Below, one piece after another: positions 1 to 59,621 of a DNA stretch of 59,621 nucleotides. The notes beneath the pieces were generated by a model. That model saw only the letters and a program-made list of their open reading frames with translations, searched no databases and had not been told where the DNA came from. The position numbers were made by a program, and so were the translations under genes. Location: the NCBI GenBank assembly GCA_964357525.1, contig CAYHLH010000001.1, positions 77,719-137,339 of the forward strand. The letters run 5' to 3'. The stretch comes from an uncultured Candidatus Saccharibacteria bacterium (GTDB taxonomy: Bacteria; Patescibacteriota; Minisyncoccia; UBA6257; GWB1-50-10). Positions within the stretch are counted from its first letter, which is position 1, and the number at the start of each line of letters is the position of its first letter.

Positions 1-1
1 A

Positions 2-898
2 TCATCCTTTGAGCATTCCGAGCGCCTCATCCAGTCCCTTCCCCTCGACCACAAGCGCCCTAATGGCGGAACACATGCGAACCGCCTCAGAGAGTCCCTT
101 CTGGTGGATGTTCCTCCCCACGGCGGCGCCCTTCGCCCCCGCTTTCAGCTCCTCGGCGAGGCGCACGAGGAATTCCTTGGGGTCGCGCGACTCACCTCCC
201 GCGCAGATGACCTTGGTCCTGCCTCCCGCCTTCACGGCCTCCGCAAGCTCAGTAACATCGTCAGGGGCGTCAACTTTCGCGAAATCCGCCCCGAGCGAAG
301 CCGCAACTCCTGCGGCTCCGGCGACGAGATGCGCGTCGTTCTTCTTAACGATTGCTTTTCCGCGCGGGTACGCCCAGAGGATGGCGATAAGGCCGTTTTC
401 GTGCGCCTCGCGCACGGCCTCAGACGCCTCCTTGAGCATTTCCGTCTCATATTCGCTTCCTATGTAAATTGTGTATCCGATGCCCAAAATCTTGAGCTTT
501 GTCTCTTTGGCGAAGGAAACGACGTCCTTCACGTCCGCGAGCTCCGCGCTCTCCGGGTCCTTCTCCGAAAGGGGCACGAGATTCGTCTTTGAATTCAACT
601 TAACGATATACCGCAATTCGGGATAGCTCCCTCCGTAGCGCGCGATGAGCCCCATCTGCGTGGCAAGCGCCCCCACAAATCCCTGCTCCGCCACACGGAA
701 GAGATGCTCCGGATCGGCATCGTCCTCGCTGATGCCAAAACCTACAAAATCGTCATTCAAATGCTCTATTTTCTGGTCGCCGGCCAAGAGGAAGAGGTTT
801 CCCGACCCCTGCGTCAATTCGAAATAATTCTTCGTGTACGCCGCCTTCGCCTTTTTCGGCACATCAAGCGGCACCAAAATATCCTTCGTTGTGATCAT
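2..898 (-). CDS. class I fructose-bisphosphate aldolase, DhnA/FbaB family
   Basis: 298-aa ORF. Blocks VKLN, IYIGSE, ILWAYPRG and GADFAKV follow the FbaB/DhnA class I aldolase pattern. TACAAT lies 6 nt upstream of the ATG. Confidence 0.7.
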   Translation of the reverse strand: MITTKDILVPLDVPKKAKAAYTKNYFELTQGSGNLFLLAGDQKIEHLNDDFVGFGISEDDADPEHLFRVAEQGFVGALATQMGLIARYGGSYPELRYIVKLNSKTNLVPLSEKDPESAELADVKDVVSFAKETKLKILGIGYTIYIGSEYETEMLKEASEAVREAHENGLIAILWAYPRGKAIVKKNDAHLVAGAAGVAASLGADFAKVDAPDDVTELAEAVKAGGRTKVICAGGESRDPKEFLVRLAEELKAGAKGAAVGRNIHQKGLSEAVRMCSAIRALVVEGKGLDEALGMLKG

Positions 899-940
899 AA
901 CTACATTGTACCATGCCTGTTTTTTTATTTTAAAGGATAA

Positions 941-966
941 AAAACACCCACAAATGTGGGTGTTTT
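941..966 (-). terminator. hairpin terminator between 1017..1529 and the aldolase gene
   Basis: aaaacaccca-caaa-tgggtgtttt, flanked by A/T runs. Confidence 0.6.
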
Positions 967-1016
967 GATAAAACTATAAAATTTAACAGTCTTATTCATC
1001 CTTGGAGAAAGATGTA

Positions 1017-1529
1017 TTAATCAATTATCCTTTTCTTGGGTATTTGTTCCATCTCTGATAATTTATTACCTACGGCTTCTCTTAACTCGAGTTCCTCTTT
1101 TACAACCCTTTTCATATCTTCTGATACCACTTCGCTATTTACAATATCTTCTGGCTTAGAAAAATTATTTTCTTCATAATAAGAATAAAAATTTTCGTAT
1201 GCAAAATCTCTCATGCCCTTCCCAAGCTTGATGCCAAAAAAATTTTTTCCGCAGATTTTATCGAATTTTTCTCTAAGATTCATTTTATACCTACTGTATA
1301 TGGATTTATACTCCGCCCTGGAATAATATTCGTGGGCATTCATTTCAGACTCATACACACTAAGAGTATCCAAAACGCCTTTCCATTCGTTATTGACATC
1401 CTCAAGACCCCTGACCACTTCAAGTTTCTTTTGGTTCTTTTTATATTGGGAATACTCGTAAAAAACAAACCCTGCGACGCCTACAACAACTAGGCAAGTA
1501 AGTAGAAGTAAAACCGTCTTTTTCTTCAT
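1017..1529 (-). CDS. hypothetical membrane-anchored protein (AT-rich island)
   Basis: 170-aa ORF with an N-terminal hydrophobic helix (LLLLTCLVVVGVAGFVFY). No recognisable domain. Confidence 0.5.
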   Translation of the reverse strand: MKKKTVLLLLTCLVVVGVAGFVFYEYSQYKKNQKKLEVVRGLEDVNNEWKGVLDTLSVYESEMNAHEYYSRAEYKSIYSRYKMNLREKFDKICGKNFFGIKLGKGMRDFAYENFYSYYEENNFSKPEDIVNSEVVSEDMKRVVKEELELREAVGNKLSEMEQIPKKRIID

Positions 1530-1637
1530 TTTCTTCTTTCGTTTTTAGTTTTTAAATAAAATAGGTTATTTCAATGATTTAATGCTGAAAAGATTATACT
1601 ACCAATAACAATGGTTGTCAACTTTATGTGCACGAAC

Positions 1638-1663
1638 AAAAACCCCGTTGCAACGGGGTTTTT
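1638..1663 (-). terminator. bidirectional intrinsic terminator
   Basis: aaaaaccccgttgcaacggggttttt, directly after the stop of 1673..3850. Confidence 0.7.
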
Positions 1664-1672
1664 GAGGAAACT

Positions 1673-3850
1673 TTATGACTTTTTTTCTGTAAGAAGAGTG
1701 GTGTATTTCTTCCAAAGATCCATTACTTTCGGGGGGAGACGGTGCTTTTCGCGGACTTTCATGGCTGCAATTTCAATGAGTGTTTCTGCCTCCCCAGGAG
1801 TTACTTTATCAAAATTAACCGCCTCTCTTACCTCCTTGAAGGGCTCGCTGTACGTCCCACTTTCAAAGAGACCGTTTCTCTTCCAATTTAATTCCCTCAA
1901 TTTATTTCCATCTGCTTCAATATTTTTCTTGATGCGTTCCACCTCACTTTCAAGGTCGGTTTTCTTCTTTTCCCATTCCGCCTTTTTAAACAAACCCGGC
2001 TTAGTGCCTGAGTGGGTACTTACCGCATTCCTTGCAGTTTTTAAATCCGACTCAAGCGCCTTCTGGTGGTCTGCAACTTCATGCCATTTTTCACGCATGG
2101 TAGCGTCAATAATATCATTACCATCAAGAACCACTAGATGACCTTCGGGTATTTCCTTTAAAAACTTGTCGGCATTCTTGATGATCACATTGCATGAATG
2201 CTCATATTTCTCCGCGCTTTCAATTGTAAACCTTACATCAGAAGAGTCCTGCACTTCCTTGCCGTAAGGCGTCTTCAACTTTTCATCCTTGCATTCTTCC
2301 ACGAGTTCTGCTTTCAAAAACTGCTTTTCAGCCTCTTGAAGGGTGATTTTTGCAACATCTGCTTCTATCTCGCGAAGGTATTTTTTCTTTTGCATCACAT
2401 ACTCTTTGGCTTCGTCATAATTTTTGATATTTCCACGCTCTTGTGAAAAAACTCTTTCTTCGTTTGAAGTAACCTCGTACGAAGCTTTGCGTCGAAAATC
2501 TTCCGTTCTAAATGAATACTCCGGCTTATTTTTAAAAACTTCCTTATATCCTTCCCTTTTCGAAAGACCTCCAAACTCGCGATCGGCATCTTCCTGGGTT
2601 TTTACACTTGCCACCTTTTCTTCCAAGAAACGTAAAAAATCTTCCTGTTTTTTGCACGCTTCAAGAATCTTTCCGTAATCAACAGAAGGCGGAAACTCAT
2701 TTAAAGCCTTCTGGACCGCCTTCAGGGACTGCTCTTCGTCCCCAAGATGTCCCACGAAACCATTCGCATATTTTGACCCCCAATTGAACACGAGCGTGAT
2801 TCCTTTTTCACTTTGAACTTTATCCATACGCTCACCAATCTCATCTCTCTTTTGAATTACTTCCTGAAGAAAACGTACGGCCTCACTCCCCTTTTCCGGT
2901 GACCATCCTTCAATGTCTTTTTCATACTGATCGAGATGGACGACGTTTTTGCTTAAATTGTCGAATGCCACATCAATCTTTTCTTCTATGGCCCGTGATT
3001 GAGCTTCTTTTGCAATTTCCCAACCGTATTCCTTTGCAATCGATACCACGACATTAGGAACGAACTGGTCTTTCGCATAATTGATCTTATTAATGCATTT
3101 CTTCTTGCTAATGTCGTAAAACACACCTTCATCCTTATCATACCCACTGTACCCCTCATTAAAACTTACTCCAAAACCCTCCAACTGAATGCTTCTTGGA
3201 TTTTCAAAAGAGTGGGTATTAACCTGAATTTTTCTCTTTCCTGGAATTTTCTCGCTGATTTCTTTAGCAAAAAAATCAAGTATCTCTTCTTTGCCCTCTG
3301 GCGTTTCGAGTTTCTTATGAAAAAGCTCTTTTTGGAATTCTGGAATTCTTTTGCCTACTTTTTCGGCGAGGGCGGCATAATCCAATTTGCCTTCAGCAGT
3401 CTCAATACCGAACTTTTTCAGGCGGTTCTCTAATTGCCGATCCGTAAGCTCGAGTTCTTTAACGTCTTTTTCAGCGGATTTATACGCCTTCACCTCTTCT
3501 TCCTCGTCGAATTCAGGGCGCGCGATAAGTTCCTCTTTAGAAGTAATCCCCACTTTTTCCTTGAGCGCTTCCTTGTTTTCGTAAAAAACGTTCTCGATCT
3601 CGGTTTCCTGCTTTTTCAACTTATCGGTTGTTTCAGAAGCATACTCCTCCATGCCGATGCCTTTCCCCTGCTCTTTATCCGATTTGAACGCCAAAGAGCC
3701 TCGCAAAACTTCAAGTGAGTGCATCTGTTCCTCCATATCCTTTATTTCCGCGCGAATCGGCGCAAGACGCTCTTCTTCCTTTTTCTGTTCTTCAGTCTTT
3801 TTCTGAATTTTATGCTCCGCGGAAAGTTTCCCCAGTTTTTCTTTTAACAT
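1673..3850 (-). CDS. large K/E-rich hypothetical protein (AT-rich island)
   Basis: 725-aa uninterrupted ORF in AT-rich DNA with coiled-coil-like composition. No motif I recognise. TATAAC lies 6 nt upstream of the ATG. Confidence 0.55.
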   Translation of the reverse strand: MLKEKLGKLSAEHKIQKKTEEQKKEEERLAPIRAEIKDMEEQMHSLEVLRGSLAFKSDKEQGKGIGMEEYASETTDKLKKQETEIENVFYENKEALKEKVGITSKEELIARPEFDEEEEVKAYKSAEKDVKELELTDRQLENRLKKFGIETAEGKLDYAALAEKVGKRIPEFQKELFHKKLETPEGKEEILDFFAKEISEKIPGKRKIQVNTHSFENPRSIQLEGFGVSFNEGYSGYDKDEGVFYDISKKKCINKINYAKDQFVPNVVVSIAKEYGWEIAKEAQSRAIEEKIDVAFDNLSKNVVHLDQYEKDIEGWSPEKGSEAVRFLQEVIQKRDEIGERMDKVQSEKGITLVFNWGSKYANGFVGHLGDEEQSLKAVQKALNEFPPSVDYGKILEACKKQEDFLRFLEEKVASVKTQEDADREFGGLSKREGYKEVFKNKPEYSFRTEDFRRKASYEVTSNEERVFSQERGNIKNYDEAKEYVMQKKKYLREIEADVAKITLQEAEKQFLKAELVEECKDEKLKTPYGKEVQDSSDVRFTIESAEKYEHSCNVIIKNADKFLKEIPEGHLVVLDGNDIIDATMREKWHEVADHQKALESDLKTARNAVSTHSGTKPGLFKKAEWEKKKTDLESEVERIKKNIEADGNKLRELNWKRNGLFESGTYSEPFKEVREAVNFDKVTPGEAETLIEIAAMKVREKHRLPPKVMDLWKKYTTLLTEKKS

Positions 3851-3898
3851 GATTTTGTTATATCACAATCAAAAAATAAAAGCAATACTTCAACATAT

Positions 3899-4657
3899 TT
3901 ATATCAATAATTCAATAGATATTGGACAATGATCCGAGCCGTACACGTCGTCATGGATCTTTGCCGACCTCAAATGCGGCACGAGGCGCTTGTCCACGAA
4001 GAAGTAGTCTATGCGCCAGCCGACGTTACGGTCCCGCGCGAAGCTCTTCATGTCCCACCACGAGTAGTGTTTCCCGCCCTTCTCGAAGACCCTGAAGGAA
4101 TCCACATATCCGGCTTTCACGAACTTGTCGAGCCAACGGCGCTCCTCGGGCAAAAATCCGGAGACGCCCTCGTTCTCTTTCGGCCTCGCGAGGTCAATTT
4201 CTTTATGCGCCGTGTTCACGTCCCCGCAGAACACGACAGGTTTTTTCTTTTTCTTCGCATATTTTAAAAATGCGTCATAGAATGCAAGTTTGTATTCAAG
4301 ACGGTCGGGCGATGCCTTTCCATTCGGGAAATAGACGTTCAGGAGGAAAAAATCATTAAATTCAGTTTCAATTATCCTTCCCTCGCCGTCAAGCGCGGGA
4401 ATCCCAAAATGGGTTTTCACAGCAACTGGAGAGACCCTGGTCCACGTAGCGACGCCGCTGTATCCACGCTTCTCGCCGTTGGAATAGGAGATACCGTATC
4501 CGGGTATGCTCCTTAGGTCCTCTGGAAACTGGTCTTCGTGAGCCTTCGTCTCCTGCACGCACACGACATCGGCCTTAGTTTTCAGGAACCACTCCAAAAA
4601 ACCCTTCTTGTGCACCGCCCGGATGCCGTTCACGTTCCAGGAAATCAATTTAATCAT
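3899..4657 (-). CDS. xth: exodeoxyribonuclease III
   Basis: 252 aa. N-terminal ISWNVNGIRA and C-terminal SDHCPI are typical of the ExoIII/APE1 family. Confidence 0.9.
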   Translation of the reverse strand: MIKLISWNVNGIRAVHKKGFLEWFLKTKADVVCVQETKAHEDQFPEDLRSIPGYGISYSNGEKRGYSGVATWTRVSPVAVKTHFGIPALDGEGRIIETEFNDFFLLNVYFPNGKASPDRLEYKLAFYDAFLKYAKKKKKPVVFCGDVNTAHKEIDLARPKENEGVSGFLPEERRWLDKFVKAGYVDSFRVFEKGGKHYSWWDMKSFARDRNVGWRIDYFFVDKRLVPHLRSAKIHDDVYGSDHCPISIELLI

Positions 4658-4676
4658 AACTATTTAAAATAATACC

Positions 4677-4701
4677 CTGACATTCTCAAGTTTGTAAGGG
4701 T
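4677..4701 (-). repeat. 25-nt box, copy D (between the arsR-like stop and the xth start)
   Basis: ctgacattctcaagtttgtaagggt is repeated at 5011-5035 with one mismatch. It is embedded in hairpin aataccct...agggtatt (4671-4704). Confidence 0.8.
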
Positions 4702-4708
4702 ATTCTTT

Positions 4709-4993
4709 TCAGACATGACGGAATGCTTTCAAAAAACGTACAAATGTCTTGCCGTAAGGAGACAGTGAATGTTCAACGAATTTGCCACGATACCTTTTGT
4801 CCAAAAGTCCAGCCTGTAAAAGCCGGCGCGTATGATCACCAATTGTCTTTTCGTTCGCGTGCAACGTCTCAGCTATCGCTTCAAGCGTGATCCCTTCTTG
4901 CTCGTCAACAAGAATGAGAATGTTGATACGGTGATGATTCGCAATCCCCTTCAAGTGCCGCTCCATCTGTCTAGCGGTTTTCACATTGCTCAT
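4709..4993 (-). CDS. ArsR/SmtB-family HTH transcriptional regulator
   Basis: Winged-HTH region INILILVDEQEGITLEAIAETLHANEKTIGDHTRRLLQAGLL. Start set at MSNVKT because TATAAT lies 6 nt upstream; the ORF track extends to 5095. Confidence 0.75.
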   Translation of the reverse strand: MSNVKTARQMERHLKGIANHHRINILILVDEQEGITLEAIAETLHANEKTIGDHTRRLLQAGLLDKRYRGKFVEHSLSPYGKTFVRFLKAFRHV

Positions 4994-5010
4994 ATTCACA
5001 TTATAACATA

Positions 5011-5035
5011 CTGACATTCTCAAGTTTATAAGGGT
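5011..5035 (-). repeat. 25-nt box, copy U (upstream of the arsR-like start)
   Basis: ctgacattctcaagtttataagggt, in the same orientation as copy D. Confidence 0.8.
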
Positions 5036-5153
5036 GTATAACAAATAAAAACAAAGTAAGGCGGCTGTGGATAAATCTTGACCGAATGCGCGCAAAATGG
5101 TACAAATGAAAGGTTATTTAAAAATAAATTTATAAACATGAAGGAGAATAGAT

Positions 5154-5588
5154 ATGGAAAACGCTTCCCGTTCCACCGCCATTATGCCTCAGGAAGAGGC
5201 CAAGATTTTCAGGATATTCAGAAAAAATCACATTGATTTCGCGCTCTCAAACGGATGCATAAAATTTCTCACGGCTTTTTTGCCCGGGGAGAAATCCAAA
5301 AAAACGACCGACAATCCTGTTTTCATAGGGGACGAAAAGAAAAAAGTCTTACAAACAAGAATCGAGGCTCAAGAGAACGGGCTTGAGACGTTTCACTGGA
5401 TACAAGGGATAGAATTCGCGGGAAAAAACGCTCCGATGGTCAGGGATGTGACGATCTATTGCCCCATCAATGAAAAGACGGGATTGGTGATATGGTTCGA
5501 CACGAACAAGGAAATAGTGAGGGCAATGTTGCTATCGGAACCTACCAATTTTCACCCAAAGATGAAAATCCCCTGTTGTCGAAAGTAG
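5154..5588 (+). CDS. hypothetical protein
   Basis: 144-aa ORF preceded by AAGGAG 7 nt before the ATG and followed by a terminator. No known domain recognised. Confidence 0.5.
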   Translation: MENASRSTAIMPQEEAKIFRIFRKNHIDFALSNGCIKFLTAFLPGEKSKKTTDNPVFIGDEKKKVLQTRIEAQENGLETFHWIQGIEFAGKNAPMVRDVTIYCPINEKTGLVIWFDTNKEIVRAMLLSEPTNFHPKMKIPCCRK

Positions 5589-5614
5589 CGGCAAAAAACA
5601 CCGCGAATGATTTT

Positions 5615-5647
5615 GAAGCGTTGTATTTACAACGCTTCTTTTTTTTT
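5615..5647 (+). terminator. intrinsic terminator
   Basis: gaagcgttgta-ttt-acaacgcttc followed by a T9 run. Confidence 0.8.
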
Positions 5648-5650
5648 CTA

Positions 5651-5730
5651 TCATCTAGCGTAGCGAGGAAATACAAAAAACCGCTTTTGTATTTACGAGC
5701 GAGCGAAGATGACAAGGGCGAAGCCCGCCA
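5651..5730 (+). repeat. F2 hairpin element, tandem copy 1
   Basis: Outer stem TCATCT/AGATGA, internal loops AGCGTAGCGAGG and ACGAGCGAGCG, inner stem AAATACAAAA/TTTTGTATTT, then GGGCGAAGCCC. Confidence 0.8.
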
Positions 5731-5811
5731 TCATCTAGCGTAGCGAGGAAACGGAAAGATTTTACATTTACGTTTACGAGCGAGCGAAGATGACAAGGGC
5801 GAAGCCCGCCA
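5731..5811 (+). repeat. F2 hairpin element, tandem copy 2
   Basis: Flanks identical to copy 1, with a different inner segment. Confidence 0.8.
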
Positions 5812-5823
5812 TTGTTTGTATGA

Positions 5824-5895
5824 GCACCCTTAGCTCAGTGGTAGAGCGTTCCGTTCACATCGGAAAGGCCGTAGGTCCGATCCCTACAGGGTGCA
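5824..5895 (+). tRNA. tRNA-Val (anticodon CAC)
   Basis: Cloverleaf: acceptor GCACCCT/AGGGTGC, D arm GCTC-AGTGGTA-GAGC, anticodon arm TTCCG-TTCACAT-CGGAA, T arm GTAGG-TCCGATC-CCTAC, discriminator A. No CCA is encoded. Confidence 0.85.
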
Positions 5896-5899
5896 CACG

Positions 5900-6448
5900 A
5901 TGATCTTCCTTTTTTATTTTTTGCTCCTTCTCCTTGTTCTCGCCGGGGCGTATTTCCTCCTCGGGGCGTACCGCCTTCTCGTGAGGCGCGAGATACTGTT
6001 CGTTCCGACATCGAACGCGATGCTTCCCGCGCTCGCGGAAGGCATGGGCATCCGCCCCGGGGACGCCGTCTACGACCTCGGGTGCGGCAACGGGCGGATA
6101 CTCATCGCGCTTGCGGAGCGCGAAAAAGGCGCGCGGTATGTCGGCATAGAAAGAGACATAATTCCCTATATTCTTTTTAAACTCAAGCTGCGCGGGAAAA
6201 AACTCCCTATAGAGGCGCGGAGAGCGGATTTCTTCGGTGAAAACATTTCCGAAGCAACGCATGTAGTGATGTACCTCATTCCCTCAATGATGCCGAGGGT
6301 CGTCGAAAAGCTCTCGCGCGAAGCGAGGCCCGGAACACGGATATTCTCCGTGGACTTTCCGCTCCCCGCCTCGTGGCGCATCCGCACTCTGCCGCCAATA
6401 GAGACCGGACACTACGGCAGGAAGATACATCTCTATCTCGCGGAATGA
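5900..6448 (+). CDS. class I SAM-dependent methyltransferase with N-terminal TM helix
   Basis: Motif I VYDLGCGNGRI. Start moved to the ATG at 5900 because the GTG at 5891 overlaps the tRNA. Confidence 0.7.
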   Translation: MIFLFYFLLLLLVLAGAYFLLGAYRLLVRREILFVPTSNAMLPALAEGMGIRPGDAVYDLGCGNGRILIALAEREKGARYVGIERDIIPYILFKLKLRGKKLPIEARRADFFGENISEATHVVMYLIPSMMPRVVEKLSREARPGTRIFSVDFPLPASWRIRTLPPIETGHYGRKIHLYLAE

Positions 6449-6492
6449 AAAATCCCGACATGATGTCGGGATTTTTCCGGAGAAGCCGCCGA

Positions 6493-6858
6493 TTACTGCA
6501 ATTCCACGACAGCTCCCGCTTCTTCCAATTTCTTCTTCAGCGCTTCCGCGTCCTCCTTCTTCATCGCTTCCTTCACCGTCTTCGGCGCGCCATCGGCGAT
6601 ATCCTTGGACTCCTTCAAGCCCAATCCCGTCGCCTCGCGGATGACCTTGATGACGTTGATTTTCTGCTCGCCGCTGGATTTCAATACAACATTGAATTCC
6701 GTCTTTTCCTCCGCGGCTTCGCCGCCGTTTCCTCCGCCCGAGGCCGGCATCGCCGCCGACACGCCGAACTTCTCCTGCAGGACTTTTACGAGCTCCGCAA
6801 GCTCCATGACGCTCATTTTTTCTATTTCCGAAACGATCTTATCGAAGTTTTTTTCCAT
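6493..6858 (-). CDS. rplL: 50S ribosomal protein L7/L12
   Basis: 121 aa. [19 protein letters not shown] ... C-terminal domain [19 protein letters not shown]. Confidence 0.92.
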
Positions 6859-6882
6859 AATTAATATTTATATTTTCGACTT

Positions 6883-7374
6883 TTATTTTACCTGTTTCGC
6901 CCTTTCTCCAAGCACATACAAGAACATGCTCATCGGCGAGGCGATTGTGCCAACCACCTGCGAGAGCAATACTTCGCGTGGCGGCAAACTGCCGATTGCG
7001 GTTACCTCCGCACTGTCAAAGAATTTTTTCAATTCGGTGTCTAATCCGCCGAGGATTTTGAACGCTTTCACGTTCTTCGCAAATCCATAAACTGTCGCCG
7101 AGAGCGCTTCTATGCCTTCTTTTGAGAAAGCTATGCCAACCGAGCCCGCAAAATCCTCCGGATTAATATCAATGCCTTTCTTTTGGAATGCCACGCGCAA
7201 AAGGCGTTTTTTGAACACCTCAAACCGCGCTCCGGCATCATGCAGCGATTTCCTAAAAGCGTTCAGCTCGTTCACTTTTACGCCGGCGAAGTCCGCAAAA
7301 ACGAGCGTTTTGTTCTCGTCAATGCCCTTAAGGCCCGCTTCTATCTGTGTTTTCTTTTGTTCTTTTGTCTTCAT
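6883..7374 (-). CDS. rplJ: 50S ribosomal protein L10
   Basis: 163 aa, L10 N-terminal pattern (LVFADFAGVKVNELNAFRKSL), directly upstream of rplL. Confidence 0.9.
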   Translation of the reverse strand: MKTKEQKKTQIEAGLKGIDENKTLVFADFAGVKVNELNAFRKSLHDAGARFEVFKKRLLRVAFQKKGIDINPEDFAGSVGIAFSKEGIEALSATVYGFAKNVKAFKILGGLDTELKKFFDSAEVTAIGSLPPREVLLSQVVGTIASPMSMFLYVLGERAKQVK

Positions 7375-7531
7375 AAAAACGAAAAACTGCGACCTTTATA
7401 CCGCAGTTCAAATCCGGAAAATTCCGGTTCTTCCTCGGCAGGTCTTCTACCCTTTTCTCTGGGTTGCCTGTCCCGACGTCCGCTTTGCGGAATCGGGACT
7501 CCGACTTTGCGTCAGAGCTTTCTGCGGATAC
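7375..7531 (-). promoter_or_regulatory. structured 5' leader of rplJ (candidate L10-leader type autoregulatory RNA)
   Basis: ~157 nt lie between the promoter and the ATG. Hairpins: GTCCCGATTCCGCAAAGCGGACGTCGGGAC, CCGGAATTTTCCGG, and CTGCG..CGCAG followed by a T-run right before the ATG. Confidence 0.4.
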
Positions 7532-7537
7532 GGGACT

Positions 7538-7566
7538 ATAATAGGTCTGAAGTCGGATGGTGTCAA
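7538..7566 (-). promoter_or_regulatory. sigma-70-type promoter of rplJ-rplL
   Basis: TTGACA-17 nt-TATTAT on the minus strand. Confidence 0.6.
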
Positions 7567-7590
7567 CTGTTGATTAAAGGTAAATAAAAA

Positions 7591-7612
7591 AGGGGGGTTA
7601 TCTCTCCCCCCT
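7591..7612 (-). terminator. intrinsic terminator of 7636..8019
   Basis: AGGGGGG-AGAGATAA-CCCCCCT followed by TTTTTATTT (minus sense). Confidence 0.75.
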
Positions 7613-7635
7613 CTCTCTTTAATTTTGAAACTTGT

Positions 7636-8019
7636 TCATCTTTCCAGGTCGTTATATCGGTAGTTATACATTTTCCCAAACAGCTTATCTTTGACTTTTC
7701 CCTCGGCAACCTCATACTTCAGCAAAGTATTCTTATACAATACACTCTCCCCTTTGGTTACCCGGGTTATCATTATAAAGCGTCCAGCGAAAGGAACGCT
7801 TTCCCTGCAATTACTATGCAGAATGACAAGACACCGACAAGGATGGATCTCTGAAAGAGCTCCTTTGTGGATTGTCGATCTCCTTTTTGTTTTTGTGGAG
7901 CACCCTTTGTAAATCGTTGAGGTTATTTCAACCGTCTTACCAATCGCATCTATCAAGGCTTGAAATTCTTTCCTCAGACGTTTTTCCTGCGGGGTCCGCG
8001 GAATCTGCAAATCATGCAT
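7636..8019 (-). CDS. hypothetical protein (AT-rich island)
   Basis: 127-aa ORF with a perfect GGAGG 6 nt upstream of the ATG and its own terminator. Confidence 0.5.
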   Translation of the reverse strand: MHDLQIPRTPQEKRLRKEFQALIDAIGKTVEITSTIYKGCSTKTKRRSTIHKGALSEIHPCRCLVILHSNCRESVPFAGRFIMITRVTKGESVLYKNTLLKYEVAEGKVKDKLFGKMYNYRYNDLER

Positions 8020-8088
8020 CTTAAACCTCCAATTTTAAAGTTTCTAATAAATTCATTGTAAACTAAATTTTAAAATTCGTCAATAAAT

Positions 8089-8120
8089 GCAAAACCGCTC
8101 CTTTCAAGGAGCGGTTTTGC
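8089..8120 (-). terminator. terminator after dnaJ
   Basis: gcaaaaccgctcc-tttcaa-ggagcggttttgc. Confidence 0.75.
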
Positions 8121-8134
8121 AGTTTTTGGATCCG

Positions 8135-9223
8135 CTACAACTCGGTGTCTAATTCCTCCAAAAGCTTTTTCGCCTTCGCGGAGACCTTCTTCGGGGTCTT
8201 TACGGAAAGCTTCACATAGAGGTCTCCCCTACCGAAGCCGCCGAAGCGCGGCATGCCGCGCCCCGGAACGCGGAGAAACTCGTCGAAATCGAATCCCGCG
8301 GGAACGGAGAACGAAATTTCCTCTCCGCCGATGTCCTTCAAACGGAGCGTTTTCCCGAGGAGCGCTTCCGTGACCTTCACTTCCCGCTTCGCATAGAGGT
8401 CGGCGCGCTTGCGCTCGAAGACGGGGTGCTTTTTCACGCGCGCGACGATATAAAGGTCGCCGACACCGCCTCCGCGCTCGCCCGCCTCCCCGGCTCCCCT
8501 TATCTTGATGATCTGCCCGTCCTCGATTCCCGCCGCGAACTCCACCTCCGCGGCGCGCTTCCCTTCTATCCTCCCCGTCCCATTGCACGCGACGCACGGC
8601 TTCTTGGGCACCTCCCCTTTCCCGAAGCAGTTCCCGCACGTCTTCACCTGCGCGAAATTGCCGAAGAACGTCCGCTGTTCCATCCTCACTTCCCCCTTGC
8701 CGCCGCACACCGAGCATTTGATAAACCCATCCTTGGGAAAATGGCCCGCCCCGGCGCACTCCTTGCACGTCACATGCGTATGGAACGCGACGGTGCGCCG
8801 TATGCCGCGGAACGACTCCTCCAAAGAGAGCGTCTCCGCCGCCTCCACGTCGCTCCCCCGGCGGTAGGTTTCCCGCGCGCGCCCTCGCCCGGGGAATCCG
8901 CCGAATATCGTCTCGAAGATCTCCCCGAAGTCGCTGAAATTCGCCCCATTTACGTTCCATTCGCCGCCCCAAGCCGATGGGTCGAATCCCGGAAACCCTC
9001 CACCGGGGGCGCCGGCGTCGAACGCGCGGCCGAACCGGTCGTACTGGGTGCGCTTATCGCGAGAGCCGAGCACTTGATATGCCTCGTTTATCTCCTTGAA
9101 CTTCTTCTCGTCACCTCCTCCCTTGTCGGGATGGTATTTGTGCGCGAGGCGCCGGTACGCCCTCTTGATCTCCTCGTCGGACGCGGTGCGCTGAACCCCG
9201 AGTATTTCGTAAAAATCCCTCAT
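8135..9223 (-). CDS. dnaJ: molecular chaperone DnaJ
   Basis: J domain with HPD (YHPDKGG), G-rich linker, four CxxCxGxG zinc motifs. Confidence 0.95.
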   Translation of the reverse strand: MRDFYEILGVQRTASDEEIKRAYRRLAHKYHPDKGGGDEKKFKEINEAYQVLGSRDKRTQYDRFGRAFDAGAPGGGFPGFDPSAWGGEWNVNGANFSDFGEIFETIFGGFPGRGRARETYRRGSDVEAAETLSLEESFRGIRRTVAFHTHVTCKECAGAGHFPKDGFIKCSVCGGKGEVRMEQRTFFGNFAQVKTCGNCFGKGEVPKKPCVACNGTGRIEGKRAAEVEFAAGIEDGQIIKIRGAGEAGERGGGVGDLYIVARVKKHPVFERKRADLYAKREVKVTEALLGKTLRLKDIGGEEISFSVPAGFDFDEFLRVPGRGMPRFGGFGRGDLYVKLSVKTPKKVSAKAKKLLEELDTEL

Positions 9224-9239
9224 GATGAAACCGGCGCGC

Positions 9240-10289
9240 CTATGAAAGCAGGATGAACTCGCGGTTGCGGGTTTCCACGCTCACGTAGGCGAAGCCAACA
9301 AGAAGGAGAAAACGGTAGACGAGGAACGCGAAAAAGCGTATGAGCCACCCGAACGCGATGAAAAATCCCTTGAGGATAAGGAACACGGCGAGCGCGACTA
9401 TCAGTCCGAAATAATCGTTCGCCTTGTCGGAAAAGCTCTTTACCTTCGCCTCGAAGAAATTGTAGAGCACATCCTTCAGGAACGCGTCCTTCGGGATAGG
9501 AATGCCGAGAGTGCGCTCAAAGGACGTGCGGATGGTTTCCGCGGTCCCTTGTATCAAAAGCTCCTGCTGCTGCTTCGAGAGTATGTTGAAATCGATCTGC
9601 GTTTCCGTGCCTCCGGTCTCCGGGCTCGGTTTCGGAAGCTTCCGGAGCTCCGACTCCGCGACCTTCCGGAAGAAGACGTCGGCGGTCTGGTTCAGGCTCG
9701 CGCCGGGAAACCACACGTGGAGCACCGGCTCCGCGGAGAAGATGCCGCTCGTCATAAGGGCATACCCGTCTTCCGGGTTGAATTTCCCGAGGTCGAAATA
9801 CCACACGTACGAAACCGCGGCGAGGAACACGAGGAAGGCGGTGGCGGCGCGCGCGAAGATCCCGCGCGACACGAACGCGAAGCGTATGGAAAGCGCCTGC
9901 GAGAGGAACCGCGACCCCTCGTACGACGCGAAAAAGAGGAATGCGAGGAATATGCCCGTCCCGACGGCGAGCTGAACGGACGGCACCGGGTAGAAGCTTT
10001 CCCACAGGAGCGAAGCGGCGGAAAGGATCTCCGCGAGGCAGATAAGGAAGAGCTTCCAGGCGCTCTTGATGAAAAACGTCTGGAGTAGCGCCACGACGAG
10101 GAATCCCGCGATGGCAAGCCACGCGTAGAGCGCGTTCATCGGCGTGAGGGACGACAAAAGCTCCGTGAAACGGAAAACTGCGAAGAAAGATGAGGCGGAC
10201 CCGACGAGAGCGATCGCGACGATCTTGGGCGAGCTCTTGTCAACCTCCGATTCCTTAGACTGTCGGGTTACCGTCGGGGTGAGTGCCAT
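9240..10289 (-). CDS. polytopic membrane protein of unknown function inside the dnaK operon
   Basis: 349-aa ORF with multiple hydrophobic helices. It overlaps the dnaK 3' end by 35 nt, so the start is uncertain. Confidence 0.6.
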
Positions 10290-12162
10290 GTTCTGGTGTT
10301 CCGTCCGGGTTTTCCGGGGACGCGTTCCCCTTATTATACATCGCTTCGCCTATCTTTTGGAGCGAGAGCGAAAGGTCCTGCGACGCGGCGGCAATTTCAG
10401 ATTCGTTCTCGCCGTTCTTCGCTTCGTTCACCTTCCGTATCTTTTCCTCGACAGTTGCCTTCACGTCGGCGGGGACCTTGTCCCCCGCATCCCTAAGGCT
10501 CTTCTCGGCGACGTAGATCAGTGACTCCGCCTGGTTCCGCGCCTCGACAAGCTTCTTTTTCCTCTCGTCATCGGCGGCATGCGCCTCGGCGTCGCGTTTC
10601 AGCTTTTCTACCTCGTCCTTCGAGAGCGAGGTCGAGGCCTCTATCCTCACCGACTGCAATTTCCCGGATGCCTTATCCTTCGCTTGCACGCTTAAAATTC
10701 CGTTCGCATCTATGTCGAACGTTACCTCGACCTGCGGAATGCCCCGCGGCGACGGCGGGATGCCGTCCAGGATGAACCGCGCAAGCGTCTTATTGTCCGC
10801 CATCATCGGGCGCTCGCCTTGACCTATATGGATCTCAACCGAGGTCTGATTGTCGGCGGCGGTCGAGAACACCTGCGTTTTCTGCGTGGGGATGGTGGTG
10901 TTCTTCGGTATCATCGGCGTCGCGACCGCTCCCAGTGTCTCGATGGAGAGCGTGAGCGGCGTGACGTCCAAAAGCAATATGTCCTTCACGTCGCCCTGCA
11001 ATATCCCCGCCTGCACGGCCGCGCCAAGGGCCACCACTTCGTCGGGATTAATGCCTTTGTGGGGCTCGCGCCCGAAAAGCGCCTTCACCGCGTCCGAGAC
11101 GGCGGGCATCCTCGTCTGCCCCCCTACGAGAAGAACCTCGCGTATGTCCTTTAGGCCGAGCCCAGCGCCCTTAGGGGCTGGCGCCGTCACCGCTTCGCGG
11201 GTAAGCGCGATGGAGCGCTCGATGAGGTCTCGGACGAGGTCCTCGAGCTTCGCGCGCGTGAATTTCATGACGAAATGCTTCGGTCCCGAGGCATCCGAGG
11301 TGACATACGGCAGATTGATCTCCGTTTCCGTGGCGCTCGAAAGCTCGTGCTTGGCCCGCTCCGCGCCCTCCTTGAGGCGCTGGAGCGCCAGGGTGTCCTT
11401 GGAGAGGTCGACGCCGTCGCTTTTTCTGTATTCGGACACGAGGAAATCGATGATGCGCTTGTCGAAATCGTCCCCGCCCAGATGCGTGTCCCCGCCGGTC
11501 GCCTTCACTTCGACCGTCTGTTCCTTCGTTTCAGGATCGTACCCGATCTCGAGCACGGAAATGTCGAACGTGCCGCCGCCGAAATCGTACACAGCGATCT
11601 TCTCGTTCTTCATCTTGTTCATCCCGTATGCGAACGCCGCCGCGGTCGGCTCGTTGATGATGCGGCGCACCTTGAAGCCCGCGATCTCGCCCGCGTTCTT
11701 CGTCGCCTGGCGCTGCGAATCGTCGAAGTACGCCGGCACGGTGATGACCGCTTCATCTATCTTCTCGCCGAGCTTCGCTTCGGCGTCCGACTTTATCTTC
11801 TGGAGAAGCATCGCAGAGATCTCCTCGGGCTGGTACCATTTCTCCCCCATCCGTATCTCGACGCCGCCGTGCGCCGAAGCGCGCATCTCGAACGGCAGCC
11901 ATTTTCGGTCGCGTTCCACTTCCGGGTCCGTCCATTTGCGGCCGATGAGCCGCTTCACGGAAAAGACCGTCTGCGTCGGATTCACGACCGCCTGGCGCTT
12001 CGCGAGAAGCCCCGCGAGCCGCTCGCCCGACTTCGCGAGCGCGACGACCGACGGCGTGGTGCGGTTCCCTTCCTGGTTCTCGATGACCTTCGGTTCGCCG
12101 CCTTCCACGACTGCCATCGCGGAGTTCGTCGTCCCTAGATCTATTCCCAATATTTTCGCCAT
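10255..12162 (-). CDS. dnaK: molecular chaperone DnaK (Hsp70)
   Basis: 635 aa. [17 protein letters not shown] and [11 protein letters not shown] signatures. Confidence 0.97.
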
Positions 12163-12204
12163 AGTTTTTTAGTTAGCTTATTAGCTTATTAGCTGATTGG
12201 CTTT

Positions 12205-12717
12205 TTAGTCCGACTTATTTTGTTCTTCTTTTTGACCTTTTACTTTCGATATTTTGATCTTTGCGGGGCGTATGACCTTGCCCCCGAGCGAATACCCCCT
12301 CTCCGTTTCCTCCGCGACGGTTCCAGGAGGGTGCGGCGATTCCGTCTCTCCGACGGCCTCCTCACGCGCCGGGTCGAAGGGCTTGCCTGGCGGCGCCTTC
12401 AACATTTCCAGCCCGTAGCGCCGGAGCACATCCTCAAGCTGGGTTTTCACGAGGGACATTCCCTTCTTCTCCGCGCTACCCTCGGGAATCATTGAAAGCC
12501 CCACATTCAGGCTGTCGATGACCATGAGGAGGTCGCAAATGAGGGCTTCGTTCGCCATCTTCCCCCATGAGGCGAAGCGCTCCGCCTCGTCCTTTTTGTA
12601 ATTCAGATAGTCCGCCTTCGCGCGCTTCCACCCGTCGAGGTATTCGTCGCGCTCCTTCTTCAGCTCTTCGAGTTCGTCCGCCGTCCCCGCTTCCGGCTTT
12701 TTATCCTCTTCCGACAT
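12205..12717 (-). CDS. grpE: nucleotide exchange factor GrpE
   Basis: 170 aa. LRAKADYLNYKKD-type motif; sits between hrcA and dnaK. Confidence 0.9.
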   Translation of the reverse strand: MSEEDKKPEAGTADELEELKKERDEYLDGWKRAKADYLNYKKDEAERFASWGKMANEALICDLLMVIDSLNVGLSMIPEGSAEKKGMSLVKTQLEDVLRRYGLEMLKAPPGKPFDPAREEAVGETESPHPPGTVAEETERGYSLGGKVIRPAKIKISKVKGQKEEQNKSD

Positions 12718-12718
12718 G

Positions 12719-13423
12719 CTACTTCAACGATTCCTCGAGCGCGTTCATGAAGCGGAGCGACTTCTCGTAATCCATCCGGACCGGCCCGACCATGAGCAGC
12801 AGGAACGGCTTCCTGCCCACGGAGAGGCGGTTCGCGATGACGGAAAGACCGCGGCTCTTCGTAACGGGGCTTCCACCGATCCAGACCTGCGGCCACGTGT
12901 TCTTTCGGAGCCATGCGCCCCCCTCGCCTATCCGGGATTCGATGAGCTCGATGTCGCGGGCAACATCCAGAATATCCTCCTTTTCCTCGATGTCGAGATT
13001 GGAAAACAGCTCGTAGATGCCGCTCTCGTAGAACCTGTCGCGGGCGAAGCCGTACCCGATGCCGAGGAGCGCGAGATGGCGCGCCATCTCCTCCACGAAG
13101 CTTCTCGCATCGCCGCGCATGAGGGAGTGCGCGAGATTCCCCGCTACCGCGGGGACGCGGTCGAGGGGTTTTGCCTCCTTCTCCCGCTCAAGGAGGCGGC
13201 AGGTGAAGAATTCATAGGCCTTTTGCGTCGGTATCCTCCCGCCTGAAGGATGATTCTGCGAGAAATATCCCTCTTCCCCGAGCGCCGAGAGCTCCGCGCG
13301 TATCATTGCGGGGCGTATGCCGAAGTTGCATGAATCGAAAAGCGCCTTCGAGGTGACGGGCTCCCCCGTCCCTATGTAATGGCGTATGCCCGCCTCCAAA
13401 ATCGCCTCCGCGCGCTCCCGCAT
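12719..13423 (-). CDS. hrcA: heat-inducible transcription repressor HrcA (short form)
   Basis: N-terminal wHTH (EPVTSKAL...IRPAMIRAELSALGEEGY). Start at MRERAE places the CIRCE/promoter immediately upstream. Confidence 0.85.
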   Translation of the reverse strand: MRERAEAILEAGIRHYIGTGEPVTSKALFDSCNFGIRPAMIRAELSALGEEGYFSQNHPSGGRIPTQKAYEFFTCRLLEREKEAKPLDRVPAVAGNLAHSLMRGDARSFVEEMARHLALLGIGYGFARDRFYESGIYELFSNLDIEEKEDILDVARDIELIESRIGEGGAWLRKNTWPQVWIGGSPVTKSRGLSVIANRLSVGRKPFLLLMVGPVRMDYEKSLRFMNALEESLK

Positions 13424-13432
13424 AGTGAGGGA

Positions 13433-13460
13433 ATTATAAATCAGCACTCAACAGTGTCAA
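13433..13460 (-). promoter_or_regulatory. hrcA operon promoter
   Basis: TTGACA-16 nt-TATAAT, then 9 nt to the ATG. The -35 lies inside the CIRCE spacer. Confidence 0.7.
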
Positions 13461-13467
13461 GTGCTGA
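13441..13467 (-). promoter_or_regulatory. CIRCE operator (HrcA binding site)
   Basis: TCAGCACTT-N9-GAGTGCTGA compared with the consensus TTAGCACTC-N9-GAGTGCTAA. Confidence 0.75.
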
Positions 13468-13500
13468 TTTTGTTTGAACGGGGCGAAATCACAAAATCAG

Positions 13501-13529
13501 CACCGAGCACATAATTTATGTGCTCGGTG
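13501..13529 (-). promoter_or_regulatory. second inverted repeat with CIRCE-like 9-nt spacing
   Basis: CACCGAGCAC-ATAAATTAT-GTGCTCGGTG, 34 nt upstream of the CIRCE. Confidence 0.4.
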
Positions 13530-13618
13530 AAAATAAAAGCAATCCACTACCCTTAAAACGAGGTGTGAGGAATAAATCCGCTTATACCGACGATTGTTCA
13601 CGTATGAATAAAAACAGA

Positions 13619-13642
13619 GGCACTCCATTCGAATGGAGCGCC
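13619..13642 (-). terminator. intrinsic terminator of the pseudopilin gene
   Basis: GGCGCTCCATTCGAATGGAGTGCC followed by TCTGTTTTTATT (minus sense). Confidence 0.7.
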
Positions 13643-13706
13643 TTCACTCACAAGCTTCCGCCAAAGGCGGATTAGCCTTCGGCTGAAATGAAACCAATCA
13701 GCTTTA

Positions 13707-14474
13707 TTACGGACAGCTTACCTGCGTAGCAGTGACCGCGCTAGAGGTCGTGTAAATCTTGTAGCAGTTTCCGTTGACCGCATCTTTAACGATAATGCCG
13801 GCGCCTGGAGACATGTTCGAAATGGTGGTCGAGGTAAATTTGACGCTCCCGCCGACCTCAAGCGTCCCGGAAAAATACGCGTTGTTCCACCTCAGGCCAG
13901 AGGCGCCAAGGTTCAGTGTGCCGTCCGCGGTCGGCTGGACGGCGGAATCGAACGTCGCCGCGGAGATCCTCGTCACGGCCGTCTGGAGCGTGCGGGAGAC
14001 CATGGAGAGCGGATTCGTGGCCGCGGAGCTCATCGCGAGGTCTATCTGCGTAACCGCAAAACCGCCGGGATTCTCGTACTTCGTGACGTAAAACGAGTCA
14101 ACCTTCACGTTCTCGTCGGTCAAAGGAGTGATGGATATCGCCCCGCCCGACTCCGAGGTCGCGCGCGTCTCGAGATACATCACGGTCCCGCTCGCGTAGA
14201 TAAGTGTCACGTCGGCCGAAGAGGAGGCCATCCTGAGGCGCAACGTCGTCGTCGCGACGCCCGCAGTGATGTCGATGAGGCTCGATTTCTGGGCGAGTCG
14301 CCGCACGGTGTCCCCCGCGAACGCGATCTGCTGCTCCACCTCGTGCGAGGAAGCCTGGCGGAGCTGGACGCGCGTGACGACCATGAGGATGGAGACCAGA
14401 AACACCGCTGAAACGGCGAATATCGCGATGTATATCATCACTTCGACGAGGGAAAATCCGTTTTTCCTTCCCAT
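13707..14474 (-). CDS. type IV pilin-like protein (pseudopilin)
   Basis: Prepilin N-terminal motif MGRKNG|FSLVEVMIYIAIFAV. Start at 14474; the longer ORF to 14609 has no support. Confidence 0.7.
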   Translation of the reverse strand: MGRKNGFSLVEVMIYIAIFAVSAVFLVSILMVVTRVQLRQASSHEVEQQIAFAGDTVRRLAQKSSLIDITAGVATTTLRLRMASSSADVTLIYASGTVMYLETRATSESGGAISITPLTDENVKVDSFYVTKYENPGGFAVTQIDLAMSSAATNPLSMVSRTLQTAVTRISAATFDSAVQPTADGTLNLGASGLRWNNAYFSGTLEVGGSVKFTSTTISNMSPGAGIIVKDAVNGNCYKIYTTSSAVTATQVSCP

Positions 14475-14493
14475 ACGGTATAATAATAACACA

Positions 14494-16395
14494 ATGTCGG
14501 ATTCCAAATACACCTGGCTTGCCCTTTTCGGCATCGTGGCCCTCTCGGGGACTCTCATGGTCATGGCTTCCTCGCGGGAATCCGCCATCATGGACGAGCT
14601 CGCCCACATCCCCGCGGGGTATTCCTACGTCCGATTCCTCGACTACCGCCTGAATCCCGAGCACCCGCCACTCCTGAAGGCGCTCGCCGGCGTCCCGCTC
14701 CTTTTCCTAGGGCCGAATTTCCCCACCGCGCACAAAAGCTGGACGGAGGACGTGAACGGGCAGTGGGACGCCGGCACGGAGTTCCTGTACCGCTCGGAGA
14801 ACGACCCGGACCTCATCGTGTTCCTCGCACGCCTCGCTCCGATCCTCATCACGCTCCTTCTCATCATCGTCACCTATCTTTTCGCCCGTGAGATAGTGGG
14901 GAAGAAATGGGCGCTTCTCCCAGCGTTCCTCTTGGGGCTTTCCCCAAGCGTCCTCGCTCACGGGCACTACGTGACGACGGACGTCGCCGCGGCCCTGGGC
15001 GCGCTCCTAGCGACCTGGGCCTTCACTTCGCTCCTTCTCGCACCCTCCGGGAAAAAGACCCTTCTCGCAGGGCTCGCCTTGGGGGTCGCGGAACTCATGA
15101 AATTCTCGAACGCGCTCCTGATTCCTTTCTTCCTCCTCCTTATCGCCTCGCTCGCATTAGCCGATTACGTGGAGAGCCGCGCGTCGGGCACCGAGCGTTT
15201 CCCGAGGCGGAAGTGGAGAAGGTACCTCGGCGCCTTCGTCGCGACGTGCCTCATCGCCTTCGCGCTCGTCTATGCCGCGTATCTCCTCTTCACGTGGAAC
15301 TATCCCGCGGAACTTCAGGCGCGCGACGCCGAATTCATCCTCCAATCGTTTCCATACCGCCCCGTGATAGACGCGGTGATCTCCATGACCGATAACCCCG
15401 TCACAAGCCCCGCCGCTGATTATCTTCTCGGGCTCTTCATGGTCCTCCAGCGCGCCGCGGGTGGGAACACGGGATATTTCCTCGGCGAGATCTCGGCGGC
15501 GGGATGGTGGTACTACTTCCCGGTCGTCTTTCTCCTCAAGGAACCGTTCCCGTCGCTACTTCTCATACTTGTCGCGCTTGCTTTCGGCGCCGCGTCGGCG
15601 CTCCGCAAGGGCGAGCGCGGTTATGTGCGGAAACTAGCGGGCTACATAGGCATACGCTTCCAGGAATTCGCGATGCTCCTTTTCATCGTCATCTACTGGG
15701 CCTGGAGCATGAAAAGCCCCCTCAACATCGGCGTGAGGCACCTTATCCCAACGCTCCCCATGATCTACATCCTCGCGACGAGCGCGCTGCGAAAACTCAT
15801 CGAATCCAAGAGCGAGGGCGTGCAGGGTCGGCGCCTCGTCTACCTTTTCTCGGAGCACATCGTAGGGCCGCTTTTCAGGCGCCAAGTGACATTCCACCGC
15901 CTGAAATCGCTCGCGCTCGCGCTCGTGCTCCTGTGGCTCGTCGCGGAAACGGGCTCCGCGTCGCCGTATTATCTTTCGTACTTCAACCAAGCGGGAGGCG
16001 GGACCCGGAACGGATACCGTTATGTCACGGACTCCAACTACGATTGGGGGCAGGACATGAAGCGCCTCGGGGAATGGGCGAAGGAAAACGGCGTGGAAAG
16101 GATAGCGGTTGACTACTTCGGAGGGGGAAATCCCGAGCACTACCTCGGGCCCGCCGCAGTCCCGTGGAATTCCGAGAAAGGAAACCCCGCGGACGAAGAC
16201 ATCGAATGGCTCGCGGTGTCCGTGAACACGCTCGCATCGGCAATGGCGAAGCCCGCCTCGGGATTCCAGCGGGACCCCTCGGGAGAGTACGCGTTCCTCC
16301 GCGCGAGGAATGCAGACTTCAAGGAAGGGATGTATGCGGTGCCGGAACCGGACGCGCGCGCCGGAACGTCCATCTTCATATTCCAGGTGAAATAA
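14494..16395 (+). CDS. GT-C fold glycosyltransferase (GT39/PMT_2, ArnT-like)
   Basis: 633 aa, multi-TM, with a DE motif in the first loop (IMDELAHIPAGY). Start at MSDSKY, with TATAAT 9 nt upstream. Confidence 0.75.
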   Translation: MSDSKYTWLALFGIVALSGTLMVMASSRESAIMDELAHIPAGYSYVRFLDYRLNPEHPPLLKALAGVPLLFLGPNFPTAHKSWTEDVNGQWDAGTEFLYRSENDPDLIVFLARLAPILITLLLIIVTYLFAREIVGKKWALLPAFLLGLSPSVLAHGHYVTTDVAAALGALLATWAFTSLLLAPSGKKTLLAGLALGVAELMKFSNALLIPFFLLLIASLALADYVESRASGTERFPRRKWRRYLGAFVATCLIAFALVYAAYLLFTWNYPAELQARDAEFILQSFPYRPVIDAVISMTDNPVTSPAADYLLGLFMVLQRAAGGNTGYFLGEISAAGWWYYFPVVFLLKEPFPSLLLILVALAFGAASALRKGERGYVRKLAGYIGIRFQEFAMLLFIVIYWAWSMKSPLNIGVRHLIPTLPMIYILATSALRKLIESKSEGVQGRRLVYLFSEHIVGPLFRRQVTFHRLKSLALALVLLWLVAETGSASPYYLSYFNQAGGGTRNGYRYVTDSNYDWGQDMKRLGEWAKENGVERIAVDYFGGGNPEHYLGPAAVPWNSEKGNPADEDIEWLAVSVNTLASAMAKPASGFQRDPSGEYAFLRARNADFKEGMYAVPEPDARAGTSIFIFQVK

Positions 16396-16421
16396 ACTAC
16401 TGGTGGCGGACTTTATCCTTG

Positions 16422-16483
16422 CCAGTTTCACTCGCTCGGAATACGAAAACGATATTTTCGTATTCACTCGCTTCGTTTACTGG
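16422..16483 (-). repeat. F2 hairpin element
   Basis: Minus sense: CCAGT-AAACGAAGCGAGTGA-ATACGAAAA..TTTTCGTAT-TCCGAGCGAGTGAA-ACTGG. The outer stem contains the ftsQ-like stop codon. Confidence 0.8.
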
Positions 16484-17301
16484 TAAAACACCTTGTCCTC
16501 CACCCTGAAATCGATGTAGCGGAAGTCGTTTATGCCGCCGTTCCTCCTGAGCTCGTCGAGGATGAGCGGGAGGTCTTTCGGCACGAAAGAGCCGGAAAAA
16601 TACATCGCGACCCCCGAGGGGAGGAGCGCTTCCCATTCGTAGAGCGCGTGGTCCCTCACGCGGATCAAGGCTGGCGTGAACCCTTTCGATTCGAGGATCC
16701 GGGTCGTTTCCTCCACCCGCGCGAGGAACTCCGTGTCCTTGAAATACGGCTCGCCTATCGCGACCGGTTCCGCGCTCATATCCTCGATCTGCAGGATGAG
16801 CGAGCCCACCACCCTGGGTATCTCCGCGAACACGAGCCCGTCCCCCGTAATGCCGTAACATGAGCTCCCCGCTGTTTTGCACACGATGTGGACGATATTC
16901 CTCTCCTCGGCGGAGAGTTTCACACCTCTCCCTAAAATGTCCGTGCTGACGGAAACGGACGCGAGTTCGGGAGGGGCCGAAAAAGAAAGCTTGCCCGGCG
17001 AGAGCCCCCAGAAGAGGATGTGCTCCCTCCCGAGTAGCGGCGCGACGCGGCTTCGCTCCGCGATCGCCTCCGCAGCGGCATCGACGATCGCGTCGCGGTC
17101 TAGAAACCGGTTTCCGGAAACTTCAAGCGACGCGACGCGGAAAAAATCCGCCCGGAAGACGGCATAAACGGCGGCTCCGATAAGCGCGAGGAAAACGATG
17201 AGCGCGATCACAAGGACCTTCACGCGGCCCTTCGGTTCCCGCTCCCTCACGGAATAGTTCAGGATATTCCTCTGGGGGATGTATGTTCTCTTCAGCTTCA
17301 T
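16477..17301 (-). CDS. FtsQ/DivIB-like cell division protein
   Basis: N-terminal TM helix followed by a POTRA-like segment (FRVASLEVSGNRFLDRDAI). Confidence 0.6.
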   Translation of the reverse strand: MKLKRTYIPQRNILNYSVREREPKGRVKVLVIALIVFLALIGAAVYAVFRADFFRVASLEVSGNRFLDRDAIVDAAAEAIAERSRVAPLLGREHILFWGLSPGKLSFSAPPELASVSVSTDILGRGVKLSAEERNIVHIVCKTAGSSCYGITGDGLVFAEIPRVVGSLILQIEDMSAEPVAIGEPYFKDTEFLARVEETTRILESKGFTPALIRVRDHALYEWEALLPSGVAMYFSGSFVPKDLPLILDELRRNGGINDFRYIDFRVEDKVFYQ

Positions 17302-17304
17302 CGC

Positions 17305-17925
17305 TCACTCCACCCTCACGAAGAATTTCCATTCCTCCCGCCCGCTCGCCGAAGCGAAGGATATGACGACCTCGAAATCCCCCTTGCGGTCCCACGAATG
17401 CTCCGCGGTCTTAGTTTCCCCTTCGGCAACCGCGATCTTTTCCGACGCGCCGTCTCCCCATGAGACGGAGAATGCGCCCGCGCGGTTCAACGAGAATAGG
17501 AACGGCTCCCCGGGTATCCCAGAGAGCGAAAAAAGCGGCGGCGGGACGAAAAATCCCGTCCCCGCGCCGGACGGCGTCGAGGACGCGGATGAGGCCGGTG
17601 CCGGGGATGCGTAAGGCGCGGAGGAAGTCCCGGAGATACGTTCGCCGAGAGACTCCAGGCCGCCGCCCAAGGACGCCAGTGTCTCCCCCGCACCCTTTTT
17701 CGCGTAGGAATACGAGCTTACCGCCGCCTTCTCGAACGTCTTTCCGGTCCTCTCCTTGACGAACGCGGCGGCATCCGCGACCTTTTCGATGAAGCTGCCT
17801 TTCGCCTTCCCGAACACGGAATTCGACTCGGGGTCATTCCACCACCTTTGATACAAAAAATACCCGCCGGCTATGAGCGCCACGGCGAGAAGGAGCCATA
17901 AGATGGGCTTTACCGAGCGTTTCAT
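17305..17925 (-). CDS. membrane-anchored hypothetical protein
   Basis: Start at MKRSVKPILWLLLAVALIAGG. The longer ORF overlaps serS. S/A/P-rich linker. Confidence 0.5.
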   Translation of the reverse strand: MKRSVKPILWLLLAVALIAGGYFLYQRWWNDPESNSVFGKAKGSFIEKVADAAAFVKERTGKTFEKAAVSSYSYAKKGAGETLASLGGGLESLGERISGTSSAPYASPAPASSASSTPSGAGTGFFVPPPLFSLSGIPGEPFLFSLNRAGAFSVSWGDGASEKIAVAEGETKTAEHSWDRKGDFEVVISFASASGREEWKFFVRVE

Positions 17926-17984
17926 ACAATCATGATATACGAAAAAAGGGCGTTTTGCCCTCCCCAGTCCGCGCCTCTTCGGCG

Positions 17985-19235
17985 CTATGAAAGCTCTTTC
18001 AATCCCGTGTACTCGTGGAGTATCTTCGGCAATTTCACGGTGCCGTCCTTCGTCTGAAAATTCTCCAAAACGGCGAGAATGGGGCGCTGGGAGAATGCCG
18101 TGGCGTTCAGCGTGTGCACCGGGCGCTTTGCGCCATCCTTCGCCTTGAACGACGTCTTCGTCCCCCTGGACTGGAAATCCGTGGTATTCGAGCACGAATG
18201 CGTCTCGCGGTACTTTCCCTCGCTCGGGAACCACGCTTCGATGTCGTATTGCCGCGCGTCGGTGAATCCCATGTCCCCCGCACACACCTCGACGACCCGA
18301 TACGGGAGTTCGAGCTTCTTCATCAGCTCTTCCTGCACGGAGAGGAGGAACGTGTGCTCCTCTTCCGACTTCTCCGGATGCGCGAACGAGAACAGCTCCA
18401 CCTTGTCAAACTGGTGGACCCTTAGAATGCCCTTCGTGTCCTTGCCGTAGCTTCCAGCCTCGCGCCTGAAGCACGTGGAGAAGGCCACGTATCGAAGAGG
18501 CAACTCCTTTTCCTTCAGGGTTTCCCCCATATGGAGCGGGGCGAGGGTGTGCTCCGAGCTTCCCGCGAGGTAGAGATTGTCCTTTTCCAGGAAATAGCGC
18601 TCGTCCTTCTGGTCGGCGGCGAGCCGGCCTATCCCCTCATAGACATCCGGACGGAGCATCACGGGGGGAATGACGGGAACGAACCCCTTTTTTACCGCAA
18701 CCTCGAACGCAAGGCGCACGAGCGCGAGTTCGATGAGCGCCGCGCCTCCCAAAAGATACCCGAATCTGCTCCCCGCGACCTCCGCCGCCCTCTTCACGTC
18801 GATGAGGCCGAGCGATTCACCGAGCGACAGATAATCCTTCGGCTCGAAACCGAACTCGGGGATGGCCCCTACCTCGCGGAGCGTCTTGTTCTCGGATTCG
18901 TCACGCCCCGCGGGAACGTCGTCGAACGGGAGGTTCGGCATCGAGTTAAGGACGGCATCGCGCTTACCAAGAAGTTCCGCCTGTTCGTCGGAGAGCCCCG
19001 CGATGCGTTTTTTGAGCACGTTCGCCTTGGCGACCAGGTCTTCCGCGCGGCGCGCCGCGACGTCCTTCGTGATGGCATTCTGCTCCTTCTTTAGGGTTTC
19101 CGCGGCGAGCGTCTTCGCGCGCCACTCCTCATCTAGTTTCAGGAACTTGTCAACGAGCTTCGCGTCGGCGCCCTTCTTCCGAAGCCCGTCCTTCACGCGT
19201 TCCGGCTCTTTCCGTATGAGTTCTACGTCCAACAT
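17985..19235 (-). CDS. serS: seryl-tRNA synthetase
   Basis: 416 aa. N-terminal coiled-coil arm plus class II core (FRREAGS, TLNATA). Confidence 0.95.
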   Translation of the reverse strand: MLDVELIRKEPERVKDGLRKKGADAKLVDKFLKLDEEWRAKTLAAETLKKEQNAITKDVAARRAEDLVAKANVLKKRIAGLSDEQAELLGKRDAVLNSMPNLPFDDVPAGRDESENKTLREVGAIPEFGFEPKDYLSLGESLGLIDVKRAAEVAGSRFGYLLGGAALIELALVRLAFEVAVKKGFVPVIPPVMLRPDVYEGIGRLAADQKDERYFLEKDNLYLAGSSEHTLAPLHMGETLKEKELPLRYVAFSTCFRREAGSYGKDTKGILRVHQFDKVELFSFAHPEKSEEEHTFLLSVQEELMKKLELPYRVVEVCAGDMGFTDARQYDIEAWFPSEGKYRETHSCSNTTDFQSRGTKTSFKAKDGAKRPVHTLNATAFSQRPILAVLENFQTKDGTVKLPKILHEYTGLKELS

Positions 19236-19251
19236 GCTTTAAACTTGAAAC

Positions 19252-20682
19252 TCATTTTTCCTTCCTCATCAGCGGGAAAACGACCGTTTCCCTTATCGGC
19301 TTCCCCATCATCACCGAGAAAAGCCGCTCCGACATCCCGAAGCCGGCCGAGGGAGGCATGCCGTGCTCCAGTGCCTCCAAGAACGCTTCGTCCGTCATCT
19401 GCGCCTCCTTGTCGCCTTTCTTCCGGAGCTTCGCCTGTTCCTCGAAGCGCGAGCGCTGGTCCCGCGGGTCGTTCAGTTCCGAGAATCCCTTACCGAGCTC
19501 CGTTCCGCACGCCATGATCTGGAAGCGCTCGACCCGTCCGGCGTCGCGCTCCGTGCGCTTCGCGAGGGGCTCGACCGAAACGGGCGGATCGACGAGGAAG
19601 CACGGCTTGACGAGTTTCGGACGCACGGTTTTTTTGAAAATGAGGTCGATGAGGCGGCCTTCCCCCGCGAACGGCTCCGGAGAGAGCCCCAGGGATTTCG
19701 CTTTCGCCTCGAGTTCCTTTCTGCCGGCTTTCGAAAGATCCACGCCCGCTTCCTTTTTGAAGATCTCGTAGTAATCCACCTTTTCCCATTTCCCGCCCCA
19801 ATTTATTTCCTTGCCCTGATACGAGCTCTTCATGTTCCCGAAGAGGTTTTTTGCGATCGCTTGGTACAGCGCCTGCATCCTTTCCATCATCCACCCGTAG
19901 TCGAGGTACGCCGCGTAGCATTCCATCTGGGTGTAGTCCTGCAGGTGTTCCCGGTCTATCCCCTCGTTCCGGAAAATCCGCCCGATCTCGAACACGCGCT
20001 CGTAGCCGCCTATGAGAAGCTTCTTCAGTGGCAGTTCGAGCGAGATCCTCAGGTAAAAATCCTCGTCGAGGGCGTTCATATGCGTCGTGAAGGGCTCCGC
20101 TTCCGCGCCGCCCGGAACCGCCTCCAAGACCGGCGTCTCCACCTCCAAAAAGCCTTCCGCGAGCAGGAAATCGCGCGCCGTTTTCCAGAACGCCGCCTTC
20201 TTCCTGAAAAGCTCTTTCGTTTCCTCGTCGAGGAGAAGGTCCAGATAGCGACTGCGCAGGCGCGATTCCGTGTCCTCCAGGCCGAACCACTCCACGGGAA
20301 CGGGGCGGAGCGCTTTTGCGAGGAGCCTGAACCTCAACGCCATCATCCCCTTCTCGCCCCTCTTGTTCGTGAATCCTTCGCCCTCCACCTCTATGATGTC
20401 CCCCTGATCCAGGAATTCCCGCAACGCGAACCCGTCCGTCTTCTTCTCCTCCAGGACGACCTGTAGCTTCCCCGTCTCGTCCTTGAGATCGCAGAATACG
20501 ATCTTTCCCTGGTCCCTGAGCGATGCGATCCTCCCCGCTACGGTCTTCTCCTCTCCGTGGAATTTCTCGAGGTATTCGCGCGCGGACACGCGCTCGCCCT
20601 CGAGGCGCGCGGGGAACGCATACGCCTTTTTCTCGTAGGCGTCCAATTTTCTTTTCCGCTCGCGGAGAATATCCTCGCGCAT
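19252..20682 (-). CDS. lysS: lysyl-tRNA synthetase, class II
   Basis: 476 aa. OB anticodon domain plus class IIb core (FRNEGID, GGFGMSERL-like end). Confidence 0.95.
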   Translation of the reverse strand: MREDILRERKRKLDAYEKKAYAFPARLEGERVSAREYLEKFHGEEKTVAGRIASLRDQGKIVFCDLKDETGKLQVVLEEKKTDGFALREFLDQGDIIEVEGEGFTNKRGEKGMMALRFRLLAKALRPVPVEWFGLEDTESRLRSRYLDLLLDEETKELFRKKAAFWKTARDFLLAEGFLEVETPVLEAVPGGAEAEPFTTHMNALDEDFYLRISLELPLKKLLIGGYERVFEIGRIFRNEGIDREHLQDYTQMECYAAYLDYGWMMERMQALYQAIAKNLFGNMKSSYQGKEINWGGKWEKVDYYEIFKKEAGVDLSKAGRKELEAKAKSLGLSPEPFAGEGRLIDLIFKKTVRPKLVKPCFLVDPPVSVEPLAKRTERDAGRVERFQIMACGTELGKGFSELNDPRDQRSRFEEQAKLRKKGDKEAQMTDEAFLEALEHGMPPSAGFGMSERLFSVMMGKPIRETVVFPLMRKEK

Positions 20683-20685
20683 GCC

Positions 20686-21162
20686 TTACTCGATGGAAAC
20701 GACGTGGAGCTTCACCTCGCCTTTCGGCGTAGCGATGGTAGCCACGTCGCCCGCGCGCTTTCCGAGGAGCGCGTGCCCGATGGGTGACTCGTTGGAAATG
20801 AAGCCGCGGGAGGGATCCGCCTCGTTACTTCCGACAATGGTGTATTCCTCGGTCTTGCGGTCCTTTTTCACTTTCACTTTCGTCCCGACCTTCACCGTGG
20901 TCGTGCTCCCGGGCCTGTGGATGATCTCGCTCCTCCGGAGCGTCTCTTCCAAGGCCGCGATGCGCGCCTCGAGGCGCGCCTGTTCGTCGCGGGTTTCCTG
21001 ATAGTCGGAGTTCTCCGAGAGGTCGCCGAGGTCCTTCGCCGCTTTCAGGCGCTCGGCGATGGCGTGCCGGCCCTCGGTCTTCAAGGTCTCGAGTTCGCGC
21101 CCGATTTCCTCGTACTTTTCCCTCGAAAGATATGCTTTATCCCCAATTCCCATCCCGTTCAT
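20686..21162 (-). CDS. greA: transcription elongation factor GreA
   Basis: 158 aa. GDLSENSDY motif. Confidence 0.9.
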   Translation of the reverse strand: MNGMGIGDKAYLSREKYEEIGRELETLKTEGRHAIAERLKAAKDLGDLSENSDYQETRDEQARLEARIAALEETLRRSEIIHRPGSTTTVKVGTKVKVKKDRKTEEYTIVGSNEADPSRGFISNESPIGHALLGKRAGDVATIATPKGEVKLHVVSIE

Positions 21163-21222
21163 AATAGGAAATCTCCGTCCCGCCGTGGCGGGACGGGATT
21201 TCCCTGCCTGCCGGCAGGCAGG

Positions 21223-21328
21223 CGTACCATTGCGACCTTATGTTGATAGAAAATCATTGATGGTGATTTATGCTAGGTTTCAAGGTTTTATCTGAATGCC
21301 CCGAGCAACGTAATCATGAATCGGGACC
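21223..21328 (-). repeat. F3 intergenic element, copy 1 (PBP2 stop to greA)
   Basis: 106 nt that align with 23746-23851: GTCCCGWTTMATGAWYACGTTGCTCGGGGCRTTCA ... ATGATTTTCWATCAA ... GTCGCAAYG(G)TACG. Confidence 0.75.
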
Positions 21329-21336
21329 CATGATGT

Positions 21337-23199
21337 TCAGCGGTTCGTTAATCGGTTTCTATAGTACCACAGGAAAATATCCTTCGCTATGGGAACGGTA
21401 TTCAAGGCGCCCTCGCGCGAATTCTCGACGAGCACCAGGACTGCGATCTCTGGATTGTCGTACGGGGCGTACCCCACGAAGAACGAGTTTGTCCGCTGAT
21501 TGTTCTGCACCTGGGCGGTCCCTGTCTTCGCCGCGACCGGAACTGGAAGATCGTGGAGAAGGTAGGCGGTGCCGTACTCCTTCGTGACCGCGTCGCGCAT
21601 GCCGCGCCTAACCTCTGTGAGCGCGCCGGAGACCTCCGCTCCTATGTCGCCGAGGAGGCGCGGAGAGAACGCGCGGATACGGTTCCCCTCCGTGTCCTTG
21701 AGCGCCAAGGCGACGCGCGGGGAAAAGAATTTCCCGCCGTTCGCGATGGCCGAAATATAGTTCAAGAGCCCGATGGGCGTCACCGAGAAATCCCCCTGCC
21801 CGATGGCGACGTTATACGTGTCGCCCACACGCCACGGATCGTCCTTAGCGCGCTCTTTCCATTCCGGGTCGGGGAGGAATCCGGACTCCTCTCCCGGAAG
21901 GTCGATGCCCGTCTTCTCGCCGAGGAGGAATTTCTCCCACCAGTTCTTGAGCTTCTCTATGCCTATCCCCTTCTGTCCCTGGAATCCCCCGGCGACCTCG
22001 TAGAAGTACACGTTCGACGAGCGCGCGAGCGCGGAGTGGATGTCCACCCATCCGTGCGCTTTCCAGTCGAGGAACCGGCTCGGATTTTCCGGATCGTACG
22101 GATTCGGTATCTCGATAGATCCCGCGGAATATATACGCGTCGACGGCGTGACGACGCCTTCGGAGAGGGCCGCCGTCGCGACAAGTGGCTTTATGGTGCT
22201 TCCCGGGTTATAGACGCCCTGGACGGCGCGGTTGAAGAGGGGTTTCCGCGGGTCGGAAAGCGCGTTCTCGATATCCGAGGGGTCGTAGCTCGGCGCCGAC
22301 ACGAGCGCGAGCACCTCCCCGTTTCGGGGGTCGATCGCGATGAGGGCGCCCGTGTCCCTGCCGAGTTCGGAAAGGCCCTGCATGAGGCGCGCGTACGCGT
22401 ATTCCTGAAGTCCGCGATCGACGTTGGTCTCGAGCGTCAGCCCCTGTTCGGACTTCTGGACGGATTTCTTCTCCTGCGTTTTTCCCGCGGCGTCCCTGAA
22501 GAAGACGAATTTGCCGTTCTTGCCGCGGAGTTCCGTGTCATAGGACATTTCGAGGCCGCCGCGGCCGATGCGGTCGTCGATCGAAAGGGAGATATCCTCT
22601 TCCAAGTCGACCTCCGCGACGAGTCCCGTGTATCCGACGAGATGCGAAAGGGCGCGGGGATCGACTGGAACCCTCCGGAAGCTCGGCTCGACCGAAATGC
22701 CGGGCAACGGTTCCGAGGAAAGCGCGAGGATCTCGTCGTGCGAAAGGTCTTCTTTGAGGAGCAGCCGGTCGCTCTGTCCCCAATCGCGTTCGCCGATCTT
22801 CCGCGCGAGTTCCTCCTCAGGGATGCCGAGCACGTCTCCGACGCGCGCGAGGAGGGAGAGGCGAGAGCGAGCGTCTTCCGGAAAATCCCGCGGTGAGAGA
22901 ACCGCCTTGAATCCGGGTTCGTTTGCGACGAGGACCTCCCCGAACCGATCAATGATGGCCCCGCGTGGCGCTTCCTCCACCTGCTCGTCGGAAATGTTGC
23001 CGAGCGCGCGGGCGCGGTACCGCCCGCCGTCAACGACGTTCGTCGTGAAAAGTTCGACGAAAAGCGCGCCGAAGACGACGGCGGCGATGAGGAACACGGC
23101 GCTGAAAAGGCCGTCACGGAGCGGGATCTCGACAAATTCCCCTTCCGCCCTCCGGTCCATCAGGACATCCTCGAAATCTATGTGGCGCTTGTGCTTCAT
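21337..23199 (-). CDS. mrdA: penicillin-binding protein 2 (peptidoglycan D,D-transpeptidase)
   Basis: 620 aa. STIK (SxxK), SSN (SxN) and KTGT motifs. Confidence 0.9.
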   Translation of the reverse strand: MKHKRHIDFEDVLMDRRAEGEFVEIPLRDGLFSAVFLIAAVVFGALFVELFTTNVVDGGRYRARALGNISDEQVEEAPRGAIIDRFGEVLVANEPGFKAVLSPRDFPEDARSRLSLLARVGDVLGIPEEELARKIGERDWGQSDRLLLKEDLSHDEILALSSEPLPGISVEPSFRRVPVDPRALSHLVGYTGLVAEVDLEEDISLSIDDRIGRGGLEMSYDTELRGKNGKFVFFRDAAGKTQEKKSVQKSEQGLTLETNVDRGLQEYAYARLMQGLSELGRDTGALIAIDPRNGEVLALVSAPSYDPSDIENALSDPRKPLFNRAVQGVYNPGSTIKPLVATAALSEGVVTPSTRIYSAGSIEIPNPYDPENPSRFLDWKAHGWVDIHSALARSSNVYFYEVAGGFQGQKGIGIEKLKNWWEKFLLGEKTGIDLPGEESGFLPDPEWKERAKDDPWRVGDTYNVAIGQGDFSVTPIGLLNYISAIANGGKFFSPRVALALKDTEGNRIRAFSPRLLGDIGAEVSGALTEVRRGMRDAVTKEYGTAYLLHDLPVPVAAKTGTAQVQNNQRTNSFFVGYAPYDNPEIAVLVLVENSREGALNTVPIAKDIFLWYYRNRLTNR

Positions 23200-23699
23200 C
23201 GGAAGGAGGACGCTACTTTTGTGCGGCTCCCGGTGAGTAGCAGCACCGCGGCCGCCGCGGCGTTCAGGGCAATTTCAACGAAAAGTATGCGCGCCGATGG
23301 GAACGCGACGCCAGAGAACGAAAGTCCCGCGGAGAGCATGTGGGTGGAAAGCGGTAATGCATAATATAACGCCGCGGTCGAGAAAAGGAGCAAAAGCAAA
23401 AAATCTACGAGAAACCGGCCCGTAAGGAACCGGCGCATGAAGCGGGAGAGCAGCACGACCGCGGAGAACACCGCGAATCCGGAAAGGGCGAGCGGGACAT
23501 TGAAAAGAACGTACGCCGCAAGCGCGAGAAGCAGCGCGGCAATCTCCGGAAGCGGGAAGCGGAGCGTCACGAGAACGATGAATCCGACAAGAAGCAGATT
23601 TGCCCGAATGCCGCCGAACTGCACCACGCCCGACTCCTGAACGATAAGGAACAGGAAAAGGACGAGGAGAAACGAAAGAAACGTGTTTACGCGTTGCAT
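23196..23699 (-). CDS. mreD: probable rod shape-determining protein MreD
   Basis: Small polytopic membrane protein between mreC and PBP2. The call rests on position, and the start is uncertain (23699 or 23735). Confidence 0.5.
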   Translation of the reverse strand: MQRVNTFLSFLLVLFLFLIVQESGVVQFGGIRANLLLVGFIVLVTLRFPLPEIAALLLALAAYVLFNVPLALSGFAVFSAVVLLSRFMRRFLTGRFLVDFLLLLLFSTAALYYALPLSTHMLSAGLSFSGVAFPSARILFVEIALNAAAAAVLLLTGSRTKVASSFR

Positions 23700-23745
23700 C
23701 CCGTTAATGAAAGGAAACGACTGTTTGCGGAGCAAACAGCGTTTC

Positions 23746-23851
23746 CGTACGTTGCGACACTTTTTGATTGAAAATCACTGAATGACGGCCGATATTATTT
23801 TTCATGGTTTTTGTTTTGAACGCCCCGAGCAACGTGTTCATTAAACGGGAC
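23746..23851 (-). repeat. F3 intergenic element, copy 2 (mreC stop to mreD)
   Basis: See copy 1. It begins 5 nt after the mreC stop. Confidence 0.75.
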
Positions 23852-23856
23852 AAGTA

Positions 23857-24561
23857 TCAGGGGAAATTGACGAGAACGAGTACAGTCTGGAAGGATTCCG
23901 GGAAAAACAGGGGCTCCACTTCCGCCTTTTGCCAGACGTCGTAGGTTTCCCCGCCCGCTTCCTTCACCTTTCCGAGAAGGGTGCCGAGAGGCAGATCGGG
24001 CGCGATGGATATGACAAGGTCTCCCGGCGCGAGCGCCGCGTCCTTAGGGATGAGATCGAGCTCCGGCGGGACGCCTCCAGCGTAGACGGCTTTGACCTTC
24101 TTTTCGCCCACTGCGACCGAGGTTTTCCACTGCGGGGAGAGTATAGTCTCCACTTCGCTCTGCGTCCTCGCGACCTTCTTGATCTTCCCGAGAAGCACCC
24201 CTTTTTCCACGAAGACGGGCATGCCCTCGCGGACGCCGTCCAGGGACCCGAGAGAAAGGAACACCGCGCTCTGGTCGTTGAACGGATAGCGCGAATGGAC
24301 TTCCGCGATCTTGTAGCGGTACCTGTCCTCAGCGGGGCGCTTCGCCTCTTCTCCGACGTACGCAAGCTCGTTCCTCAGCCTTTGATTCTCCGATTGGAGC
24401 GCGAGGATCTCCGCATCCTTGTCGGAGCCTCGGGCGAAATCCCTGAGAGACGTCCCTGCGCGGGCGCTTACCTGCGCCAGAAATCCGCGATACGAGTATA
24501 GAACGAACAAAAGCGCGATGAGCGCTCCGAGTACCGCGAGTTGTTTTAGAAATTTTGCCAT
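23857..24561 (-). CDS. mreC: rod shape-determining protein MreC
   Basis: 234 aa. N-terminal TM, coiled coil (LQSENQRLRNEL), beta-barrel domains. Adjacent to mreB. Confidence 0.8.
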   Translation of the reverse strand: MAKFLKQLAVLGALIALLFVLYSYRGFLAQVSARAGTSLRDFARGSDKDAEILALQSENQRLRNELAYVGEEAKRPAEDRYRYKIAEVHSRYPFNDQSAVFLSLGSLDGVREGMPVFVEKGVLLGKIKKVARTQSEVETILSPQWKTSVAVGEKKVKAVYAGGVPPELDLIPKDAALAPGDLVISIAPDLPLGTLLGKVKEAGGETYDVWQKAEVEPLFFPESFQTVLVLVNFP

Positions 24562-24565
24562 CCCG

Positions 24566-25591
24566 TTACTGCGATCTCGGCGTGTCGGGGAAATTGTTCA
24601 GCACATGCTCGTACCGGTCGAAGTTCTCGATGATGAACCCGGTCCCCCTCGCGATGGACGTCAGCGGGTCTTCCACGTTCCGCACGGCGACGCCGATCTC
24701 GCGCTCGATGAGCTGTCCCAATCCGCGGAGCAGGCTCCCTCCGCCGCAGAGGTAAATGCCGTTCTTGTAGATGTCGCCGACGAGTTCCGGCGGCGCGGAC
24801 TCGATGAGGTCCTTCATCGCCTCGATGAGCATCTTCAAGGGGCGCGCGAGCCAGTACCGGACCTGCGTGTCCTTGATGACGACCTCACGCGGCAGGCCCG
24901 AAACGACGTCGCGCCCGCGGGCGACGACCTCGAGCCGCTCCCCGGTCGGAATGGCGGAGCCGACCGTAATCTTGATATCCTCCGACGTCGGCTCGCCTAT
25001 GCTGAGCTTCAGTTCCTCCCTCACCGCTTTGATGATCTCTTGATCGAGGTAATTCCCCGCTATCTTCATCCTCCGGGACACGACGATACCGTTCATGGAA
25101 ATGATGGCCATGTCGGTCGTGCCCGCGCCGATGTCGACGATGAGATACGCGGTGGGGAGTCCCACGTCAAGCTGGCTGCCGAACGCGGCCGCAAGCGGCT
25201 GCTCGATGACGTATACGCTCTTCGCGCCACACTCCTTCAAAAGGTCTTCCACTGATTTCCTCTCCACTTCCGTGAGATTGGTGGGAACGGATACGAGCAC
25301 TCTTGTGAAAAACGAGCGCGGTATATGCTCGTTCGCCAAAAACCGCTCCACCATATCCTTCGCCATCTCGAAATCGGCTATGACGCCGTGGGTTATCGGC
25401 CTCAGTGCCGTGATGTGCGCTGGGGTGCGTGAGAGCATTTTCTTCGCCTCACTTCCGTGCGCGACGACCCTGTTCGTCTTGTTGTTGTACGCGACGATGG
25501 ACGGTTCGGAGACCACTATGCCCTTCTTCTCCAGATACACCTGCGTCGTGTCCGTTCCGAGATCGATGCCTAAACTTTTTCTGATGACCAT
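24566..25591 (-). CDS. mreB: rod shape-determining protein MreB
   Basis: Start at MVIRKSLGIDLGTDTT. Actin-fold motifs. Confidence 0.92.
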   Translation of the reverse strand: MVIRKSLGIDLGTDTTQVYLEKKGIVVSEPSIVAYNNKTNRVVAHGSEAKKMLSRTPAHITALRPITHGVIADFEMAKDMVERFLANEHIPRSFFTRVLVSVPTNLTEVERKSVEDLLKECGAKSVYVIEQPLAAAFGSQLDVGLPTAYLIVDIGAGTTDMAIISMNGIVVSRRMKIAGNYLDQEIIKAVREELKLSIGEPTSEDIKITVGSAIPTGERLEVVARGRDVVSGLPREVVIKDTQVRYWLARPLKMLIEAMKDLIESAPPELVGDIYKNGIYLCGGGSLLRGLGQLIEREIGVAVRNVEDPLTSIARGTGFIIENFDRYEHVLNNFPDTPRSQ

Positions 25592-25602
25592 AGTTTTAGA
25601 AT

Positions 25603-26838
25603 TTAGAATTTGGAAATACACTCTTCGATGGTTATGAGTTCCACTTTTTCTTCGGAACGTTTTTTGAGCTCCACTTTGTTTTCTTTCATTGTGCGCTCGC
25701 TTGCAATGATCCTCCACGGGATACCGATGAAGTCGGATTCGAAGAGCTTCTCGCCGGGGCCGGCGTCTCTCTCGTCATAGAGCGTTTCCACGCCATTTTT
25801 AGTGAGGTCACTGTACACCGTCTCCGCGAATTTTTGAAGCCCCTTTTCGGATTTTCCAATGGAGAGGAGGTGCACCGCGAAGGGAGCTATTTCCTCGGGC
25901 CAGACTATCCCTTTTTCATCGTGGTGAATCTCAACGGCAGCGCCGATGAGGCGTTCAATGCCGATGCCGTAAGAAGCCATGATTACAGGATTTGCAACAC
26001 CCTTCTTGTCCTTGAACGAGAGCCCCGCGGCCTCGGAAAACCTTGTCCCTAGCTTGAATATATTGCCTACCTCTATTGCTCTGGCCTCTTCGAACGGCCC
26101 CCCGCATGACTGGCATTTTTCTCCCTTTTTAGCAATTTCCGAGTTCCGCGCCATATGGCACTTCCGGCACATAACAATGGAGTCCTCCCCTATGGGCGAT
26201 TCCACCATGAATTCATGCGAATATTCCTTTGAAAAATCGCCACCAGATGCCTCCGTGAGGAGCGCCTTGAGCCCGCAGCGGGAAAATATCCGGAAATAGG
26301 CCTCTTTTGCCGACTCATAGAATTCCACGAGCGATTTCTCGTCCGCATGAAAGCTGTAAAGGTCTTTCATGGTGAACTCCCTGCCGCGCAAGAGCCCCGA
26401 CTTCGCCCTCGGCTCGTCGCGGAACTTGGTCTGTATCTGATAGAGCGCCTTCGGCAGGTCGGCGTATGATTCTATCTTCCCCACCGCGAGCGCCGCGACG
26501 ACCTCCTCGTGCGTGGTGCCGAGCCCAACCTCCTTCCCCGCGTGGTCCTTGAACTGGTACATGATATTTTTCAGCGTCTCCCACCTGCCGGAGGCGTCCC
26601 ACACGGACTTCGGATGGAGCGCGGGAAGGAGCATCTCCTGTCCGCCGATGGAATTCATCTCCTCGCGGATGACGTTCATCACCTTCTCGCGGACGCGGAG
26701 CCCCAACGGAAGGAACGAATACACGCCCGCCATGAGCTTCTCTACATACCCTCCGCGTATCAAAAGGCGGGCGTTTTGGGCCGCCTCGTCCTTCGGAAAA
26801 TCCTTTTGAACCTTCAAAAACAGTTCGGATTGGCGCAT
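25603..26838 (-). CDS. proS: prolyl-tRNA synthetase (short, no large editing insertion)
   Basis: Start at MRQSELF. Class II motifs (FRDEPRAKSGLLRGREF, GIGIERL). Confidence 0.9.
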   Translation of the reverse strand: MRQSELFLKVQKDFPKDEAAQNARLLIRGGYVEKLMAGVYSFLPLGLRVREKVMNVIREEMNSIGGQEMLLPALHPKSVWDASGRWETLKNIMYQFKDHAGKEVGLGTTHEEVVAALAVGKIESYADLPKALYQIQTKFRDEPRAKSGLLRGREFTMKDLYSFHADEKSLVEFYESAKEAYFRIFSRCGLKALLTEASGGDFSKEYSHEFMVESPIGEDSIVMCRKCHMARNSEIAKKGEKCQSCGGPFEEARAIEVGNIFKLGTRFSEAAGLSFKDKKGVANPVIMASYGIGIERLIGAAVEIHHDEKGIVWPEEIAPFAVHLLSIGKSEKGLQKFAETVYSDLTKNGVETLYDERDAGPGEKLFESDFIGIPWRIIASERTMKENKVELKKRSEEKVELITIEECISKF

Positions 26839-26954
26839 ATTAATACGCTTCAATCCTAACAAAATAAGCCCCCGGGGGCAAATTATTCGATATAATAAAA
26901 ATCTCCTTGTCAAAAGGCAAGGAGAAAAGAATTTAAGGATACAAAATTTAAATT

Positions 26955-27542
26955 TCAAAATGTTACCGCGCGGGAAAATATTGTGTCTTCATCTTTGCCC
27001 CAACCATATGTATTATACTTTTGCGTTCCTACATACACTTCATGTTTATGTATAACATAACGTACATATACAGCAATAATTTTTCTGTTTTTTAACCTTA
27101 GATAAAAAACATTTACCCCACCGCTGTTGTTAAAAATGTTGACTCCACCATTTATATAATCTTCCAGTAAGCATTTCGAAATTCCTAAAATTTCTAAAAT
27201 AGAAAAAGGTTCGGGTTCGCCAAGATCACAACAAATCTCAGAATCATACAAATTAGTCTTTTCAATCGATGTAAATCCATCAAGTTTTACACCCGAAAAT
27301 TCAATGGCATTTGTTGGAGCATTCTTCAAGATACATCCAATAAATTCTTCAGTAAAATTCACTTTTAGATTGCCAGAACCGACGCTGAGAAAACCCTCCA
27401 CATCAAACATTTTGGCAGGAATTTCTACAGTTTTTGACAAGATGCGTTTCAAAAGTTTGAGCTTTGGGGTTTTTATTTTTTCTACACGAGCTATCCAAAA
27501 GTTTTTTAATTCATTTGGGCCCCGATTACCTTTTTGGGGCAA
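26955..27542 (-). CDS. hypothetical protein (AT-rich island)
   Basis: 195-aa ORF with a non-ATG first codon, so the start is uncertain. No domain recognised. Confidence 0.4.
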   Translation of the reverse strand: MPQKGNRGPNELKNFWIARVEKIKTPKLKLLKRILSKTVEIPAKMFDVEGFLSVGSGNLKVNFTEEFIGCILKNAPTNAIEFSGVKLDGFTSIEKTNLYDSEICCDLGEPEPFSILEILGISKCLLEDYINGGVNIFNNSGGVNVFYLRLKNRKIIAVYVRYVIHKHEVYVGTQKYNTYGWGKDEDTIFSRAVTF

Positions 27543-27637
27543 TCAATGTTTTAAAATAAGCTTTAATTTACAGTATAATTTTACTGTCTTTTAATTATAT
27601 CATAAAACAAAAATAAATGCAAATATCTCGACAAAAC

Positions 27638-27667
27638 CCATCCGCTCCAATCGATTGGAGCGGATGG
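27638..27667 (+). promoter_or_regulatory. 30-nt palindrome abutting the -10 box of the YerC-like gene
   Basis: ccatccgctccaatcgattggagcggatgg, followed by TATAAT (27668-27673), then 6 nt, then the ATG. Confidence 0.7.
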
Positions 27668-27679
27668 TATAATTAAAGC

Positions 27680-28045
27680 ATGGTCAGAATCAATCGTACT
27701 CAATTCCCCGCTGCACTGCGCCAAAAAACATGGAAAGCGCTCTGGATAATGGGTAAGGATTCAGAGTCCCCCGAAGCGATGATGCGCAAACTCAAAAAAG
27801 TAATCGCTCCGTCCGAAATTGAGATGTTTGAGAAACGTCTCGCTATTATGATCCTTCTCAAGGAAGGGTTTAGCTACAGAGCCATCGGACGTGCCATAGA
27901 TGTGAGTCCCTCTACAATCAGTTTCATAAAACATAACTTCACGCGGAAACCTGCCACCCGCTCCCGATATGCTCCGTCATCAAAGAAAAAATATCCTAAA
28001 TTTCATCATTCATCTAAAGGAGTGGGCACATTGCTCTGGAAGTGA
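27680..28045 (+). CDS. TrpR-related YerC/YecD-family HTH protein, paralog 1
   Basis: 121 aa. SEIEMFEKRLAIMILLKEGFSYRAIGRAIDVSPSTISFIKH resembles the YerC/TrpR HTH layout. Confidence 0.65.
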   Translation: MVRINRTQFPAALRQKTWKALWIMGKDSESPEAMMRKLKKVIAPSEIEMFEKRLAIMILLKEGFSYRAIGRAIDVSPSTISFIKHNFTRKPATRSRYAPSSKKKYPKFHHSSKGVGTLLWK

Positions 28046-28051
28046 ACAAAA

Positions 28052-28081
28052 ATGCCCGCTCCAATCGATTGGAGCGGGCAT
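28052..28081. terminator. same palindrome core reused as a bidirectional terminator
   Basis: aaaaatgcccgctccaatcgattggagcgggcatttttt. It shares CGCTCCAATCGATTGGAGCG with 27638-27667. Confidence 0.7.
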
Positions 28082-28188
28082 TTTTTAATTGACCTTCCTA
28101 AACAGACCAAAGTTAATGAAGCTCGCCTGCCCAGTTATAATTTTGCAAAAAACGCAGCGCCAGTTCTTACCGCTTACAGCTTTAAACT

Positions 28189-29265
28189 TTAAAAAATCCT
28201 CCGCACGTCCCCGATTGTCACGAGAACCATGAGTACGAGAAGCAGGAAAAGCCCCGTGAGATTCACGGCAATCTGGAGCTTTCGCGACACCGGACTCCCC
28301 TTCACGCGCTCGATGAGCGCCATCACGATGCGCCCGCCGTCCAGGGCCGGAAACGGGAGGAGATTGAGAACCGCGAGGTTCACGGAGATGAGCGCCAAGA
28401 GATCGAGGAAGTACACGAAGCCGAGCGCCGACGTTTCCTTCGCGACGATGACGATGCCGACGGGACCCGCGATGTTCTCCGTCGCGGTGCCGGGCGAGGT
28501 GAAGAACTTCCACGCCATGTCAAAGAACCCTGCGACCACGAGCTTGCTCACTCCCCAGGTCTTCGCGGCGCCGACGCCGATGCTGTCGAAAAATCCCGAC
28601 GGCGCCGCTCCCACCTCACTGATATAGACCCCCAGGGAACCCTGCCCTTCCGCCGGATTTTCCCTCGCGAGGACGGAGGTTTCCCGCGTCTCATTCCCCC
28701 GCCGGAGCGTGATCGCCACTTCCTTCCCCCTCGAGGACCCGGCCCCCGCAATGAAGGCCCCCGCGTCCACGGGGTCCTTGAGGACGGTCTCGCCGAACCT
28801 CGCCTCGAGGACGATGTCGCCGACCTCGAGGCCCGCTATCTCGGCCGGAGAACCCTCCTGCACCCCGCTCACAACAAGGTGCTCAGGCACGCCCACGAAC
28901 GCGACGCCGCAGAACACGAGGAAACCGAAGAGGAAATTCATGAATACTCCCGCCGCGAGCACGGCGATTTTCTTGCCCACGGGCTGGTTCACAAAGCTGC
29001 TTCCGGGATTCTTTTCCTCCTCGCGGTGCTCCTCATCCGTTTCCTTTTCCTCGCCGTCCTCCCCGAGGATATGCACGAATCCGCCGAACGGCAGGGCGTT
29101 CACGCTGTACACCGTGCCTTTCCTCCTCTTTCCGAAAAGGCGTGGCGGAAATCCGATGCCGAACTCGAGGACCCTAAGCCCGAACGCCTTTGCAACAGAA
29201 AAATGCCCCAGTTCGTGGATGAAGATGAGGAACGAAAGCGCGAGGATGACGAGTACGGTGGTCAT
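28189..29265 (-). CDS. rseP: site-2 protease RseP (M50 zinc metalloprotease with PDZ)
   Basis: HELGHF and NLLPFPALDGG motifs. Confidence 0.88.
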   Translation of the reverse strand: MTTVLVILALSFLIFIHELGHFSVAKAFGLRVLEFGIGFPPRLFGKRRKGTVYSVNALPFGGFVHILGEDGEEKETDEEHREEEKNPGSSFVNQPVGKKIAVLAAGVFMNFLFGFLVFCGVAFVGVPEHLVVSGVQEGSPAEIAGLEVGDIVLEARFGETVLKDPVDAGAFIAGAGSSRGKEVAITLRRGNETRETSVLARENPAEGQGSLGVYISEVGAAPSGFFDSIGVGAAKTWGVSKLVVAGFFDMAWKFFTSPGTATENIAGPVGIVIVAKETSALGFVYFLDLLALISVNLAVLNLLPFPALDGGRIVMALIERVKGSPVSRKLQIAVNLTGLFLLLVLMVLVTIGDVRRIF

Positions 29266-29464
29266 GCCGATTTTATTCGTGAACGCAGTGAACGACTATA
29301 AAATCGAGCACCCCGCACATATTTTGCGGAAATACCATTATTTTTAGAAATGAATTTTCCGAACATTAAAATCTTTTTTCTCATATAAAATTGGGTTAAT
29401 AAAATATGTGCGGGGTAGAGTTTGATATTCAAAAATCTTTCGCTTCTCAGCTCGGATTTTTGAA
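29266..29464 (-). repeat. E1 intercistronic element, copy a (frr | rseP)
   Basis: Hairpin B 29268-29276/29298-29306; IR arms 29310-29325/29401-29416 (perfect 16 bp); hairpin A ~29421-29468. Ends in GGCATG. Confidence 0.8.
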
Positions 29465-30007
29465 TCAAGACTTGATCTCTTTGATCTTCGCCTCGAGCGC
29501 CTTCTCGATTCCATCGTTCGTCTTGTCCACGGCCCTCTGGACACGTTCCTTTTCCGAAAATTTGTCGTCTTCCGTGAGCGCAACGTCGCCCTGCGTCTTC
29601 CGGTTCGCCTCGTCTCTCGCGTGGCGGAGCCGGATGCGGTAGTCTTCCGCGGTCTTCTTCACATGCTTGATGAACTCCGCTCTCCGTTCCGCCGAAAGCT
29701 CGGGAAGGTGGATGCGGACCACATTCCCCTGGACCTGCGGGGAAAGCTTCAAGGTCGAGGTCTCTACTGCCTTTGCGACCGCGGAAACCGCGCCCTTGTC
29801 CCACACCTGGATGTTGATCTCCCTTGGGAGCGCGATGCTCACGGAACTCATGTGCTTCAGGGGCGTCTGCTGCCCGTAATAGTCCACCACAATGCCTTCC
29901 ACGAGTGCCGCCGACGGCCGGTTGGTCCTGACGCCCGAAAGCTCGCGCTTGAGGTCCGCAAGGATGCGGTCTGCCTCCGATTCAAAAGAAGATTCCATGG
30001 CGTTCAT
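29465..30007 (-). CDS. frr: ribosome recycling factor
   Basis: 180 aa. LSGVRTNRPSAALVEGIVVDYYG pattern. Confidence 0.93.
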   Translation of the reverse strand: MNAMESSFESEADRILADLKRELSGVRTNRPSAALVEGIVVDYYGQQTPLKHMSSVSIALPREINIQVWDKGAVSAVAKAVETSTLKLSPQVQGNVVRIHLPELSAERRAEFIKHVKKTAEDYRIRLRHARDEANRKTQGDVALTEDDKFSEKERVQRAVDKTNDGIEKALEAKIKEIKS

Positions 30008-30017
30008 TGTAAACGAA

Positions 30018-30809
30018 TTACCGGCGCTCTAACAGATAGCGGAACGCTTTTTCCTGCACGCGCTCGTTCAGGTTGTACCGCGCGAGAAGCTCCTGCATCC
30101 GCAGGAGGCGCGCGAGAAGGGACGAATTAGCCACCACGTCCCTTTCCCGCAGTGCCGCGATGGCCTCACTCACCGTCCCCGCGAGGCCTTCGGCCTTTTT
30201 CCTTTTCTTATCCGCGAGGAGCGCGAGCGCGCGCCCTATGCTGCCGTAGGACCTTTCCGCGACGGCTTTCGCCCTCTCGCGCGGCGCGCCGCGCTCGTGG
30301 ACGAGGAAATCCGCGAGCTCCGCCTCCCTCATGCGGGGGAAATAGACCTTGAGGAGCCTCGACGCGAGCGGCGGGAAAAGCGACTCTGGAGCGCGCGCGG
30401 TGAGGATGATGAGCGACGAGGAAGGCGGCTCTTCGACGACCTTCAGGCACGCCGCCTGCGCTTGGGGCGTCAAAGATTCCCCTCCTCGGATGATGAGGGT
30501 TCTCCGCGGGGAGCGGAGCGGGCGCTGCGAGAGGAAATTCTTGACGGTCCTCACCGCATCCACGGAGATCTTCCCGTCATCGTCGGGAAAAAGCACCTCG
30601 GCGTCGATGAGCGGTTTTCTCGATTCGGAAAATTCCCCTTCCTCGAGGAACCGCGCGAAAAGGGACGCGAACGTCAGTTTCCCGACTCCCTCGTCCCCGA
30701 AAAAGAGATAGGCGTGCTTCAGGTTGCCCGACGCGGCGAGTGCCGAAAAAAAATCCCGCTTCTCCCCGAAAAGCGGAAAATGGATCGATGCCTTTTGCTT
30801 GGAGGGCAT
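30018..30809 (-). CDS. holB: DNA polymerase III delta-prime subunit-like clamp-loader protein
   Basis: 263 aa. HAYLFFGDEGVGKLTFA P-loop-like N-terminus, AAA+ layout. Confidence 0.7.
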   Translation of the reverse strand: MPSKQKASIHFPLFGEKRDFFSALAASGNLKHAYLFFGDEGVGKLTFASLFARFLEEGEFSESRKPLIDAEVLFPDDDGKISVDAVRTVKNFLSQRPLRSPRRTLIIRGGESLTPQAQAACLKVVEEPPSSSLIILTARAPESLFPPLASRLLKVYFPRMREAELADFLVHERGAPRERAKAVAERSYGSIGRALALLADKKRKKAEGLAGTVSEAIAALRERDVVANSSLLARLLRMQELLARYNLNERVQEKAFRYLLERR

Positions 30810-30818
30810 TGGCCGGAA

Positions 30819-31829
30819 TTATTGCCTTTTATTTAGCAGGGTCCGCTTGTAGGTGTCCAAATGGTTCAAGACCGTCGCGGTTCCCCTCGCGACGCAGAGT
30901 ATGGGGCTTTCCGCGCGGTAAGCGCTTACCCCGAGGCTGCGCTTGAAGAATTCGTCGATCTCCCTGAGCTGGGCCGATCCGCCCGAGAGGATTATGCCCT
31001 TTTCCATGATATCCGCGGCAAGCTCGGGGGGCGTCACGTTGAACACCACCTGCACCGAATTCACGATGTCCACGAGGTACGGGTTCACCGCTTCCGCGAT
31101 CTCATTGGAGTTGATGACGAGGTCCTTCGGAAGTCCGCTCGAAAGGTCCCTCCCGCGTATCTTCATTTCCAGCTTGTTCTTGCTTGGGATGGCCGTCCCT
31201 ATCTGGATCTTCACGTTCTCCGCGGTCCCCTCGCCGATGGCGAGGCCGTATTTTTTCTTGACATAGTCCATGATTGCCTGATCGAAACGGTTTCCTGCGA
31301 CGCGGAGCGAATTCCACGCGACTATGCCTCCAAGGGAAATCACAGCTACCTCGGTCGTTCCCCCTCCTACATTCACAATCATATTCCCCTCCGAAGAGTG
31401 GATTGGTATTCCGGCACCGAGAGAGGCCAATAACGGCTCTTTTACCAAATAAACCTCCCTAGCGCCCGCCTCCTTCGCCGCGTTCATAACGGCGCGGTAC
31501 TCGGTGGACGTAATGCCCGCGGGGACGGAAATAACGACTTCGGGCTTCCAGAGGTTGAACGAGCCTATGCTTTTCGAGATGAAATAGTCAAGCATCGCCT
31601 TCGTCACGTAGTAATCGGCTATGACGCCGTCTTTAAGAGGCTTGTACGTCACAATATTGTCCGGAGTGCGTCCCACCATTTCCTTCGCCTCAGCGCCGAC
31701 GGCGAGGACGATATTGCCGGGCTTCTGGAGTGCGACAACCGTTGGCTCGTTGATTACGATGCCCTTATCGGGCAAAAAAACGAGCGTATTAGTCGTTCCC
31801 AAATCTATGCCGATTTTGCGTACAAACAT
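30819..31829 (-). CDS. MreB/Mbl paralog
   Basis: Start at [15 protein letters not shown]. Full actin fold. This is the second MreB in the window. Confidence 0.9.
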   Translation of the reverse strand: MFVRKIGIDLGTTNTLVFLPDKGIVINEPTVVALQKPGNIVLAVGAEAKEMVGRTPDNIVTYKPLKDGVIADYYVTKAMLDYFISKSIGSFNLWKPEVVISVPAGITSTEYRAVMNAAKEAGAREVYLVKEPLLASLGAGIPIHSSEGNMIVNVGGGTTEVAVISLGGIVAWNSLRVAGNRFDQAIMDYVKKKYGLAIGEGTAENVKIQIGTAIPSKNKLEMKIRGRDLSSGLPKDLVINSNEIAEAVNPYLVDIVNSVQVVFNVTPPELAADIMEKGIILSGGSAQLREIDEFFKRSLGVSAYRAESPILCVARGTATVLNHLDTYKRTLLNKRQ

Positions 31830-31840
31830 GTACCCCAACT

Positions 31841-32092
31841 CTAATACGGAATTTCTGCGGGGGCAAGAATCGCTCTTTTGAGCTTCCTCGCGTTCCCGTG
31901 CGAGAGAAGCCCGAGATATGACTGCAGGGTTTGGTCGGTTGGGTATTTACGAACGCGCTTGATGTCGCAAAATTCTTTCTTCAAATCGCATGGGAAACGC
32001 GAGCGCTCGACAGCAAGAAATGCGCTTTGATTTCCGAACCACTCGACGAGGCTGGGCGAATGCTGGGTGGCTGGTTGCGGCAACTCGCTCAA
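31841..32092 (-). pseudogene. degenerate remnant of the WFD..RFLAVR domain gene family
   Basis: The 83-aa ORF contains EWFGNQSAFLAVERS, resembling the C-terminal NWFDNDWNDKYRFLAVRNS of the upstream paralog. No other support. Confidence 0.3.
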
Positions 32093-32325
32093 AGAAATCC
32101 CGCCGGGGAAGGAGGGATGAACACATAAAGAGAGTTTCGCACAGCCAGAAAGCGATATTTGTCATTCCAGTCATTGTCGAACCAATTCAGATTGAGCTTG
32201 CGTCTGTTGTCATCATAGTTCAGAACCGCAACGTTCCGATCGCCATTCGGGTTCTGCCACACCGAACCGATAACGTACCACACACCGCCTAGACCACCAT
32301 CCCTTGAATGCTCTCGGGATTGCAT
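32089..32325 (-). CDS. small protein consisting of the WFD..RFLAVR domain
   Basis: GSVWQNPNGDRNVAVLNYDDNRRKLNLNWFDNDWNDKYRFLAVR. Nucleotides 32138-32271 are highly similar to 32603-32735. Confidence 0.45.
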   Translation of the reverse strand: MQSREHSRDGGLGGVWYVIGSVWQNPNGDRNVAVLNYDDNRRKLNLNWFDNDWNDKYRFLAVRNSLYVFIPPSPAGFL

Positions 32326-32512
32326 CGAATTCGGAATCTCAAATTCCCTAGTGCGAGGCACCAAGTATCTTTATGTGTTTGGAAATTTCAAGGCGACGCT
32401 AAGCCAAAGCGTACCCGGGCTTATTCTGCGCGGAGAAATTTCGGAATTCGATCGCCTGAAACCGTGGCCGCAGGCAAACCAATCTACTATCCGTTTGTTA
32501 TTATAACAAAAA

Positions 32513-32540
32513 AATCCGTGCGAAATACTTCGCACGGATT
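32513..32540 (-). terminator. intrinsic terminator of 32596..33204
   Basis: aatccgtgcgaa-gtat-ttcgcacggatt followed by a T-run (minus sense). Confidence 0.75.
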
Positions 32541-32595
32541 ATTAAAGTCAAAGTGACCAAGGGTCTAAGAAAATAAAATTCCAAGTCAAAAATCG

Positions 32596-33204
32596 TTACT
32601 TGCGCACAGCCAGAAAGCGATCCTCGTCACCCCAGACACCGTCGAACCAATACAGATTGAGCTTGCGTCTGCTGTCACCATAGTCCAGAACCGCAACGAA
32701 CCGACCGCCATCCGGGTCCTGCCACACCGAACCGATGGCAATAACTGGAAACTCTTTTTGAAGTTCCGGTTTTGCTTCCCCTAATGCGAGCAGTTCGTGT
32801 ATGTTTCCGGGTCGGTATCCTTCCTTTTCCATTTCTTTGATTGCATCATCTGACGAGATGCTACGGTTGAAGTGGAATAACTTATACTCCGCGTCGTAAT
32901 CGGCGGGAACGGTCTCCGGGAAATTCTTATCGTTGATGTCGCTATTTGTCCAATCATATTTCCCCTTCTTGATTCTTTCGTTGAGGGAAAGACCTGCGAC
33001 GATATGAAGAATGTTTTCTTTCACTGTTTTTACCGTGTTAACGATGAGTTCGGCAAACTTATCTACAAGCTTTGAATTCGATTTCAAAGCGTTATAAATA
33101 TCTTCTTCGTTTCCACCGCGTTTTTGGATGGCTTTTACGAGGCAAGTGGTAAATTGAACGAAGAAAATTCCTCCGCTGACCATTGATGACTTTTTGAATG
33201 TCAT
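32596..33204 (-). CDS. hypothetical protein with C-terminal WFD..RFLAVR domain
   Basis: 202 aa. AAGGAG 8 nt upstream of the ATG. C-terminus GSVWQDPDGGRFVAVLDYGDSRRKLNLYWFDGVWGDEDRFLAVRK. Confidence 0.55.
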   Translation of the reverse strand: MTFKKSSMVSGGIFFVQFTTCLVKAIQKRGGNEEDIYNALKSNSKLVDKFAELIVNTVKTVKENILHIVAGLSLNERIKKGKYDWTNSDINDKNFPETVPADYDAEYKLFHFNRSISSDDAIKEMEKEGYRPGNIHELLALGEAKPELQKEFPVIAIGSVWQDPDGGRFVAVLDYGDSRRKLNLYWFDGVWGDEDRFLAVRK

Positions 33205-33330
33205 TGTAATTACTCCTTATTTTGCCCTTCGCTCGTTCTATTTGAGTTTCGGACGTTTTTAATTATCAGCAATGACGCTGACTTCTTTAAGTATAGCATA
33301 TTATAATAGAAAAGTCAACCTCTCGCTCTT

Positions 33331-33360
33331 TTGTCAAGGGGGAGGGATAAGACCTATAAT
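33331..33360 (+). promoter_or_regulatory. promoter of the GIY-YIG gene (leaderless layout)
   Basis: TTGTCA-18 nt-TATAAT, then 6 nt, then the ATG at 33367. Confidence 0.7.
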
Positions 33361-33366
33361 TGAGCC

Positions 33367-33678
33367 ATGCCCAGTAATACAACTTCCAGAGTGCACTTCC
33401 ACTATATTTATGTACTGGAAAGCATGAAAGATGGAAATCGCTACATTGGCTATACCGCTCACTTGAAAGAAAGGATGGAAGCGCACGAAAAAGGCAAGTC
33501 ATTTTCCACTGCACCCCGCAGGCCTTTTTGTCTTGTCTATTTTGAAGGATGCACGAACGAAAAAGACGCCAGACGCAGGGAGCATTATTTAAAGACAACC
33601 CAAGGTCGCAGGTTTTTAGGATTACGGCTTCAGGAACGCCAGCGTGCGAAGAAAGCGTCTGGCGTCACTGGAAGTTGA
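33367..33678 (+). CDS. GIY-YIG nuclease-family protein (UPF0213-like)
   Basis: 103 aa. YIYVLES..GNRYIGYT...R...H motif order of the GIY-YIG domain. Confidence 0.8.
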   Translation: MPSNTTSRVHFHYIYVLESMKDGNRYIGYTAHLKERMEAHEKGKSFSTAPRRPFCLVYFEGCTNEKDARRREHYLKTTQGRRFLGLRLQERQRAKKASGVTGS

Positions 33679-33688
33679 TATACTGGGG

Positions 33689-35044
33689 ATGCACATAACC
33701 CTCCGGCGTCTCCTTTTCTGGCTTTTCTTCCTCGCCTTCTTCGCGGTAGGGACGCTTTTAATCGTGAAAACACAAGGATTCGTCATTGATTGGGAAAATC
33801 TCGCGCTCGTGAAGACCGGCGGGATATTCATCAAGGCATTGCCTTCCGACAGCAGACTTTTTCTCGATGGAGAGCCGTACAAAAAGCCCGCTTCGCTCTG
33901 GAACAGCGGCATCCTCGTCAAAGACCTCCTCCCGAAAACATATACGGTTCGGGTGGAGCGCGACGGACGCTACCCGTGGGAGAAAACTCTTGTCGTCTCG
34001 CCGGGGCTCGTCGCTTCCGCGAGCGCCATCCGCCTCTTCGAGAAGGAACCCGAGATGACGCCCATCTCGTCGCGCATCCTCGAGGATTTCTGGCTCGTGA
34101 AGGGGGGGATAGTGGAAAAATCGGGAGGTAAACTGCACTTCGGCGGCGCCTTGATTCGCGGAAGCGGCGTGCTTGAGGCGCTCCCGGACCGGAGCGAGCT
34201 CATTACGACCGACAAAGACCTGAATTTCTTCTTCGTCTCGCTCTCCGACCCGGAAACGGCGACGAATCTCCGCACGCTTTTCGCTTCCCTCGCGCAAACC
34301 CGCGGGTTTTTGAAAAGGAACGTCCGCGTGGAGAGCGTTGCGCTCCACCCGTTTTCGCCCTCCGCGGTCGTCGTGCGGTACGACACGGGTGTTTTCCTTA
34401 TGGACGTGAAAAAGCTCGAACTACAGAAAATAGCGGAAAATGCCGGAAAAGGGGCCCTTTTCACGGCCTCAAACGAGGCATATTGGGTGACCTCCTCGAG
34501 CATATCCGCCTACAATCTCCTTTTGGGCGTCCTTTCCGATATCCCCCTTTCTCCACTGGCCGACCCGCGGTCCTTCAGGACCGACCGGGGGGGGTCGATT
34601 TTCTTCTACAAAAGCGGCTCCGGAACGCTCTACGCTTTTGGCAGGACCAACGCCTCCTCGACGGAGATCGCGGCGCGCGTCCTCGATTTCTCGCTCTCCG
34701 ATGACGAAAAGCTGCTCTTTATCGTCCAGAACGACGGTCACGCGCTTTTTCATTATCTCGCGGAGGGCACGGGAGACGTGAACGTTCCCAAGGGGGTTTC
34801 CCGTTCGTTCCCCCTTCCGAAAAGATTCTCCGCTCCATCGGCCGACGTCGTGTGGGCGTCCGGCATTCCATTTCACCTCTTCTTCGTGAAGGAAGGAACG
34901 CTCGTCGGTGCGGAGACCGACATTCGCGCTCCGGTTGCCGCATACCCGCTCGCGGAGGGCGTGGTGAAAGCCGCATACCGCGACCGGAAATTCGTCATTC
35001 TCACTGACGACGGGACGCTTACGGAGCTTTCCTTGGAGTTCTAA
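33689..35044 (+). CDS. membrane-anchored PEGA-domain protein
   Basis: Start at MHITLRRLLFWLFFLAFFAV. PEGA-like segment ALPSDSRLFLDGEPY...YTVRVERDGRYPWEK. Confidence 0.6.
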   Translation: MHITLRRLLFWLFFLAFFAVGTLLIVKTQGFVIDWENLALVKTGGIFIKALPSDSRLFLDGEPYKKPASLWNSGILVKDLLPKTYTVRVERDGRYPWEKTLVVSPGLVASASAIRLFEKEPEMTPISSRILEDFWLVKGGIVEKSGGKLHFGGALIRGSGVLEALPDRSELITTDKDLNFFFVSLSDPETATNLRTLFASLAQTRGFLKRNVRVESVALHPFSPSAVVVRYDTGVFLMDVKKLELQKIAENAGKGALFTASNEAYWVTSSSISAYNLLLGVLSDIPLSPLADPRSFRTDRGGSIFFYKSGSGTLYAFGRTNASSTEIAARVLDFSLSDDEKLLFIVQNDGHALFHYLAEGTGDVNVPKGVSRSFPLPKRFSAPSADVVWASGIPFHLFFVKEGTLVGAETDIRAPVAAYPLAEGVVKAAYRDRKFVILTDDGTLTELSLEF

Positions 35045-35388
35045 CGAACCTCGCTCCCCGGCGGAACGTCGCGGTCGGGCGAAAGAAGTGACGGCTCGTC
35101 CGACGCGGCGAGCAGCATCCCCTGACTTTCCAAACCCACTTGCCCTGAGTCGGATCGAAGGGTGAACATGCGCGGCGCGAGATTCGCGACGACGACAACG
35201 GACCTCCCAACGAGCTCTTCGGGAGGATAGGACTTTCTTATGCCAGCGATTATTTGGCGTGTCCCGCTCCCGATATCGACGATTAGTTTTACCAGTTTCT
35301 CCGAGCCGGGAACCTCTTCGGCAGAGATGATTTTCCCCACGCGCAGGTCAGCTTTTTTGAAATCATCAAAAGAAACGATCTCCGCCAT
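35041..35388 (-). CDS. tRNA-binding domain protein (CsaA/YgjH, EMAP-II-like OB fold)
   Basis: 115 aa. FKKADLRVGKIISAEEVPGSEKLVKL and VVVVANLAPR. Confidence 0.8.
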   Translation of the reverse strand: MAEIVSFDDFKKADLRVGKIISAEEVPGSEKLVKLIVDIGSGTRQIIAGIRKSYPPEELVGRSVVVVANLAPRMFTLRSDSGQVGLESQGMLLAASDEPSLLSPDRDVPPGSEVR

Positions 35389-35415
35389 TTTAATACAGAA
35401 AAATAAAAACTGTTT

Positions 35416-35670
35416 TTACGCGACTGTCCCCTCGTGCGTCGTGGAAATACCGAACAGCGAGTAAAAAAAGCATTTTCGGAGCATCGACGTGATGATGAGA
35501 TAGAGCCCAAGTACGAACGAGATCGCGGAAACGACGAGACCGGAAGGATAGTTAGCCGCGGCGACCCAGACGAGGAAAAGACCCAGCACGCCGCGTACGA
35601 TCATGTCGCCGACACCGATGTTTTTCTTCATTGCCATAGGAACCGAAACGACCTTTAATTTGTATTTCAT
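35416..35670 (-). CDS. YgaP-like small membrane protein (DUF2892-like)
   Basis: 84 aa, two TM helices, R.V.G pattern. Confidence 0.55.
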   Translation of the reverse strand: MKYKLKVVSVPMAMKKNIGVGDMIVRGVLGLFLVWVAAANYPSGLVVSAISFVLGLYLIITSMLRKCFFYSLFGISTTHEGTVA

Positions 35671-35731
35671 TATCTCGCGAAGCGAGGGAAATGTAAAATC
35701 TTATTTTACATTTCCGAGCAAGCGACGATAA
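35670..35731 (+). repeat. F2 hairpin element
   Basis: TTATC..-CGAAGCGAGGG-AAATGTAAAAT/ATTTTACATTT-CCGAGCAAGCGAC-GATAA. Confidence 0.75.
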
Positions 35732-35744
35732 CAGAGGATAAAAA

Positions 35745-35767
35745 GGTCCCCTCTTTCGGAGGGGACC
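35745..35767 (-). terminator. GC-rich hairpin after the small basic ORF
   Basis: GGTCCCCTCC-GAAA-GAGGGGACC (minus sense). Confidence 0.65.
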
Positions 35768-35783
35768 TGGGAAGATGTCAGGC

Positions 35784-35885
35784 CTATCTTCTTCTCTTCC
35801 TTTTCGGAGCCGCTTTCTTCGTGGTCTTTCTCTTCTTCGCCTTCCTTTTCGGCTTCGCGGCGGATTTCGTCTTTTTCTTTGCCAT
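35784..35885 (-). CDS. candidate 33-aa highly basic protein (not in the ORF track)
   Basis: ATG..TAG encoding MAKKKTKSAAKPKRKAKKRKTTKKAAPKRKRRR, followed at 16 nt by a strong hairpin. Confidence 0.35.
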   Translation of the reverse strand: MAKKKTKSAAKPKRKAKKRKTTKKAAPKRKRRR

Positions 35886-35969
35886 GTGATTTTCTATTAC
35901 ATTCTATGAAGTACGACCTTTTATAAGATGTGGGTGAACAAAAAATTGGGGATGGCGGCTTTCGCCTTG

Positions 35970-36027
35970 CTGCCGTCACTCGCTCGGAAACGAACATTTT
36001 CTTCGTTTCACTCGCTTTGTTCGGCAG
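35970..36027 (-). repeat. F2 hairpin element
   Basis: Minus sense: CTGCCG-AACAAAGCGAGTGA-AACGAA..TTCGTT-TCCGAGCGAGTGA-CGGCAG. Confidence 0.8.
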
Positions 36028-36228
36028 TAAAACTTTTTGTTCTACTTCATCTTCATTTTAGCAAACCACGTCAAGAAAAATCTGTGGAAAACTCCGAAAA
36101 ACGCTCCGCCGAGCGGAACATCCGCGCGAAAGGGAAAAATTTTCCGAAAAAATTTTCGAGATGCCGTTCCCGAAGAGAAAAACAAAACAAAAACCTCTTT
36201 AAAAAGAGGTTTTTGTCGTTGGATTGGG

Positions 36229-36251
36229 AAAAACTCCCTTGCGGGAGTTTT
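36229..36251 (-). terminator. intrinsic terminator of rpsI
   Basis: AAAACTCCC-GCAA-GGGAGTTTT right after the stop. A second hairpin (aaaaacctctt..aagaggttttt) lies at ~36187-36214. Confidence 0.75.
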
Positions 36252-36731
36252 TTACCTTTTGCGCCACTGTTGCGGTCTCCTTGCCTTGCGGCTGCCGAAT
36301 TTCTTGCGTTCCACCATCCTGGGGTCGCGCGTGAGGTAACCGAGGGCGCGTAGACGGCTGCGGTAATCCGCTTTTTCCTCCGCGAGGGCGCGCGAGAGCC
36401 CCATGCGCACCGCTTCCACCTGCCCGTGTAGCCCGCCGCCCTTTGCGACCACGGTCACGCGGAAATTTTCCTCGGTCGCGGTAAATGGCGCGAGTGCGGT
36501 CTTTCTCTGCTTCTCGAGCGGGAAATATTTCGTGTAGGGCTTGCCGTTCACGGTGACGTCAAATTGCCCTTTTTTGCCGATTTCCTTCGGATACATCCTC
36601 ACTCGGGCAACCGAGGTTTTCCTGCGCCCGATCCCCTCGACATATTTTTCCTTTACCGAGGCCGGCTTCGCCGGAGCGGCTTTCTTCGCCGCCGGTTTCT
36701 TCGCGTGTGCCGTTGCGATTTTTTTCTCCAT
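36252..36731 (-). CDS. rpsI: 30S ribosomal protein S9 (N-terminally extended)
   Basis: GIGRRKTSVARV ... GGGLHGQVEAVRMGLSRAL ... KFGSRKARRPQQWRKR. Confidence 0.92.
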   Translation of the reverse strand: MEKKIATAHAKKPAAKKAAPAKPASVKEKYVEGIGRRKTSVARVRMYPKEIGKKGQFDVTVNGKPYTKYFPLEKQRKTALAPFTATEENFRVTVVAKGGGLHGQVEAVRMGLSRALAEEKADYRSRLRALGYLTRDPRMVERKKFGSRKARRPQQWRKR

Positions 36732-36733
36732 GT

Positions 36734-37072
36734 TTACTGGAATTTCAACCTCTTTATGCGTTTCGCCCTGAGCTTATTATTGGGAAGCATAAGATTGACC
36801 GCGTGGCGGATTACCCACGACGGATCTTTTTCAAACACGTCGGCGTATTTCCGCTTCTTCAAGTGGCCGATCTGGGTGGTGTGGCTGTAATACACTTTCT
36901 GGCTTGCCTTTCTGCCTGACACAACAATCTGGGATGCGTTCTTTACGATAACGGTGTCATCGCCGGACAAGTTCGGCTGGTACGTGGCTTTATGCTTCCC
37001 TTGAAGCAGTGTAGCCACCTGCGTAGCGAAACGACCGAGTTTTTTGTTTTTCGCGTCAATCACGTGTTCCAT
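36734..37072 (-). CDS. rplM: 50S ribosomal protein L13 (short)
   Basis: 112 aa. VIDAKNKKLGRFATQVATLLQGKHK. Confidence 0.9.
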   Translation of the reverse strand: MEHVIDAKNKKLGRFATQVATLLQGKHKATYQPNLSGDDTVIVKNASQIVVSGRKASQKVYYSHTTQIGHLKKRKYADVFEKDPSWVIRHAVNLMLPNNKLRAKRIKRLKFQ

Positions 37073-37075
37073 ATT

Positions 37076-37426
37076 TTATACAAATTCAATGACCGCCATC
37101 TGCGCGGCATCGTGCACGCGGCGCTTCGCGAGCTTCGTTATGCGGGTATATCCGCCTTTTCGCGAGGCGTATTTTGGCGCGATGTCGTGGTAGAGGGTGT
37201 AAACCGCGTTTTTGGGGAGTTTTGAGAGGAGGAATCTCAATGACGCGAGGTTCTGCTTCTTCGCGTGCGTGACGAGGCGCTCGACGACCGGGCGGACCTC
37301 CTTTGCGCGCGCCTCGGTCGTCGTCATTTTCCTGCGGACAATGAGGTTAGCCGCGAGTCCTTTCACGAACGCCCGGCGCTGCCCGCGCTTTCTCCCGAAT
37401 TTTCTCCCTTCCTTCCCGTGCCGCAT
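37076..37426 (-). CDS. rplQ: 50S ribosomal protein L17
   Basis: 116 aa. MRHGKEGRKFGRKRGQRRA. Confidence 0.92.
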   Translation of the reverse strand: MRHGKEGRKFGRKRGQRRAFVKGLAANLIVRRKMTTTEARAKEVRPVVERLVTHAKKQNLASLRFLLSKLPKNAVYTLYHDIAPKYASRKGGYTRITKLAKRRVHDAAQMAVIEFV

Positions 37427-37651
37427 GCCAACGATGTCTAAATTTTCGAGCTCATCCGTGGCGAAGAAAATTTAGCCACAATCATGAGCACCCGCCCAAG
37501 TTTTTGGGTATTTGCCGACATTTTTACTGTTGAATTTTTTATCTTGTTATCCATTGTATTTATCATATTACCTGAAAATTTGGGCGGGTAAGGTTTGATG
37601 ATGGAAAAATGTTCGCTCATTATCATTAGCTCCATTTTTCCAATCAAGCCC
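37427..37651 (-). repeat. E1 intercistronic element, copy b (rpoA | rplQ)
   Basis: Hairpin B 37438-37447/37466-37475; IR arms 37490-37505/37575-37589; hairpin A 37595-37647, closed by TAAGG (rpoA stop)/CCTTA. Ends in TTGGCATG. Confidence 0.8.
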
Positions 37652-38413
37652 TTACTTTTTCGTTTTCTTCGCTTTCTTCTCGGTCTTCGCTTCTTCCTTG
37701 CCTTTCATCTCGATGTGCGTCACCTCGAAGTCCCCGATGCGGTCGAAATGGTCGTGTAGGATGCTGATGGCCTTGTGAAGCGCTTCCGAGGGGCTGATGC
37801 TGCCGTCGGTCTTTATATCGAGCGAGAGGCGGTTATAGTCCGTGCGCTGCCCCACGCGCATGTTCTCTACGGACACCGCGACGTTCTCAACCGGCGAGAA
37901 TATCGCGTCGAGGACGATGGTGCCGACGAGGAGCCTCTCGAGCCGGCGCGATTCGGCGGGAACGTACCCGAGGCCCTTTTCCACCACGAGCTCCATGTCG
38001 AGCTCCGCGGCCTTCTTCGTGAGCGTGCAGAGATGGAGGTCCTTGTTCACGACCTGCACGAACGGGGTCGATTGTATGGCGGCGGCGGCGACCTCTCCCT
38101 CGCCTTTTGCCTTGAGGGTCAGAGTCTGCGGTTCGTCGGCGAGGAAATGGAAGCGAACCTTCTTGAGGTTCAGCGTGAACTGTATGATGTCCTCCATCAT
38201 TCCGGGGAGCGCCGAAAATTCGTGGTTCACCCCCTTGATCTTTATCTGGGTGACGGCGGCGCCGGGGATCGACGAAAGGAGCACGCGCCGGATTGCGTGG
38301 CCGACCGTCGTCCCGTACCCCGTGTGGAGCCCCTCGATGTGAAAAACGCCGAGATTGTCCTTCTCGGAAATTTTCTTTATTTCGACCGAATCGCTCAAAC
38401 GCACATACTGCAT
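37652..38413 (-). CDS. rpoA: DNA-directed RNA polymerase alpha subunit, N-terminal domain only
   Basis: 253 aa. The alpha-NTD pattern runs through ISILHDHFDRI, then a short K/E tail and a stop. No CTD is present. Confidence 0.9.
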   Translation of the reverse strand: MQYVRLSDSVEIKKISEKDNLGVFHIEGLHTGYGTTVGHAIRRVLLSSIPGAAVTQIKIKGVNHEFSALPGMMEDIIQFTLNLKKVRFHFLADEPQTLTLKAKGEGEVAAAAIQSTPFVQVVNKDLHLCTLTKKAAELDMELVVEKGLGYVPAESRRLERLLVGTIVLDAIFSPVENVAVSVENMRVGQRTDYNRLSLDIKTDGSISPSEALHKAISILHDHFDRIGDFEVTHIEMKGKEEAKTEKKAKKTKK

Positions 38414-38441
38414 ACGATTAGTGTAAAATACGACGACTTGT

Positions 38442-39047
38442 TTACCGCGAATAGAACTCGCCGACCAGATTGATGTCGAACGAGAACTGCGTGCCTTCGG
38501 GGTCGAATTCCTTGACGCACCGCCCCTTGAACTCCTCTTTGGACGTGAGCTCGAGCCAGTCGGGCGGGTTGTATTTCTTGAGGCGGTCCCCCAGTTCCTC
38601 GAACGCCTTCAGGCGGCGCGATTCATCGCGGATCGCAATGACATCGTTGACCTTAACACGGAACGAGGGAATTGTCACTTTCCGACCGTTCACGACGATG
38701 TGGCCGTGACTCACAAGCTGGCGCGCCACGCGGACGGAACCCGCGAACCCGAGAAGCGAGACCACCCTGTCGAGCCGGTGCTCGAGCGCCTGGATGATCT
38801 TCTTCTTGTCCTTGTTCCGCAAAAAGAGATTTCCCATCTGCCGGTTCGTGAGCCCGTACGTGAGCTGTATCTTCTGCTTCTCGTTGAGCTGTTTTCCGTA
38901 ATCCGATACGTTGTGGCGCTTCTGGCCGTGCGGGCCGGGGCGGTACGGCCTCCGGACGATCGCGGCCTTCGGGGACGCGGAACGCTCGGGCTTCAGAAAC
39001 AGCCTTGCCCCGAGTGCGCGCTCCCTTTTTTCCTTTACCGGTCTCAT
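38442..39047 (-). CDS. rpsD: 30S ribosomal protein S4
   Basis: Start at MRPVKEKRERALG. S4 domain VSHGHIVVNGRKVTIPS. Confidence 0.92.
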   Translation of the reverse strand: MRPVKEKRERALGARLFLKPERSASPKAAIVRRPYRPGPHGQKRHNVSDYGKQLNEKQKIQLTYGLTNRQMGNLFLRNKDKKKIIQALEHRLDRVVSLLGFAGSVRVARQLVSHGHIVVNGRKVTIPSFRVKVNDVIAIRDESRRLKAFEELGDRLKKYNPPDWLELTSKEEFKGRCVKEFDPEGTQFSFDINLVGEFYSR

Positions 39048-39251
39048 GCCAATGTTATTTGCGAACAACGTGAGCAATGATAACATTGCGCACCCGCCCA
39101 AGTTTTTGGGATTCTGCCGACTTCTTTATCATTGTTATTTTCATGATGGTTTCAATTGTATTTACCCATATAATTGCAAAAATTTGGGCGGGTAAGGTTT
39201 TGTCGCCCCGTGAGATGGCGACGGCCGCCTATCTCACTGGGGACAAAGCCC
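39048..39251 (-). repeat. E1 intercistronic element, copy c (rpsK | rpsD)
   Basis: Hairpin B 39050-39058/39080-39088; IR arms 39092-39107/39178-39193; hairpin A 39198-39247 plus TAAGG/CCTTA. Ends in TTGGCATG. Confidence 0.8.
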
Positions 39252-39704
39252 TTATACTCTCCTCACTTTCGGGGGCCTCGGCCCGTTGTGGGGGATCGGC
39301 GTCACATCCTTCAGGGAAAGGATGTTGAATTTTCCGCCAGCGAAGGTCCTTATAGTGGAATCCCTCCCCTTGCCGACGCCGCACACGACGATGTCCACGG
39401 AAAACGGGCCCGTTTTCTCTATCTTCGCGGCAATGGCCTCCGCGACCTTGGAGGCCGCGAAGGGGGTGGCTTTCTTGGGGCCCGAAAAGCCGATCGAGCC
39501 CGCCGACATCCAGGTCAAGACGTTTCCCTTCTCGTCAGTGACGGTGATGATGGTGTTGTTGTAGCTGGCGTTCACATAGATGCGCCCGCGCTCCACTTTG
39601 TGCTTGGAGCTCGGGGTTGTCTTCTTAAGGGCCGCTTCCTCCACCTTTGCGGATTCCTTCAGGGCCTCCTCTTTCGTCTGTTCGGCTACTTTCTTCTTTC
39701 CCAT
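39252..39704 (-). CDS. rpsK: 30S ribosomal protein S11 (N-terminally extended)
   Basis: IYVNASYNNTIITVTDEKGNVL...PHNGPRPPKVRRV. Confidence 0.92.
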   Translation of the reverse strand: MGKKKVAEQTKEEALKESAKVEEAALKKTTPSSKHKVERGRIYVNASYNNTIITVTDEKGNVLTWMSAGSIGFSGPKKATPFAASKVAEAIAAKIEKTGPFSVDIVVCGVGKGRDSTIRTFAGGKFNILSLKDVTPIPHNGPRPPKVRRV

Positions 39705-39705
39705 A

Positions 39706-40089
39706 TTATTTCAACTCCACTTTCCGCTTCCCGCTTCCGGCGGTTTTCCGGACGTTTCCGCGTATGGTGCGCGAATTCGACTTGGTGCGCTGTCCGCGCG
39801 ACGGGAGGCGGCGCGCGTGGCGGGTGCCGCGATACGCCTTGATATCCTTCAATCTCCCCACGTTCTGCCTCACCGTCTGACGGAGCTCCCCTTCTATCTT
39901 ATGGTGCTTCTCGATGAAGCTCTGGATCTTCGAGACCTCTTCCGTCGTGAGGTCCTTCGCTTTCTTCTCGGGCGCGATCTTCGTCTCCGCGAGTATCTTC
40001 GCCGCCAAAAAAGGGCCGATGCCGTACAGGTACCTGAGAGAAATCGAGATCTTCTTGTTGTCCGGAATGTGGACGCCGCTCAAACGCAT
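39706..40089 (-). CDS. rpsM: 30S ribosomal protein S13
   Basis: 127 aa. SLRYLYGIG ... YRGTRHARRLPSRGQRTKSN. Confidence 0.92.
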   Translation of the reverse strand: MRLSGVHIPDNKKISISLRYLYGIGPFLAAKILAETKIAPEKKAKDLTTEEVSKIQSFIEKHHKIEGELRQTVRQNVGRLKDIKAYRGTRHARRLPSRGQRTKSNSRTIRGNVRKTAGSGKRKVELK

Positions 40090-40274
40090 GTGCCAATCTT
40101 ATTTGCGAGCAGTGCGAGCAATCATAAGATTGAGCACCCGCCCAAGTTTTCGGGCTCGCGTCGACTTCCTCACTGCTGATTGTTTCATTATAGTATTCAT
40201 TGTTTCTGTTAGTGTTGTTTGAAAATTTGGGCGGGTAAGGTTTTGTACCTCCAGCTACGCCGGAGACAAAGCCC
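40090..40274 (-). repeat. E1 intercistronic element, copy d (rpmJ | rpsM)
   Basis: Hairpin B 40094-40102/40124-40132; IR arms 40136-40150/40222-40236; hairpin A 40236-40277, which includes the rpmJ stop. Ends in TTGGCACATG. Confidence 0.8.
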
Positions 40275-40391
40275 TTACCCCTGCCGCTGCTTGTGCTTCG
40301 GGTTCTTCTTGCAGATGACGTAGACCACGCCGCCTCTGCGGACTATCTTGCAATGTTGGCATACTTTTTTCACCGATGCTTTTACTTTCAT
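40275..40391 (-). CDS. rpmJ: 50S ribosomal protein L36 (not in the ORF track)
   Basis: Hand translation: [38 protein letters not shown]. Confidence 0.9.
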
Positions 40392-40397
40392 TTTTCT

Positions 40398-40625
40398 TCA
40401 GTACCTCCGCACTATGCGCCCCCGCTCGTCCTTCGGACTTGGCAGTTCCACCGACACCCGGTCGCCGGGAATAATTCGAATATGATGGATTTTCATCCTG
40501 CCCGCCAAATGGGCCAAAATTTTCCTTTCCACGCCGTCGGTAGAAACAGCGACCCGGAACGTGAGCCCGGGCAATGCCTCCTCTACGACGCCGTCAAAGA
40601 CGTGTACTCCGTTATTTTTTCCCAT
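40398..40625 (-). CDS. infA: translation initiation factor IF-1
   Basis: 75 aa, S1-like OB fold. LAHLAGRMKIHHIRIIPGDRVSVEL. Confidence 0.93.
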   Translation of the reverse strand: MGKNNGVHVFDGVVEEALPGLTFRVAVSTDGVERKILAHLAGRMKIHHIRIIPGDRVSVELPSPKDERGRIVRRY

Positions 40626-40665
40626 TCAAAGAGTGGCCTTTATTCTACAAAAAAGCGGCGGGATG

Positions 40666-41412
40666 TCAAATTTTCCCGCTTAAAACGCTCCGAATGAGTT
40701 TTTCCGCGCCGCGCGGGCTCGAAACCTGAACGGTCTTTATTCCGACGCTTTTGACCGGGTAATCGTTGCCGCCCGGGAAAAGGGCGTCTCCGACGAAGAC
40801 GGCATCCTTCTTCCACGCGCGGAAATGCGCGAGCGCGCGGCGGACGCCGAACGCCTTCGTGATGCCCTTCTTCGTGACGTCGATGGACGAGAGTCCGGCT
40901 ATTCCTATTTCGAAACCGGGGAGTCTTTTTTTGAGGAGCGCTCTCATCCGTTTCCGCTTTTTCTGATGCGGGTCCCATTTCTTCTTGATGGCAAGCGGGG
41001 TGTGATTGCCGAGGCCCGAGAAGGTTATCTGCGCCCCGCGGTCGTCGAGGATTCGCCCGTATATTTTCTTCGGCTTGTGCCCCACTTCCTTCATTACCTC
41101 GTTGAACGCCTTTGTGATCCTCTTCCGCTCCGTGGCGGAAAGGGAATGGCGGTATGCGCGCTTCCACATCTTGCGGAACATCCAAAGTTCGCTTCCGTTC
41201 ATCGGAAGTATGAAGAGGTTCTTGAAATTCGCCCGCTTTGGAATGCGGGATATGAGCTCCCTCTTGAACTGAGGGAAATCCGCCCCGGAGATGACTCCGA
41301 CGCGCGCAATGCCGAGTAGCCCGGCAAGTAACTTGCCCATAGAAGGCGCGAGGGGCCGCTTGCTCTCAGTCAGCGTTCCATCCATGTCGAAAATAAAAAG
41401 CTTCGGCTTCAT
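40666..41412 (-). CDS. HAD-IIB family hydrolase (phosphomannomutase/sugar-phosphatase-like)
   Basis: FIFDMDGTLT motif I and GDALFPGGNDYP motif IV. Confidence 0.75.
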   Translation of the reverse strand: MKPKLFIFDMDGTLTESKRPLAPSMGKLLAGLLGIARVGVISGADFPQFKRELISRIPKRANFKNLFILPMNGSELWMFRKMWKRAYRHSLSATERKRITKAFNEVMKEVGHKPKKIYGRILDDRGAQITFSGLGNHTPLAIKKKWDPHQKKRKRMRALLKKRLPGFEIGIAGLSSIDVTKKGITKAFGVRRALAHFRAWKKDAVFVGDALFPGGNDYPVKSVGIKTVQVSSPRGAEKLIRSVLSGKI

Positions 41413-41663
41413 TTATACTTCAACTTCAAAATAATGACTGAAACCTGCATAAAAAAGGTGATTCCACTCATTACTATTAGGGAAATACTGCCAATAAGAA
41501 CTCCGTAAGTTACCCATAGTATTTGCCCGCACAGATTGATTAAACCCCAAGAAATTGAGATGTCCTTTGTGGATTTTGTTTTCCACAATTTGATGACCTG
41601 AGGAAGAAGAGAAATGGAAACGAAAATACCGGCAATAAAACCAATTAATTCGAAATTTTCCAT
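41409..41663 (-). CDS. SemiSWEET / PQ-loop sugar transporter
   Basis: 84 aa, three TM helices, LPQVIKLWKTKSTKDIS motif. TATAAT lies 6 nt upstream of the ATG. Confidence 0.75.
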   Translation of the reverse strand: MENFELIGFIAGIFVSISLLPQVIKLWKTKSTKDISISWGLINLCGQILWVTYGVLIGSISLIVMSGITFFMQVSVIILKLKYK

Positions 41664-41676
41664 GACTCCATTATAC

Positions 41677-41705
41677 AGGAACCCCGCCTTTAGGGCGGGG
41701 TTCCT
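41677..41705 (-). terminator. terminator hairpin at the 3' end of rnpB
   Basis: AGGAACCCCGCC-CTAA-AGGCGGGGTTCCT. Confidence 0.7.
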
Positions 41706-42103
41706 GATTCGATTGGTACCTCATAAGCCGGATTCTGTTTATACGATAATCCATCTGGGCCCTCGATTACTCTCAGGCTCAAGCGGCACTTCCCTCGATT
41801 TCTCTCGGGACACGGCCTTGCACCCAGTAAGGATTTAGCCGTTTCACCCCTTCGGTTTCCCGAAGAGCTCACCCGGTGTGGGTGCCCTATCCTTTCGAAA
41901 TCGGGCGTCTCTGTTCGCACCTCTCGGGTTTCCCCGGACGGCTGTTAACCGCTACTTGTTTACCCAGCCCCAATTTTACTTACAAACTTTTTACTTGTTT
42001 TCAGGCTTGCGAGTAAAATTGGAGCTGGGGAGTGTCCGGACTTTCCTCTAAGCAAATAATAAATTATATGCCCAGCTATCGTGTGATGTACCGCTCTGAA
42101 TCA
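41705..42103 (-). ncRNA. rnpB: RNase P RNA, bacterial type A
   Basis: CR-I GAGGAAAGTCCGGAC (rc of 42034-42048), GGGGTGAAACGGC, CR-V ACAGAATCCGGCTTATG (rc of 41722-41738). P1 pairing TGATTC..GGTAC / GTACC..GAATCA sets the ends to within +/-5 nt. Confidence 0.9.
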
Positions 42104-42145
42104 TACCCTAAAATACAGAAAAAATCAACATTTCTATAAAAAGAT

Positions 42146-42169
42146 ACTGTCCCAATTAATTGCGACAGT
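42146..42169 (+). promoter_or_regulatory. palindrome abutting the -10 box of YerC-like paralog 2
   Basis: actgtcccaattaattgcgacagt, followed by g, then TATAAT (42171-42176), then 7 nt, then the ATG. Confidence 0.7.
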
Positions 42170-42183
42170 GTATAATTGTTTGT

Positions 42184-42549
42184 ATGACTAGAGTAAGCAA
42201 AACAAATCTAGTGCAAAAATTCAGAAAAGAAGCTTGGAAAAAGTTCTTTGACGATACGAATCAAGCTTCTTCTACGGATACACTCATTGAAAAACTCCGA
42301 ACTAGGCTGTCTCCTTCAGAAATATTAATGTTGGAAAAACGTCTTATAATTTCGCTCCTAACTGAAAAGGGAATGGGATGTAGGGAGATAGGCCGATTGA
42401 TTGATGTCAGCCCCAACACAGTAACTTTTGTAAAACATCATTTTGCGAGAAAAATCCTTTCTGTCCCTAAAAATCCCCGGACTCCAGCACAAAGAACCGC
42501 GAAAACTCACCGTTCTTCAAAAGGAATGGGAGCTGAACTATGGAAATAG
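42184..42549 (+). CDS. TrpR-related YerC/YecD-family HTH protein, paralog 2
   Basis: 121 aa from MTRVSK. SEILMLEKRLIISLLTEKGMGCREIGRLIDVSPNTVTFVKH. Same length and C-terminal ..SSKG.G..LWK as paralog 1. Confidence 0.65.
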   Translation: MTRVSKTNLVQKFRKEAWKKFFDDTNQASSTDTLIEKLRTRLSPSEILMLEKRLIISLLTEKGMGCREIGRLIDVSPNTVTFVKHHFARKILSVPKNPRTPAQRTAKTHRSSKGMGAELWK

Positions 42550-42563
42550 GGTAAGACACCAAA

Positions 42564-42595
42564 ACACACTGTCGCAATTAATTGCGACAGTGTGT
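42564..42595. terminator. same palindrome reused as a bidirectional terminator
   Basis: acacactgtcgcaattaattgcgacagtgtgt, flanked by A- and T-runs. Confidence 0.7.
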
Positions 42596-42626
42596 TTTTA
42601 TTATTTTCTTGAGCGTACGAGATAAA

Positions 42627-43064
42627 TTAAAAAAGGCGTCTGTCCAGTTCCGCGTTCACCAATGCATCCGCGCGGGAATTCTTCTCGCGTGGGATGTGTG
42701 TGAACGAGACGCCCTTAAACTCGGTCATCAGGTTCCTGACGTCTACATACAGCATCTTGAGGTCCGCTTCCTTCACCTTGTACTCTCCGTTCATCTGGCT
42801 TACCAATAGCTCGCTGTCCGAGCGGATCTCCACTTCCGTTTTCTTCGCCTTCTCTCCCCCGAGAAGCGCCTTCGTTTTCTTCAGCGCAAAGACGACCGCC
42901 TTATACTCCGCGACGTTGTTCGTCGTCTTCCCGATATACTCGGAATATTCCTTGCCTGCCCCGGACCTCACGTCGGGGTCCACCACGACGACGCCTACCG
43001 CGGCGTGCCCTGGATTTCCCCTAGCACCACCATCGGTGTAAATAACTATTTTATTCTTTTCCAT
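42627..43064 (-). CDS. rnhA: ribonuclease HI
   Basis: 145 aa. IYTDGGARGNPG ... NNVAEY ... ADALVN. Confidence 0.85.
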   Translation of the reverse strand: MEKNKIVIYTDGGARGNPGHAAVGVVVVDPDVRSGAGKEYSEYIGKTTNNVAEYKAVVFALKKTKALLGGEKAKKTEVEIRSDSELLVSQMNGEYKVKEADLKMLYVDVRNLMTEFKGVSFTHIPREKNSRADALVNAELDRRLF

Positions 43065-43876
43065 GGGAATTTCTTTCCGCTCTTCAACCTGAAAGAGGCC
43101 GCTCTTTTATGCCCTCCCCCGCCGTATCTCGCGGCGATCTTCGAAACGTCCACCGTTCCGTTCGAACGCAGGGATATGCTCGTCCCGCCCTTTCTCTCCT
43201 TCCACGTAACGGCGATCGGAGACATTTTCCTGAGAAGCTCGTGAGCCACGAGAGAATGGAGTACCGGAGAATATGCCACAAGAGTTTTGTGGCCTGCAAA
43301 CACGGCCGGAAACGCGGTCTTCACGATTTGCCCTATAAGCCTCCTCTCATATGCCTTTATGACCGTACCCTCGCGGACAATTTTTCTTCTCGTCTTCGGG
43401 TTTTCCACGCGCCTGGCAAAATCGCTCCACGCGCGGAAATCGTGTTCAATAAGGTCGAGGCACGCGAAGATTTCCATCGTGTGCGGCATTTTGAATTTCC
43501 ACAGATCGAATTCCTCTATGTATCTCAGGAATAGCGGAATCTTCTTCTTCGGATAAAAATACCGCCATGCCAATACGGAACCGGAGTGGTCGTTATCAAA
43601 CACGTTTTCCGGAAACGCCTGCGTATCCGCCTTCCGGCTCGCGTGGTGGTCTATGACGACCACTTTTTCGTTTTTCGCGCGGAGTTCTTTCTGGACAGCG
43701 AGCGGAAAACTCACGTCGATCGCGTAAATCTCCCTCCCTTTCGGAAACTTCTTCGGGAGCCTTTCCGGTTCTACTGGAACGTACTCTGCGCGGGCGCCGA
43801 ATTTCTTCCATGCCGTCCACGCGGCGCCGAATCCGTCCGAACAATCCTTGTGATAGATAACCAATATTTTCTTCAT
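43046..43876 (-). CDS. DHH-family phosphoesterase (NrnA-like)
   Basis: DCSDGFGAA, VVIDHHASR (DHH) and GGGHKRAA (DHHA1) motifs. Confidence 0.8.
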   Translation of the reverse strand: MKKILVIYHKDCSDGFGAAWTAWKKFGARAEYVPVEPERLPKKFPKGREIYAIDVSFPLAVQKELRAKNEKVVVIDHHASRKADTQAFPENVFDNDHSGSVLAWRYFYPKKKIPLFLRYIEEFDLWKFKMPHTMEIFACLDLIEHDFRAWSDFARRVENPKTRRKIVREGTVIKAYERRLIGQIVKTAFPAVFAGHKTLVAYSPVLHSLVAHELLRKMSPIAVTWKERKGGTSISLRSNGTVDVSKIAARYGGGGHKRAASFRLKSGKKFPWKRIK

Positions 43877-45027
43877 TTCAGCGCCTCCACTCCGGGCAAT
43901 TTCTTCCCCGCGAGAAACTCTATCATCGCTCCACCGCCGGTGGATATGAAGATGTTCTTCCTCTTCCTAGCGAGCGAATCAGGGGTTTCGCCTACGAGCG
44001 CGAGCGAGGCGACGGTCTCTCCGCCTCCCGCGACGGCGAACGCCGACTTGTCCTTCGTCCGCTCGATGATGGCGGACCACATCTTTTTCGTGCCTCCCGC
44101 GAACCGCTTCTCGTGGTAATAGCCCGGCGGGCCGGCGAAGAGAACGGTTTTTGCCCCGAGGACGATGCGCGCGTACTCGTCGGCCGTCACGGGGCCTATG
44201 TCGAGGATCTTTCCCTTGTGCCGCAGGTCGTCGAGCGGCAGGTATACCTTCTCGGACGAAGCGAAGCGCTTCGCCTCCTTAAAAAACTCCTTTTCGTGCG
44301 TCGAACTGCCTATATTCTCCCCCTGCGCTGCGAAGAACGTGTTCGCGACGGCTCCTGAAAGGAGGAATAAGTCGGCTTTCCTCCGGAATATCCTCATAAG
44401 CTCCATTTTCTCCTTCACCTTGGCGCCGCCGGCGAGGATGACGAACGGGCGCCTCGGATTTCTCGTAGCCTTCCCCAGCGACGAAAGTTCCCGCTCCAGA
44501 AGGAGCCCCGCGTACGACGGGAGGAGTTTCGCGACGGCACACACGGACGCGTTCCTTCTGTGGCTTACCGCAAACGCGTCGTTCACATAGATATCCGCGA
44601 GCGACGCGAGCGCGCGGGCGAGATTCGCGTCGTTTTTCTCCTCACCGGGGAAAAAGCGTATGTTCTCGAGGAGAAAGAGTTTTTTCGGCGAGGTCGCGAT
44701 CTCCCACCTCAGGCGGGAGAAATGCGCGTCGAACGATCTCTTTCCGGCTTTGGGATGCGGGAAGAACGCGACGTTCTTATTGAGTTCGCACGCGAACGCC
44801 TCGGCGAACGGCCTAAGCGAAAGGGCGCCGTCCGCCTTTTTCGGTCTTCCCCTATGACTTACGATGACGACCTTCGCGCCGCGCGCGAGGAGGAACTTGA
44901 GCGTCGGAAGCGAGGCGCGGAAGCGGTATATCTCCCGCGGATTTCTCTCGATGACGTTCAGGTCCAGCCGGAGCAGGCATACCTTGCCGTTGATGCTTTT
45001 CCTGCCGAGCGTGCGGAGCGTTTTCAC
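43873..45027 (-). CDS. pgk: phosphoglycerate kinase
   Basis: 384 aa. RLDLNV, VIVSHRGRP, ISTGGGA. GTG start with TATAAT 6 nt upstream. Confidence 0.92.
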   Translation of the reverse strand: MKTLRTLGRKSINGKVCLLRLDLNVIERNPREIYRFRASLPTLKFLLARGAKVVIVSHRGRPKKADGALSLRPFAEAFACELNKNVAFFPHPKAGKRSFDAHFSRLRWEIATSPKKLFLLENIRFFPGEEKNDANLARALASLADIYVNDAFAVSHRRNASVCAVAKLLPSYAGLLLERELSSLGKATRNPRRPFVILAGGAKVKEKMELMRIFRRKADLFLLSGAVANTFFAAQGENIGSSTHEKEFFKEAKRFASSEKVYLPLDDLRHKGKILDIGPVTADEYARIVLGAKTVLFAGPPGYYHEKRFAGGTKKMWSAIIERTKDKSAFAVAGGGETVASLALVGETPDSLARKRKNIFISTGGGAMIEFLAGKKLPGVEALK

Positions 45028-45094
45028 GCATTCATTATACTGTATGCGGCGAAAAATCTCCCATTACTCCGCAATATGGCGAACTTCGTTCTTG

Positions 45095-45159
45095 TTTCGC
45101 CATCATTCGAAAAAAATACAAATGCAGAGCATTTGTATTTTTCTTCTCACTCGGCGAAA
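45095..45159 (-). repeat. diverged F2-type hairpin element at the pcm 3' end
   Basis: Outer stem TTTCGCC/GGCGAAA, GAGTGA (contains the pcm stop), inner stem AAAAATACAAATGC/GCATTTGTATTTTT. Confidence 0.55.
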
Positions 45160-45782
45160 TGGAATCCGAAGAATTTCTTCTCCTCGAAATCGTCGGGGCC
45201 GTTCTTCTGGAGCACAAAGATGCTCTCCCCCTGCGGAGCGACGATCCTGCCGCCGATCGAGAGCATCTCCTTCCACGAGGAAAGCGTTTCAGTAGGGATC
45301 TTTTTGACGCTCGCGATGCGTTCGAACGGCCCTTGGGATCCGGCGAGGCTTTCCTCGGTGAAGAATACGATGCCTCCCGCGGCGCCGAAGGCGCGCGCCC
45401 GTTCTGTCGCTTTCTCCTTCGTTTCTTCAGACGGCTCGAGCGCGAACACGAGCTGTCTCTGAGGCGCGGCGCCCTCCGTTTCGGGGCATACGAGTGCGGC
45501 AATCGTCGCGGCCTCCCACCCCGAGCCTCCGTCGTAAAGAAGCACCCTGTTCCCTTTCCTTAGGTAAAGCTGGTCCAGCATGAACGCAAAAATGTACGGA
45601 TGGGTCATTACCCCTCCCGAGGGAAGGGCCAAAGGGGCGCTCCGGTACGCGTCTAGGGCGAGCGCGTCGGGAACGAACGCCCCGCGGGGAACGGCCTCGA
45701 ATGCCTCCCTCACGTGGAGCGTCCGGAAGCATCCGAGTTCCTCGAGATGTTCCGAGAGCTTGCGCGCCGACATCCCTTTCAT
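45147..45782 (-). CDS. protein-L-isoaspartate O-methyltransferase-family protein
   Basis: 211 aa. AFEAVPRGAFVP ... THPYIFAFMLDQL ... LYDGGSGWEA. Confidence 0.7.
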   Translation of the reverse strand: MKGMSARKLSEHLEELGCFRTLHVREAFEAVPRGAFVPDALALDAYRSAPLALPSGGVMTHPYIFAFMLDQLYLRKGNRVLLYDGGSGWEAATIAALVCPETEGAAPQRQLVFALEPSEETKEKATERARAFGAAGGIVFFTEESLAGSQGPFERIASVKKIPTETLSSWKEMLSIGGRIVAPQGESIFVLQKNGPDDFEEKKFFGFHFAE

Positions 45783-46822
45783 CCCGTCCGGAGCATCTTC
45801 GCGGCGACGTCGGGGTCCACCACGTTGATGAATATCCCCGTTGCATACTCGAAGCCGGCGGGCACGCTCCAGCGGGGAACCACCTCGATGTGCCAGTGGT
45901 AGGACCTGTTCCGCGCCTTGCCGTCCACGGGCGCGGTGTGTATGTAGAAATTGTAGTCCGGATCGCGGAGGTTCATTTCCACCTTTCGGAGGACTTTCTG
46001 GAGGAGGAGCGCGGCGTCAGCAAGCTCGACGTCCAGCGTGTTCTCGAAGAACGGGCGGTGCGCCTTCGGGAAGATCTGTATCTCGAAACTGCTCTTTGAG
46101 ACGAACGGCGCGAACGCGATCGAGTGCTTCGATTCCATGACGACGCGCTTCTTCTGGCTCCTTTCCCATTTGATCATCGCGCAATAAACGCACTTCCGGT
46201 GCTTGCGGAAATATCTCCCGGCTCCCTCGAGCGAGCGCGACACGTCGGGAGGGACTACCGGTATCGCGAGTATCTGATAGTGAGGATGGAACACGGACGC
46301 GCCCGCGCGCTTCCCCCAATTGTGGAATATGGAAACATATTTTATGTCCGGTCTCTCGAAAAACATCAGATAGCGGTCGCGGAACGCCTCGAACACGTGG
46401 AACGCCTCCTCCTTCGAGAGCTTGGGGAAATTGTCGAGATACTCGCGCGTGACGAGGAGATCGTGTTCCCCGACGCCGGGCATCACCGGAAAGAAGTTCT
46501 GGCGCTTCGAGACGCGGCGCGGCCGGGAGGCAACCGCGGGATATTTGTTCTCGAGGACGAGGATGCGCCAATTCCTCGATTTTTTCGGCGCCGCCTCCGC
46601 GGACGGTTTGCCCTTCACATATTCGAGGATGATGTGCTCGTTCACGGTCTTGAAGGGGTCCTTGAATATGTCTTTCGACTTCGGCGGTATCTCGCGCTTG
46701 GGCCGCCACTCCCTGAGCGTGCTCGGACGGAATCGGCCCGGCGAGACCAATATCCACTCGCCCGACACGGGGTCGTAGCGCAATTCCGACTTTGGAAAGA
46801 TGCTATCGCTCTTTTTTCCCAT
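45779..46822 (-). CDS. galT: galactose-1-phosphate uridylyltransferase-like (HIT superfamily)
   Basis: HPHYQI (HxHxQ) active-site motif. Start at MGKKSDS. Confidence 0.8.
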   Translation of the reverse strand: MGKKSDSIFPKSELRYDPVSGEWILVSPGRFRPSTLREWRPKREIPPKSKDIFKDPFKTVNEHIILEYVKGKPSAEAAPKKSRNWRILVLENKYPAVASRPRRVSKRQNFFPVMPGVGEHDLLVTREYLDNFPKLSKEEAFHVFEAFRDRYLMFFERPDIKYVSIFHNWGKRAGASVFHPHYQILAIPVVPPDVSRSLEGAGRYFRKHRKCVYCAMIKWERSQKKRVVMESKHSIAFAPFVSKSSFEIQIFPKAHRPFFENTLDVELADAALLLQKVLRKVEMNLRDPDYNFYIHTAPVDGKARNRSYHWHIEVVPRWSVPAGFEYATGIFINVVDPDVAAKMLRTG

Positions 46823-47540
46823 ATACCCCCGTCCAAAGCCACCAGCGGAGCTTCGCAACCTCGACGAGCGTCGTAATATACGCGCCCATCCCGACCTTGG
46901 AACGTTCGTCGTTCACCCACCGCACCGGGACCTCCTTTATGCGGAATCCGAAATGCCGCGCGAGCGCGAGCGCCTCCACGTCGAACCCCCAGCGCGCGGT
47001 CCTCATCCGGGGAAAGATCTTCTCCGTCGCTCTGGCGGAGAAGCATTTGAACCCGCATTGCGTGTCGCGTATCCCCGGAAGCGCGAGCGCCTGGATGATG
47101 AGATTGCCTATTTTTCCAGGAACCTTCCGGTACCACGGCTGCGGGGGGAGGAGCTCCGCCCCGGGCAGCGCGCGCGAGGCGATGACGACGTCGTACCCCT
47201 TCCCTAGAAACGGCCTGAATTTCTCGAACTCGCGCATCGTCGTCGAATTGTCCGCGTCCGTGAAGAGGCGCCATTCGCCTTTCGCTTCAAGAAGCCCTTG
47301 GCGCGTCACGTATCCCTTTCCGTGGTTTTCCTTGTTTTCTATGACGCAGAGGTTCCTCACGCGGTTTCCGAGCCCACGCGCGACGTCCGCCGTGCCGTCC
47401 TTCGCGCCGTCCACCACGACGACAATCTCATGGGAATATCCGGCGGAAGCGAGCACGGAATCCATATCGAGGAGCGTCGCAGTGATGCGTTGCGACTCGT
47501 TGTACGCCGGGATGACGATGGAGAGAAACGGGTTAGGCAT
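46803..47540 (-). CDS. GT2 polyprenyl-phosphate glycosyltransferase (GtrB/DPM1-like)
   Basis: Start at MPNPFLSIVIPAYNE. DGAKDGT and TDADNS (DxD) motifs. Confidence 0.85.
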   Translation of the reverse strand: MPNPFLSIVIPAYNESQRITATLLDMDSVLASAGYSHEIVVVVDGAKDGTADVARGLGNRVRNLCVIENKENHGKGYVTRQGLLEAKGEWRLFTDADNSTTMREFEKFRPFLGKGYDVVIASRALPGAELLPPQPWYRKVPGKIGNLIIQALALPGIRDTQCGFKCFSARATEKIFPRMRTARWGFDVEALALARHFGFRIKEVPVRWVNDERSKVGMGAYITTLVEVAKLRWWLWTGVYGKKER

Positions 47541-47720
47541 GCCAATCTTATTTGCGAGGTACACGAGCAATCATAAGATTGAGCACCCGCCCAAGTTTTT
47601 GGACCTTTGTTGCGGATTGTATCATTGCGTATGTCTGCATATGTCTAAAAATTTGGGCGGGTAAGGTTCGGTAATCAAAAATCTTTCGCCTCCGGCTCTG
47701 ATTTTTGAACCGAGCCCTTA
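47541..47720 (-). repeat. E1 intercistronic element, copy e (gtrA-like | GT2)
   Basis: Hairpin B 47543-47551/47573-47581; IR arms 47585-47600/47647-47662 (46-nt loop); hairpin A 47662-47720, which lies inside the last 15 codons of the upstream ORF. Ends in TTGGCATG. Confidence 0.8.
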
Positions 47721-48331
47721 AATACGATGTTCTTGTACATGAGGAAGTTGAAGAGGAACGAGGCGGCAACGGCCGTGAGCGCGGCGACATTCACCGCGAG
47801 CCCAGAGGGCAAATTCGCGGCGAGCGTCATCCTCACGACCGAAGCGACCGTGGCGTTCAGGAGCGCGCCGAGTAGCGTGAAAAAGCCGAACCGGAGGTAT
47901 TCCTGCGCGCTCACCGGCAAACCGCTCTGGAACGTCCAGAATTTGTTCCAAAAGTAACTGTTTGTCGTGGCAAACACGAACGAGGTCGCCTTGAAACCGA
48001 AGAACGGGATGCCCGACGAAAAGCCCGTCACGAACGCAAGGACGTTCAGCACTGAAAGGTCTAAGACGGTATTCAGTGTTCCTACGGCCGCGAATTTGCC
48101 GAATTTTTCGAACACCGGAACCCGCTTCGAAAGGAGCTTGAGCACGAGGAGCGCAAGCGGAGCGAAAATGGCGCATCCGAGGACGATTGCGGCGCCGATG
48201 GGAAGTGTCAGGAAAAATCCGTTTTCCGCGCCGATGTTCTTCACGGGGAAAAGGGCGAATATCCCTATGAGGGATCCGATCACCGTGACTATGATGAAAT
48301 CTTTTTTCTGCATGTTTATATCATACCCCAC
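47675..48331 (-). CDS. GtrA-family membrane protein
   Basis: 218 aa, four TM helices. NTVLDLSVLNVL and NSYFWNKFWTF motifs. Confidence 0.75.
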   Translation of the reverse strand: MGYDINMQKKDFIIVTVIGSLIGIFALFPVKNIGAENGFFLTLPIGAAIVLGCAIFAPLALLVLKLLSKRVPVFEKFGKFAAVGTLNTVLDLSVLNVLAFVTGFSSGIPFFGFKATSFVFATTNSYFWNKFWTFQSGLPVSAQEYLRFGFFTLLGALLNATVASVVRMTLAANLPSGLAVNVAALTAVAASFLFNFLMYKNIVFKGSVQKSEPEAKDF

Positions 48332-50675
48332 GCTTCACTCGGGCGTAAATCTCCTCTTCCACGATCTCGCGGGGTCTCCCGTATGCGAGGCGGGAATATT
48401 CCTTCGCGAGTTCCGCGACCTCCCGGTCGGCTTTCGGCGGGAACGGCACGAAAAGGTTGAATGGCTGCGTGATCTTCCCGTTCGCGATGAGTTTCACATG
48501 CGCGTTCAGGTTCTCTATGTTCATGAGATTTTGGCGGGAAAACACCGGTTCGAACTGCTTCTCGAGGAATTCGGCGTCGTCAGCTCCGACGCGGAACGCG
48601 ACGACGGACCCGACGTTCCCGAACACGGCGTCCCGTATTGGCTCCTTGAGCTGGGCGATGAACTGGTGCGCGACCGTGAGGTTCAGGCGGTACTTCCTTG
48701 CCTCCGAGAGGATGGTGGCGATGGAGGGCGTCGTGAAATTCTGGAACTCGTCGATGTAGAGGTAGAAATCCCTGCGCTCCTCCTCGGGCCTCTCGCCGCG
48801 CGCGAAGGCGGCGATGGTGAGCTTCCCGACGATGATCATGCCGAGGAGCGAGGCGTTGAGGTCGCCTATCCTCCCCTTGCTGAGGTTCACCATGAGGATC
48901 TTTCCCTCGTCCATGATCTTCCTGAAATCCAGGGTCGTCTTCGACTGGGCGATGATGGGACGCACGTAGTCGTTCGCGATGAACGTGTTGAACTTGGAGG
49001 AGATGTAGGGCACGAGGTTCTGAAGCGCCGCCTCGCCGCCCGCCTTTTCCGCCTCCTTTTCCCAGAAATCCTTCGCGATGTAGTTCTTGCATTTCGAAAG
49101 GAGCGTGCGGCGGAACTCGTGGTCCGCCAGAACCCTCGGGATCTCGAGGATGGTGAATCCGTCCGCCGGATCGTCCATGAGAAGCAGGAGGGCGTTTCGG
49201 GCGTACTGTTCGAACATCGGGCCGCCAGTGGTCTTTAGGTCATAGAGAGTGTCGAAGATGTTCATCAGCTCGTTCACGATGAACGTCTTCTGTTCGGGTC
49301 TCGAGGCGTCGTATTCGAGCATATTGAGTCCCAGTGGGCGAGAAAGGTCCCCGGGATCGAACACCACGACGTCCTTCACGCGATCCCTCGGCACGCGCCC
49401 GAGGACCTCCTCGAAGAGGTCGCCGTTCGGGTCGATGACGCACACGCCCTCGCCGGAGGCGATGTCCTGCCCCGAGAGATTGTTCAGGAACACCGATTTT
49501 CCGGTGCCCGTCTGCCCGATGAGGTAGAGATGCCTCCGCCGGTCCTCCCGCGTGAGGCGGATATCCGTCCTATCTCCCCTAAACACGTTCTCGCCGAGCT
49601 TTATCCCTTCCTTGGGCAGGTCCGACGACGGAGGGGATTCCCGGAAAGAGAGTTGCTTGACCCTCGGGATCTCGGTGAACGGCGTGGGGAAATGGAACAC
49701 GCTCGCGAGCTCCTCGCTCGTCAGGACCATCGCCTCCCTCGGGGAAAACTCCCTGAACACGAACCTGTAGAAGAATTCGCTCTTGTTCCTCGGCCGCATC
49801 AAGGCGAATTCGTTGCGGTTCGGCGCGCCGAACTGGGAAAACCCCGCCGTCATGCCGTCCAGTATCATCGCTGCGGCCTCTGAGGTCGGCGCGGACGCGA
49901 CGGCGCGGAGATTCACCTCGAAAAGCGGCTTCGCGAGCTTCCCTTCCAGCCCCTTCACCGCGTCATCGTCTATTATCTTCTCCTCGTTCTTCTTCGGCTC
50001 GGTTCCGGTTGTCGCCGCGCGGTACAGGTCCCCCGGAGTGATGCCGGTATTCATCACGTGCTTCAGCTTTCCTCCCTTCTTGAGCGACTGGAGCGCGCCG
50101 AACACCGACTTCTTCGCTTTCTGGTCCGCGGGACGGACGATGAACTGGAATGCGCCCCCTTCCCCGATCGCACTGATCTTCGAAAGCCCCCCGAGTATTG
50201 GCGAGAACGTGTCGGTGCCGATCTCGGCGTACGTCCTCACTGGAAGTATGAACCGTTCCTTCTGGCTTACCCACACGGCGGCCGCGTCGCCCGCGTGATT
50301 GAAGATGTTGTACTCGGGGGAGGCGTCCACCTGCGCATCGTGCCAGATGGACTGGACCGTCCTCACAAACACGTCCGCGAACCGCTCGGGGACCGCTGCA
50401 TAGAAATGTATCTCGTCGCCGACATGAGGCACGGCGATCTCGAGTACGAACGGCCGCTTGATCGCCAAGAGCGCGCCAAAAAGCTGTTCCGAGAGGCTGA
50501 TCTCGGTTTTGAGTTCCTTGCCCTCGCGCGGCAGATTGCGCGGCATCCTGACGAGGAAAAGTTTCAACTGCAGTAGCTCCCTAAGATATTTTCTCCGCGC
50601 GCGGCGGAACAGGAAGAATATGATGGCGCCGTTTCCGAGGATCAGGAACGCGAGGAAAAGGAATAGAAATTGCAT
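48321..50675 (-). CDS. membrane-anchored VirD4/TraD-like (T4SS coupling-protein-type) P-loop ATPase
   Basis: Walker A LIGQTGTGKS and Walker B LYIDEFQNF, with an N-terminal TM. Start at MQFLFLF; an alternative GTG lies at 50705. Confidence 0.65.
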   Translation of the reverse strand: MQFLFLFLAFLILGNGAIIFFLFRRARRKYLRELLQLKLFLVRMPRNLPREGKELKTEISLSEQLFGALLAIKRPFVLEIAVPHVGDEIHFYAAVPERFADVFVRTVQSIWHDAQVDASPEYNIFNHAGDAAAVWVSQKERFILPVRTYAEIGTDTFSPILGGLSKISAIGEGGAFQFIVRPADQKAKKSVFGALQSLKKGGKLKHVMNTGITPGDLYRAATTGTEPKKNEEKIIDDDAVKGLEGKLAKPLFEVNLRAVASAPTSEAAAMILDGMTAGFSQFGAPNRNEFALMRPRNKSEFFYRFVFREFSPREAMVLTSEELASVFHFPTPFTEIPRVKQLSFRESPPSSDLPKEGIKLGENVFRGDRTDIRLTREDRRRHLYLIGQTGTGKSVFLNNLSGQDIASGEGVCVIDPNGDLFEEVLGRVPRDRVKDVVVFDPGDLSRPLGLNMLEYDASRPEQKTFIVNELMNIFDTLYDLKTTGGPMFEQYARNALLLLMDDPADGFTILEIPRVLADHEFRRTLLSKCKNYIAKDFWEKEAEKAGGEAALQNLVPYISSKFNTFIANDYVRPIIAQSKTTLDFRKIMDEGKILMVNLSKGRIGDLNASLLGMIIVGKLTIAAFARGERPEEERRDFYLYIDEFQNFTTPSIATILSEARKYRLNLTVAHQFIAQLKEPIRDAVFGNVGSVVAFRVGADDAEFLEKQFEPVFSRQNLMNIENLNAHVKLIANGKITQPFNLFVPFPPKADREVAELAKEYSRLAYGRPREIVEEEIYARVKRGV

Positions 50676-50809
50676 GCCCCGTATATCAACTTCGGCGGGT
50701 TCCACCGCGACCTGTGATTGTATTTTGAAATGCCTCCATGTTTCCTTTTGTTGATTTCAACACCTGACCCTTTCCGCTGAGGAGCGAGCCGAAGTTGTAT
50801 TACGGGGCA
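50675..50809 (-). repeat. 22-nt inverted repeat bracketing the intergenic region
   Basis: TGCCCCGTAATACAACTTCGGC ... 91 nt ... GCCGAAGTTGATATACGGGGCA, whose last A is the A of the ATG at 50675. Confidence 0.7.
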
Positions 50810-50814
50810 TTGCC

Positions 50815-51279
50815 TCACTTCAAGATCCCCCGCCGCTTGAGCTCGGGGATGAGTTGTTCCGTCAAGGCATCGTGGAACGCGTCCTCAATGAAGGGGTCGC
50901 ACCGCTTCGCGGCGCGTATGGCATCCTCGAGGCCTTTGTCGAACGCTTGCGCGACGAGTTCCTCCACGGCCTGCCGCTCCGCGGCATGCTCGCCGTCTCC
51001 GCCTTCGGCGGAGAGGTATCCGGGAAGCGTCGAAACGGCGCTTCCTTTCTGCGCTGGCACCGGTTGAGGCGCGGGGGCTGTCGGCGGCGCGGGGGACGCG
51101 GTCTCCCGTTGCTCGGGAAGCCGTTCGGCCATGGAACGAAGGGTTTCCTTCACGATCGTCTCATGCGGGGCGTCTTTCATCTCCGGTCTCGAAGACAGCG
51201 CTTCCACTTGCTTGCCTACCTCGGCAAACACCCGTTCCGCCGACGGTCCAGAGGCGTCGAAGTGCACCACTTTCACCAT
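50815..51279 (-). CDS. hypothetical protein
   Basis: 154-aa ORF with a P/A-rich middle. TATAAT lies 8 nt upstream of the ATG. Confidence 0.5.
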   Translation of the reverse strand: MVKVVHFDASGPSAERVFAEVGKQVEALSSRPEMKDAPHETIVKETLRSMAERLPEQRETASPAPPTAPAPQPVPAQKGSAVSTLPGYLSAEGGDGEHAAERQAVEELVAQAFDKGLEDAIRAAKRCDPFIEDAFHDALTEQLIPELKRRGILK

Positions 51280-51292
51280 ATGCCTTTATTAT

Positions 51293-51351
51293 AGCTGATA
51301 ATGAGGAGGAAGTTAAAATGAAAAGATTTTAATTTCCTCCGATGATCAGCT
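51293..51351. repeat. 59-nt imperfect palindrome in a divergent promoter region
   Basis: agctgataatgaggaggaagttaaaat-gaaaag-attttaatttcctccgatgatcagct. Confidence 0.7.
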
Positions 51352-51407
51352 ACGACGGCGCCAACCGTCATAGCCGATATTGATATATAATATAAGTGCA
51401 CAAAAAT

Positions 51408-52904
51408 ATGACCGAGAAACGCACGGTATTCCTCATTGTTCTTGCCATTCTTTTTATCGCGGCGTTCCTCCGCTTTCACTCCTTCTCCTCGTACCCGCCG
51501 GGGCTTTATCCCGACGAGGCGATGAACGGGAGTAACGCCCTCGAGGCCCTGCGCGGGGAATCCGGCGGATTCAAGGCATTTTACCCAGAAAACAACGGGA
51601 GAGAGGGTTTGTTCATAAACATCCAGGCGCTATTCCTCGGATTCTTCCTGAATTTCTTCGCGTTCCCCGAACCGTGGATGCTCCGGTTCCCCTCCGCGCT
51701 CTTTGGTATTCTGACCGTGCTCGGCGTGTTCTTCCTCGGGAGGGAGCTTTCCCGGAAAAGTGGGGGGAGCGAGCGGGAAGCGGCGGCGATAGGCGCCCTC
51801 TCCGCGTTTTTCATCGCCACGAGCTTCTGGCACATCAACTTCTCGCGCATCGGATTCAGGGCGATCATGGCGCCCTTTTTCCTCGCGTGGGGCTCGTATT
51901 TACTTCTCAGGGCCGAGGGAGCGTTGAAGAAGGGAGCGTACGCATTCCCGTTCCTAACTGCGGGAGCCGTGTACGGTCTTGGAATGCATTCCTATATTGC
52001 GTACCGAGCGACTCCTCTGCTTATGCTTCTGGCGTTCTGGTGGATGGTTTCAAAAAATGGATGGAAGCCGACCTTTAAGGCGTTTGGATTTTTCCTTATT
52101 GGTTCAATCATAGTCACGCTGCCGTTAATCATGTACTTCACGGCGCATCCAGCGGACTTTCTCGGGCGTACAACCCAGCTTTCCATATTTTCCTCCGCCG
52201 AACCTTTTCGGGATTTGTCTCTTAATATCGCTAAAACCGCCCAAATGTTCTTTTTTGTCGGTGACGGAAACGCGCGGCACAACCTGCCCGGCGCCCCCCA
52301 GCTTTTCCCGCTTGTCGCCCTCCTTTTCGCCGTCGGCATCGTGACTGGGCTCGCAACTATGTTTTCGCGGAAAAAAGTGGATTTCATGTTCACGTTCCTT
52401 TTCGCATGGCTAGTCGTCGCCTCTCTTCCTGTAATAATTTCAAACGAGGGACTTCCGCACGCTCTCCGCGCGATCTTGATGATCCCGGCGGCGTACATCC
52501 TTGCGGGATTCGGCGGGTGGAGGGTCTGGACAACGCTCCTGCGGCGCACGCACCCGAAGATTGCCTACACCTTCTTTCCCCTACTTCTCCTCGTCGTCCT
52601 TTTCAACGCGTACTATTCGTACTTCGTCCTGTGGGGCGAAAACAAAGAAACGAGAGGCGCCTTCGCGGCGCCTTACGTGGAGATCGCGAATTTCATGAAG
52701 GCGCTCCCGAGGACCATCCCGAAATACGTCATCGTTACGGCGGGCGGGGTAGACGTCCGCGGCCTGCCCGTCTCAGCGCAGACCGTGATGTTCCTTACGG
52801 ATTCCTTCACGCGGGAGGAGCAATCGAGGAAAAACATCCGCTACGTGCTTCCCTCGGAGGGAGTGCCCATACCGGACTCTGCCGCCATCTTCATCCTTCG
52901 CTAA
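51408..52904 (+). CDS. GT-C fold glycosyltransferase (GT39/PMT_2, ArnT-like), second copy
   Basis: Multi-TM, with YPPGLYPDEAMNG (DE loop motif). The start is ATG 51408 or GTG 51396. Confidence 0.75.
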   Translation: MTEKRTVFLIVLAILFIAAFLRFHSFSSYPPGLYPDEAMNGSNALEALRGESGGFKAFYPENNGREGLFINIQALFLGFFLNFFAFPEPWMLRFPSALFGILTVLGVFFLGRELSRKSGGSEREAAAIGALSAFFIATSFWHINFSRIGFRAIMAPFFLAWGSYLLLRAEGALKKGAYAFPFLTAGAVYGLGMHSYIAYRATPLLMLLAFWWMVSKNGWKPTFKAFGFFLIGSIIVTLPLIMYFTAHPADFLGRTTQLSIFSSAEPFRDLSLNIAKTAQMFFFVGDGNARHNLPGAPQLFPLVALLFAVGIVTGLATMFSRKKVDFMFTFLFAWLVVASLPVIISNEGLPHALRAILMIPAAYILAGFGGWRVWTTLLRRTHPKIAYTFFPLLLLVVLFNAYYSYFVLWGENKETRGAFAAPYVEIANFMKALPRTIPKYVIVTAGGVDVRGLPVSAQTVMFLTDSFTREEQSRKNIRYVLPSEGVPIPDSAAIFILR

Positions 52905-54220
52905 AGCCCCTGTATCTTGATGAGTCCGGAGGAGGAAATATCAACGCCTGTGGAGCTTGCGAAACGGTTATTCGGCTCCGAGATAGGCCCTTCCTGCCCC
53001 GCGCCGCCGGACCAGTCGGCCTGGCGGAACACCTCGTTCTTCCACCTGGTGAGGAACTCGGTGAGTTTCAGTTCCGCGATCGTCTGCGTGGTGACCCAAT
53101 TCACCGCGGCGGTGACCTTCTGCGTGGATGGGTCCTCGAAGAAGCCGCTGTCGCACGGTGAAGTATCTATTGTGCTCGATGCGGTCGCGCTCCGGCACGT
53201 GTTCTCTATGGAAAAGTAGCGGGTGAACTTCCGGCTTTGATACAATCGCTGTATCTCCGCGGCTGAAAGCGCGCGGTTATAGACGCGCACGTCGTCAAGC
53301 AATCCGTTGAAATAAGAACCGGACGAATCGGATTCCCTTCCGATGACGCCTGTGTTCGTCGTGCTCAAGGGCGCTGCGCTCGTGCGTGTGACGTCGAATG
53401 CGCCATCGACATAGAAGCTCAGATTCGTCCCCGAGAGCACGATTGCGATCAAGTGCCAACTCCCGTCGTTCACCGTTCTCACGGACTGCACATGGCCTCC
53501 CCCGCCGGAACTGTAGAAATCGGCGACGCCGGAACTCCATATATAGCTCAAGTAGCCGGAGGATCCCGACGGAGGCCCCTTGCCGACGAGTCCCTGTGCG
53601 GCGGTTGAAGTGGTTTTCACCCACGCGACTATGGAAAGGTTCCCGGTGATGTTCAAACCCGTGCTTGTCCCGAGCGCGATATTTGTGCTGGCGCCGTTAA
53701 GTACCAGACATCCGCCGACCGCGCAGATGGTCCCTGTCGCGCGCGTCCATGTTCCGCCGAGCGTGCCGTTCACCCCGTTCCCCGACATATCGTACGCTAT
53801 GGTGCCGGTGGACTCATCCAATCCCCATCGCCCCACGAGATTCGTTCTGACTTCGTTCTCCACCACCCCTTCCTCGCCCTGGATCACCTGAAATACGGTC
53901 CCGGACGCGGAGAGGAAATACTTCGTGGATGTCCCCTTCGTGAGCCCGTAGACGTTCTGCCAGTCGGCGGAGGACCACGCGCGGAGCTTCTCTATGGTTT
54001 CGCGTATGAGACCCGATGCGGACTGGAGATTCTGGTTCGTGCTTGTCGCGCGGAGCATAAAAGCGATGCCCAAGGCGGCGGCGCCGATGAGGATGGCGCC
54101 TATTGCAAGCGCGATGAGGATCTCGATAAGCGACTGGCCTGCCCGGCAATTTGGAATTTGCCTGCCCGCTTCGCGTTGCGAAGCAAGGCGGGCGGGGAAT
54201 TTGGAATTTGGAATTTTCAT
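52901..54220 (-). CDS. pseudopilin with LamG/ConA-like lectin domain
   Basis: Prepilin motif AG|QSLIEILIALAIGA after an unusually long leader. LamG_3-like block LVGRWGLDESTG...GNGVNGTL...LDDVRVYNRALSAAEI. Confidence 0.7.
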   Translation of the reverse strand: MKIPNSKFPARLASQREAGRQIPNCRAGQSLIEILIALAIGAILIGAAALGIAFMLRATSTNQNLQSASGLIRETIEKLRAWSSADWQNVYGLTKGTSTKYFLSASGTVFQVIQGEEGVVENEVRTNLVGRWGLDESTGTIAYDMSGNGVNGTLGGTWTRATGTICAVGGCLVLNGASTNIALGTSTGLNITGNLSIVAWVKTTSTAAQGLVGKGPPSGSSGYLSYIWSSGVADFYSSGGGGHVQSVRTVNDGSWHLIAIVLSGTNLSFYVDGAFDVTRTSAAPLSTTNTGVIGRESDSSGSYFNGLLDDVRVYNRALSAAEIQRLYQSRKFTRYFSIENTCRSATASSTIDTSPCDSGFFEDPSTQKVTAAVNWVTTQTIAELKLTEFLTRWKNEVFRQADWSGGAGQEGPISEPNNRFASSTGVDISSSGLIKIQGL

Positions 54221-54266
54221 TTTTACTCCGTGTTCAATCTAAATTCTGTATTCTATATTCAAAATT

Positions 54267-55319
54267 CTATTTGAGATCATTGTATATGTTCGCGATCTCC
54301 GCCGCGGAAAGGGCGCGCTCGTACAGGCGCACCTCGTCAATGAATCCTTCCAAGTATCCCGCGTTCCCTCTCCCTACCGCCTTCGGTGTGAATGCCCCGG
54401 ACCATGTTCCCGATGCATTCTGGCTCCCGTCGTAATAGAGCGCGAGGGCGCTCCCGTTGCGGGTAATCGCGTAATGCGTCCATGCGTCCAATGCCGTGGG
54501 CGTACCCGCGATGACCACATCCCCATCGGCCGGAGAGTAGAGCCGTAATCTGCTTGAAGTGAAATTGACATCTTGACCCGTCCCCTCCTGTCCGAAGATT
54601 GCATCCGCCGCAGCGATTGAGCCGGAAAGTTTCACCCACGCCATAAGGGTGAAGTCCCCCGAAAATGAAAGATCGGGAATATCCACCGACGAAGTGGCGC
54701 CGTTCAAGGCGAGGCATCCGCCGGCTTTGCAGTTCGTGCCCGAGGCCCACGTCGGGCTTCCCACAAACGTTCCGGTGTTCCCCTTCCCAGAAGCGTCGTA
54801 CGTCGCAGTGCTTGTCCCCTCGTCAAAGTGCCAATACCCGGCGATTCCCGTATCGGTGCGCGTGGTCACATGCCCCAAAAGGTTCACGACGATGTCGCCG
54901 AATAGACCGTCCGCGAGACCGGTCGTGAGAGTGATGACCTTGTTCGGCGAAATGGAACCCTCGATGGGGAGGAACACGATGTCCCTTGTCGAAGAGGGGC
55001 CGGGTTCCCCAAACTGCGCCGACCGCCGGAGAAGCAGGGATTGCGCGACTGTTCCTGACGCGAAACTCGTCCCCTTGAAGATGTACATCCGGTCCTTTCC
55101 GCTCTGCGCGTTCTCGAACCGCACGCCCCACCGCTTGCCGTCCTCCTGCGTGACGGACTTGCGCTGGACGTCGCGAATCAAGGCCGAGAGCTCGTTCAGG
55201 GTAAGCCGCAGGTCCTGCGAGGCCTTGTACCTGAACGCGGACACGACGGCGACCGAGGAGACCACCGCGACGATGACGGTGATGATGAGTATCTCGATGA
55301 CGGTAAAACCGCGTTGCAT
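54267..55319 (-). CDS. pseudopilin with LamG/ConA-like lectin domain
   Basis: MQRG|FTVIEILIITVIV prepilin motif. GYWHFDEGTSTATYDASGKGNTGTF ... IDEVRLYERALSAAEI. Confidence 0.75.
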   Translation of the reverse strand: MQRGFTVIEILIITVIVAVVSSVAVVSAFRYKASQDLRLTLNELSALIRDVQRKSVTQEDGKRWGVRFENAQSGKDRMYIFKGTSFASGTVAQSLLLRRSAQFGEPGPSSTRDIVFLPIEGSISPNKVITLTTGLADGLFGDIVVNLLGHVTTRTDTGIAGYWHFDEGTSTATYDASGKGNTGTFVGSPTWASGTNCKAGGCLALNGATSSVDIPDLSFSGDFTLMAWVKLSGSIAAADAIFGQEGTGQDVNFTSSRLRLYSPADGDVVIAGTPTALDAWTHYAITRNGSALALYYDGSQNASGTWSGAFTPKAVGRGNAGYLEGFIDEVRLYERALSAAEIANIYNDLK

Positions 55320-56524
55320 CAGAATTGTACCGTCAGCTGGTAGATGGGAATCACGATGGCGAGCGCGATCATCCCGACCACGAGCCCGATGAACACGAGC
55401 ATGACGGGCTCAAGGAACGCCACGAGGGTCTTCAGGGAATTGTCTATTTCCGAGACGTAGAATTCGGCGAGCGTCGCCAAGACCTCCTCGATGTGCCCCG
55501 CGTGCTCGGAGACCGCGATGAGGTTCACGACGGTCTTCGGAAAATAGGGCTCGCGCTTGAATGCCTCGCCGAGGGTCAGTCCCTTCGCGATGCCCTCCTT
55601 CGAGATGCGCACGAGGGCTTCCTTGAGCTCGATCTGCGCGACGGAGTCCGAGGTGATCTCAAGGGCCTCCGTGATGGGTAGGCCCGCCTTGATGAGCGAG
55701 GAGAGGGTGGCGGCGAAACGCTGTAGCGAGATCTTCTTGATGATGTCGTTCACGACAGGCACGGAAGACACAATTCCCACCACAAATTTCTTGAACCCGC
55801 GCGAGATCTTGTACCCGACGACGGCGACGATGGCGAGCGCGAGAAGGAATACGAGTATGTACCCGCCGAATTTCCCGAGGAAGAGCCCGACGGCAAAGAC
55901 GATCCTGGAGAAGAGCGGCGGCTGGAATCCGCTCTGCGAGAACACGCCGGCTATCTTCGGAAGGGCGAACATGATGAGGAATACGAGTATGCCGACCGAT
56001 GACGTGAGAAGTATTATCGGATAGAAAAGCGCGCTCTTGATCTGGTCACGGAGGGATTTTTCCTTGGAAAGGGAAACTGTCATGTCCTCGAACACCCGCT
56101 CCAAGCTTCCGGACGCCTCCGCGGCGCGGATGGAGTTTATGTACACCTGGCTCCAGGCGCGGCTGTGCTTCTCGAATGCCGCGTAGAACGGTTTCCCTTT
56201 TTCGAGATTGCTCTTCACCTCGAGGAGGAATTCCCGCACTATGGGCTTCGAGAAGTCCTCGAGAAGGATGTTGATGGCCTGAAGGAGCCCCGTGCCAATC
56301 TTAAGCATCAGCGCGAGGTATTTGGATATGAATATCTGGTCCGAGATCGTGATCCTCCCCTTGAAAATCTTTCCCTTGCCGCCGAACTTGCGGAGCGCCT
56401 TCACGCTCACGGGCTTCAAGCCCCGTCCCGCGATTATGGCGAGGACTTCCTCGACGCTCTTCGCTTCGACATCCTCTTCGAGTATCTTCTCCTCCGGATC
56501 GGAAGCGATGAAGTGGTACAGCAT
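55319..56524 (-). CDS. pilC: type IV pilus platform protein PilC (GspF family)
   Basis: 401 aa with two T2SSF repeats and three TM segments. Confidence 0.88.
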   Translation of the reverse strand: MLYHFIASDPEEKILEEDVEAKSVEEVLAIIAGRGLKPVSVKALRKFGGKGKIFKGRITISDQIFISKYLALMLKIGTGLLQAINILLEDFSKPIVREFLLEVKSNLEKGKPFYAAFEKHSRAWSQVYINSIRAAEASGSLERVFEDMTVSLSKEKSLRDQIKSALFYPIILLTSSVGILVFLIMFALPKIAGVFSQSGFQPPLFSRIVFAVGLFLGKFGGYILVFLLALAIVAVVGYKISRGFKKFVVGIVSSVPVVNDIIKKISLQRFAATLSSLIKAGLPITEALEITSDSVAQIELKEALVRISKEGIAKGLTLGEAFKREPYFPKTVVNLIAVSEHAGHIEEVLATLAEFYVSEIDNSLKTLVAFLEPVMLVFIGLVVGMIALAIVIPIYQLTVQF

Positions 56525-56526
56525 GA

Positions 56527-58242
56527 TTACTCCCTAATGATACGGAACACCTCCTCGATCGTCGTCATGCCGAGTTCGACCTTCCGCAGGCCGTCCTCGA
56601 CCATCGTCACCATGCCTTCCGCCCTCGCGGCGTTCCTCGTCTCGTCCAGGTCGAACTTCGAGCTCATGATGAGCTTGCGTATCCGCTCGGAGACGCCCAT
56701 CACCTCCGTGATGGCGAGCCGCCCCAAAAATCCCGTGTACCCGCATCCGATGCATCCCTTGCCGCGGTAGAAAACCTTCGGAATGCGCACGGAGGAGGAC
56801 TCCGCGTTCAAGATCTGCACCTCCCTGGCGATGCTATCGCGCACCTCGCGCTCGGGAATGTAGGATTCGATGCAGTCCTTGTGTATGGCGCGGGCGAGCC
56901 GCTGCGCGGAAATGACGTTCAGGACCGCGGCGACCAGGAACGGCGGCACGCCCATGTCAATGAGCCTCGGTATCGCCGTCGGGGCGTCGTTCGTGTGCAC
57001 CGACGAGAACACGAGGTGGCCGGTGAGCGCCGCCTGCACGGCGATGTCCGCCGTCTCGCGGTCGCGTATCTCTCCGACCATGATGATGTTCGGGTCCTGC
57101 CTCAAAATGCTCCGGAGCCCGTCCGCAAAGGTGATTCCCGCCGCGGGGTTCACCTGTATCTGGTTCACGTACCGTATGTCGTACTCGATGGGGTCTTCGA
57201 TGGTGACGATGTTCACCTCGGGGCGGTTCAGGGAATTCAATACGGAATACAGCGTCGTTGTCTTTCCGCTTCCCGTCGGCCCGCAGACGAGCACCATCCC
57301 GTACGTTTTTTTGACGCCTTCCTGGAACGTTTTTATGGAATCCTCGAAAAACCCCAATGCCTGGAACGAAAGCGGGCGCTGGGCCGCGGAGAGGATGCGC
57401 ATTTCCACCTTCTCGCCGTAGAAGGTAGGCACGACGGACACACGGATATCCACGAGGTCGTCCGCAACCTTGTAGCGGAAGCGCCCGTCCTGCGGGTGGC
57501 CGTGCTCGTCCACCCTGAGGGAGGAGAGGATCTTGATGCGGGCGACTATGGCGGGGCGTATCTCCTTCGGCATGGTGATGATCTCGTGGAGCACGCCGTC
57601 TATCCTGAAGCGGACGTAGACGGCATCCTCAAGCGCCTCTATGTGCACGTCGGAACTTCGCGAGGAAATGGCGTAGGAGAGGAGGTTGTCTACTATGGCG
57701 ACGACGGGGAGGTCTTCCCCCACTTCCTTAAGCGCCCCCCTCGCCTTCAGGCGCAGTGTTTCCTGCACGGACTCCTCGATGACCTTGCTGAAATCCTGCG
57801 TGAGCTGCCGGTTGTAGAGCAGGAACCCGCGGTTCAGGTCCTCGTCGGTGGCGAGGAAGGTCTTGATGGGCCCGCCGAGCCGGCGCTTGAGGAAGTCCGT
57901 GATCTCGAGGTTTGTAGGGTCCTCCATCGCGACGAGGAAGTTCCCCTTCGCGTCCTTTCCGAACACGATGGAGCGCTTCTGGCGCGCGATCTCCTCCGGG
58001 ATCTTCACGAGCGTCGTTTCGTCGATGGTGGTCTGCGCAAGGTTCACCCGCTCGAGGCCGAGCGTCTTCGCGAGTATAAGGAAGAAGTAATCCTTGGTGA
58101 CGACGCCCTCAGAGACGATGATGTCGATGATGTTCTGGTTTTTGCGCGCGGCCTCAGCCCTCACGAGCTCGAAGGAGGGCTCGTCGATGATGCCCGCCCT
58201 CATGAGCATTTCCTTCAGCTGGTTGTCGGCAAGGGAAATCAT
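56527..58242 (-). CDS. pilB: type IV pilus assembly ATPase PilB (GspE family)
   Basis: Walker A GPTGSGKTTT, Asp and His boxes, C-terminal CxxC pairs. Start at MISLADN, with TATACT 10 nt upstream. Confidence 0.92.
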   Translation of the reverse strand: MISLADNQLKEMLMRAGIIDEPSFELVRAEAARKNQNIIDIIVSEGVVTKDYFFLILAKTLGLERVNLAQTTIDETTLVKIPEEIARQKRSIVFGKDAKGNFLVAMEDPTNLEITDFLKRRLGGPIKTFLATDEDLNRGFLLYNRQLTQDFSKVIEESVQETLRLKARGALKEVGEDLPVVAIVDNLLSYAISSRSSDVHIEALEDAVYVRFRIDGVLHEIITMPKEIRPAIVARIKILSSLRVDEHGHPQDGRFRYKVADDLVDIRVSVVPTFYGEKVEMRILSAAQRPLSFQALGFFEDSIKTFQEGVKKTYGMVLVCGPTGSGKTTTLYSVLNSLNRPEVNIVTIEDPIEYDIRYVNQIQVNPAAGITFADGLRSILRQDPNIIMVGEIRDRETADIAVQAALTGHLVFSSVHTNDAPTAIPRLIDMGVPPFLVAAVLNVISAQRLARAIHKDCIESYIPEREVRDSIAREVQILNAESSSVRIPKVFYRGKGCIGCGYTGFLGRLAITEVMGVSERIRKLIMSSKFDLDETRNAARAEGMVTMVEDGLRKVELGMTTIEEVFRIIRE

Positions 58243-58266
58243 CTCACTATCAAGTATACCAGAAAG

Positions 58267-58296
58267 AAAAAACACCGAGAATTCTCGGTGTTTTTT
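58267..58296 (-). terminator. intrinsic terminator after the pilin gene
   Basis: aaaaaacaccgagaattctcggtgtttttt. Confidence 0.8.
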
Positions 58297-58310
58297 CGCG
58301 GCATTTCGCG

Positions 58311-58865
58311 CTACAGATCCAATCCGGGGTCGTTCCCTACTTCATACCAGGTGTCGGAGTTCCCGCCGTCCTTGTTGTTGGACTCGACGTCGGAAGCGCC
58401 TCCGTTCGCGTACTTCCCGCTCTCCATGTTCGCGTCGAGCTCATACGTAAGCAGCGTGGAAGAGGCAATCTTAAAGCAATACTTGTTGGTCGAGTCATTA
58501 GTCGGGTCGAGCGGAAGCCGCGAGAGCGGGGAACCGCCAGAAATACTTCCAAGGTTCACATTGACCCATCCCGCGCCGCCGGTGGTGGTGAGCGAGCTTG
58601 AAACCGCGGCGTCGAATCCAGTCGGGTTATCGGTTGAGGTTGCCCTCGTGCACGTCGTCGTTGCGGTGAATACCGGTGAAACGACGTCCGAAAGGTAGAG
58701 CGCAAGCGCCGAGTGGATTGCCGACAAGTCGGAAATACGGGTGGAATCCCTTCCCTGTCGCACAAGCTGCGCCGGGTTCAGAATGACAACTACTGCGGTC
58801 GCCAAAACGGCCACAATAGCGATGACGACCAGAAGTTCGATGAGGGTAAAGCCTTTTGTCTTCAT
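58311..58865 (-). CDS. type IV pilin (probable major pilin)
   Basis: MKTKG|FTLIELLVVIAIVAVLA class III signal. Confidence 0.85.
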   Translation of the reverse strand: MKTKGFTLIELLVVIAIVAVLATAVVVILNPAQLVRQGRDSTRISDLSAIHSALALYLSDVVSPVFTATTTCTRATSTDNPTGFDAAVSSSLTTTGGAGWVNVNLGSISGGSPLSRLPLDPTNDSTNKYCFKIASSTLLTYELDANMESGKYANGGASDVESNNKDGGNSDTWYEVGNDPGLDL

Positions 58866-58958
58866 TTGTTTTAACTCAAACGACCTTTAGGGAAAGTATA
58901 GCATTTTTCGGAATTGATGGGAAAGGGGGTGTGGATTACTCGCCGCGGAGGCCGGGCT

Positions 58959-59345
58959 TTACTTGGCTTTTGAGAAGAAAACCTCGATGTTCTGGAGTAT
59001 CTCGTCCATCGAGATCTTCGCCTTCACGAAGTAACCCACGGCGCCGAGAGATTCCCCGCGCTTGATGTCGGACTCCTGTCCGAGGTTCGAAATGATGATG
59101 ACGGGGGGCTTTCGGTACTCGGGGCTCGTAGTCATGGTCTCCATGAACTCGAACCCGGACATCCCCGGCATGATGATGTCGAGTAGGATGAGGTCCGCGG
59201 GGGTTTCCTTGAGGAATTTGAGGACGTCGGAGGCGTTCTGAAATACGGTCGCCTTGTGCCCCGAGCGCTCCAGGCGCTGTTTCAGGAGGTTTCCGAGGAG
59301 GAACTCGTCCTCGACGATAAGGATGTGTTTTTGCTCCGGCGGCAT
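58959..59345 (-). CDS. single-domain response regulator (CheY-like receiver)
   Basis: Start at MPPEQKHILIVEDE. DLILLDIIMPGMSG phospho-acceptor Asp region and the conserved K (YFVKAK). Confidence 0.85.
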   Translation of the reverse strand: MPPEQKHILIVEDEFLLGNLLKQRLERSGHKATVFQNASDVLKFLKETPADLILLDIIMPGMSGFEFMETMTTSPEYRKPPVIIISNLGQESDIKRGESLGAVGYFVKAKISMDEILQNIEVFFSKAK

Positions 59346-59568
59346 ACGGATTTCAGTATACAGAAATTTTTCTCGTTGTTCCAATAGCGAAGAACCGAAT
59401 TGTTTCGAGTGGAACGGTCATCCACATAAATGAATAATATAGCCCGGTGCAAGGATGCTTCCAAAGCATGACACCCCTTTTCGCGAGCATGCGCTCACGA
59501 ATAGAAGTGAAATGCCTACCGCGTCCGCCGGTCGGCGGAGCAGTTTGCACGCAAAAGCTATCGACGTT

Positions 59569-59621
59569 GAGTTAATTGGTCCACGAGCAGCTTCCGCTAC
59601 CCGTGCCTTGTTACGACTTCG
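59569..59621 (-). rRNA. rrs: 16S rRNA, 3'-terminal ~50 nt (gene continues beyond the window)
   Basis: The rc reads GAAGTCGTAACAAGG-CACGGGTAGC-GGAA-GCTGCTCGTG-GACCAATTAAC, i.e. the universal 1492 region plus helix 45 with a GGAA loop. The exact 3' end is approximate. Confidence 0.8.

Follow-up and report, generated by a model that had tools for sequence, protein, structure and literature searches.

The repeat families that come closest to the element described here, which we call E1, include the RAYT-associated REP, BIME and REPIN sequences of proteobacteria. Like E1, they are extragenic and repeated, and they consist of two inverted units which, together with the spacer between them, form a long hairpin. 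They also resemble E1 in occurring in mosaic combinations and tandem clusters, in showing paired arm changes that keep the arms complementary, and in often lying inside operons, where they are co-transcribed. E1 differs from them in that its unit is much longer (about 60-75 nt, with a hairpin of its own), in that its arm motifs are found in several divergent lineages of the CPR (Patescibacteria) rather than in one species, and in that its ends are fitted to stop and start codons.

The BOX elements of Streptococcus pneumoniae and the ERIC/IRU elements of enterobacteria are modular, intergenic, transcribed and non-coding, with partly complementary ends and stable folds, and both BOX and ERIC occur in either orientation. 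E1 shares with them a modular A-B-C build and a variable number of modules; we know of no description of BOX or ERIC as reaching exactly from a stop codon to a start codon. The Correia elements, which are MITEs of Neisseria, and the Rickettsia palindromic elements are small, palindromic and co-transcribed, and occur in compact genomes. Correia hairpins are substrates of RNase III, and the Rickettsia elements are tolerated inside genes, RNA genes included. Unlike these two families, E1 shows no TA target duplication or IHF site, and it avoids coding sequence, adjoining it instead.

Structured elements placed exactly between cistrons, where they could mark off the individual mRNAs, are known from the RNase III hairpins of phage T7 early mRNA and from the tRNA punctuation of mitochondrial transcripts. 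The comparison with E1 concerns only how such an element might work; unlike these examples, E1 is repeated, mobile-looking and absent from sister genomes. Finally, integron attC sites resemble E1 in being imperfect-palindrome hairpins 3' of an open reading frame, with structure conserved over sequence and a variable apex. E1, by contrast, has core sites that are inconsistent in presence and orientation, and it flanks housekeeping operons. CPR genomes, which are small, are considered to contain little mobile DNA, and a literature search returned no description of E1, nor of REP- or MITE-type repeat families in CPR/Patescibacteria.

Five copies of E1 in the window

The window, by which we mean the whole 59.6-kb stretch of DNA analysed here, belongs to a CPR (Patescibacteria) genome from a Hainich groundwater 0.1-µm metagenome. 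In its frr-rseP gap, whose G+C content is 35-39% compared with about 60% in genes, 199 nt (29266-29464, minus strand) are filled by one copy of E1, copy a. RNAfold folds this copy into three contiguous hairpins in the order A, C, B, at -58.8 kcal/mol (z = -4.7), and none of 200 shuffled sequences was equally stable. The earlier note on this DNA had described helix C as a perfect 16-bp stem, which RNAfold recovers, and all the sequences quoted there were found where it had placed them. Helix C is a long-range stem enclosing an AT-rich spacer of 75 nt; helix B reads, in order, GC-U-CGATTTTAT, TCGT, an 11-nt loop TCACTGCGTTC, ACGA and ATAAAATCG-GC. We dismissed a small open reading frame in the spacer, which has an ATGA overlap with rseP, because it is not conserved in copies b-e.

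Table 1. Positions in the window of copy a with its flanking genes, and of the other four copies of E1
Feature	Position	Strand	Description
frr	29465-30007	-	Pfam RRF domain
frr stop TGA	29465..29467	-	inside 5' arm of helix A; same position in sister genomes
Copy a, helix A	29422..29468	-	TTGATTCAAAAATC (29468-29455) / GATTTTTGAATATCAA (29437-29422); apical GAGCTGAGAAGCGAA motif
Copy a, helix C	29310..29416	-	perfect 16 bp, ACCCCGCACATATTTT (29416-29401) / AAAATATGTGCGGGGT (29325-29310)
Copy a, helix B, type 1	29266..29309	-	ends GGC, directly before rseP ATG
rseP start ATG	29263..29265	-	start of Peptidase_M50 + PDZ protein
rseP	28189-29265	-	Pfam Peptidase_M50 + PDZ
Copy b, rpoA-rplQ	37427..37654	-	hairpin B type 2 = inverted A-type hairpin
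Copy c, rpsK-rpsD	39048..39254	-	junction 5-20 nt in S4 relatives
Copy d, rpmJ-rpsM	40090..40277	-	
Copy e, GtrA-like gene to family-2 glycosyltransferase gene	47541..47720	-	element TAA out of frame

Searches for repeats and motifs yielded four further copies in the window (b-e), and all five are intergenic and lie between co-directional genes. The arm motif of E1 occurs 13 times in the window, against 2.9 occurrences expected. Copies b-e share the helix C arms ACCCGCCCAAATTTT / AAAACTTGGGCGGGT, which contain one A·C mismatch on the gene-sense strand, a detail absent from the earlier note. Copy e folds into the same three hairpins as copy a, and its helix A is of the same hairpin type, with TCGGT/ACCGA in place of TTGAT/ATCAA. 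Here the upstream GtrA-like open reading frame runs 14 codons into helix A (47675-47720, minus strand), its Pfam domain ending at residue 204 of 218; the out-of-frame TAA reflects either a genuine frameshift or, since the assembly has low coverage and there is a run of T here, an error of one base. As had been proposed from the sequence of copy a, the element extends beyond ribosomal-protein genes: in the window it lies at the frr-rseP and GtrA-glycosyltransferase junctions, and on other CPR contigs it lies 5' of pilin-like and probable TrpRS genes.

Complementarity of the arms

Both arms of copy a had been said to have changed together, and the stem differences between copy a and copies b-e are indeed all two-sided. 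In helix C they comprise an indel pair, a change from C-G to A-T, another from A-T to T-A, and the repair of the A·C mismatch found in copies b-e; in helix B, two pairs are changed in the 9-bp stem and two more in the 4-bp extension. When the five copies with a helix B of type 1 are compared (a, c, d, e and that of contig L050), 100% of its 15 pairs are paired, with four two-sided changes and no one-sided change, and pairing collapses to 31-41% in slid controls.

For helix C the comparison covers 20 copies, in which 90% of cells are paired and 9 of the 15 pairs are altered on both sides. None of 500 shuffles reached the observed covariation score, and slid controls drop to 58-60% or lower. Two rows of this alignment are one column out of register; the result stands regardless. 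There are at least five variants of the helix C arm, all of them complementary: ACCCGCCCAAATTTT, ACCCCGCACATATTTT (variant 2, the arm of copy a), ACCCCGTTAGATA, CCCCGCCCCAATCT and CGCCCTGAAA. One-sided substitutions, on whose frequency the earlier note had made its case depend, are not common in this enlarged set of copies, and the two-sided pattern holds. One position of helix C keeps a mismatch, which is A·C in seven copies and G·U in four. An inversion of the helix C core was considered as the cause and set aside; independent transitions from G-C explain the position equally well, the spacers of L026_1 and L030_2 show no similarity in either orientation, and for those of L004 and L011 the inverted alignment is weakly better (z = 3.6).

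Two-sided changes of this kind can arise without any selection, by quasipalindrome template-switch correction or by the replacement of modules. The complementarity of E1 might then be a mutational by-product only, generated by template switching with no structure selected. Almost all changes being two-sided, the absence of a strand-specific wobble bias and the extension of the palindrome into the loops (see below) are what such a process would produce. It leaves unexplained, however, the polarity of the element and its exact abutment on stop and start codons, as well as a stop-codon partner that tracks a protein-coding stop; the conserved mismatch in helix C, which persists, also speaks against it, and we consider the by-product explanation improbable. 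As a practical caution, clean compensatory changes in a hairpin do not prove a functional RNA.

Fit to stop and start codons

All 21 of the tabulated copies of E1 lie in gene sense, an orientation that in these copies is inseparable from orientation relative to replication. The stop codon is followed after 0-1 nt by GGGC; at the other end, GGC is followed after 0-2 nt by ATG, and most copies of the element end in GGC-ATG. Helix A is closed by [stop codon]+(A)GG, to which CC(T)T+[TTA or TCA] is paired. Directly after it comes helix C, and then helix B with its GC...GC, the final base of which lies before the ATG. The second position of the stop codon forms an A-T pair with its partner in 14 copies (TAA/TTA) and a G-C pair in three (TGA/TCA, in L005, L050 and L078, of which L050 has one more compensated pair), with no mismatches. 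Covariation with the stop codon, taken together with the strict polarity, shows that a further constraint, linked to gene expression, is superimposed on complementarity. Random insertion into spacers of 5-35 nt would hardly yield abutment on codons as exact as this.

The translational context of the window bears on how this fit may be read. No Shine-Dalgarno motif was detected upstream of start codons anywhere in the window. Several of its genes have starts of the form TATAAT-N6-ATG, with TATAAT 6-8 nt before the start codon (43873-45027 and 50815-51279, and also upstream of 42627-43064), which as sequence features suggest that leaderless mRNAs are frequent. Adjacent genes of the window are otherwise spaced by -4 to +16 nt, and the internal operon genes of this genome probably depend on termination-reinitiation.

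These features allow E1 to be viewed as a dedicated intercistronic RNA device, either a processing signal that punctuates the message or a ribosome shunt to the next AUG. As a processing signal, it would be cut by RNase III or another nuclease, so that a protective hairpin would close the upstream mRNA at its stop codon, and the mRNA downstream would start at or beside its AUG, without a leader. Such a device would span exactly from stop to start, as about 20 copies in several genomes do, always in gene sense; it would accord with a paired stop codon whose partner covaries, with three helices that abut without a linker, and with a genome that lacks Shine-Dalgarno sequences and seems to make leaderless mRNAs. 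The enrichment of copies in long ribosomal-protein operons, the lack of a promoter or terminator within E1, and its retention at orthologous junctions in L026 and L030 fit as well. Sister genomes, however, run the same operons without E1, which is therefore dispensable, and core-only relatives of the element precede tRNA genes, where translation is irrelevant; these two observations weaken the idea of processing or shunting. Moreover, the sense strand shows no preference for G·U, hairpins A and B are mirror images with their loops included, which an RNA function would not need, and copy e tolerates an element TAA that is out of frame. On balance a dedicated RNA device is a possibility to be kept in mind, although a doubtful one. 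We regard as rather unlikely its boldest form, in which E1 would be a 'stop-start bridge', handing ribosomes over some 200 nt or being excised to leave a leaderless mRNA, and would spread horizontally as a cassette among CPR bacteria without Shine-Dalgarno sequences.

Alternatively, E1 might combine a terminator and a promoter in a cassette by which every gene downstream of a copy would become a separate transcription unit. It is positioned upstream of genes, the AT-rich spacers of copies b-e contain TACAAT/TATAAT-like hexamers, and type 1 copies have an nAnnAT hexamer 4 nt before the ATG. Yet that hexamer lies too near the ATG and is lost in type 2 copies, the spacers are unrelated between genomes, and a consensus scan detected no consistent -35/-10 pair. 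Hairpin-plus-U-tract terminators and TATAAT boxes occur in other long gaps of the window, whereas the five E1 gaps contain neither; no U-tract follows helix A, C or B, although the real terminators of the genome have one, and the sole terminator hit at E1, inside copy d, is due to chance. The consensus scans gave no consistent promoter or terminator, and we hold such a cassette to be very improbable.

Distribution across CPR genomes

A scan of GTDB genomes for the palindrome pattern detected the full architecture of E1 in other Patescibacteria MAGs (L004, L005, L011, L026, L030 and L050), and reduced or core-only copies in L016, L025, L032 and L036. Running nhmmer and a covariance model over 80 loci that encode relatives of S4 added L069, L075 and L078, extra copies in L026 and L030, and a remnant in L057 that consists of the B module only. 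Setting apart L068, which is the window's own genome, a full copy is present in 4 of the 79 other S4-relative loci. The MAGs that have both the same arm motif and the full architecture come from different sites; their deposited labels are Sungiibacteriota, Saccharibacteria and unclassified Patescibacteria. The contigs that carry the copies are all fragmentary and of metagenomic origin.

The presence of E1 is polymorphic, in that three junctions filled in the window are empty in relatives. The rpsK-rpsD gap measures 5-20 nt in relatives with 54-66% S4 identity, and the frr-rseP gap measures 34, 67 and 32 nt in relatives whose RseP is 78, 74 and 64% identical; among sister genomes, the rpoA-rplQ gap measures 23 nt. 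With nhmmer we found no E1 at the sister frr-rseP and rpoA-rplQ loci, and about 60 kb of sister contigs are without it; the frr stop codon has the same position whether or not E1 is present. E1 does occur in more distantly related genomes of the same aquifer (L069, L075 and L078).

On a Falkowbacteria contig (L032, 5229-6310), core palindromes (ACCCGCC[C/T]AAATTTAGC...) lie 25-40 nt upstream of tRNA-Pro, tRNA-Phe and tRNA-Ile. Each core is preceded by a copy of the first 15-18 nt of that same tRNA, and two of these copies contain a 22-nt GC hairpin insert. The arrangement looks like the footprint of a tRNA-targeting insertion. Lineage-limited presence, shared modules and tRNA-linked cores are the behaviour of a spreading, recombining repeat.

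The rpsK-rpsD gap of another S4 relative (L063, about 3790-4016) contains two tandem palindromes, with the arms CCCGTTAGAAAT / ATTTCTAACGGG, that the E1 covariance model missed. Their arms are related to arm variant 3 of E1, and the last arm adjoins the ATG of the S4 gene.

Palindromic build and exchange of modules

E1 measures about 190-230 nt and has long inverted halves. Its hairpin B is of two types, of which type 2 (in copy b and in L004, L011, L026, L030, L075, L078 and L057) is an inverted A-type hairpin, loop included (GAGC..GCGAA versus TTCGC..GCTC). In the type 2 copies, the left half aligns with the reverse complement of the right half through hairpin and loop. Thus the whole element amounts to a unit, a spacer and an inverted unit.

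The modules are found in different combinations. For example, L075 is a mosaic of an L030-like A module, arm variant 3 and an L011-like B module; the B modules of L011 and L075 are 97% identical over 68 nt, whereas the coding DNA barely aligns. At rpsH-rplF, L026 has a tandem arrangement A-C-A-C-B, and L026 and L030 have E1 at the same junctions with different arm variants. The modules are the best, and often the sole, nucleotide matches between genomes that bear E1. Spacers are related within one genome or among a few genomes and are otherwise unrelated, so that E1 contains no conserved open reading frame.

A helix selected in RNA is expected to have many G·U pairs and few A·C mismatches. Each 5' arm was aligned to its 3' arm in reverse complement, and the transition mismatches in these alignments were sorted by type: the sense strand shows 22 G·U and 41 A·C. 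The conserved GC/A internal loop of helix A accounts for about 18 of the 41 A·C cases, which leaves the two classes roughly equal. The absence of a G·U excess on the sense strand, together with a mirror symmetry that continues into the loops, points to complementarity that is maintained in DNA.

The earlier note had argued from the concerted changes that what is selected is pairing, or arm identity as in recombination sites, rather than a fixed protein-binding sequence. Part of this argument stands, since across 20 copies and at least five variants complementarity is kept and the arm sequence is not fixed. RNA pairing as the target is not established by it: the parity of G·U and A·C, the inverted halves, the absence from sister genomes and the shared modules favour instead the other alternative in the note, arm identity, with E1 as a DNA palindrome or a mobile repeat.

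Comparison with known elements

Rfam, with its ribosomal-protein leaders, contains no match to E1 at gathering thresholds, and sub-threshold hits by E-value were miRNA-type noise. A phage origin was rejected when blastn against phages gave no match, as was a viral origin, for which a 14-mer scan of IMG/VR gave chance hits only and nhmmer detected no element in 120 loci. Pfam searches of the 70 open reading frames of the window, which represents 59.6 kb of a contig at least 137 kb long, revealed no transposase or integrase and no match to Y1_Tnp, the domain of the IS200-like RAYT transposase whose gene REPs usually flank; no IS was found in the sequences examined. Insertion into an 'empty site' TAAGGCATG, which occurs at one junction (20680-20688), was discarded, as neither the window nor 0.93 Mb of CPR loci is enriched in this motif. 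The sequence 'TGCTC...' after helix C presumably resembles boxA antitermination sites; this reading, too, was rejected, the sequence being paired in helix B and variable.

Matches of 10-mers to the arms in the cyanobacteria Symploca and Chamaesiphon have nothing else in common with E1, and we take them to belong to unrelated repeat families. Cyanobacterial MAGs among L006-L055 (contigs of Symploca, Caldora and Chamaesiphon) contain many repeats of 75-100 nt bounded by these same 10-mers (AAA-ACCCGCCCAA...TTGGGCGGGT-TTT), which are probably an unrelated MITE or terminator-like family.

With MITEs, E1 shares terminal inverted repeats, small size, lack of coding capacity and polymorphic presence at orthologous sites. 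It is flanked, however, by a stop codon and an ATG with no direct repeat, and a duplicated tRNA 5' end accompanies only the core-only copies of Falkowbacteria. The absence of a target duplication is compatible with a PATE derived from IS200/IS605. PATEs, however, have subterminal hairpins but no inverted ends and insert 3' of a fixed tetra- or pentanucleotide, whereas the ends of E1 are inverted copies and its left flank is TAA or TGA rather than one fixed motif.

We also considered whether E1 marks gene cassettes as a site-specific recombination site, recognised as a hairpin in the manner of attC. An imperfect palindrome of about 100 nt lies right after the stop codon, its arms conserved in structure and variable in sequence, with a variable top. 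Arm variant 1 fits the integron core-site consensus at 6 of 7 positions, and variant 3 (GTTAGAT / ATCTAAC) and L025 (GCCCAAC / GTTGGGC) match GTTRRRY / RYYYAAC. But variants 2 and 4 have no core sites, the matching 7-mers are oppositely oriented in variants 1 and 3, no integrase was found in the window, and the genes on either side, far from being cassettes, are essential and syntenic housekeeping genes whose operon order is conserved. A recombination site of this kind is hardly credible. The attC sites and the T7 RNase III sites share no more than single traits with E1. Since E1 lacks a defining feature of each exact known family, we file E1 under mosaic palindromic intergenic repeats, among which its stop-to-start fit and its occurrence in CPR are distinctive.

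Other features of the window and of sister contigs

An RNase P RNA of bacterial class A lies at 41709-42094 (minus strand); a default Rfam scan misses it because its score, 77.8 bits, is below the gathering score of 100. In place of 13 nt in the model, it contains an insert of 77 nt, which is a hairpin CCCAGCTCCAATTTTAC...GTAAAATTGGGGCTGGG with arms similar to the core arms of E1; this insert parallels the Rickettsia palindromic elements found inside RNA genes.

A second family of intergenic repeats fills two junctions inside operons at 21163-21336 and 23736-23856 (minus strand), namely PBP2-greA and the one after mreC. Its members share the sequence ...ACGTTGCTCGGGGC[A/G]TTCA...AAACC...TGATTTTC.ATCAA...GTCGCAA, and in the sister contigs L256 and L260 the corresponding junctions have a length of only 2-15 nt. 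A perfect direct repeat of 40 nt (5692-5731 and 5773-5812, plus strand) lies just 5' of a tRNA gene (5824-5895). Within a 326-nt gap (13448-13773), the 33 nt at 13656-13688 share 91% identity with intergenic sequence in a further Patescibacteria MAG from Hainich (L004, 483-515), and may be another shared small element.

The product of rpoA (37652-38413, minus strand) has 253 aa and matches RNA_pol_L and RNA_pol_A_bac only, that is, the N-terminal and insert domains; no alpha C-terminal domain was detected in it. In the sister contig L258 (6344-7387), a reverse transcriptase gene (RVT_1, 347 aa) and two unknown open reading frames are inserted upstream of holB, in the place occupied by an mreB-like gene in the window, L256 and L260.

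Discussion

E1 has entered short intra-operon gaps in particular lineages, including that of the window; its modules have been exchanged between copies and between genomes, and its arms have remained complementary. We favour, with some but not strong confidence, the explanation that E1 is an undescribed family of mosaic, non-coding palindromic repeats of Patescibacteria whose stop-to-start fit allows it to be tolerated in operons. On this explanation, its plan would be a unit, made of a hairpin with a GAGC..GCGAA apex and a G+C-rich 'ACCC(C)G...' arm, then a variable AT-rich spacer, then the inverted unit. Complementarity would be kept at the level of DNA, where the hairpin or inverted-repeat form may serve as the substrate of a spreading machinery, and the two-sided changes would stem from quasipalindrome template switching or from module replacement.

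The polarity of E1 would follow from where it lives. In operons that are transcribed, lack Shine-Dalgarno sequences and have very short gaps, only copies of the right polarity would survive. In the survivors, helix A would close on the upstream stop codon and helix B would end at the downstream ATG; in the mRNA, some 200 nt would collapse into three abutting hairpins, holding stop and start close, and termination-reinitiation of the downstream gene would still work across the folded element.

Several observations count against a mobile repeat. No transposase, RAYT or integrase gene is among the 70 open reading frames searched with Pfam, and there is no visible target-site duplication. An insertion should leave remnants of the old spacer, yet about 20 copies have 0-2 nt on each side, and such exact ends fit a dedicated function better than mere tolerance. 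That L026 and L030 keep E1 at two orthologous junctions, and that conservation is higher in the A module than in the genes around it, could equally be the result of purifying selection.

E1 shows that compact operons, even those of ribosomal proteins, are open to repeated invasion, and that the invaders which persist are of a very particular kind: they fold completely, are polar, close on the stop codon and end at the start codon. It bears on the movement of DNA between CPR lineages that share an aquifer, and it offers a testable handle on intra-operon translation in bacteria without Shine-Dalgarno sequences.

Follow-up and report, generated by a model that had tools for sequence, protein, structure and literature searches.

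The window analysed here, a 59.6-kb stretch of DNA, contains five copies of one modular element (E1), all on the minus strand and 183–231 nt in size. Each copy extends exactly from the stop codon of the upstream gene to the ATG of the downstream gene, and the order of modules is common to all five: hairpin A, a long inverted repeat (IR) enclosing an AT-rich loop, and hairpin B. Reading of the sequence confirmed the five inserts described in an earlier note on this DNA, with their coordinates and strand, including the two copies at 29266-29464 and 47541-47720. The features are as follows:

40090-40274, minus strand: copy d, between rpmJ and rpsM
40236-40277, minus strand: copy d hairpin A, with the rpmJ stop TAA at its 5' base
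40222-40236, minus strand: copy d left IR arm, ACCCGCCCAAATTTT
40136-40150, minus strand: copy d right IR arm, AAAACTTGGGCGGGT
40087-40135, minus strand: copy d GC, hairpin B, TTGGCAC and the rpsM start ATG
40099-40200, minus strand: copy d loop ORF, 33 aa, MNTIMKQSAVRKSTRARKLGRVLNLMIARTARK, stop 9 nt 5' of the rpsM ATG
39048-39251, minus strand: copy c, between rpsK and rpsD
39193-39254, minus strand: copy c hairpin A, including the rpsK stop TAA
39178-39193, minus strand: copy c left IR arm
39092-39106, minus strand: copy c right IR arm
39045-39091, minus strand: copy c hairpin B, TTGGC and the rpsD start ATG (39047; S4 homologues are 201 aa)
39055-39144, minus strand: copy c loop ORF, 29 aa, stop 7 nt 5' of the rpsD ATG
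37427-37651, minus strand: copy b, between rpoA and rplQ
37589-37654, minus strand: copy b hairpin A, including the rpoA stop TAA
37575-37589, minus strand: copy b left IR arm
37490-37504, minus strand: copy b right IR arm
37424-37489, minus strand: copy b long-type hairpin B (two stems, mutually exclusive or pseudoknotted), TTGGC and the rplQ start ATG
37438-37566, minus strand: copy b loop ORF, 42 aa, stop TAG 11 nt 5' of the rplQ ATG
47541-47720, minus strand: copy e, between a GtrA-like gene and a glycosyltransferase gene
47662-47720, minus strand: copy e hairpin A, including the upstream stop TAA
47647-47662, minus strand: copy e left IR arm
47585-47599, minus strand: copy e right IR arm (loop of only 47 nt)
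47538-47584, minus strand: copy e hairpin B, TTGGC and the start ATG
47548-47640, minus strand: copy e loop ORF, 30 aa, stop 7 nt 5' of the downstream ATG
29266-29464, minus strand: copy a, between frr and an M50-protease gene
29416-29467, minus strand: copy a hairpin A, with the TGA of CTTGATT as upstream stop
29401-29416, minus strand: copy a left IR arm, variant ACCCCGCACATATTTT, complementary to the right arm
29310-29325, minus strand: copy a right IR arm, AAAATATGTGCGGGGT
29263-29309, minus strand: copy a hairpin B, TCGGC and the start ATG
29262-29384, minus strand: copy a loop ORF, 40 aa, terminal TGA overlapping the downstream ATG (ATGA)
29273-29338, minus strand: copy a ORF in the family frame, 21 aa

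The IR arms ACCCGCCCAAATTTT / AAAACTTGGGCGGGT are exact in four of the five copies, and a search with the arm pattern, allowing up to two mismatches, returned nine matches (eight of them exact) against a chance expectation of 0.29. The arms of the fifth copy (a), ACCCCGCACATATTTT / AAAATATGTGCGGGGT, are divergent in sequence, with complementarity kept. The arms enclose a loop of 47 nt in copy e, 75 nt in copy a and 70–71 nt in the other three. Helix A has a TAAGG/CCTTA closure with the upstream stop codon within it, GGCA(C)ATG follows helix B, and both helices are present in MFE folds (z = -3.8 and -4.4). The shared architecture proposed in the earlier note, with helix A, the IR and its AT-rich loop, helix B and then the ATG, is confirmed. 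The paired changes listed there for stems A and B are present in the copy alignment, and helix B of copy b is indeed different from that of the other copies, being of a longer type. Hairpin B of copy e matches copy d in its outer stem and flanks and differs at four apical-loop positions.

Across a broader set of 67 distinct arm pairs, pairing in the 14-bp IR helix reached 95.4%, as compared to 63.5% in shuffles; 11 of its 14 pairs vary on both sides, and the covariation score is 0.70 vs 0.15. Counts of G·U against A·C pairs revealed no sense-strand excess of G·U in the IR (12 G·U vs 26 A·C), and in hairpins A and B the sense and antisense counts were equal, not favouring a sense RNA. Given the lack of a G·U excess on the sense strand, the helices may act as DNA rather than as mRNA. 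A recurrent A·C mismatch in the window arms was considered as a strand indicator and dropped, since it is inherited from the full-length cassette described below, where its position falls in the stop codon region. The wider family includes a variant without the loop (L052) and one without the IR (L026). Collapsed forms of the IR module are also found inside the apices of hairpin A, showing that IR cassettes can land within existing elements. A search of the whole window against Rfam at the gathering score matched tRNA-Val only, and with E-values up to 10 the region 37400-40300 gave only chance-level matches, in keeping with the earlier remark that no described RNA or DNA element with this layout is known.

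We compared the junctions filled in the window with those of its relatives. In L001-L006, L008 and L009, whose S4 proteins are 72–86% identical, the same sites are junctions of 2–42 nt, in agreement with the earlier remark that such junctions are elsewhere only a few nucleotides long. L007 is a near strain, with S4 98% identical, and differs from the window in its set of filled and empty junctions: rpmJ–rpsM, filled in the window, is empty (TAAttttgacATG); rpsM–rpsK, which in the window reads TAAtATG, is filled; and the copy present at rpsK–rpsD is quite unlike the window's. Still other junctions are filled in L011 and L012, and L011 carries the footprints TAAcattgggATG and TAAcattcgcATG. Intergenic presence/absence polymorphism at the same site was found among close relatives, namely between the window and L007, L008, L009, L011, L012, L001 and L004. 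The different occupancy in a strain with 98% S4 identity indicates that copies are gained and lost quickly. Comparison of filled and empty alleles revealed no target-site duplication, the only possible direct repeat being TAA...TAA; at filled sites, the old TAA-to-ATG spacer is replaced, not simply interrupted.

A strict pattern recovered 79 stretches from MAGs of many Paceibacteria lineages, and nhmmer returned 126 matches in the DNA searched, with up to six copies per 8-kb locus elsewhere. Phage DNA searched with copy d gave no match. Even very divergent lineages retain the blocks TAAGGGCTT, AAACCTTACC and GGTGCTC. In at least 70 of 84 copies, the upstream gene terminates in frame at the TAA of TAAGGGCTT, and in most copies the downstream gene starts at (N)GGCATG; the downstream genes often encode ribosomal proteins. 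All copies studied lie between protein-coding genes, and none inside 16S or 23S rRNA genes. Judged from the sequences compared, the element is not a lineage-specific regulatory RNA.

Four relatives (L187, L172, L185 and L186) carry an intact, stand-alone GIY-YIG nuclease gene of ~90 aa within the IR loop. L187 possesses all conserved blocks (TAAGGGCTT, AAACCTTACC, the arms CGCCTAAATTTTT / AAAAACTTAGGCG, GGTGCTC, hairpin B and TTGGCATG), and its loop gene encodes an intact GIY-YIG protein of 88 aa; the stop of this ORF lies ~70 nt 5' of the downstream ATG, so stop–start proximity is not universal in the family. The left arm of L185 and L186 is identical to that of the window, the left arm of L172 differs from it by one substitution and an extra A, and in all three a homologous right arm and hairpin B surround a 92-aa GIY-YIG gene. 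In L038, a GIY-YIG pseudogene accompanies a hairpin A of the E1 type. The cassette nuclease matches Pfam PF01541 and is UPF0213-like, comprising a bare catalytic domain of ~90 aa without a DNA-binding domain, and its nearest solved relatives are UPF0213 proteins. A shuffle control for IRs around GIY-YIG genes was not stringent enough, since 50 of 64 shuffles passed its threshold, and we relied on directly read arms instead.

None of the five window copies contains a nuclease gene; hmmsearch found only a separate one at 33367, which belongs to another cassette:

33366-33691, plus strand: related but distinct cassette with an intact 103-aa GIY-YIG gene (33367-33678) and an IR at 33366-33389 / 33668-33691

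This cassette abuts the ATG (33689) of the next gene, and its arms are unlike those of the five miniature copies. It holds the sole GIY-YIG gene of the window, and no full-length cassette with matching arms is present there. The idea that this GIY-YIG subfamily is itself embedded in E1 was rejected, as E1 was nearby in only 1 of 80 metagenomic relatives.

Since full-length copies with the shared blocks or arms carry the nuclease in their loop, the five window elements probably derive, as miniature forms without the nuclease, from a mobile intercistronic cassette that is common across Patescibacteria (class Paceibacteria), for which we propose a mechanism of spread, loss and tolerance. This reading builds on direct observations: the homology of the blocks, presence/absence between near strains, wide distribution, covariation of the arms and exact stop-to-start placement. 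The full-length order is an upstream stop in the base of hairpin A, a left arm starting with ACC, the ~90-aa GIY-YIG gene, a right arm ending with GGT, GC, hairpin B, TTGGC and the downstream ATG; in the miniature copies, an A-rich loop of 47–75 nt takes the place of the nuclease gene. The earlier note had proposed a possible new cis-regulatory RNA. Its anatomy, list of copies and compensatory changes stand, but its interpretation is only partly supported, the arms being most readily understood as the inverted repeats of a mobile cassette. It had named a match of the arms to a known MITE or IS terminus as a refuting outcome, and this is in spirit what we found, in that full-length copies with either the conserved blocks (L187) or an identical left arm (L185 and L186) carry GIY-YIG genes.

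The GIY-YIG nucleases would drive spread, through double-strand-break repair akin to homing or through cutting directed by the structure of the palindromes. The miniature copies would be leftovers, or else depend on mobilisation in trans, and may recombine with each other module by module. Loss could proceed by deletion between the upstream TAA and the TAA close to the 3' end of hairpin B, leaving a 7-nt footprint. Several observations weigh against the cassette reading. No insertion mechanism is evident, there is no target-site duplication, and the nuclease is a bare catalytic domain, unlike characterised homing endonucleases. Further points against it are the lack of a full-length cassette with matching arms in the window, the presence of E1 near only 1 of 80 relatives of the window's GIY-YIG gene, the lack of a sense-strand G·U excess, the ~70-nt stop-to-start distance in L187, and the conserved blocks and open loop ORF, which hint at a role besides selfish persistence.

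An alternative that we regard as unlikely holds that E1 is a host-selected cis-regulatory RNA module (a processing site, insulator or ribosome entry/reinitiation platform) tuning the downstream cistron, with the nuclease as an occasional passenger in the loop. The conservation of the blocks and of the three-helix layout across many Paceibacteria lineages would suit such a module, as would the exact stop-to-start placement, a loop ORF that stays open and ends beside the downstream ATG, the few Shine-Dalgarno (SD) sites in the organism, and the IR modules nested in hairpin A apices, showing that IR cassettes can land inside existing elements. However, this explanation fits poorly with an occupancy that differs at 98% S4 identity and is lacking in the 72–86% relatives, with unrelated variants at the same junction and with loss footprints. 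The lack of a sense-strand G·U excess, the variants without loop (L052) or without IR (L026) and the absence of such a family from Rfam also argue against it.

The loop ORF itself was not mentioned in the earlier note. Of 79 copies, 61 (77%) contain an ORF of 25 codons or more; the corresponding frequencies are 19.6% in dinucleotide shuffles and 21.5% for the antisense strand. The ORF stops 4–17 nt 5' of the downstream ATG, with a cluster at 5–11 nt. SD-like motifs are no commoner upstream of the window ORFs (21 of 112) than inside genes (15 of 112). The frequency and position of the ORF suggest, without proving, that it keeps the downstream gene translationally coupled, and lends some support to a reinitiation platform, one of several roles considered previously. 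The possibility that the loop ORF is a remnant of the nuclease gene was rejected: an HMM search found no GIY-YIG similarity, and the one frame that matches the L185-type gene is that running through the right arm. Conserved blocks, together with a loop ORF kept open without GIY-YIG similarity, point to a function beyond selfish persistence.

We consider it very improbable that the encoded peptide is what the cassette exists for. A small-protein gene, with a basic peptide of 21–42 aa (e.g., ...KLGRVLNLMIARTARK) as its product and the palindromes as expression signals, would account for the enrichment of the sense ORF (77% vs ~20%), for the recurring C-terminal motif GVLN..IAR.ARK and for the calling of one loop ORF as a 33-aa gene in L011. 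However, the peptide changes wholesale wherever covariation affects the arms or hairpin B, two different reading frames are used across the conserved GTCGGC block, a frame switch is all that keeps the ORF open in some copies, and 18 of 79 lack it altogether. The peptide does not match Pfam, and its conserved residues fall on nucleotides of the arm and hairpin B that are themselves conserved.

Hardly any weight can be given to the earlier suggestion of a cassette made of terminator and promoter, or of an invertible promoter bounded by the IR, which would split the operon into separate transcription units. In its favour are an AT-rich loop, TAcAAT-like hexamers in some copies and two weak promoter-like matches inside copies b and c. 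Against it stand hexamer positions that are not conserved and often fall inside the loop ORF, a lack of enrichment of promoter-like sites (4 vs 2.6 in shuffles), weak 9/12 sites that number only two and occupy non-equivalent positions, the lack of a conserved -10 ahead of the loop ORF and of a T-run after hairpin A, loops in one orientation relative to their flanks (loop-vs-loop matches of 38 plus vs 8 minus; sense ORF bias of 77% vs 22%), and full-length copies that hold a gene, not a promoter, in the loop.

Under the mobile-cassette reading, the insert may be tolerated inside essential operons because a compact fold joins stop and AUG, and the short ORF acts as a relay. At the mRNA level, the three helices (A, IR and B) would stack compactly, bringing the upstream stop near the downstream AUG. 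The short ORF, running from the single-stranded A-rich loop through the right arm and hairpin B to a stop 4–17 nt before the AUG, could let ribosomes open hairpin B and then reinitiate, in an organism with few SD sites. Structure-mediated bridging is known from the 'split' ribosome-binding sites of T4 genes 38/25 and from the caulimovirus ribosome shunt after a short ORF. As an analogy of mechanism only, these systems are alike in that a stable helix loops out RNA so that distant translation signals become neighbours, and in that the foot of the structure marks the end of a short ORF. They differ in having no sequence relationship to E1, in which the signals joined would be a stop codon and the start codon of the following cistron.

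T4-type phages carry free-standing GIY-YIG homing endonuclease genes (the seg genes) that spread by 'intronless homing', and homing endonuclease genes pass through a cycle of gain, degeneration and loss. As with the seg genes, the cassette places a hairpin-flanked GIY-YIG gene between conserved genes, is absent from the same site in close relatives, and shows a pattern that fits this cycle. In contrast to them, it resides in a cellular genome and encodes only a ~90-aa UPF0213/YhbQ-like catalytic domain without a DNA-binding domain. It is also bracketed by a covarying 12–22 bp inverted repeat and two further hairpins, sits exactly from stop to start, and has many nuclease-less miniatures at separate loci of one genome. 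A nuclease of the family is encoded only by the full-length relatives (PF01541), and by none of the five window copies.

Bacterial MITEs that are co-transcribed with genes include the Correia elements of Neisseria, enterobacterial ERIC and Rickettsia RPE. Like these, E1 is short, palindromic, multi-copy, strain-patchy, RNA-foldable and located in transcribed intergenic DNA, and appears to derive from a longer protein-coding relative. The five copies in 59.6 kb without a nuclease gene have the short, non-autonomous, multi-copy character of MITEs, and the longer relatives with the same blocks or arms (L187, L185, L186 and L172) encode a GIY-YIG protein, a candidate mobilising enzyme. In contrast to MITEs, the IR is internal rather than terminal, with hairpin A (TAAGG...CCTTA) at one end and hairpin B...TTGGC at the other; target-site duplication is lacking; the parent carries a gene for a GIY-YIG nuclease and not for a known transposase; the boundaries are stop and start codons; and the loop ORF is maintained.

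No published description of the element was found in the literature on intergenic repeats, MITEs or GIY-YIG genes of Patescibacteria/Parcubacteria, the nearest being a report of non-intron insertion sequences in CPR rRNA genes, which encode GIY-YIG proteins and occur alongside short ORF-less inserts (<200 bp) at stem-loops (PMC11270868). E1 and those inserts share the host group, GIY-YIG genes in non-group I/II inserts beside short ORF-less ones, location at the tops or bases of stem-loops, and a sparse, patchy incidence. Compared by description, the published inserts differ in lying inside rRNA genes, with no layout of hairpin A, IR and hairpin B and no intercistronic copies described (PMC11270868).

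More speculatively, and with clear reservations, the IR-bracketed stand-alone GIY-YIG gene might be the engine of an unrecognised class of prokaryotic mobile element. Such an element would recognise extruded palindromes instead of a sequence and insert precisely at gene boundaries (stop–start junctions here, start codons for the 33367 type), its miniatures preserving coupling through an RNA fold and a relay ORF. If so, the miniature derivatives would be near-neutral or even useful residents of essential operons, and the widespread UPF0213/YhbQ-type GIY-YIG proteins could be assigned a role. If relay ORF and fold do preserve coupling, E1 would be a natural portable intercistronic module for organisms using few SD sites. 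For mobile-element biology, the cassette ties a bare GIY-YIG domain to inverted repeats, exact stop/start placement and a large miniature family.

The cassette also explains the 200-nt AT-rich gaps in the tightly packed, conserved ribosomal-protein operons of Patescibacteria, and, as near-identical strains differ, filled and empty junctions can be used as strain markers in metagenomes. The element bears on annotation as well, where loop ORFs are taken as genes and the starts of downstream genes mis-set. Among the loop ORFs, one had been called as a gene (the 33-aa call in L011), and in the window, rpsD in the ORF list extends upstream to a TTG inside the element.

The genes rpmJ, rpsM, rpsK, rpsD, rpoA and rplQ are encoded on the minus strand at 37.0–40.4 kb of the window, and three of their junctions carry the inserts of 185, 204 and 225 nt reported in the earlier note; the two further copies that it listed elsewhere in the window are also present. 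Each copy of this repeated intercistronic element (E1) combines a hairpin A, inverted repeat (IR) arms around an AT-rich loop, and a hairpin B. The five copies, a–e, are located as follows:

29266-29464, copy a, frr–M50 protease junction
37427-37651, minus strand, copy b, rpoA–rplQ junction (225 nt)
39048-39251, minus strand, copy c, rpsK–rpsD junction (204 nt)
40090-40274, minus strand, copy d, rpmJ–rpsM junction (185 nt)
47541-47720, copy e, GtrA-like–glycosyltransferase junction

E1 is real and far from a chance finding. The arm pattern matched the window nine times at ≤2 mismatches against a chance expectation of 0.29, and eight matches, in four copies, were exact; in the fifth copy (a), the arms differ in sequence and are still perfectly complementary. 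The whole-length alignment of the five copies has a mean column identity of 61%. The RNA folds into hairpin A, a long-range IR helix and hairpin B (z = −3.8 and −4.4), and the opposite strand of the inserts folds at least equally well (z = −6.2). The inserts form AT-rich islands in surroundings of ~58–60% G+C. One gene in the mechanical ORF list runs into an element:

38442-39101, minus strand, rpsD called at 219 aa, over-extended upstream to a TTG inside E1

The true rpsD start is the ATG at 39047, giving a 201-aa protein that matches its homologues; the same type of over-extended start call was made for P0007, a 215-aa protein of a public gene set.

One-genome-per-species contigs were searched with the pattern TAAGGGCTT-N22-52-AAACCTTACC-N72-102-GGTGC, which recovered 79 stretches, all in Patescibacteria-type MAGs of many named lineages, including Jorgensen-, Colwell-, Harrison-, Wolfe-, Sung-, Azam-, Taga- and Brennerbacteria. 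An E1 profile HMM gave 126 matches among the loci compared, with at most six per 8-kb locus. Copies extend from a stop codon to a start codon: among 84 distinct copies, the in-frame stop of the upstream gene is the TAA of TAAGGGCTT in at least 70 and the TGA of GGGCTTGA in several of the remainder, and (N)GGCATG is the usual start of the downstream gene. Downstream genes often encode ribosomal proteins, with S4, L6, S19, L13, S8, L17, S11, L11, S18 and L29 topping the Pfam tally of 82 genes.

All three palindromes of E1 are kept up by paired changes. The IR helix of the 84 distinct copies spans 12–22 bp and uses 66 different left arms, with 1250 Watson–Crick pairs, 26 A·C, 12 G·U and 18 other mismatches. 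When 67 arm pairs were aligned in a fixed register, 95.4% of cells were paired, compared with 63.5% in shuffles; both partners had changed in 11 of the 14 IR pairs, and covariation scored 0.70, compared with 0.15 for shuffled arms and ≤0.20 for slid registers. No sense-strand excess of G·U pairs was found in the helices, which speaks against an RNA-only reading; the palindromes may therefore have their role, or at minimum their origin, at the DNA level.

Judged by its S4 homologues, the window falls among Jorgensenbacteria-like Patescibacteria. The contigs L001–L006, L008 and L009 (S4 72–86% identical) share the gene order of the window and have junctions of 2–42 nt where the window has inserts. 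In L007 (S4 98% identical), the rpmJ–rpsM junction is empty, reading TAAttttgacATG, and the rpsM–rpsK junction, which is TAAtATG in the window, is filled; its rpsK–rpsD copy departs from that of the window in hairpin A and in the arms, which are ACCCCATTGGATA / TATCCAACGGGGT. Other junctions are filled in L011 and L012 (S4 81% and 76% identical), namely infA–rpmJ, rpmJ–rpsM, rpsM–rpsK, rpoA–rplQ and rplQ–rplM. In L011, two ‘empty’ junctions have the sequences TAAcattgggATG and TAAcattcgcATG. These are the final seven bases of the E1 3′ tail, the remnant expected if loss occurs by deletion from the upstream TAA to the TAA close to where hairpin B ends. Given these filled and empty junctions and the L011 remnants, E1 is therefore gained and lost as fast as strains diverge and is no fixed regulatory feature of these junctions.

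The likely source of E1 was found in longer versions of the same plan. In L038 (infC–rpmI), a normal hairpin A and arms enclose ~270 nt encoding a GIY-YIG protein with one in-frame stop. Intact homologues (88% identical, 92 aa) occur at nusG–rplK and between a pilin-like gene and rpmG, and a 75% identical 95-aa homologue occurs at ssb–rpsR. The nuclease gene lies ~54 nt past the upstream gene, or ~109 nt at ssb–rpsR, where an extra collapsed IR is present, and 30–40 nt ahead of the next gene. These full-length cassettes have a hairpin with the upstream stop codon as its 5′ base and, after the left arm, the nuclease ORF, the right arm AAAATTTAGGCGGGTG, a hairpin and the downstream ATG. The left arm of L185 and L186 is identical to ACCCGCCCAAATTTT of the window, that of L172 differs from it by one substitution and an extra A, and the 3′ hairpin apex, CTCGC...CTCG, is a motif common to hairpin B of the window. 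In L187 (a Colwellbacteria MAG, rpmG–methyltransferase), an intact 88-aa GIY-YIG gene lies inside all conserved blocks of the miniature element: TAAGGGCTT, hairpin A, AAACCTTACC, arms CGCCTAAATTTTT / AAAAACTTAGGCG, GGTGCTC, a long-type hairpin B and TTGGCATG. Since L185, L186 and L172 follow this plan and L187 keeps these blocks, in each case around a nuclease gene, the window copies are very probably nuclease-less miniature derivatives of a GIY-YIG cassette. E1 is a mobile-element family, represented in the window by copies without the nuclease.

The cassette protein consists of the catalytic domain only and matches Pfam PF01541; the closest proteins of solved structure belong to UPF0213, a group of unknown function, and no NCBIfam family reaches its cut-off. 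It is a putative homing endonuclease. Spread would depend on the nuclease, through either homing-like repair or structure-directed cutting, and modules could be exchanged by recombination among copies, as illustrated by copies d and e, which have arms and the hairpin B stem in common and hairpin A not, and by copies a and e, which have a similar hairpin A and no arms in common. Variants show that the modules are separable: L052 has arms with a loop of only 5 nt, L026 has hairpins A and B only, and one subfamily has a G+C-rich hairpin inside the loop.

The copies in L053 (2429-2587), L090 (3555-3727) and L012 (2870-2935) are nested elements, since the apex of hairpin A holds a complete collapsed ACC-arm/arm-GGT module. 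In L179 (1091-1201), an additional collapsed inverted repeat, TCCGCCTAAGTTT...AAAATTTGGCGGGT, lies ahead of the full-length cassette at ssb–rpsR and points to repeated insertions at one junction.

The window also has a GIY-YIG gene of its own:

33367-33678, plus strand, intact GIY-YIG gene (103 aa) within a cassette at 33366-33691

A 24-nt IR brackets this gene, and the cassette abuts the ATG of the next gene (33689). Its metagenomic relatives (L092–L171) read ATGCCCAGTA...TACTGGGT followed by ATG. Their position coincides precisely with start codons, those of many unrelated genes, which gives the impression that the cassette targets or duplicates the start codon. More distant relatives have arms such as ACCCCGTTAGATA, found in miniature elements too. 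Given this placement and these shared arms, IR-bracketed GIY-YIG genes at gene boundaries are a broader theme in this group, of which the hairpin A/hairpin B family is one branch. The 33367 gene is not obviously the partner of the five miniature copies, since E1 was nearby in only 1 of 80 related metagenomic loci. In L155 (~1400-1760), a copy of the host gene's first 11 codons (MKLLITGGAGF) stands ahead of each of two tandem GIY-YIG cassettes, a pattern suggestive of insertion within the 5′ end of a gene that duplicated its start region.

The earlier note missed a sense-strand ORF whose initiating ATG (often ATGAATAA) is in the loop. The ORF continues across the right arm, where GGTGC encodes G-V, and across hairpin B, in whose 3′ strand it meets a TAA, TAG or TGA stop. 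Its length and the distance from its end to the downstream ATG are 33 aa and 9 nt in copy d, 29 aa and 7 nt in copy c, 42 aa and 11 nt in copy b, and 30 aa and 7 nt in copy e; in copy a it is 40 aa, or 21 aa in the family frame, and the longer version overlaps the downstream ATG as ATGA. An ATG-ORF of at least 25 codons is present in 61 of 79 copies (77%), compared with 19.6% in dinucleotide-preserving shuffles and 21.5% on the antisense strand, and in almost all the stop lies 4–17 nt ahead of the downstream ATG (modes of 7, 11, 5 and 10 nt). The peptide shows no conservation at places of covariation in the arms or hairpin B, the conserved block GTCGGC occurs in two reading frames, with indels that compensate, and some copies keep the ORF only via a frame switch. 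What is kept seems to be an open frame and the place where it stops, not a protein.

These features suggest how operons could tolerate E1. In the predicted RNA fold, the TAAGG/CCTTA closing pairs of hairpin A would stack directly on the ACC.../...GGT helix, thereby bringing the stop of the upstream gene and the start region past hairpin B to one junction. Translation of the loop ORF would open hairpin B and deliver ribosomes beside the downstream ATG. Such delivery would matter where Shine–Dalgarno (SD)-like motifs are not enriched before ORFs; in the window, a crude test found them no commoner before ORFs than inside (21/112 vs. 15/112). That the fold and the relay ORF preserve translational coupling is a tentative proposal, somewhat short of an even chance. 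The overall explanation, which combines GIY-YIG cassette origin with translational coupling, we consider likely.

Nothing resembling E1 was found in Rfam, and the phage collection gave no match. The nearest published item found concerns CPR rRNA genes, which have GIY-YIG genes in non-intron inserts and short ORF-less inserts (PMC11270868); the E1 layout and intercistronic copies are not described there, and other literature searches found no description of E1. E1 lacks the terminal repeats and target duplication that define MITEs, and the window copies lack the encoded nuclease that defines a homing cassette; in its way of working, E1 resembles a free-standing homing-endonuclease cassette with MITE-like offspring. 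Rather than a new class of regulatory RNA, E1 is a mobile cassette in decay whose relation to translation signals is unusual and precise.

Other repeats and mobile-element genes were observed around the operons of relatives. L001, which lacks E1, has another short repeated motif, AAGTTTAAAGTYAAAAGTCATTTATG, at operon junctions (9090-9135, 9970-10003 and 11420-11452) and an RVT_1 reverse transcriptase gene nearby (18008-19051); genes for a 23S_rRNA_IVP protein (L002, 4646-5011) and a LAGLIDADG_3 protein (L186, 1-459) were also found. Further AT-rich islands of the window (800-5800, 26800-28200, 32400-33600 and 41400-42600; 30–45% vs. ~60% G+C) may hold additional acquired DNA. Finally, RpoA (37652-38413, minus strand) is only 253 aa long, and 247–256 aa in L001, L004, L009, L011 and L012; since only N-terminal Pfam families (PF01193 and PF01000) are on record for it, this lineage seems to lack the alpha C-terminal domain.

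Follow-up and report, generated by a model that had tools for sequence, protein, structure and literature searches.

A short open reading frame maintained in an intergenic repeat of Patescibacteria without an anti-Shine–Dalgarno sequence, and its possible role in translational coupling

Introduction

Translational coupling of neighboring genes is exemplified by trpE–trpD, rpmI–rplT, and the coat and lysis genes of MS2. Coupling in prokaryotic operons has been described by Huber et al. (2019, 2023; PMC6728339, PMC10666635) and reviewed (PMC12548453). Termination–reinitiation falls off sharply with the distance between stop and start and is nearly gone at approximately 20 nt (PMC10666635). Coupling can also operate through the unfolding of structure at the downstream start, and RNA-unfolding and scanning models have been reviewed together (PMC12548453). 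Loss of the anti-Shine–Dalgarno (anti-SD) sequence has been published for a subgroup of the Parcubacteria, and roughly half of the Parcubacteria lack it (PMC9297842).

Here, we describe a repeated three-hairpin element, designated E1, in a 59,621-nt stretch of DNA (hereafter, the window) from a groundwater Patescibacteria (Parcubacteria-type) genome. E1 is 170–230 nt long and fills the intergenic space from a stop codon to the next start codon. An initial annotation of the window had proposed that a mini-ORF inside each E1 copy is translated and delivers ribosomes to the adjoining gene, an interpretation that the analysis below partly supports.

The mini-ORF resembles the first member of a coupled gene pair in that it ends a few nucleotides before the next start, within the limit of approximately 20 nt, and in that this start lacks an SD sequence and lies against a helix that an upstream ribosome must melt. 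Unlike in coupled pairs, however, the upstream ORF is not a gene but a frame of 21–54 codons without peptide conservation, carried by a repeated and insertion-polymorphic element; its gaps are +5 to +16 nt, whereas typical pairs overlap by −4 or −1 nt, and the host has no anti-SD. With leader peptides and uORFs (ermCL–ermC, tnaC, secM–secA, and mgtL), E1 shares a short ORF upstream of a masked start, and hairpin remodeling is proposed for E1 as well. It differs from them in lacking a conserved stalling peptide or a regulatory codon run (pN/pS approximately 1), and in that one cassette stands before unrelated housekeeping genes (rpsM, rpsD, rplQ, rpsG, rseP, and a GT2 gene), so that it looks constitutive and generic rather than like a sensor.

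REP/MITE-type intergenic repeats are co-transcribed. Like REP/BIME/REPIN sequences, the Correia/NEMIS elements of Neisseria, ERIC, BOX, and RUP, E1 is multi-copy, hairpin-forming, intergenic, and polymorphic in presence between close relatives; unlike them, it is strictly gene-oriented, spans exactly from stop to start in 23 of 28 copies, and carries an ORF of conserved phase. No description of a relay ORF in REP/MITE-type families, or of an element like E1, was found in the literature searched, and we know of no relay ORF in any of the families named above. Rickettsia palindromic elements are likewise palindromic repeats whose survival depends on an open frame; they are translated within the host protein, whereas the E1 ORF is a separate cistron placed between the stop of the upstream gene and its own stop before the next AUG.

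Results and Discussion

Structure of E1 and its copies in the window

From the upstream stop codon onward, E1 comprises helix A, a GC-rich inverted-repeat stem with an A-rich loop, and helix B. The inverted repeat ACCCGCCCAAATTTT / AAAACTTGGGCGGGT closes a loop of 38–75 nt. The window contains five copies, all on the minus strand, as follows.

29266–29464, minus strand: E1 copy a, between frr and rseP; arms CCCCGCACATATTTT / AAAATATGTGCGGGG with compensatory changes
37427–37651, minus strand: E1 copy b, between rpoA and rplQ; longer, b-type helix B
39048–39251, minus strand: E1 copy c, filling the gap between the stop codon of rpsK and the start codon of rpsD; A-rich loop of 68 nt
39179–39193, minus strand: 5′ arm of the copy c inverted repeat, ACCCGCCCAAATTTT
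39092–39107, minus strand: 3′ arm of the copy c inverted repeat; the mini-ORF frame reads it as ..QKLGRV..
39048–39091, minus strand: helix B of copy c, with the mini-ORF stop codon in its 3′ strand; ends directly at the rpsD AUG
40090–40274, minus strand: E1 copy d, between rpmJ and rpsM
47541–47717, minus strand: E1 copy e, between a GtrA-like gene and a GT2 gene

The minus-strand genes near these copies are rpsM, rpsK, rpsD, rpoA (253 aa), rplQ, rplM, and rpsI, with rseP and the GT2 gene further off. In the minimum-free-energy fold of copy c, the last base pair of helix B adjoins the downstream AUG. Both strands of this copy fold into three hairpins (sense, −77.4 kcal/mol, z = −5.2; antisense, −88.1 kcal/mol, z = −7.1), and the antisense strand folds better by 10.7 kcal/mol because the A·C mismatch between the arms on the sense strand becomes a G·U pair. 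Across E1 copies, at least six arm types occur, all of them complementary, including CCCGCCCAAATTTT, CCCCGCACATATTTT, CCCCGCCCTCATT, CCCCATTAGATA, CCAAGCACATAA, and the G·T-type CCCGCCCAAGTTTT. The arms thus covary, which indicates that base pairing rather than arm sequence is conserved. Helix B occurs in two types. The ends of the element, TAAGGGCTT... and ...TTGGCATG, are not inverted repeats of one another. A search of the whole window against Rfam 15 returned one tRNA at the gathering score and no match for E1.

Several further features of the stem and loop were recorded. A single A·C stem mismatch on the sense strand, pairing as G·U on the antisense strand, is present in three unrelated arm types (at 39092–39193 of the window and in other copies, with L187 and L181 among the loci); the arm types of L002 and L142 show the reverse asymmetry, and the remaining copies have A-T, C-G, G-C, or T-A at this position. 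An invertible promoter, which the reversed asymmetry had brought under consideration, was rejected: the loops are not reverse complements, and the center position merely covaries. The loops of copies b, c, and d and of L129 and L181_1 contain two or three repeats of a 12-nt periodic unit, ATGAWAAAYNCA, which look like slippage-type duplication; this unit adds to the in-phase ATGs of these copies.

The inverted-repeat hairpin also occurs by itself (CCGCCCAAATTTT..loop..AAAACTTGGGCGG), with neither helix A nor helix B. It lies within a 23S rRNA gene (L141, 5865–5964, in a 3956-nt LSU match) and within RNase P RNA genes (L149, 4110–4209, identified by Rfam; L128 and L152, identified by eye), with nested copies in L128, which has three copies in all. 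The hairpin therefore seems to be a mobile module tolerated by structured RNAs. At the contig ends of L132 and L159, two E1 copies run on after the 3′ arm with GTGCTCGATGTTATGGATAGCAGCGAGGGAGAAATGAAAA instead of helix B; this sequence holds an SD-like GAGGGAG 3 nt before an ATG in the mini-ORF frame, and both contigs end there. In L181 (4049–4310), an E1 copy lies at the infA junction; beyond it, the consensus (...GATTGGCATG) opens no more than an ORF of 40 codons (MNPVNEEFFQ...) ahead of the real rpmJ, so that this copy may head an unannotated small ORF or a remnant.

The host lacks an anti-SD, and E1 is polymorphic among its relatives

The 3′ end of the 16S rRNA gene lies at the edge of the window.

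59570–59621, minus strand: 3′ end of the 16S rRNA gene, reading GGACCAATTAACTC beyond helix 45, without the CCUCC anti-SD

The 16S tail GGACCAAUUAACUC (3′ end ...GUGGACCAAUUAACUC) lacks CCUCC, and GGAG or GAGG is present at −20 to −4 of 10 of the 70 gene starts in the window against a background of 15%, so SD motifs are not enriched. The initial annotation had described an organism without a 16S anti-SD, and both observations agree with it. SD motifs are likewise at background in all E1-bearing and related loci; none precedes the main ATGs of the E1 copies, and the downstream cistrons lack an independent strong ribosome binding site.

Identical contigs occur in Hainich aquifer metagenomes (L122, L136, and L170), and relatives identified through S11 are labeled Minisyncoccia, Jorgensenbacteria, Harrisonbacteria, or "Patescibacteria group". 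Comparison with syntenic relatives (L182/L183 over 20 kb, L184, L186, L189, L190, L191, and L192) revealed no E1 at the five sites, where the genes are joined by junctions of 0–26 nt. These tight E1-free junctions identify E1 as a recent, polymorphic insert. A relative with approximately 97% identity lacks copy d and has CAAAA in its place, and this population carries a different 182-nt sequence at the site of copy c and a 222-nt insert between rpsM and rpsK (window position 39705). The junctions occupied by E1 also vary among L181, L187, and the window. Since presence and absence vary between close relatives, turnover must be fast. E1 is thus a multi-copy palindrome with presence/absence polymorphism at orthologous sites, in the manner of REP/MITE-like repeats. 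The genes that follow it (rpsM, rpsD, rplQ, rpsG, rpsK, rplM, rseP, GT2, and others) belong to no single functional class.

Two neighboring features of the window were examined alongside E1. The rpoA gene behind which copy b is inserted encodes 253 aa and has no alpha C-terminal domain; its counterparts in relatives (L181–L192) encode 247–253 aa, and the truncation is therefore lineage-wide and not an artifact of the E1 insertion. A 103-aa GIY-YIG gene lies within a 24-nt inverted repeat, CATGCCCAGTAATACAACTTCCAG / CTGGAAGTTGATATACTGGGGATG, which begins and ends on ATG; this separate tiny element is unrelated to E1 in sequence.

37652–38413, minus strand: rpoA, 253 aa, without the alpha C-terminal domain
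33366–33691, plus strand: GIY-YIG gene, 103 aa, within the 24-nt inverted repeat

Each window copy contains a mini-ORF that ends shortly before the main start

In every window copy, a frame that opens in the loop runs through the 3′ arm into helix B and terminates in the 3′ strand of that helix.

29273–29338, minus strand: mini-ORF of copy a (the divergent copy), 21 codons and TAA; 7 nt to the rseP ATG
29262–29384, minus strand: second ORF starting in the loop of copy a, out of frame with the first, 40 codons; its TGA overlaps the rseP ATG as ATGA
37438–37566, minus strand: mini-ORF of copy b, from the first loop ATG, 42 codons and TAG; 11 nt to the rplQ ATG
39055–39144, minus strand: mini-ORF of copy c, 29 codons and TAA; 7 nt to the rpsD ATG; second in-frame ATG at 39132
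40099–40200, minus strand: mini-ORF of copy d, 33 codons and TAA; 9 nt to the rpsM ATG; second in-frame ATG at 40188
47548–47640, minus strand: mini-ORF of copy e, from the first loop ATG, 30 codons and TAA; 7 nt to the GT2 ATG

The five frames and peptides that the initial annotation had read from the window were recovered exactly at its coordinates, as were the stop-to-ATG distances of 7, 11, 7, 9, and 7 nt (copies a–e). Its choice of start holds for copies c and a, whereas the frames of b, d, and e open earlier, at 37566, 40200, and 47640. Copy b contains a further in-frame ATG at 37554, its frame is open from an ATG at 37635 (65 codons), and all eight ATGs of the element are in the mini-ORF frame.

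The mini-ORF is present in most, not all, of the E1 family

To define the family, a metagenome scan with the two E1 arms yielded 60 loci, and more relatives were added through S11 synteny. A scan of genome contigs with a loose pattern gave, among the matches listed, mostly chance hits, with L002, L012, and L081 being real; the scan of viral contigs with E1 produced one uninformative match. A profile search over the gathered DNA resulted in 53 matches representing 28 distinct and complete E1 copies of the stop-to-start form, all in related groundwater Patescibacteria. Each of the 28 runs up to the ATG of a long ORF in the same orientation. In 23, an upstream ORF of 50 codons or more has its stop codon where the element starts; no such ORF was found for the remaining five, partly because the upstream gene is shorter (rpmJ).

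We scored a copy as ORF-positive when an ATG in the loop opened a frame of at least 20 codons with its stop 0–16 nt before the main ATG. By this criterion, 21 of the 28 copies carry the ORF, in several organisms and with at least six arm types and both helix-B types. The copies were distributed as follows.

ORF-positive (21 copies): window copies a–e, L124 (between rpsL and rpsG), L129, L159a, L132b, L181 (two copies), L187 (four copies), L188, L140, L142 (three copies), and L002/L172
Stop 24–25 nt upstream of the main ATG (two copies): L164 and L160
No ORF (five copies, about four lineages): L167, L168/L145 (with the duplicate L179), L012/L180, and L154/L176

The claim that every E1 copy has a mini-ORF accordingly holds for the window and its close relatives and fails for the family as a whole, and copies without this frame, which had been named in advance as evidence against the uORF, do exist in the last group, with the stops of L164 and L160 displaced upstream. 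The L168/L145/L179 lineage has no ATG at all in its loop. We considered whether the ORF-less lineages belong to SD-using hosts; all of these hosts are SD-less. Since the ORF is missing from several lineages in equally SD-less hosts, it is not obligatory for expression downstream of E1.

Among the 21 ORF-positive copies, the gaps are 5–16 nt, the lengths 21–54 codons, and the stops TAA (15) or TAG (6). A relative with an 80% identical S11 (L187) has four E1 copies of three arm types, each with the ORF. In L002/L172 and L140, the frame is shifted relative to the arms, yet the ORF stops 5 and 7 nt before the ATG. The mini-ORF was also predicted independently by gene callers in L181 and L187.

The encoded peptide shows no sign of selection

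Codon-level conservation had been suggested as a check of the uORF, and the comparison over many copies gave no coding signature. In six close pairs, pN/pS was 1.02 for the ORF frame; the two alternative frames gave 0.70 and 0.55. In the aligned loops of c, d, b, L124, L129, L132, and L181_1, the variable columns at codon positions 1, 2, and 3 numbered 9, 7, and 7. The varying codons of a Ser-Ala pair, previously taken as synonymous variation, came from non-homologous positions. The accompanying caveat, namely that peptide similarity might merely reflect the conserved arms, was borne out by the pN/pS of 1.02: conservation is confined to residues that the arms and helix B dictate, and the N-terminal, loop-encoded halves cannot be aligned between loop groups. 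A search of 5.8 billion proteins found no homologue of the mini-ORF peptide beyond the ORF of the window itself.

A functional small basic protein is hardly credible on these data. The length of 21–54 codons, the richness in K, R, and N, and the calls by gene finders in two assemblies would suit such a product; the amino-acid-level signature expected of a small-protein gene is absent, and we rejected this reading on the basis of the pN/pS and of a database match confined to the window's own ORF. Frames of this kind appear in some annotations as hypothetical proteins, a practice that should be avoided. Similarly, the unalignable loop halves and the pN/pS show neither the conserved stalling peptide nor the regulatory codons of a leader peptide. 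A pN/pS of 1.02 indicates that the peptide is not the selected product, and that what has been kept is an open, phased, and correctly terminated frame, which is the pattern a coupling uORF should show.

Frame, ATG phase, and stop position are maintained beyond chance

Chance levels were estimated by dinucleotide-preserving shuffles. When only the loop was shuffled, a qualifying ORF arose in 10–58% of trials; when the loop and the unit of arm plus helix B were shuffled separately, it arose in 2–14% of trials per copy. Loops were clustered at cutoffs of 66–75% identity (shuffled loops reach a mean of 0.52 and a maximum of 0.68), and the ORF was present in 8 of 12, 10 of 15, or 14 of 19 clusters, where approximately one would be expected (P = 7e-8 to 9e-14). 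Because the copies share homologous arms and a homologous helix B, a well-placed stop was inherited a few times rather than 21 times.

The phase of the loop ATGs pointed in the same direction. Of 45 loop ATGs, 38 share the frame of the ORF and only 3 fall in the +1 frame. Among cluster representatives, the proportion is 28 of 34 (P = 6e-9), and it remains 13 of 19 after each defining ATG is removed (P = 0.002); some in-phase ATGs of the c/d/b loop group follow the 12-nt repeat unit, which, with the homology of the arms, inflates the apparent independence of these counts. In the copies checked, no loop ATG opens a frame past the main ATG, save for the ATGA overlap in copy a. Relative to the +2 frame (34 stop codons), the ORF frame (27) is not depleted of stops. 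The frame, the ATG phase, and the stop position are maintained across diverged loops, arms, and helix-B types.

The mini-ORF might nevertheless be a by-product of structure: an A-rich and T-poor loop tends to be open, the arms and helix B (with their TAA or TAG) are kept for folding, the ancestor happened to be open, and translation either does not occur or has no consequence. The pN/pS of 1.02 without a third-position excess, the stop counts, and the several E1 lineages without the ORF would all be expected in this case, as would the lone inverted-repeat hairpin in 23S rRNA and RNase P RNA, where an ORF is impossible. A by-product leaves the phase bias of the ATGs unexplained, however, including the 13 of 19 that persist without the defining ATGs; it also does not account for the failure of loop ATGs to overrun the main start, for an ORF retained, against a null of 2–14%, through six arm types, two helix-B types, and loops that cannot be aligned, or for the re-phased ORFs of L002 and L140. 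We therefore consider it rather unlikely.

Translation could also be maintained for another reason, either to cover an insert of approximately 200 nt with ribosomes as protection against Rho-type polarity or RNase, or to neutralize AUGs that would be harmful if read across the gene start. The same conservation of frame and phase fits these possibilities, E1 resides in ribosomal-protein and other housekeeping operons, and the lack of loop ATGs reading over the main AUG is what selection against interfering starts would yield. Neutralization alone, however, would tolerate early-stopping frames equally well, and the +1 frame holds almost no loop ATGs; moreover, neither protection nor neutralization requires a stop 5–16 nt from the AUG. 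We regard both as improbable.

A third possibility is that E1 is a portable promoter, with transcription from the AT-rich loop and the "ORF" serving as a 5′ leader, perhaps with a leaderless start at the loop AUG. A TATAAT-like hexamer (5 of 6 positions) lies 4–10 nt upstream of the in-frame loop ATG in 7 of the 21 copies, where approximately 2.5 would be expected. The other 14 copies have no −10-like box, there is no consistent −35/−10 pair, and a scan for the consensus found 3 weak sites where 1.1 would be expected, none recurrent between copies; a recurrent sigma-70-type promoter in the loops was rejected on this ground. The covariation of arms and helices favors a transcribed structure of which the 5′ arm is part. 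A portable promoter is thus very improbable, and a leaderless start of the mini-ORF is possible for some copies.

A possible relay of translation across the inserted repeat

We propose that the mini-ORF is a translated relay that restores translational coupling across the inserted repeat, a reading to which we give an even chance of being correct. In the E1-free relatives, the junctions of 0–26 nt are SD-less, and the downstream cistrons presumably rely on short-range translational coupling, which the insertion of approximately 200 nt (range, 170–280 nt) would break. E1 would compensate by means of a short ORF, whose in-phase AUGs, one to three in number, would be presented in a large, A-rich, single-stranded loop closed by the GC-rich stem and would be of the open kind usable by SD-independent initiation, the start mode assumed here. 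Ribosomes would then translate the 3′ arm followed by helix B, would thereby open the helix adjoining the AUG of the gene, and would terminate 5–16 nt upstream of that AUG. The downstream gene would start by termination–reinitiation, by initiation at a start region that is unfolded for a short time, or by both. The peptide would be irrelevant, and the act and phase of translation would be what counts.

The stop-to-start distances are in the range of coupled pairs, with 5–16 nt in 21 copies and the ATGA overlap in copy a. The gaps are nevertheless positive, while the best-studied termination–reinitiation pairs overlap (−4 or −1 nt). The ORF is absent from four or five E1 lineages, and the copies fall short of full independence. 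In addition, the −10-like box that a leaderless start would use accompanies only 7 of 21 copies, and initiation at a loop AUG without an SD is assumed. With respect to the termination–reinitiation route put forward at the outset, the gaps within approximately 20 nt and the maintained frame thus speak for it, and the ORF-less lineages against it as a general rule; translation of the mini-ORF, and the dependence of downstream expression on it, are inferred from sequence.

A broader version is that E1 is a portable, SD-independent expression cassette, with stem-presented loop AUGs as the ribosome entry, a content-free relay ORF, and release 5–16 nt before the gene's AUG, and that it spread by duplication or insertion in anti-SD-less Parcubacteria to drive or re-couple the translation of the most highly expressed operon-internal genes. 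We put this forward tentatively, as possible but doubtful. If it is true, E1 would be a mobile genetic element favored by selection because it carries a device for translational coupling.

The relay itself would be a further variety of the known coupling mechanisms, packaged in an intergenic repeat. We know of no earlier example of an intergenic repeat that repairs the translational coupling it breaks. If the relay is real, a selfish or duplicative repeat carries the means to repair the coupling that it disrupts, which would explain how such repeats could invade ribosomal-protein operons. It would also provide, for a subset of genes, a concrete answer to how start codons are chosen inside the operons of anti-SD-less Parcubacteria.

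Follow-up and report, generated by a model that had tools for sequence, protein, structure and literature searches.

Loss of the anti-Shine-Dalgarno (anti-SD) sequence at the 3′ end of 16S rRNA recurs in bacteria with small genomes (Nikolaeva et al. 2021, PMC7782861; Lim et al. 2012 and Amin et al. 2018, as cited in PMC7782861). The closest described case is that of the Parcubacteria. In the passages of Tsurumaki, Saito, Tomita and Kanai (2022, RNA 28:1041; PMC9297842) that deal with this motif, CCTCCT is detected in just 48% of the Parcubacteria, there is a broad overlap between the lineages that lack it and a group without uL1, and the Shine-Dalgarno (SD) helix is thought not to form in such lineages. 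A search of the literature on Parcubacteria or Patescibacteria together with Shine-Dalgarno or leaderless found nothing further. The DNA analyzed here is a stretch of 59,621 nucleotides, which we call the window, and it ends within a 16S rRNA gene (rrs). We consider it very likely that, taken jointly, this gene is a functional Parcubacteria/Paceibacteria 16S, the anti-SD has been lost throughout its lineage, initiation there is SD-free, and the tail is no replacement anti-SD.

The 16S rRNA 3′ end and its flank

The minus strand from 59621 to 59569 reads CGAAGUCGUAACAAGG-CACGGGUAGC-GGAA-GCUGCUCGUG-GACCAAUUAACUC and continues with AACG. The features of this end of the window are as follows.

59569–59621, minus strand: last 53 nt of the 16S rRNA (end of the h44 3′ strand, helix 45 and 3′ tail); the rest of the gene lies beyond the window
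59582–59605, minus strand: helix 45, CACGGGUAGC-GGAA-GCUGCUCGUG, from the covariance-model alignment
59569–59581, minus strand: 3′ tail GACCAAUUAACUC, where E. coli has GAUCACCUCCUUA, with AUUAA in place of the CCUCC core
59420–59568, minus strand: structured 3′ trailer (external spacer), a branched domain of ~125 nt that opens with a clade-conserved GUCGAU
58959–59345, minus strand: response-regulator gene (PF00072), the next gene after rrs; the same order of rrs and response regulator is found in a related contig, L121

The 53 nt of 16S in the window could be extended to 201 nt with L001, an independently assembled ENA contig of 1859 bp from groundwater (0.1-µm fraction), which was matched through its exact response-regulator protein; it is identical to the window at the 16S end and contributes 150 nt of extra 16S. 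Infernal aligned positions 1–201 of L001 to positions 1319–1533 of RF00177 (158.8 bits, E = 9e-48), and the last 13 model positions, GAUcACCUCCUUu, fell on GACCAAUUAACUC. Because the tail aligns to the final positions of the model, the anti-SD core has been replaced rather than deleted: the tail reads GGACCAAUUAACUC, and the bacterial consensus is GGAUCACCUCCUUU / GGAUCACCUCCUUA. The initial annotation had described an intact helix 45 with its GGAA loop, a tail without CCUCC and no CCUCC in the following 200 nt, and each of these statements is borne out. In helix 45, 10 of 10 positions are paired, with G-U pairs at two, and the conserved GGAA loop is the counterpart of the dimethyl-adenosine loop in E. 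coli 16S. The anti-SD positions are filled by the new tail, on which independent assemblies concur, and the first CCTCC past it lies at window position 59301, 268 nt beyond GGACCA and within the response-regulator coding sequence. These results confirm 59569–59621 as a genuine bacterial 16S 3′ end that lacks the anti-SD core.

When the last 48 nt (59574–59621, minus strand) were scored at permissive thresholds, the top score went to the eukaryotic SSU model RF01960 (38.5 bits), and the tail GGAYCAAUUA is similar to GGAUCAUUA at the end of 18S. This similarity, of no more than a few letters, probably arose by convergence.

Since metagenome assemblies are often broken or wrongly joined at rRNA genes, and this gene sits at the window end, the tail could be the product of a chimeric join within the conserved rRNA helix, in which case it would be foreign or belong to no organism. 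The same junction, however, is present in three independent assemblies: L001 and two Logan contigs from two groundwater metagenomes, the first (X1) spanning the junction of tail and spacer over 59100–59609 with 0 mismatches and the second (X2) spanning it with 1 mismatch. Moreover, the same tail stands beside an orthologous response-regulator gene in L121, a JGI contig and the sole match with the tail in a scan of metagenomes. Its tail, GGACCAATTAACTCAA, is the same as that of the window; its 16S is 94% identical to the window 16S over the last 201 nt, and the product of its downstream response-regulator gene has 73% amino-acid identity to that of the window gene. We give an assembly artefact virtually no weight and read the tail as belonging to this gene. 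The L121 16S (2772–4444, minus strand) is near-complete (1304.9 bits) and takes 1673 nt to cover model positions 61–1533, and therefore carries ~200 nt of insertions; insertions are common in CPR rRNA genes. In the same groundwater samples, normal ...TCACCTCCTTT tails of other organisms are present as loose ends, so the method detects anti-SDs where they are present.

Between the 16S and the response-regulator gene lies a gap of 225 nt. No tRNA or 23S follows rrs, which indicates that the rRNA genes are unlinked. Much of the gap is structured: a 240-nt stretch that includes the trailer (59346–59585) folds at −82.6 kcal/mol (z = −4.4 against shuffles), and 10 of 35 trailer pairs are kept through double changes relative to L121 (2640–2775, minus strand). 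Both observations would suit a mature 16S that reaches into the trailer, which would remain on the small subunit as a 3′ expansion segment and take part in initiation. The covariation, however, comes from two sequences only, and a covariance model built from them found the window and L121 and nothing comparable in ~100 related loci. Structured 3′ spacers are, in addition, ordinary in pre-rRNA processing, and the clade-conserved GUCGA that directly follows the tail resembles a processing or boundary element. We regard an expansion segment as extremely unlikely, and continue to take the tail as the probable end of the mature 16S. The trailer had no match in Rfam, and a search for leader/trailer duplexes in relatives, aimed at a processing stem, was noisy and gave no interpretable stem. 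In many Paceibacterota 16S genes (among L002–L120), GTCGA(T/A/C) occurs 10–45 nt after helix 45, at a variable distance past the AU-rich tail, and is often trailed by GTTGAA-like words. This motif may be a signal for pre-rRNA processing or a boundary signal.

Relatives and the breadth of the loss

The nearest 16S sequences, helix 45, the origin of the matching contig in a 0.1-µm groundwater sample and gene content all point to a host within the Parcubacteria/Paceibacteria (CPR). Among the matches, the nearest named 16S sequences are 88–91% identical and labelled Patescibacteria group, Paceibacterota or Liptonbacteria. By Pfam content, the window holds deoC, xth and tRNA-Val; hrcA-grpE-dnaK-dnaJ, serS, greA and PBP2; mreBCD-like genes, rseP, frr, holB, pgk and a type IV pilus cluster; and the ribosomal cluster rpsM-rpsK-rpsD-rpoA-rplQ-rplM-rpsI. 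Type IV pili and a reduced gene set are typical of CPR genomes. The genes rplJ-rplL (7374–6493, minus strand) stand alone, preceded by a gene without Pfam match (7636–8019, minus strand); the window contains neither rplK nor rplA, and L1 and L11 domains were absent from all window ORFs scanned. The lone rplJ-rplL fits the published uL1-lacking group, without being proof of membership.

To gauge the extent of the loss, one genome per species was scanned with the pattern AAGTCGTAACAAGG-N10-GGAA-N10-GAYCAD, which demands a base other than C where CCUCC would begin. The scan yielded at least 119 loci, at least 108 of them without CUCC after GAYCA, and these come almost entirely from Patescibacteria/Paceibacterota MAGs. 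Labels among the listed CUCC-less loci include Staskawicz-, Nealson-, Lipton-, Harrison-, Colwell-, Campbell- and Lloydbacteria and Minisyncoccia, and dozens of the listed Paceibacterota genomes have a helix 45 identical to that of the window. Tails among the listed loci read GAYCAAUUAA(A/U)(C/U)U, GAUCAAUUAUUU, GAUCAUUUAUUU and similar, many of them with GAYCAAUUAA. In the 101 listed anti-SD-less loci with at least one called gene, no G occurs in the first five tail positions, and positions 2–3 are U in 86–93%. The five closest sequences all have GGAYCAAUUAA; past it, 3–6 nt vary (CUCAAC here) before a conserved GUCGAU. Judged from these tails, loss of the anti-SD is an inherited trait of the clade. 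In several loci with Gastranaerophilales or Omnitrophota labels, L022, L066 and L073 among them, the tail is anti-SD-less and helix 45 is of the Parcubacteria type; such loci probably come from CPR contigs that were wrongly binned with other MAGs.

The scan matches also include Candidatus Microsyncoccus archaeolyticus PMX.50 (L046), a co-cultured relative. Its tail is of this kind too, which makes it feasible to map start sites and determine ribosome structures in the clade. For the locus itself, a search of sequencing runs with the window as query turned up no RNA run, and the one metatranscriptome listed (X9) matched in nothing beyond conserved rRNA words and a fragment of a diverged response regulator.

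Signals upstream of genes

We compiled a hand-curated, Pfam-supported list of 59 window genes, whose starts we assigned ourselves from the longest ORF checked against Pfam domain starts, and counted an SD core as GGAG, GAGG or AGGA at −20 to −4. Such cores precede 10 of the 59 genes (17%), compared with 11.2 ± 2.9 in random windows and 7–17 at other offsets. Applied to a region of E. coli K-12 and its annotated genes, the same count gave 50 of 70 (71%), against 2–4 at control offsets; this region served as the positive control, the CUCC-retaining loci among the matches listed (11 loci, 37 genes) giving too weak a signal for the purpose (SD core in 16% versus 8%). Duplex energies agree with the counts. 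With the canonical anti-SD ACCUCCUUA, the mean upstream of window genes is −3.43 kcal/mol (controls −3.36 and −3.95), and that of E. coli genes is −6.45 kcal/mol versus −2.1 and −2.6 at control offsets. In the relatives' loci among the matches listed, an SD core was found in 6–11% of genes, which equals the control offset. The initial annotation had reported that core genes lack an upstream GGAGG and had proposed SD-independent initiation as the default. All 11 genes it named (dnaJ, dnaK, grpE, rplL, rplJ, serS, mreB, mreC, frr, holB and xth) are indeed without one, grpE having only GAGGAA at −19; and with SD cores no more frequent than chance and no gain in energy over controls, SD-independent initiation as the default is supported at the scale of the window.

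The three best canonical SDs of the window stand ~5–8 nt before an ATG: AAGGAG-8-ATG (start 5154, plus strand), GGAGGT-5-ATG (8019, minus strand) and AAGGAG-8-ATG (33204, minus strand). All three are low-GC orphans (43–46%, core genes being at 55–62%) without Pfam match, and a PHROGs search of them was uninformative; they may be recently imported genes. Composition is strongly uneven along the window (1–9000 and 25600–28100), with 44.6% GC in the first 5 kb versus ~60% at 10–25 kb, and orphan genes of 170, 725 and 195 aa are among several at 34–42% GC.

These three good canonical SDs would make sense if another rrs copy elsewhere in the genome had a normal CCUCC tail, or if the window copy were a decaying pseudogene. 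Both versions are at odds with an intact helix 45 and h44 and a strong RF00177 score, and with the near-complete, high-scoring 16S of L121, which bears the same tail; the loss is, besides, common to more than 100 species. Depth at the junction in the Logan contigs (~3.5) equals that of the single-copy flank, CPR genomes usually have one rRNA gene set, and the core genes show no SD enrichment. We consider either version highly improbable, and hold to a functional 16S that lacks the anti-SD.

We also considered that the anti-SD had been rewritten rather than lost, such that the new tail AAUUAACUCAACG would pair with a co-evolved mRNA motif (GAGUUAA, GUUGA or GAGU) and docking would persist. Several counts in the window lean this way. 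GAGT lies upstream (−22 to −1) of 12 of the 59 genes where 2.6 are expected, GGAGT upstream of seven (0.9 expected) and GTTGAA upstream of four (0.25 expected); GAGU can pair with ACUC of the tail, and in one pilin gene (start codon 58865, minus strand) GAGTTAA and the ATG are 5 nt apart. Several of the GAGT cases, however, are a Glu codon GAG followed by the stop of the upstream gene (GAG-TAA or GAG-TGA), and pairing of upstream regions with their own tail is weak: the mean is −1.5 kcal/mol, a difference of −0.39 kcal/mol from control offsets, which 13 of 100 permuted tails equal. Over the 494 genes of 101 anti-SD-less species among the matches listed, own tails gave −1.61 kcal/mol and swapped tails −1.50 kcal/mol (p = 0.84). 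In relatives GAGT is not enriched (17 versus 23–29 at control offsets), and ACUC itself is unconserved, the nearest relatives carrying AUUAU, AUUAC or UUUU at that place. With the permutation, tail-swap and relatives' enrichment tests all negative, we reject a rewritten anti-SD, which we judge exceedingly improbable; the AU-rich tail appears to stand in for the anti-SD in position only. The GAGT excess in the window is in part a matter of GAG-stop gene ends.

The upstream regions do carry other signals. We scored a TATAAT-like box as a hexamer with at least 5 of 6 matches to TATAAT that ends 4–12 nt before the start codon. This box precedes 13 of the 59 window genes, as compared with 0–5 at shifted offsets and 1 of 70 genes in E. 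coli, and in the 494 genes of relatives, from loci among the matches listed, TATAAT occurs 37 times just upstream versus 9–10 times at control offsets. Examples from the window are given below.

pgk, PQ-loop gene and HTH121: TATAAT, 6 nt, start codon
h154: TATAAT, 8 nt, start codon
deoC: TACAAT, 6 nt, start codon
59355–59384, minus strand: promoter-like TTGGAA-18-TATACT, ending 9 nt before the response-regulator ATG

A −10-like box so close to the start suggests leaderless mRNAs, here for 13 of the 59 window genes, and the promoter-like sequence 9 nt from the ATG predicts a near-leaderless mRNA for the response regulator. Stop-to-start gaps of at most 10 nt, or overlaps, are found at 22 of 52 same-strand neighbor pairs, and such tight or overlapping junctions suggest translational coupling. 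The 20 nt before starts have 40% GC versus ~55% in coding sequence, with an A/U maximum at −6 to −4.

Together, these observations can be drawn into one account. The lineage would have lost the anti-SD core, with GGACCAAUUAACUC now in the place of GGAUCACCUCCUUA, and with the core gone no SD helix would form on the ribosome. Its genes would have lost their SD sites correspondingly, as they have in the window. Genes that lead a transcript may be translated from leaderless or near-leaderless mRNAs, their −10 box lying 4–12 nt before the start codon, and genes at packed or overlapping junctions may rely on termination-reinitiation or coupling. The remaining genes could depend on A/U-rich, weakly structured upstream regions, and the new AU-rich tail would have no part as a replacement anti-SD. 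A more far-reaching version, which we hold to be very doubtful, is that the GGAYCAAUUAA tail, perhaps with the structured trailer, is a working part of a mitochondria-like mode of initiation in Parcubacteria and not a decayed remnant. If it were true, the tail could aid loading of 70S or 30S on 5′-terminal AUGs or A/U-rich junctions, and the canonical SDs before low-GC orphans would mark recently imported, poorly translated genes. The account that we prefer, SD-free initiation with a tail that is no replacement anti-SD, has consequences of its own. A large bacterial branch would translate without the interaction of SD and anti-SD, start calling based on ribosome-binding sites will misplace starts in such genomes, expression of CPR genes in other hosts would be affected, and the loss bears on the evolution of translation initiation.

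Comparison with known systems

Other routes to initiation without SD sites resemble this one in part. Bacteroidia reportedly initiate independently of SD while keeping CCUCC, which is said to be sequestered in the ribosome. Genes without SD sites and A-rich upstream regions are shared with them, whereas CCUCC is retained there and is gone from the sequence here, as the RF00177 alignment shows. Actinobacteria and Deinococcus are rich in leaderless mRNAs, with a −10 box directly before start codons, and in this they match the window; in Actinobacteria, however, the anti-SD is retained and leadered genes use SD, and the anti-SD is absent here. The tails of mitochondrial and eukaryotic small-subunit rRNAs are without anti-SD, and this much of the 3′ end is common to them and the present gene.

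Bacteria that lost the anti-SD along with much of their genome come closer, with a degenerate 16S 3′ tail, small genomes and simplified ribosomes in common. The known cases are mostly insect endosymbionts and Mollicutes, in scattered, independent losses, whereas here the loss is inherited in a large, free-standing radiation and comes with a conserved replacement tail, GAYCAAUUAA. Closest of all is the Parcubacteria subgroup of Tsurumaki et al. (2022). Affiliation with the CPR and Parcubacteria, absence of CCUCCU at the 16S 3′ end and spread throughout a clade are shared with that subgroup as its motif is described in PMC9297842. Loss of the anti-SD in a subgroup of the Parcubacteria has thus been known since 2022, and the window adds a member and supporting statistics. 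Relative to the same passages of PMC9297842, the additions are the SD statistics of the window, the signatures of leaderless mRNAs and coupling, and the negative test for a replacement anti-SD; in all that those passages treat as essential nothing differs, and the organism of the window is one more member of that subgroup.
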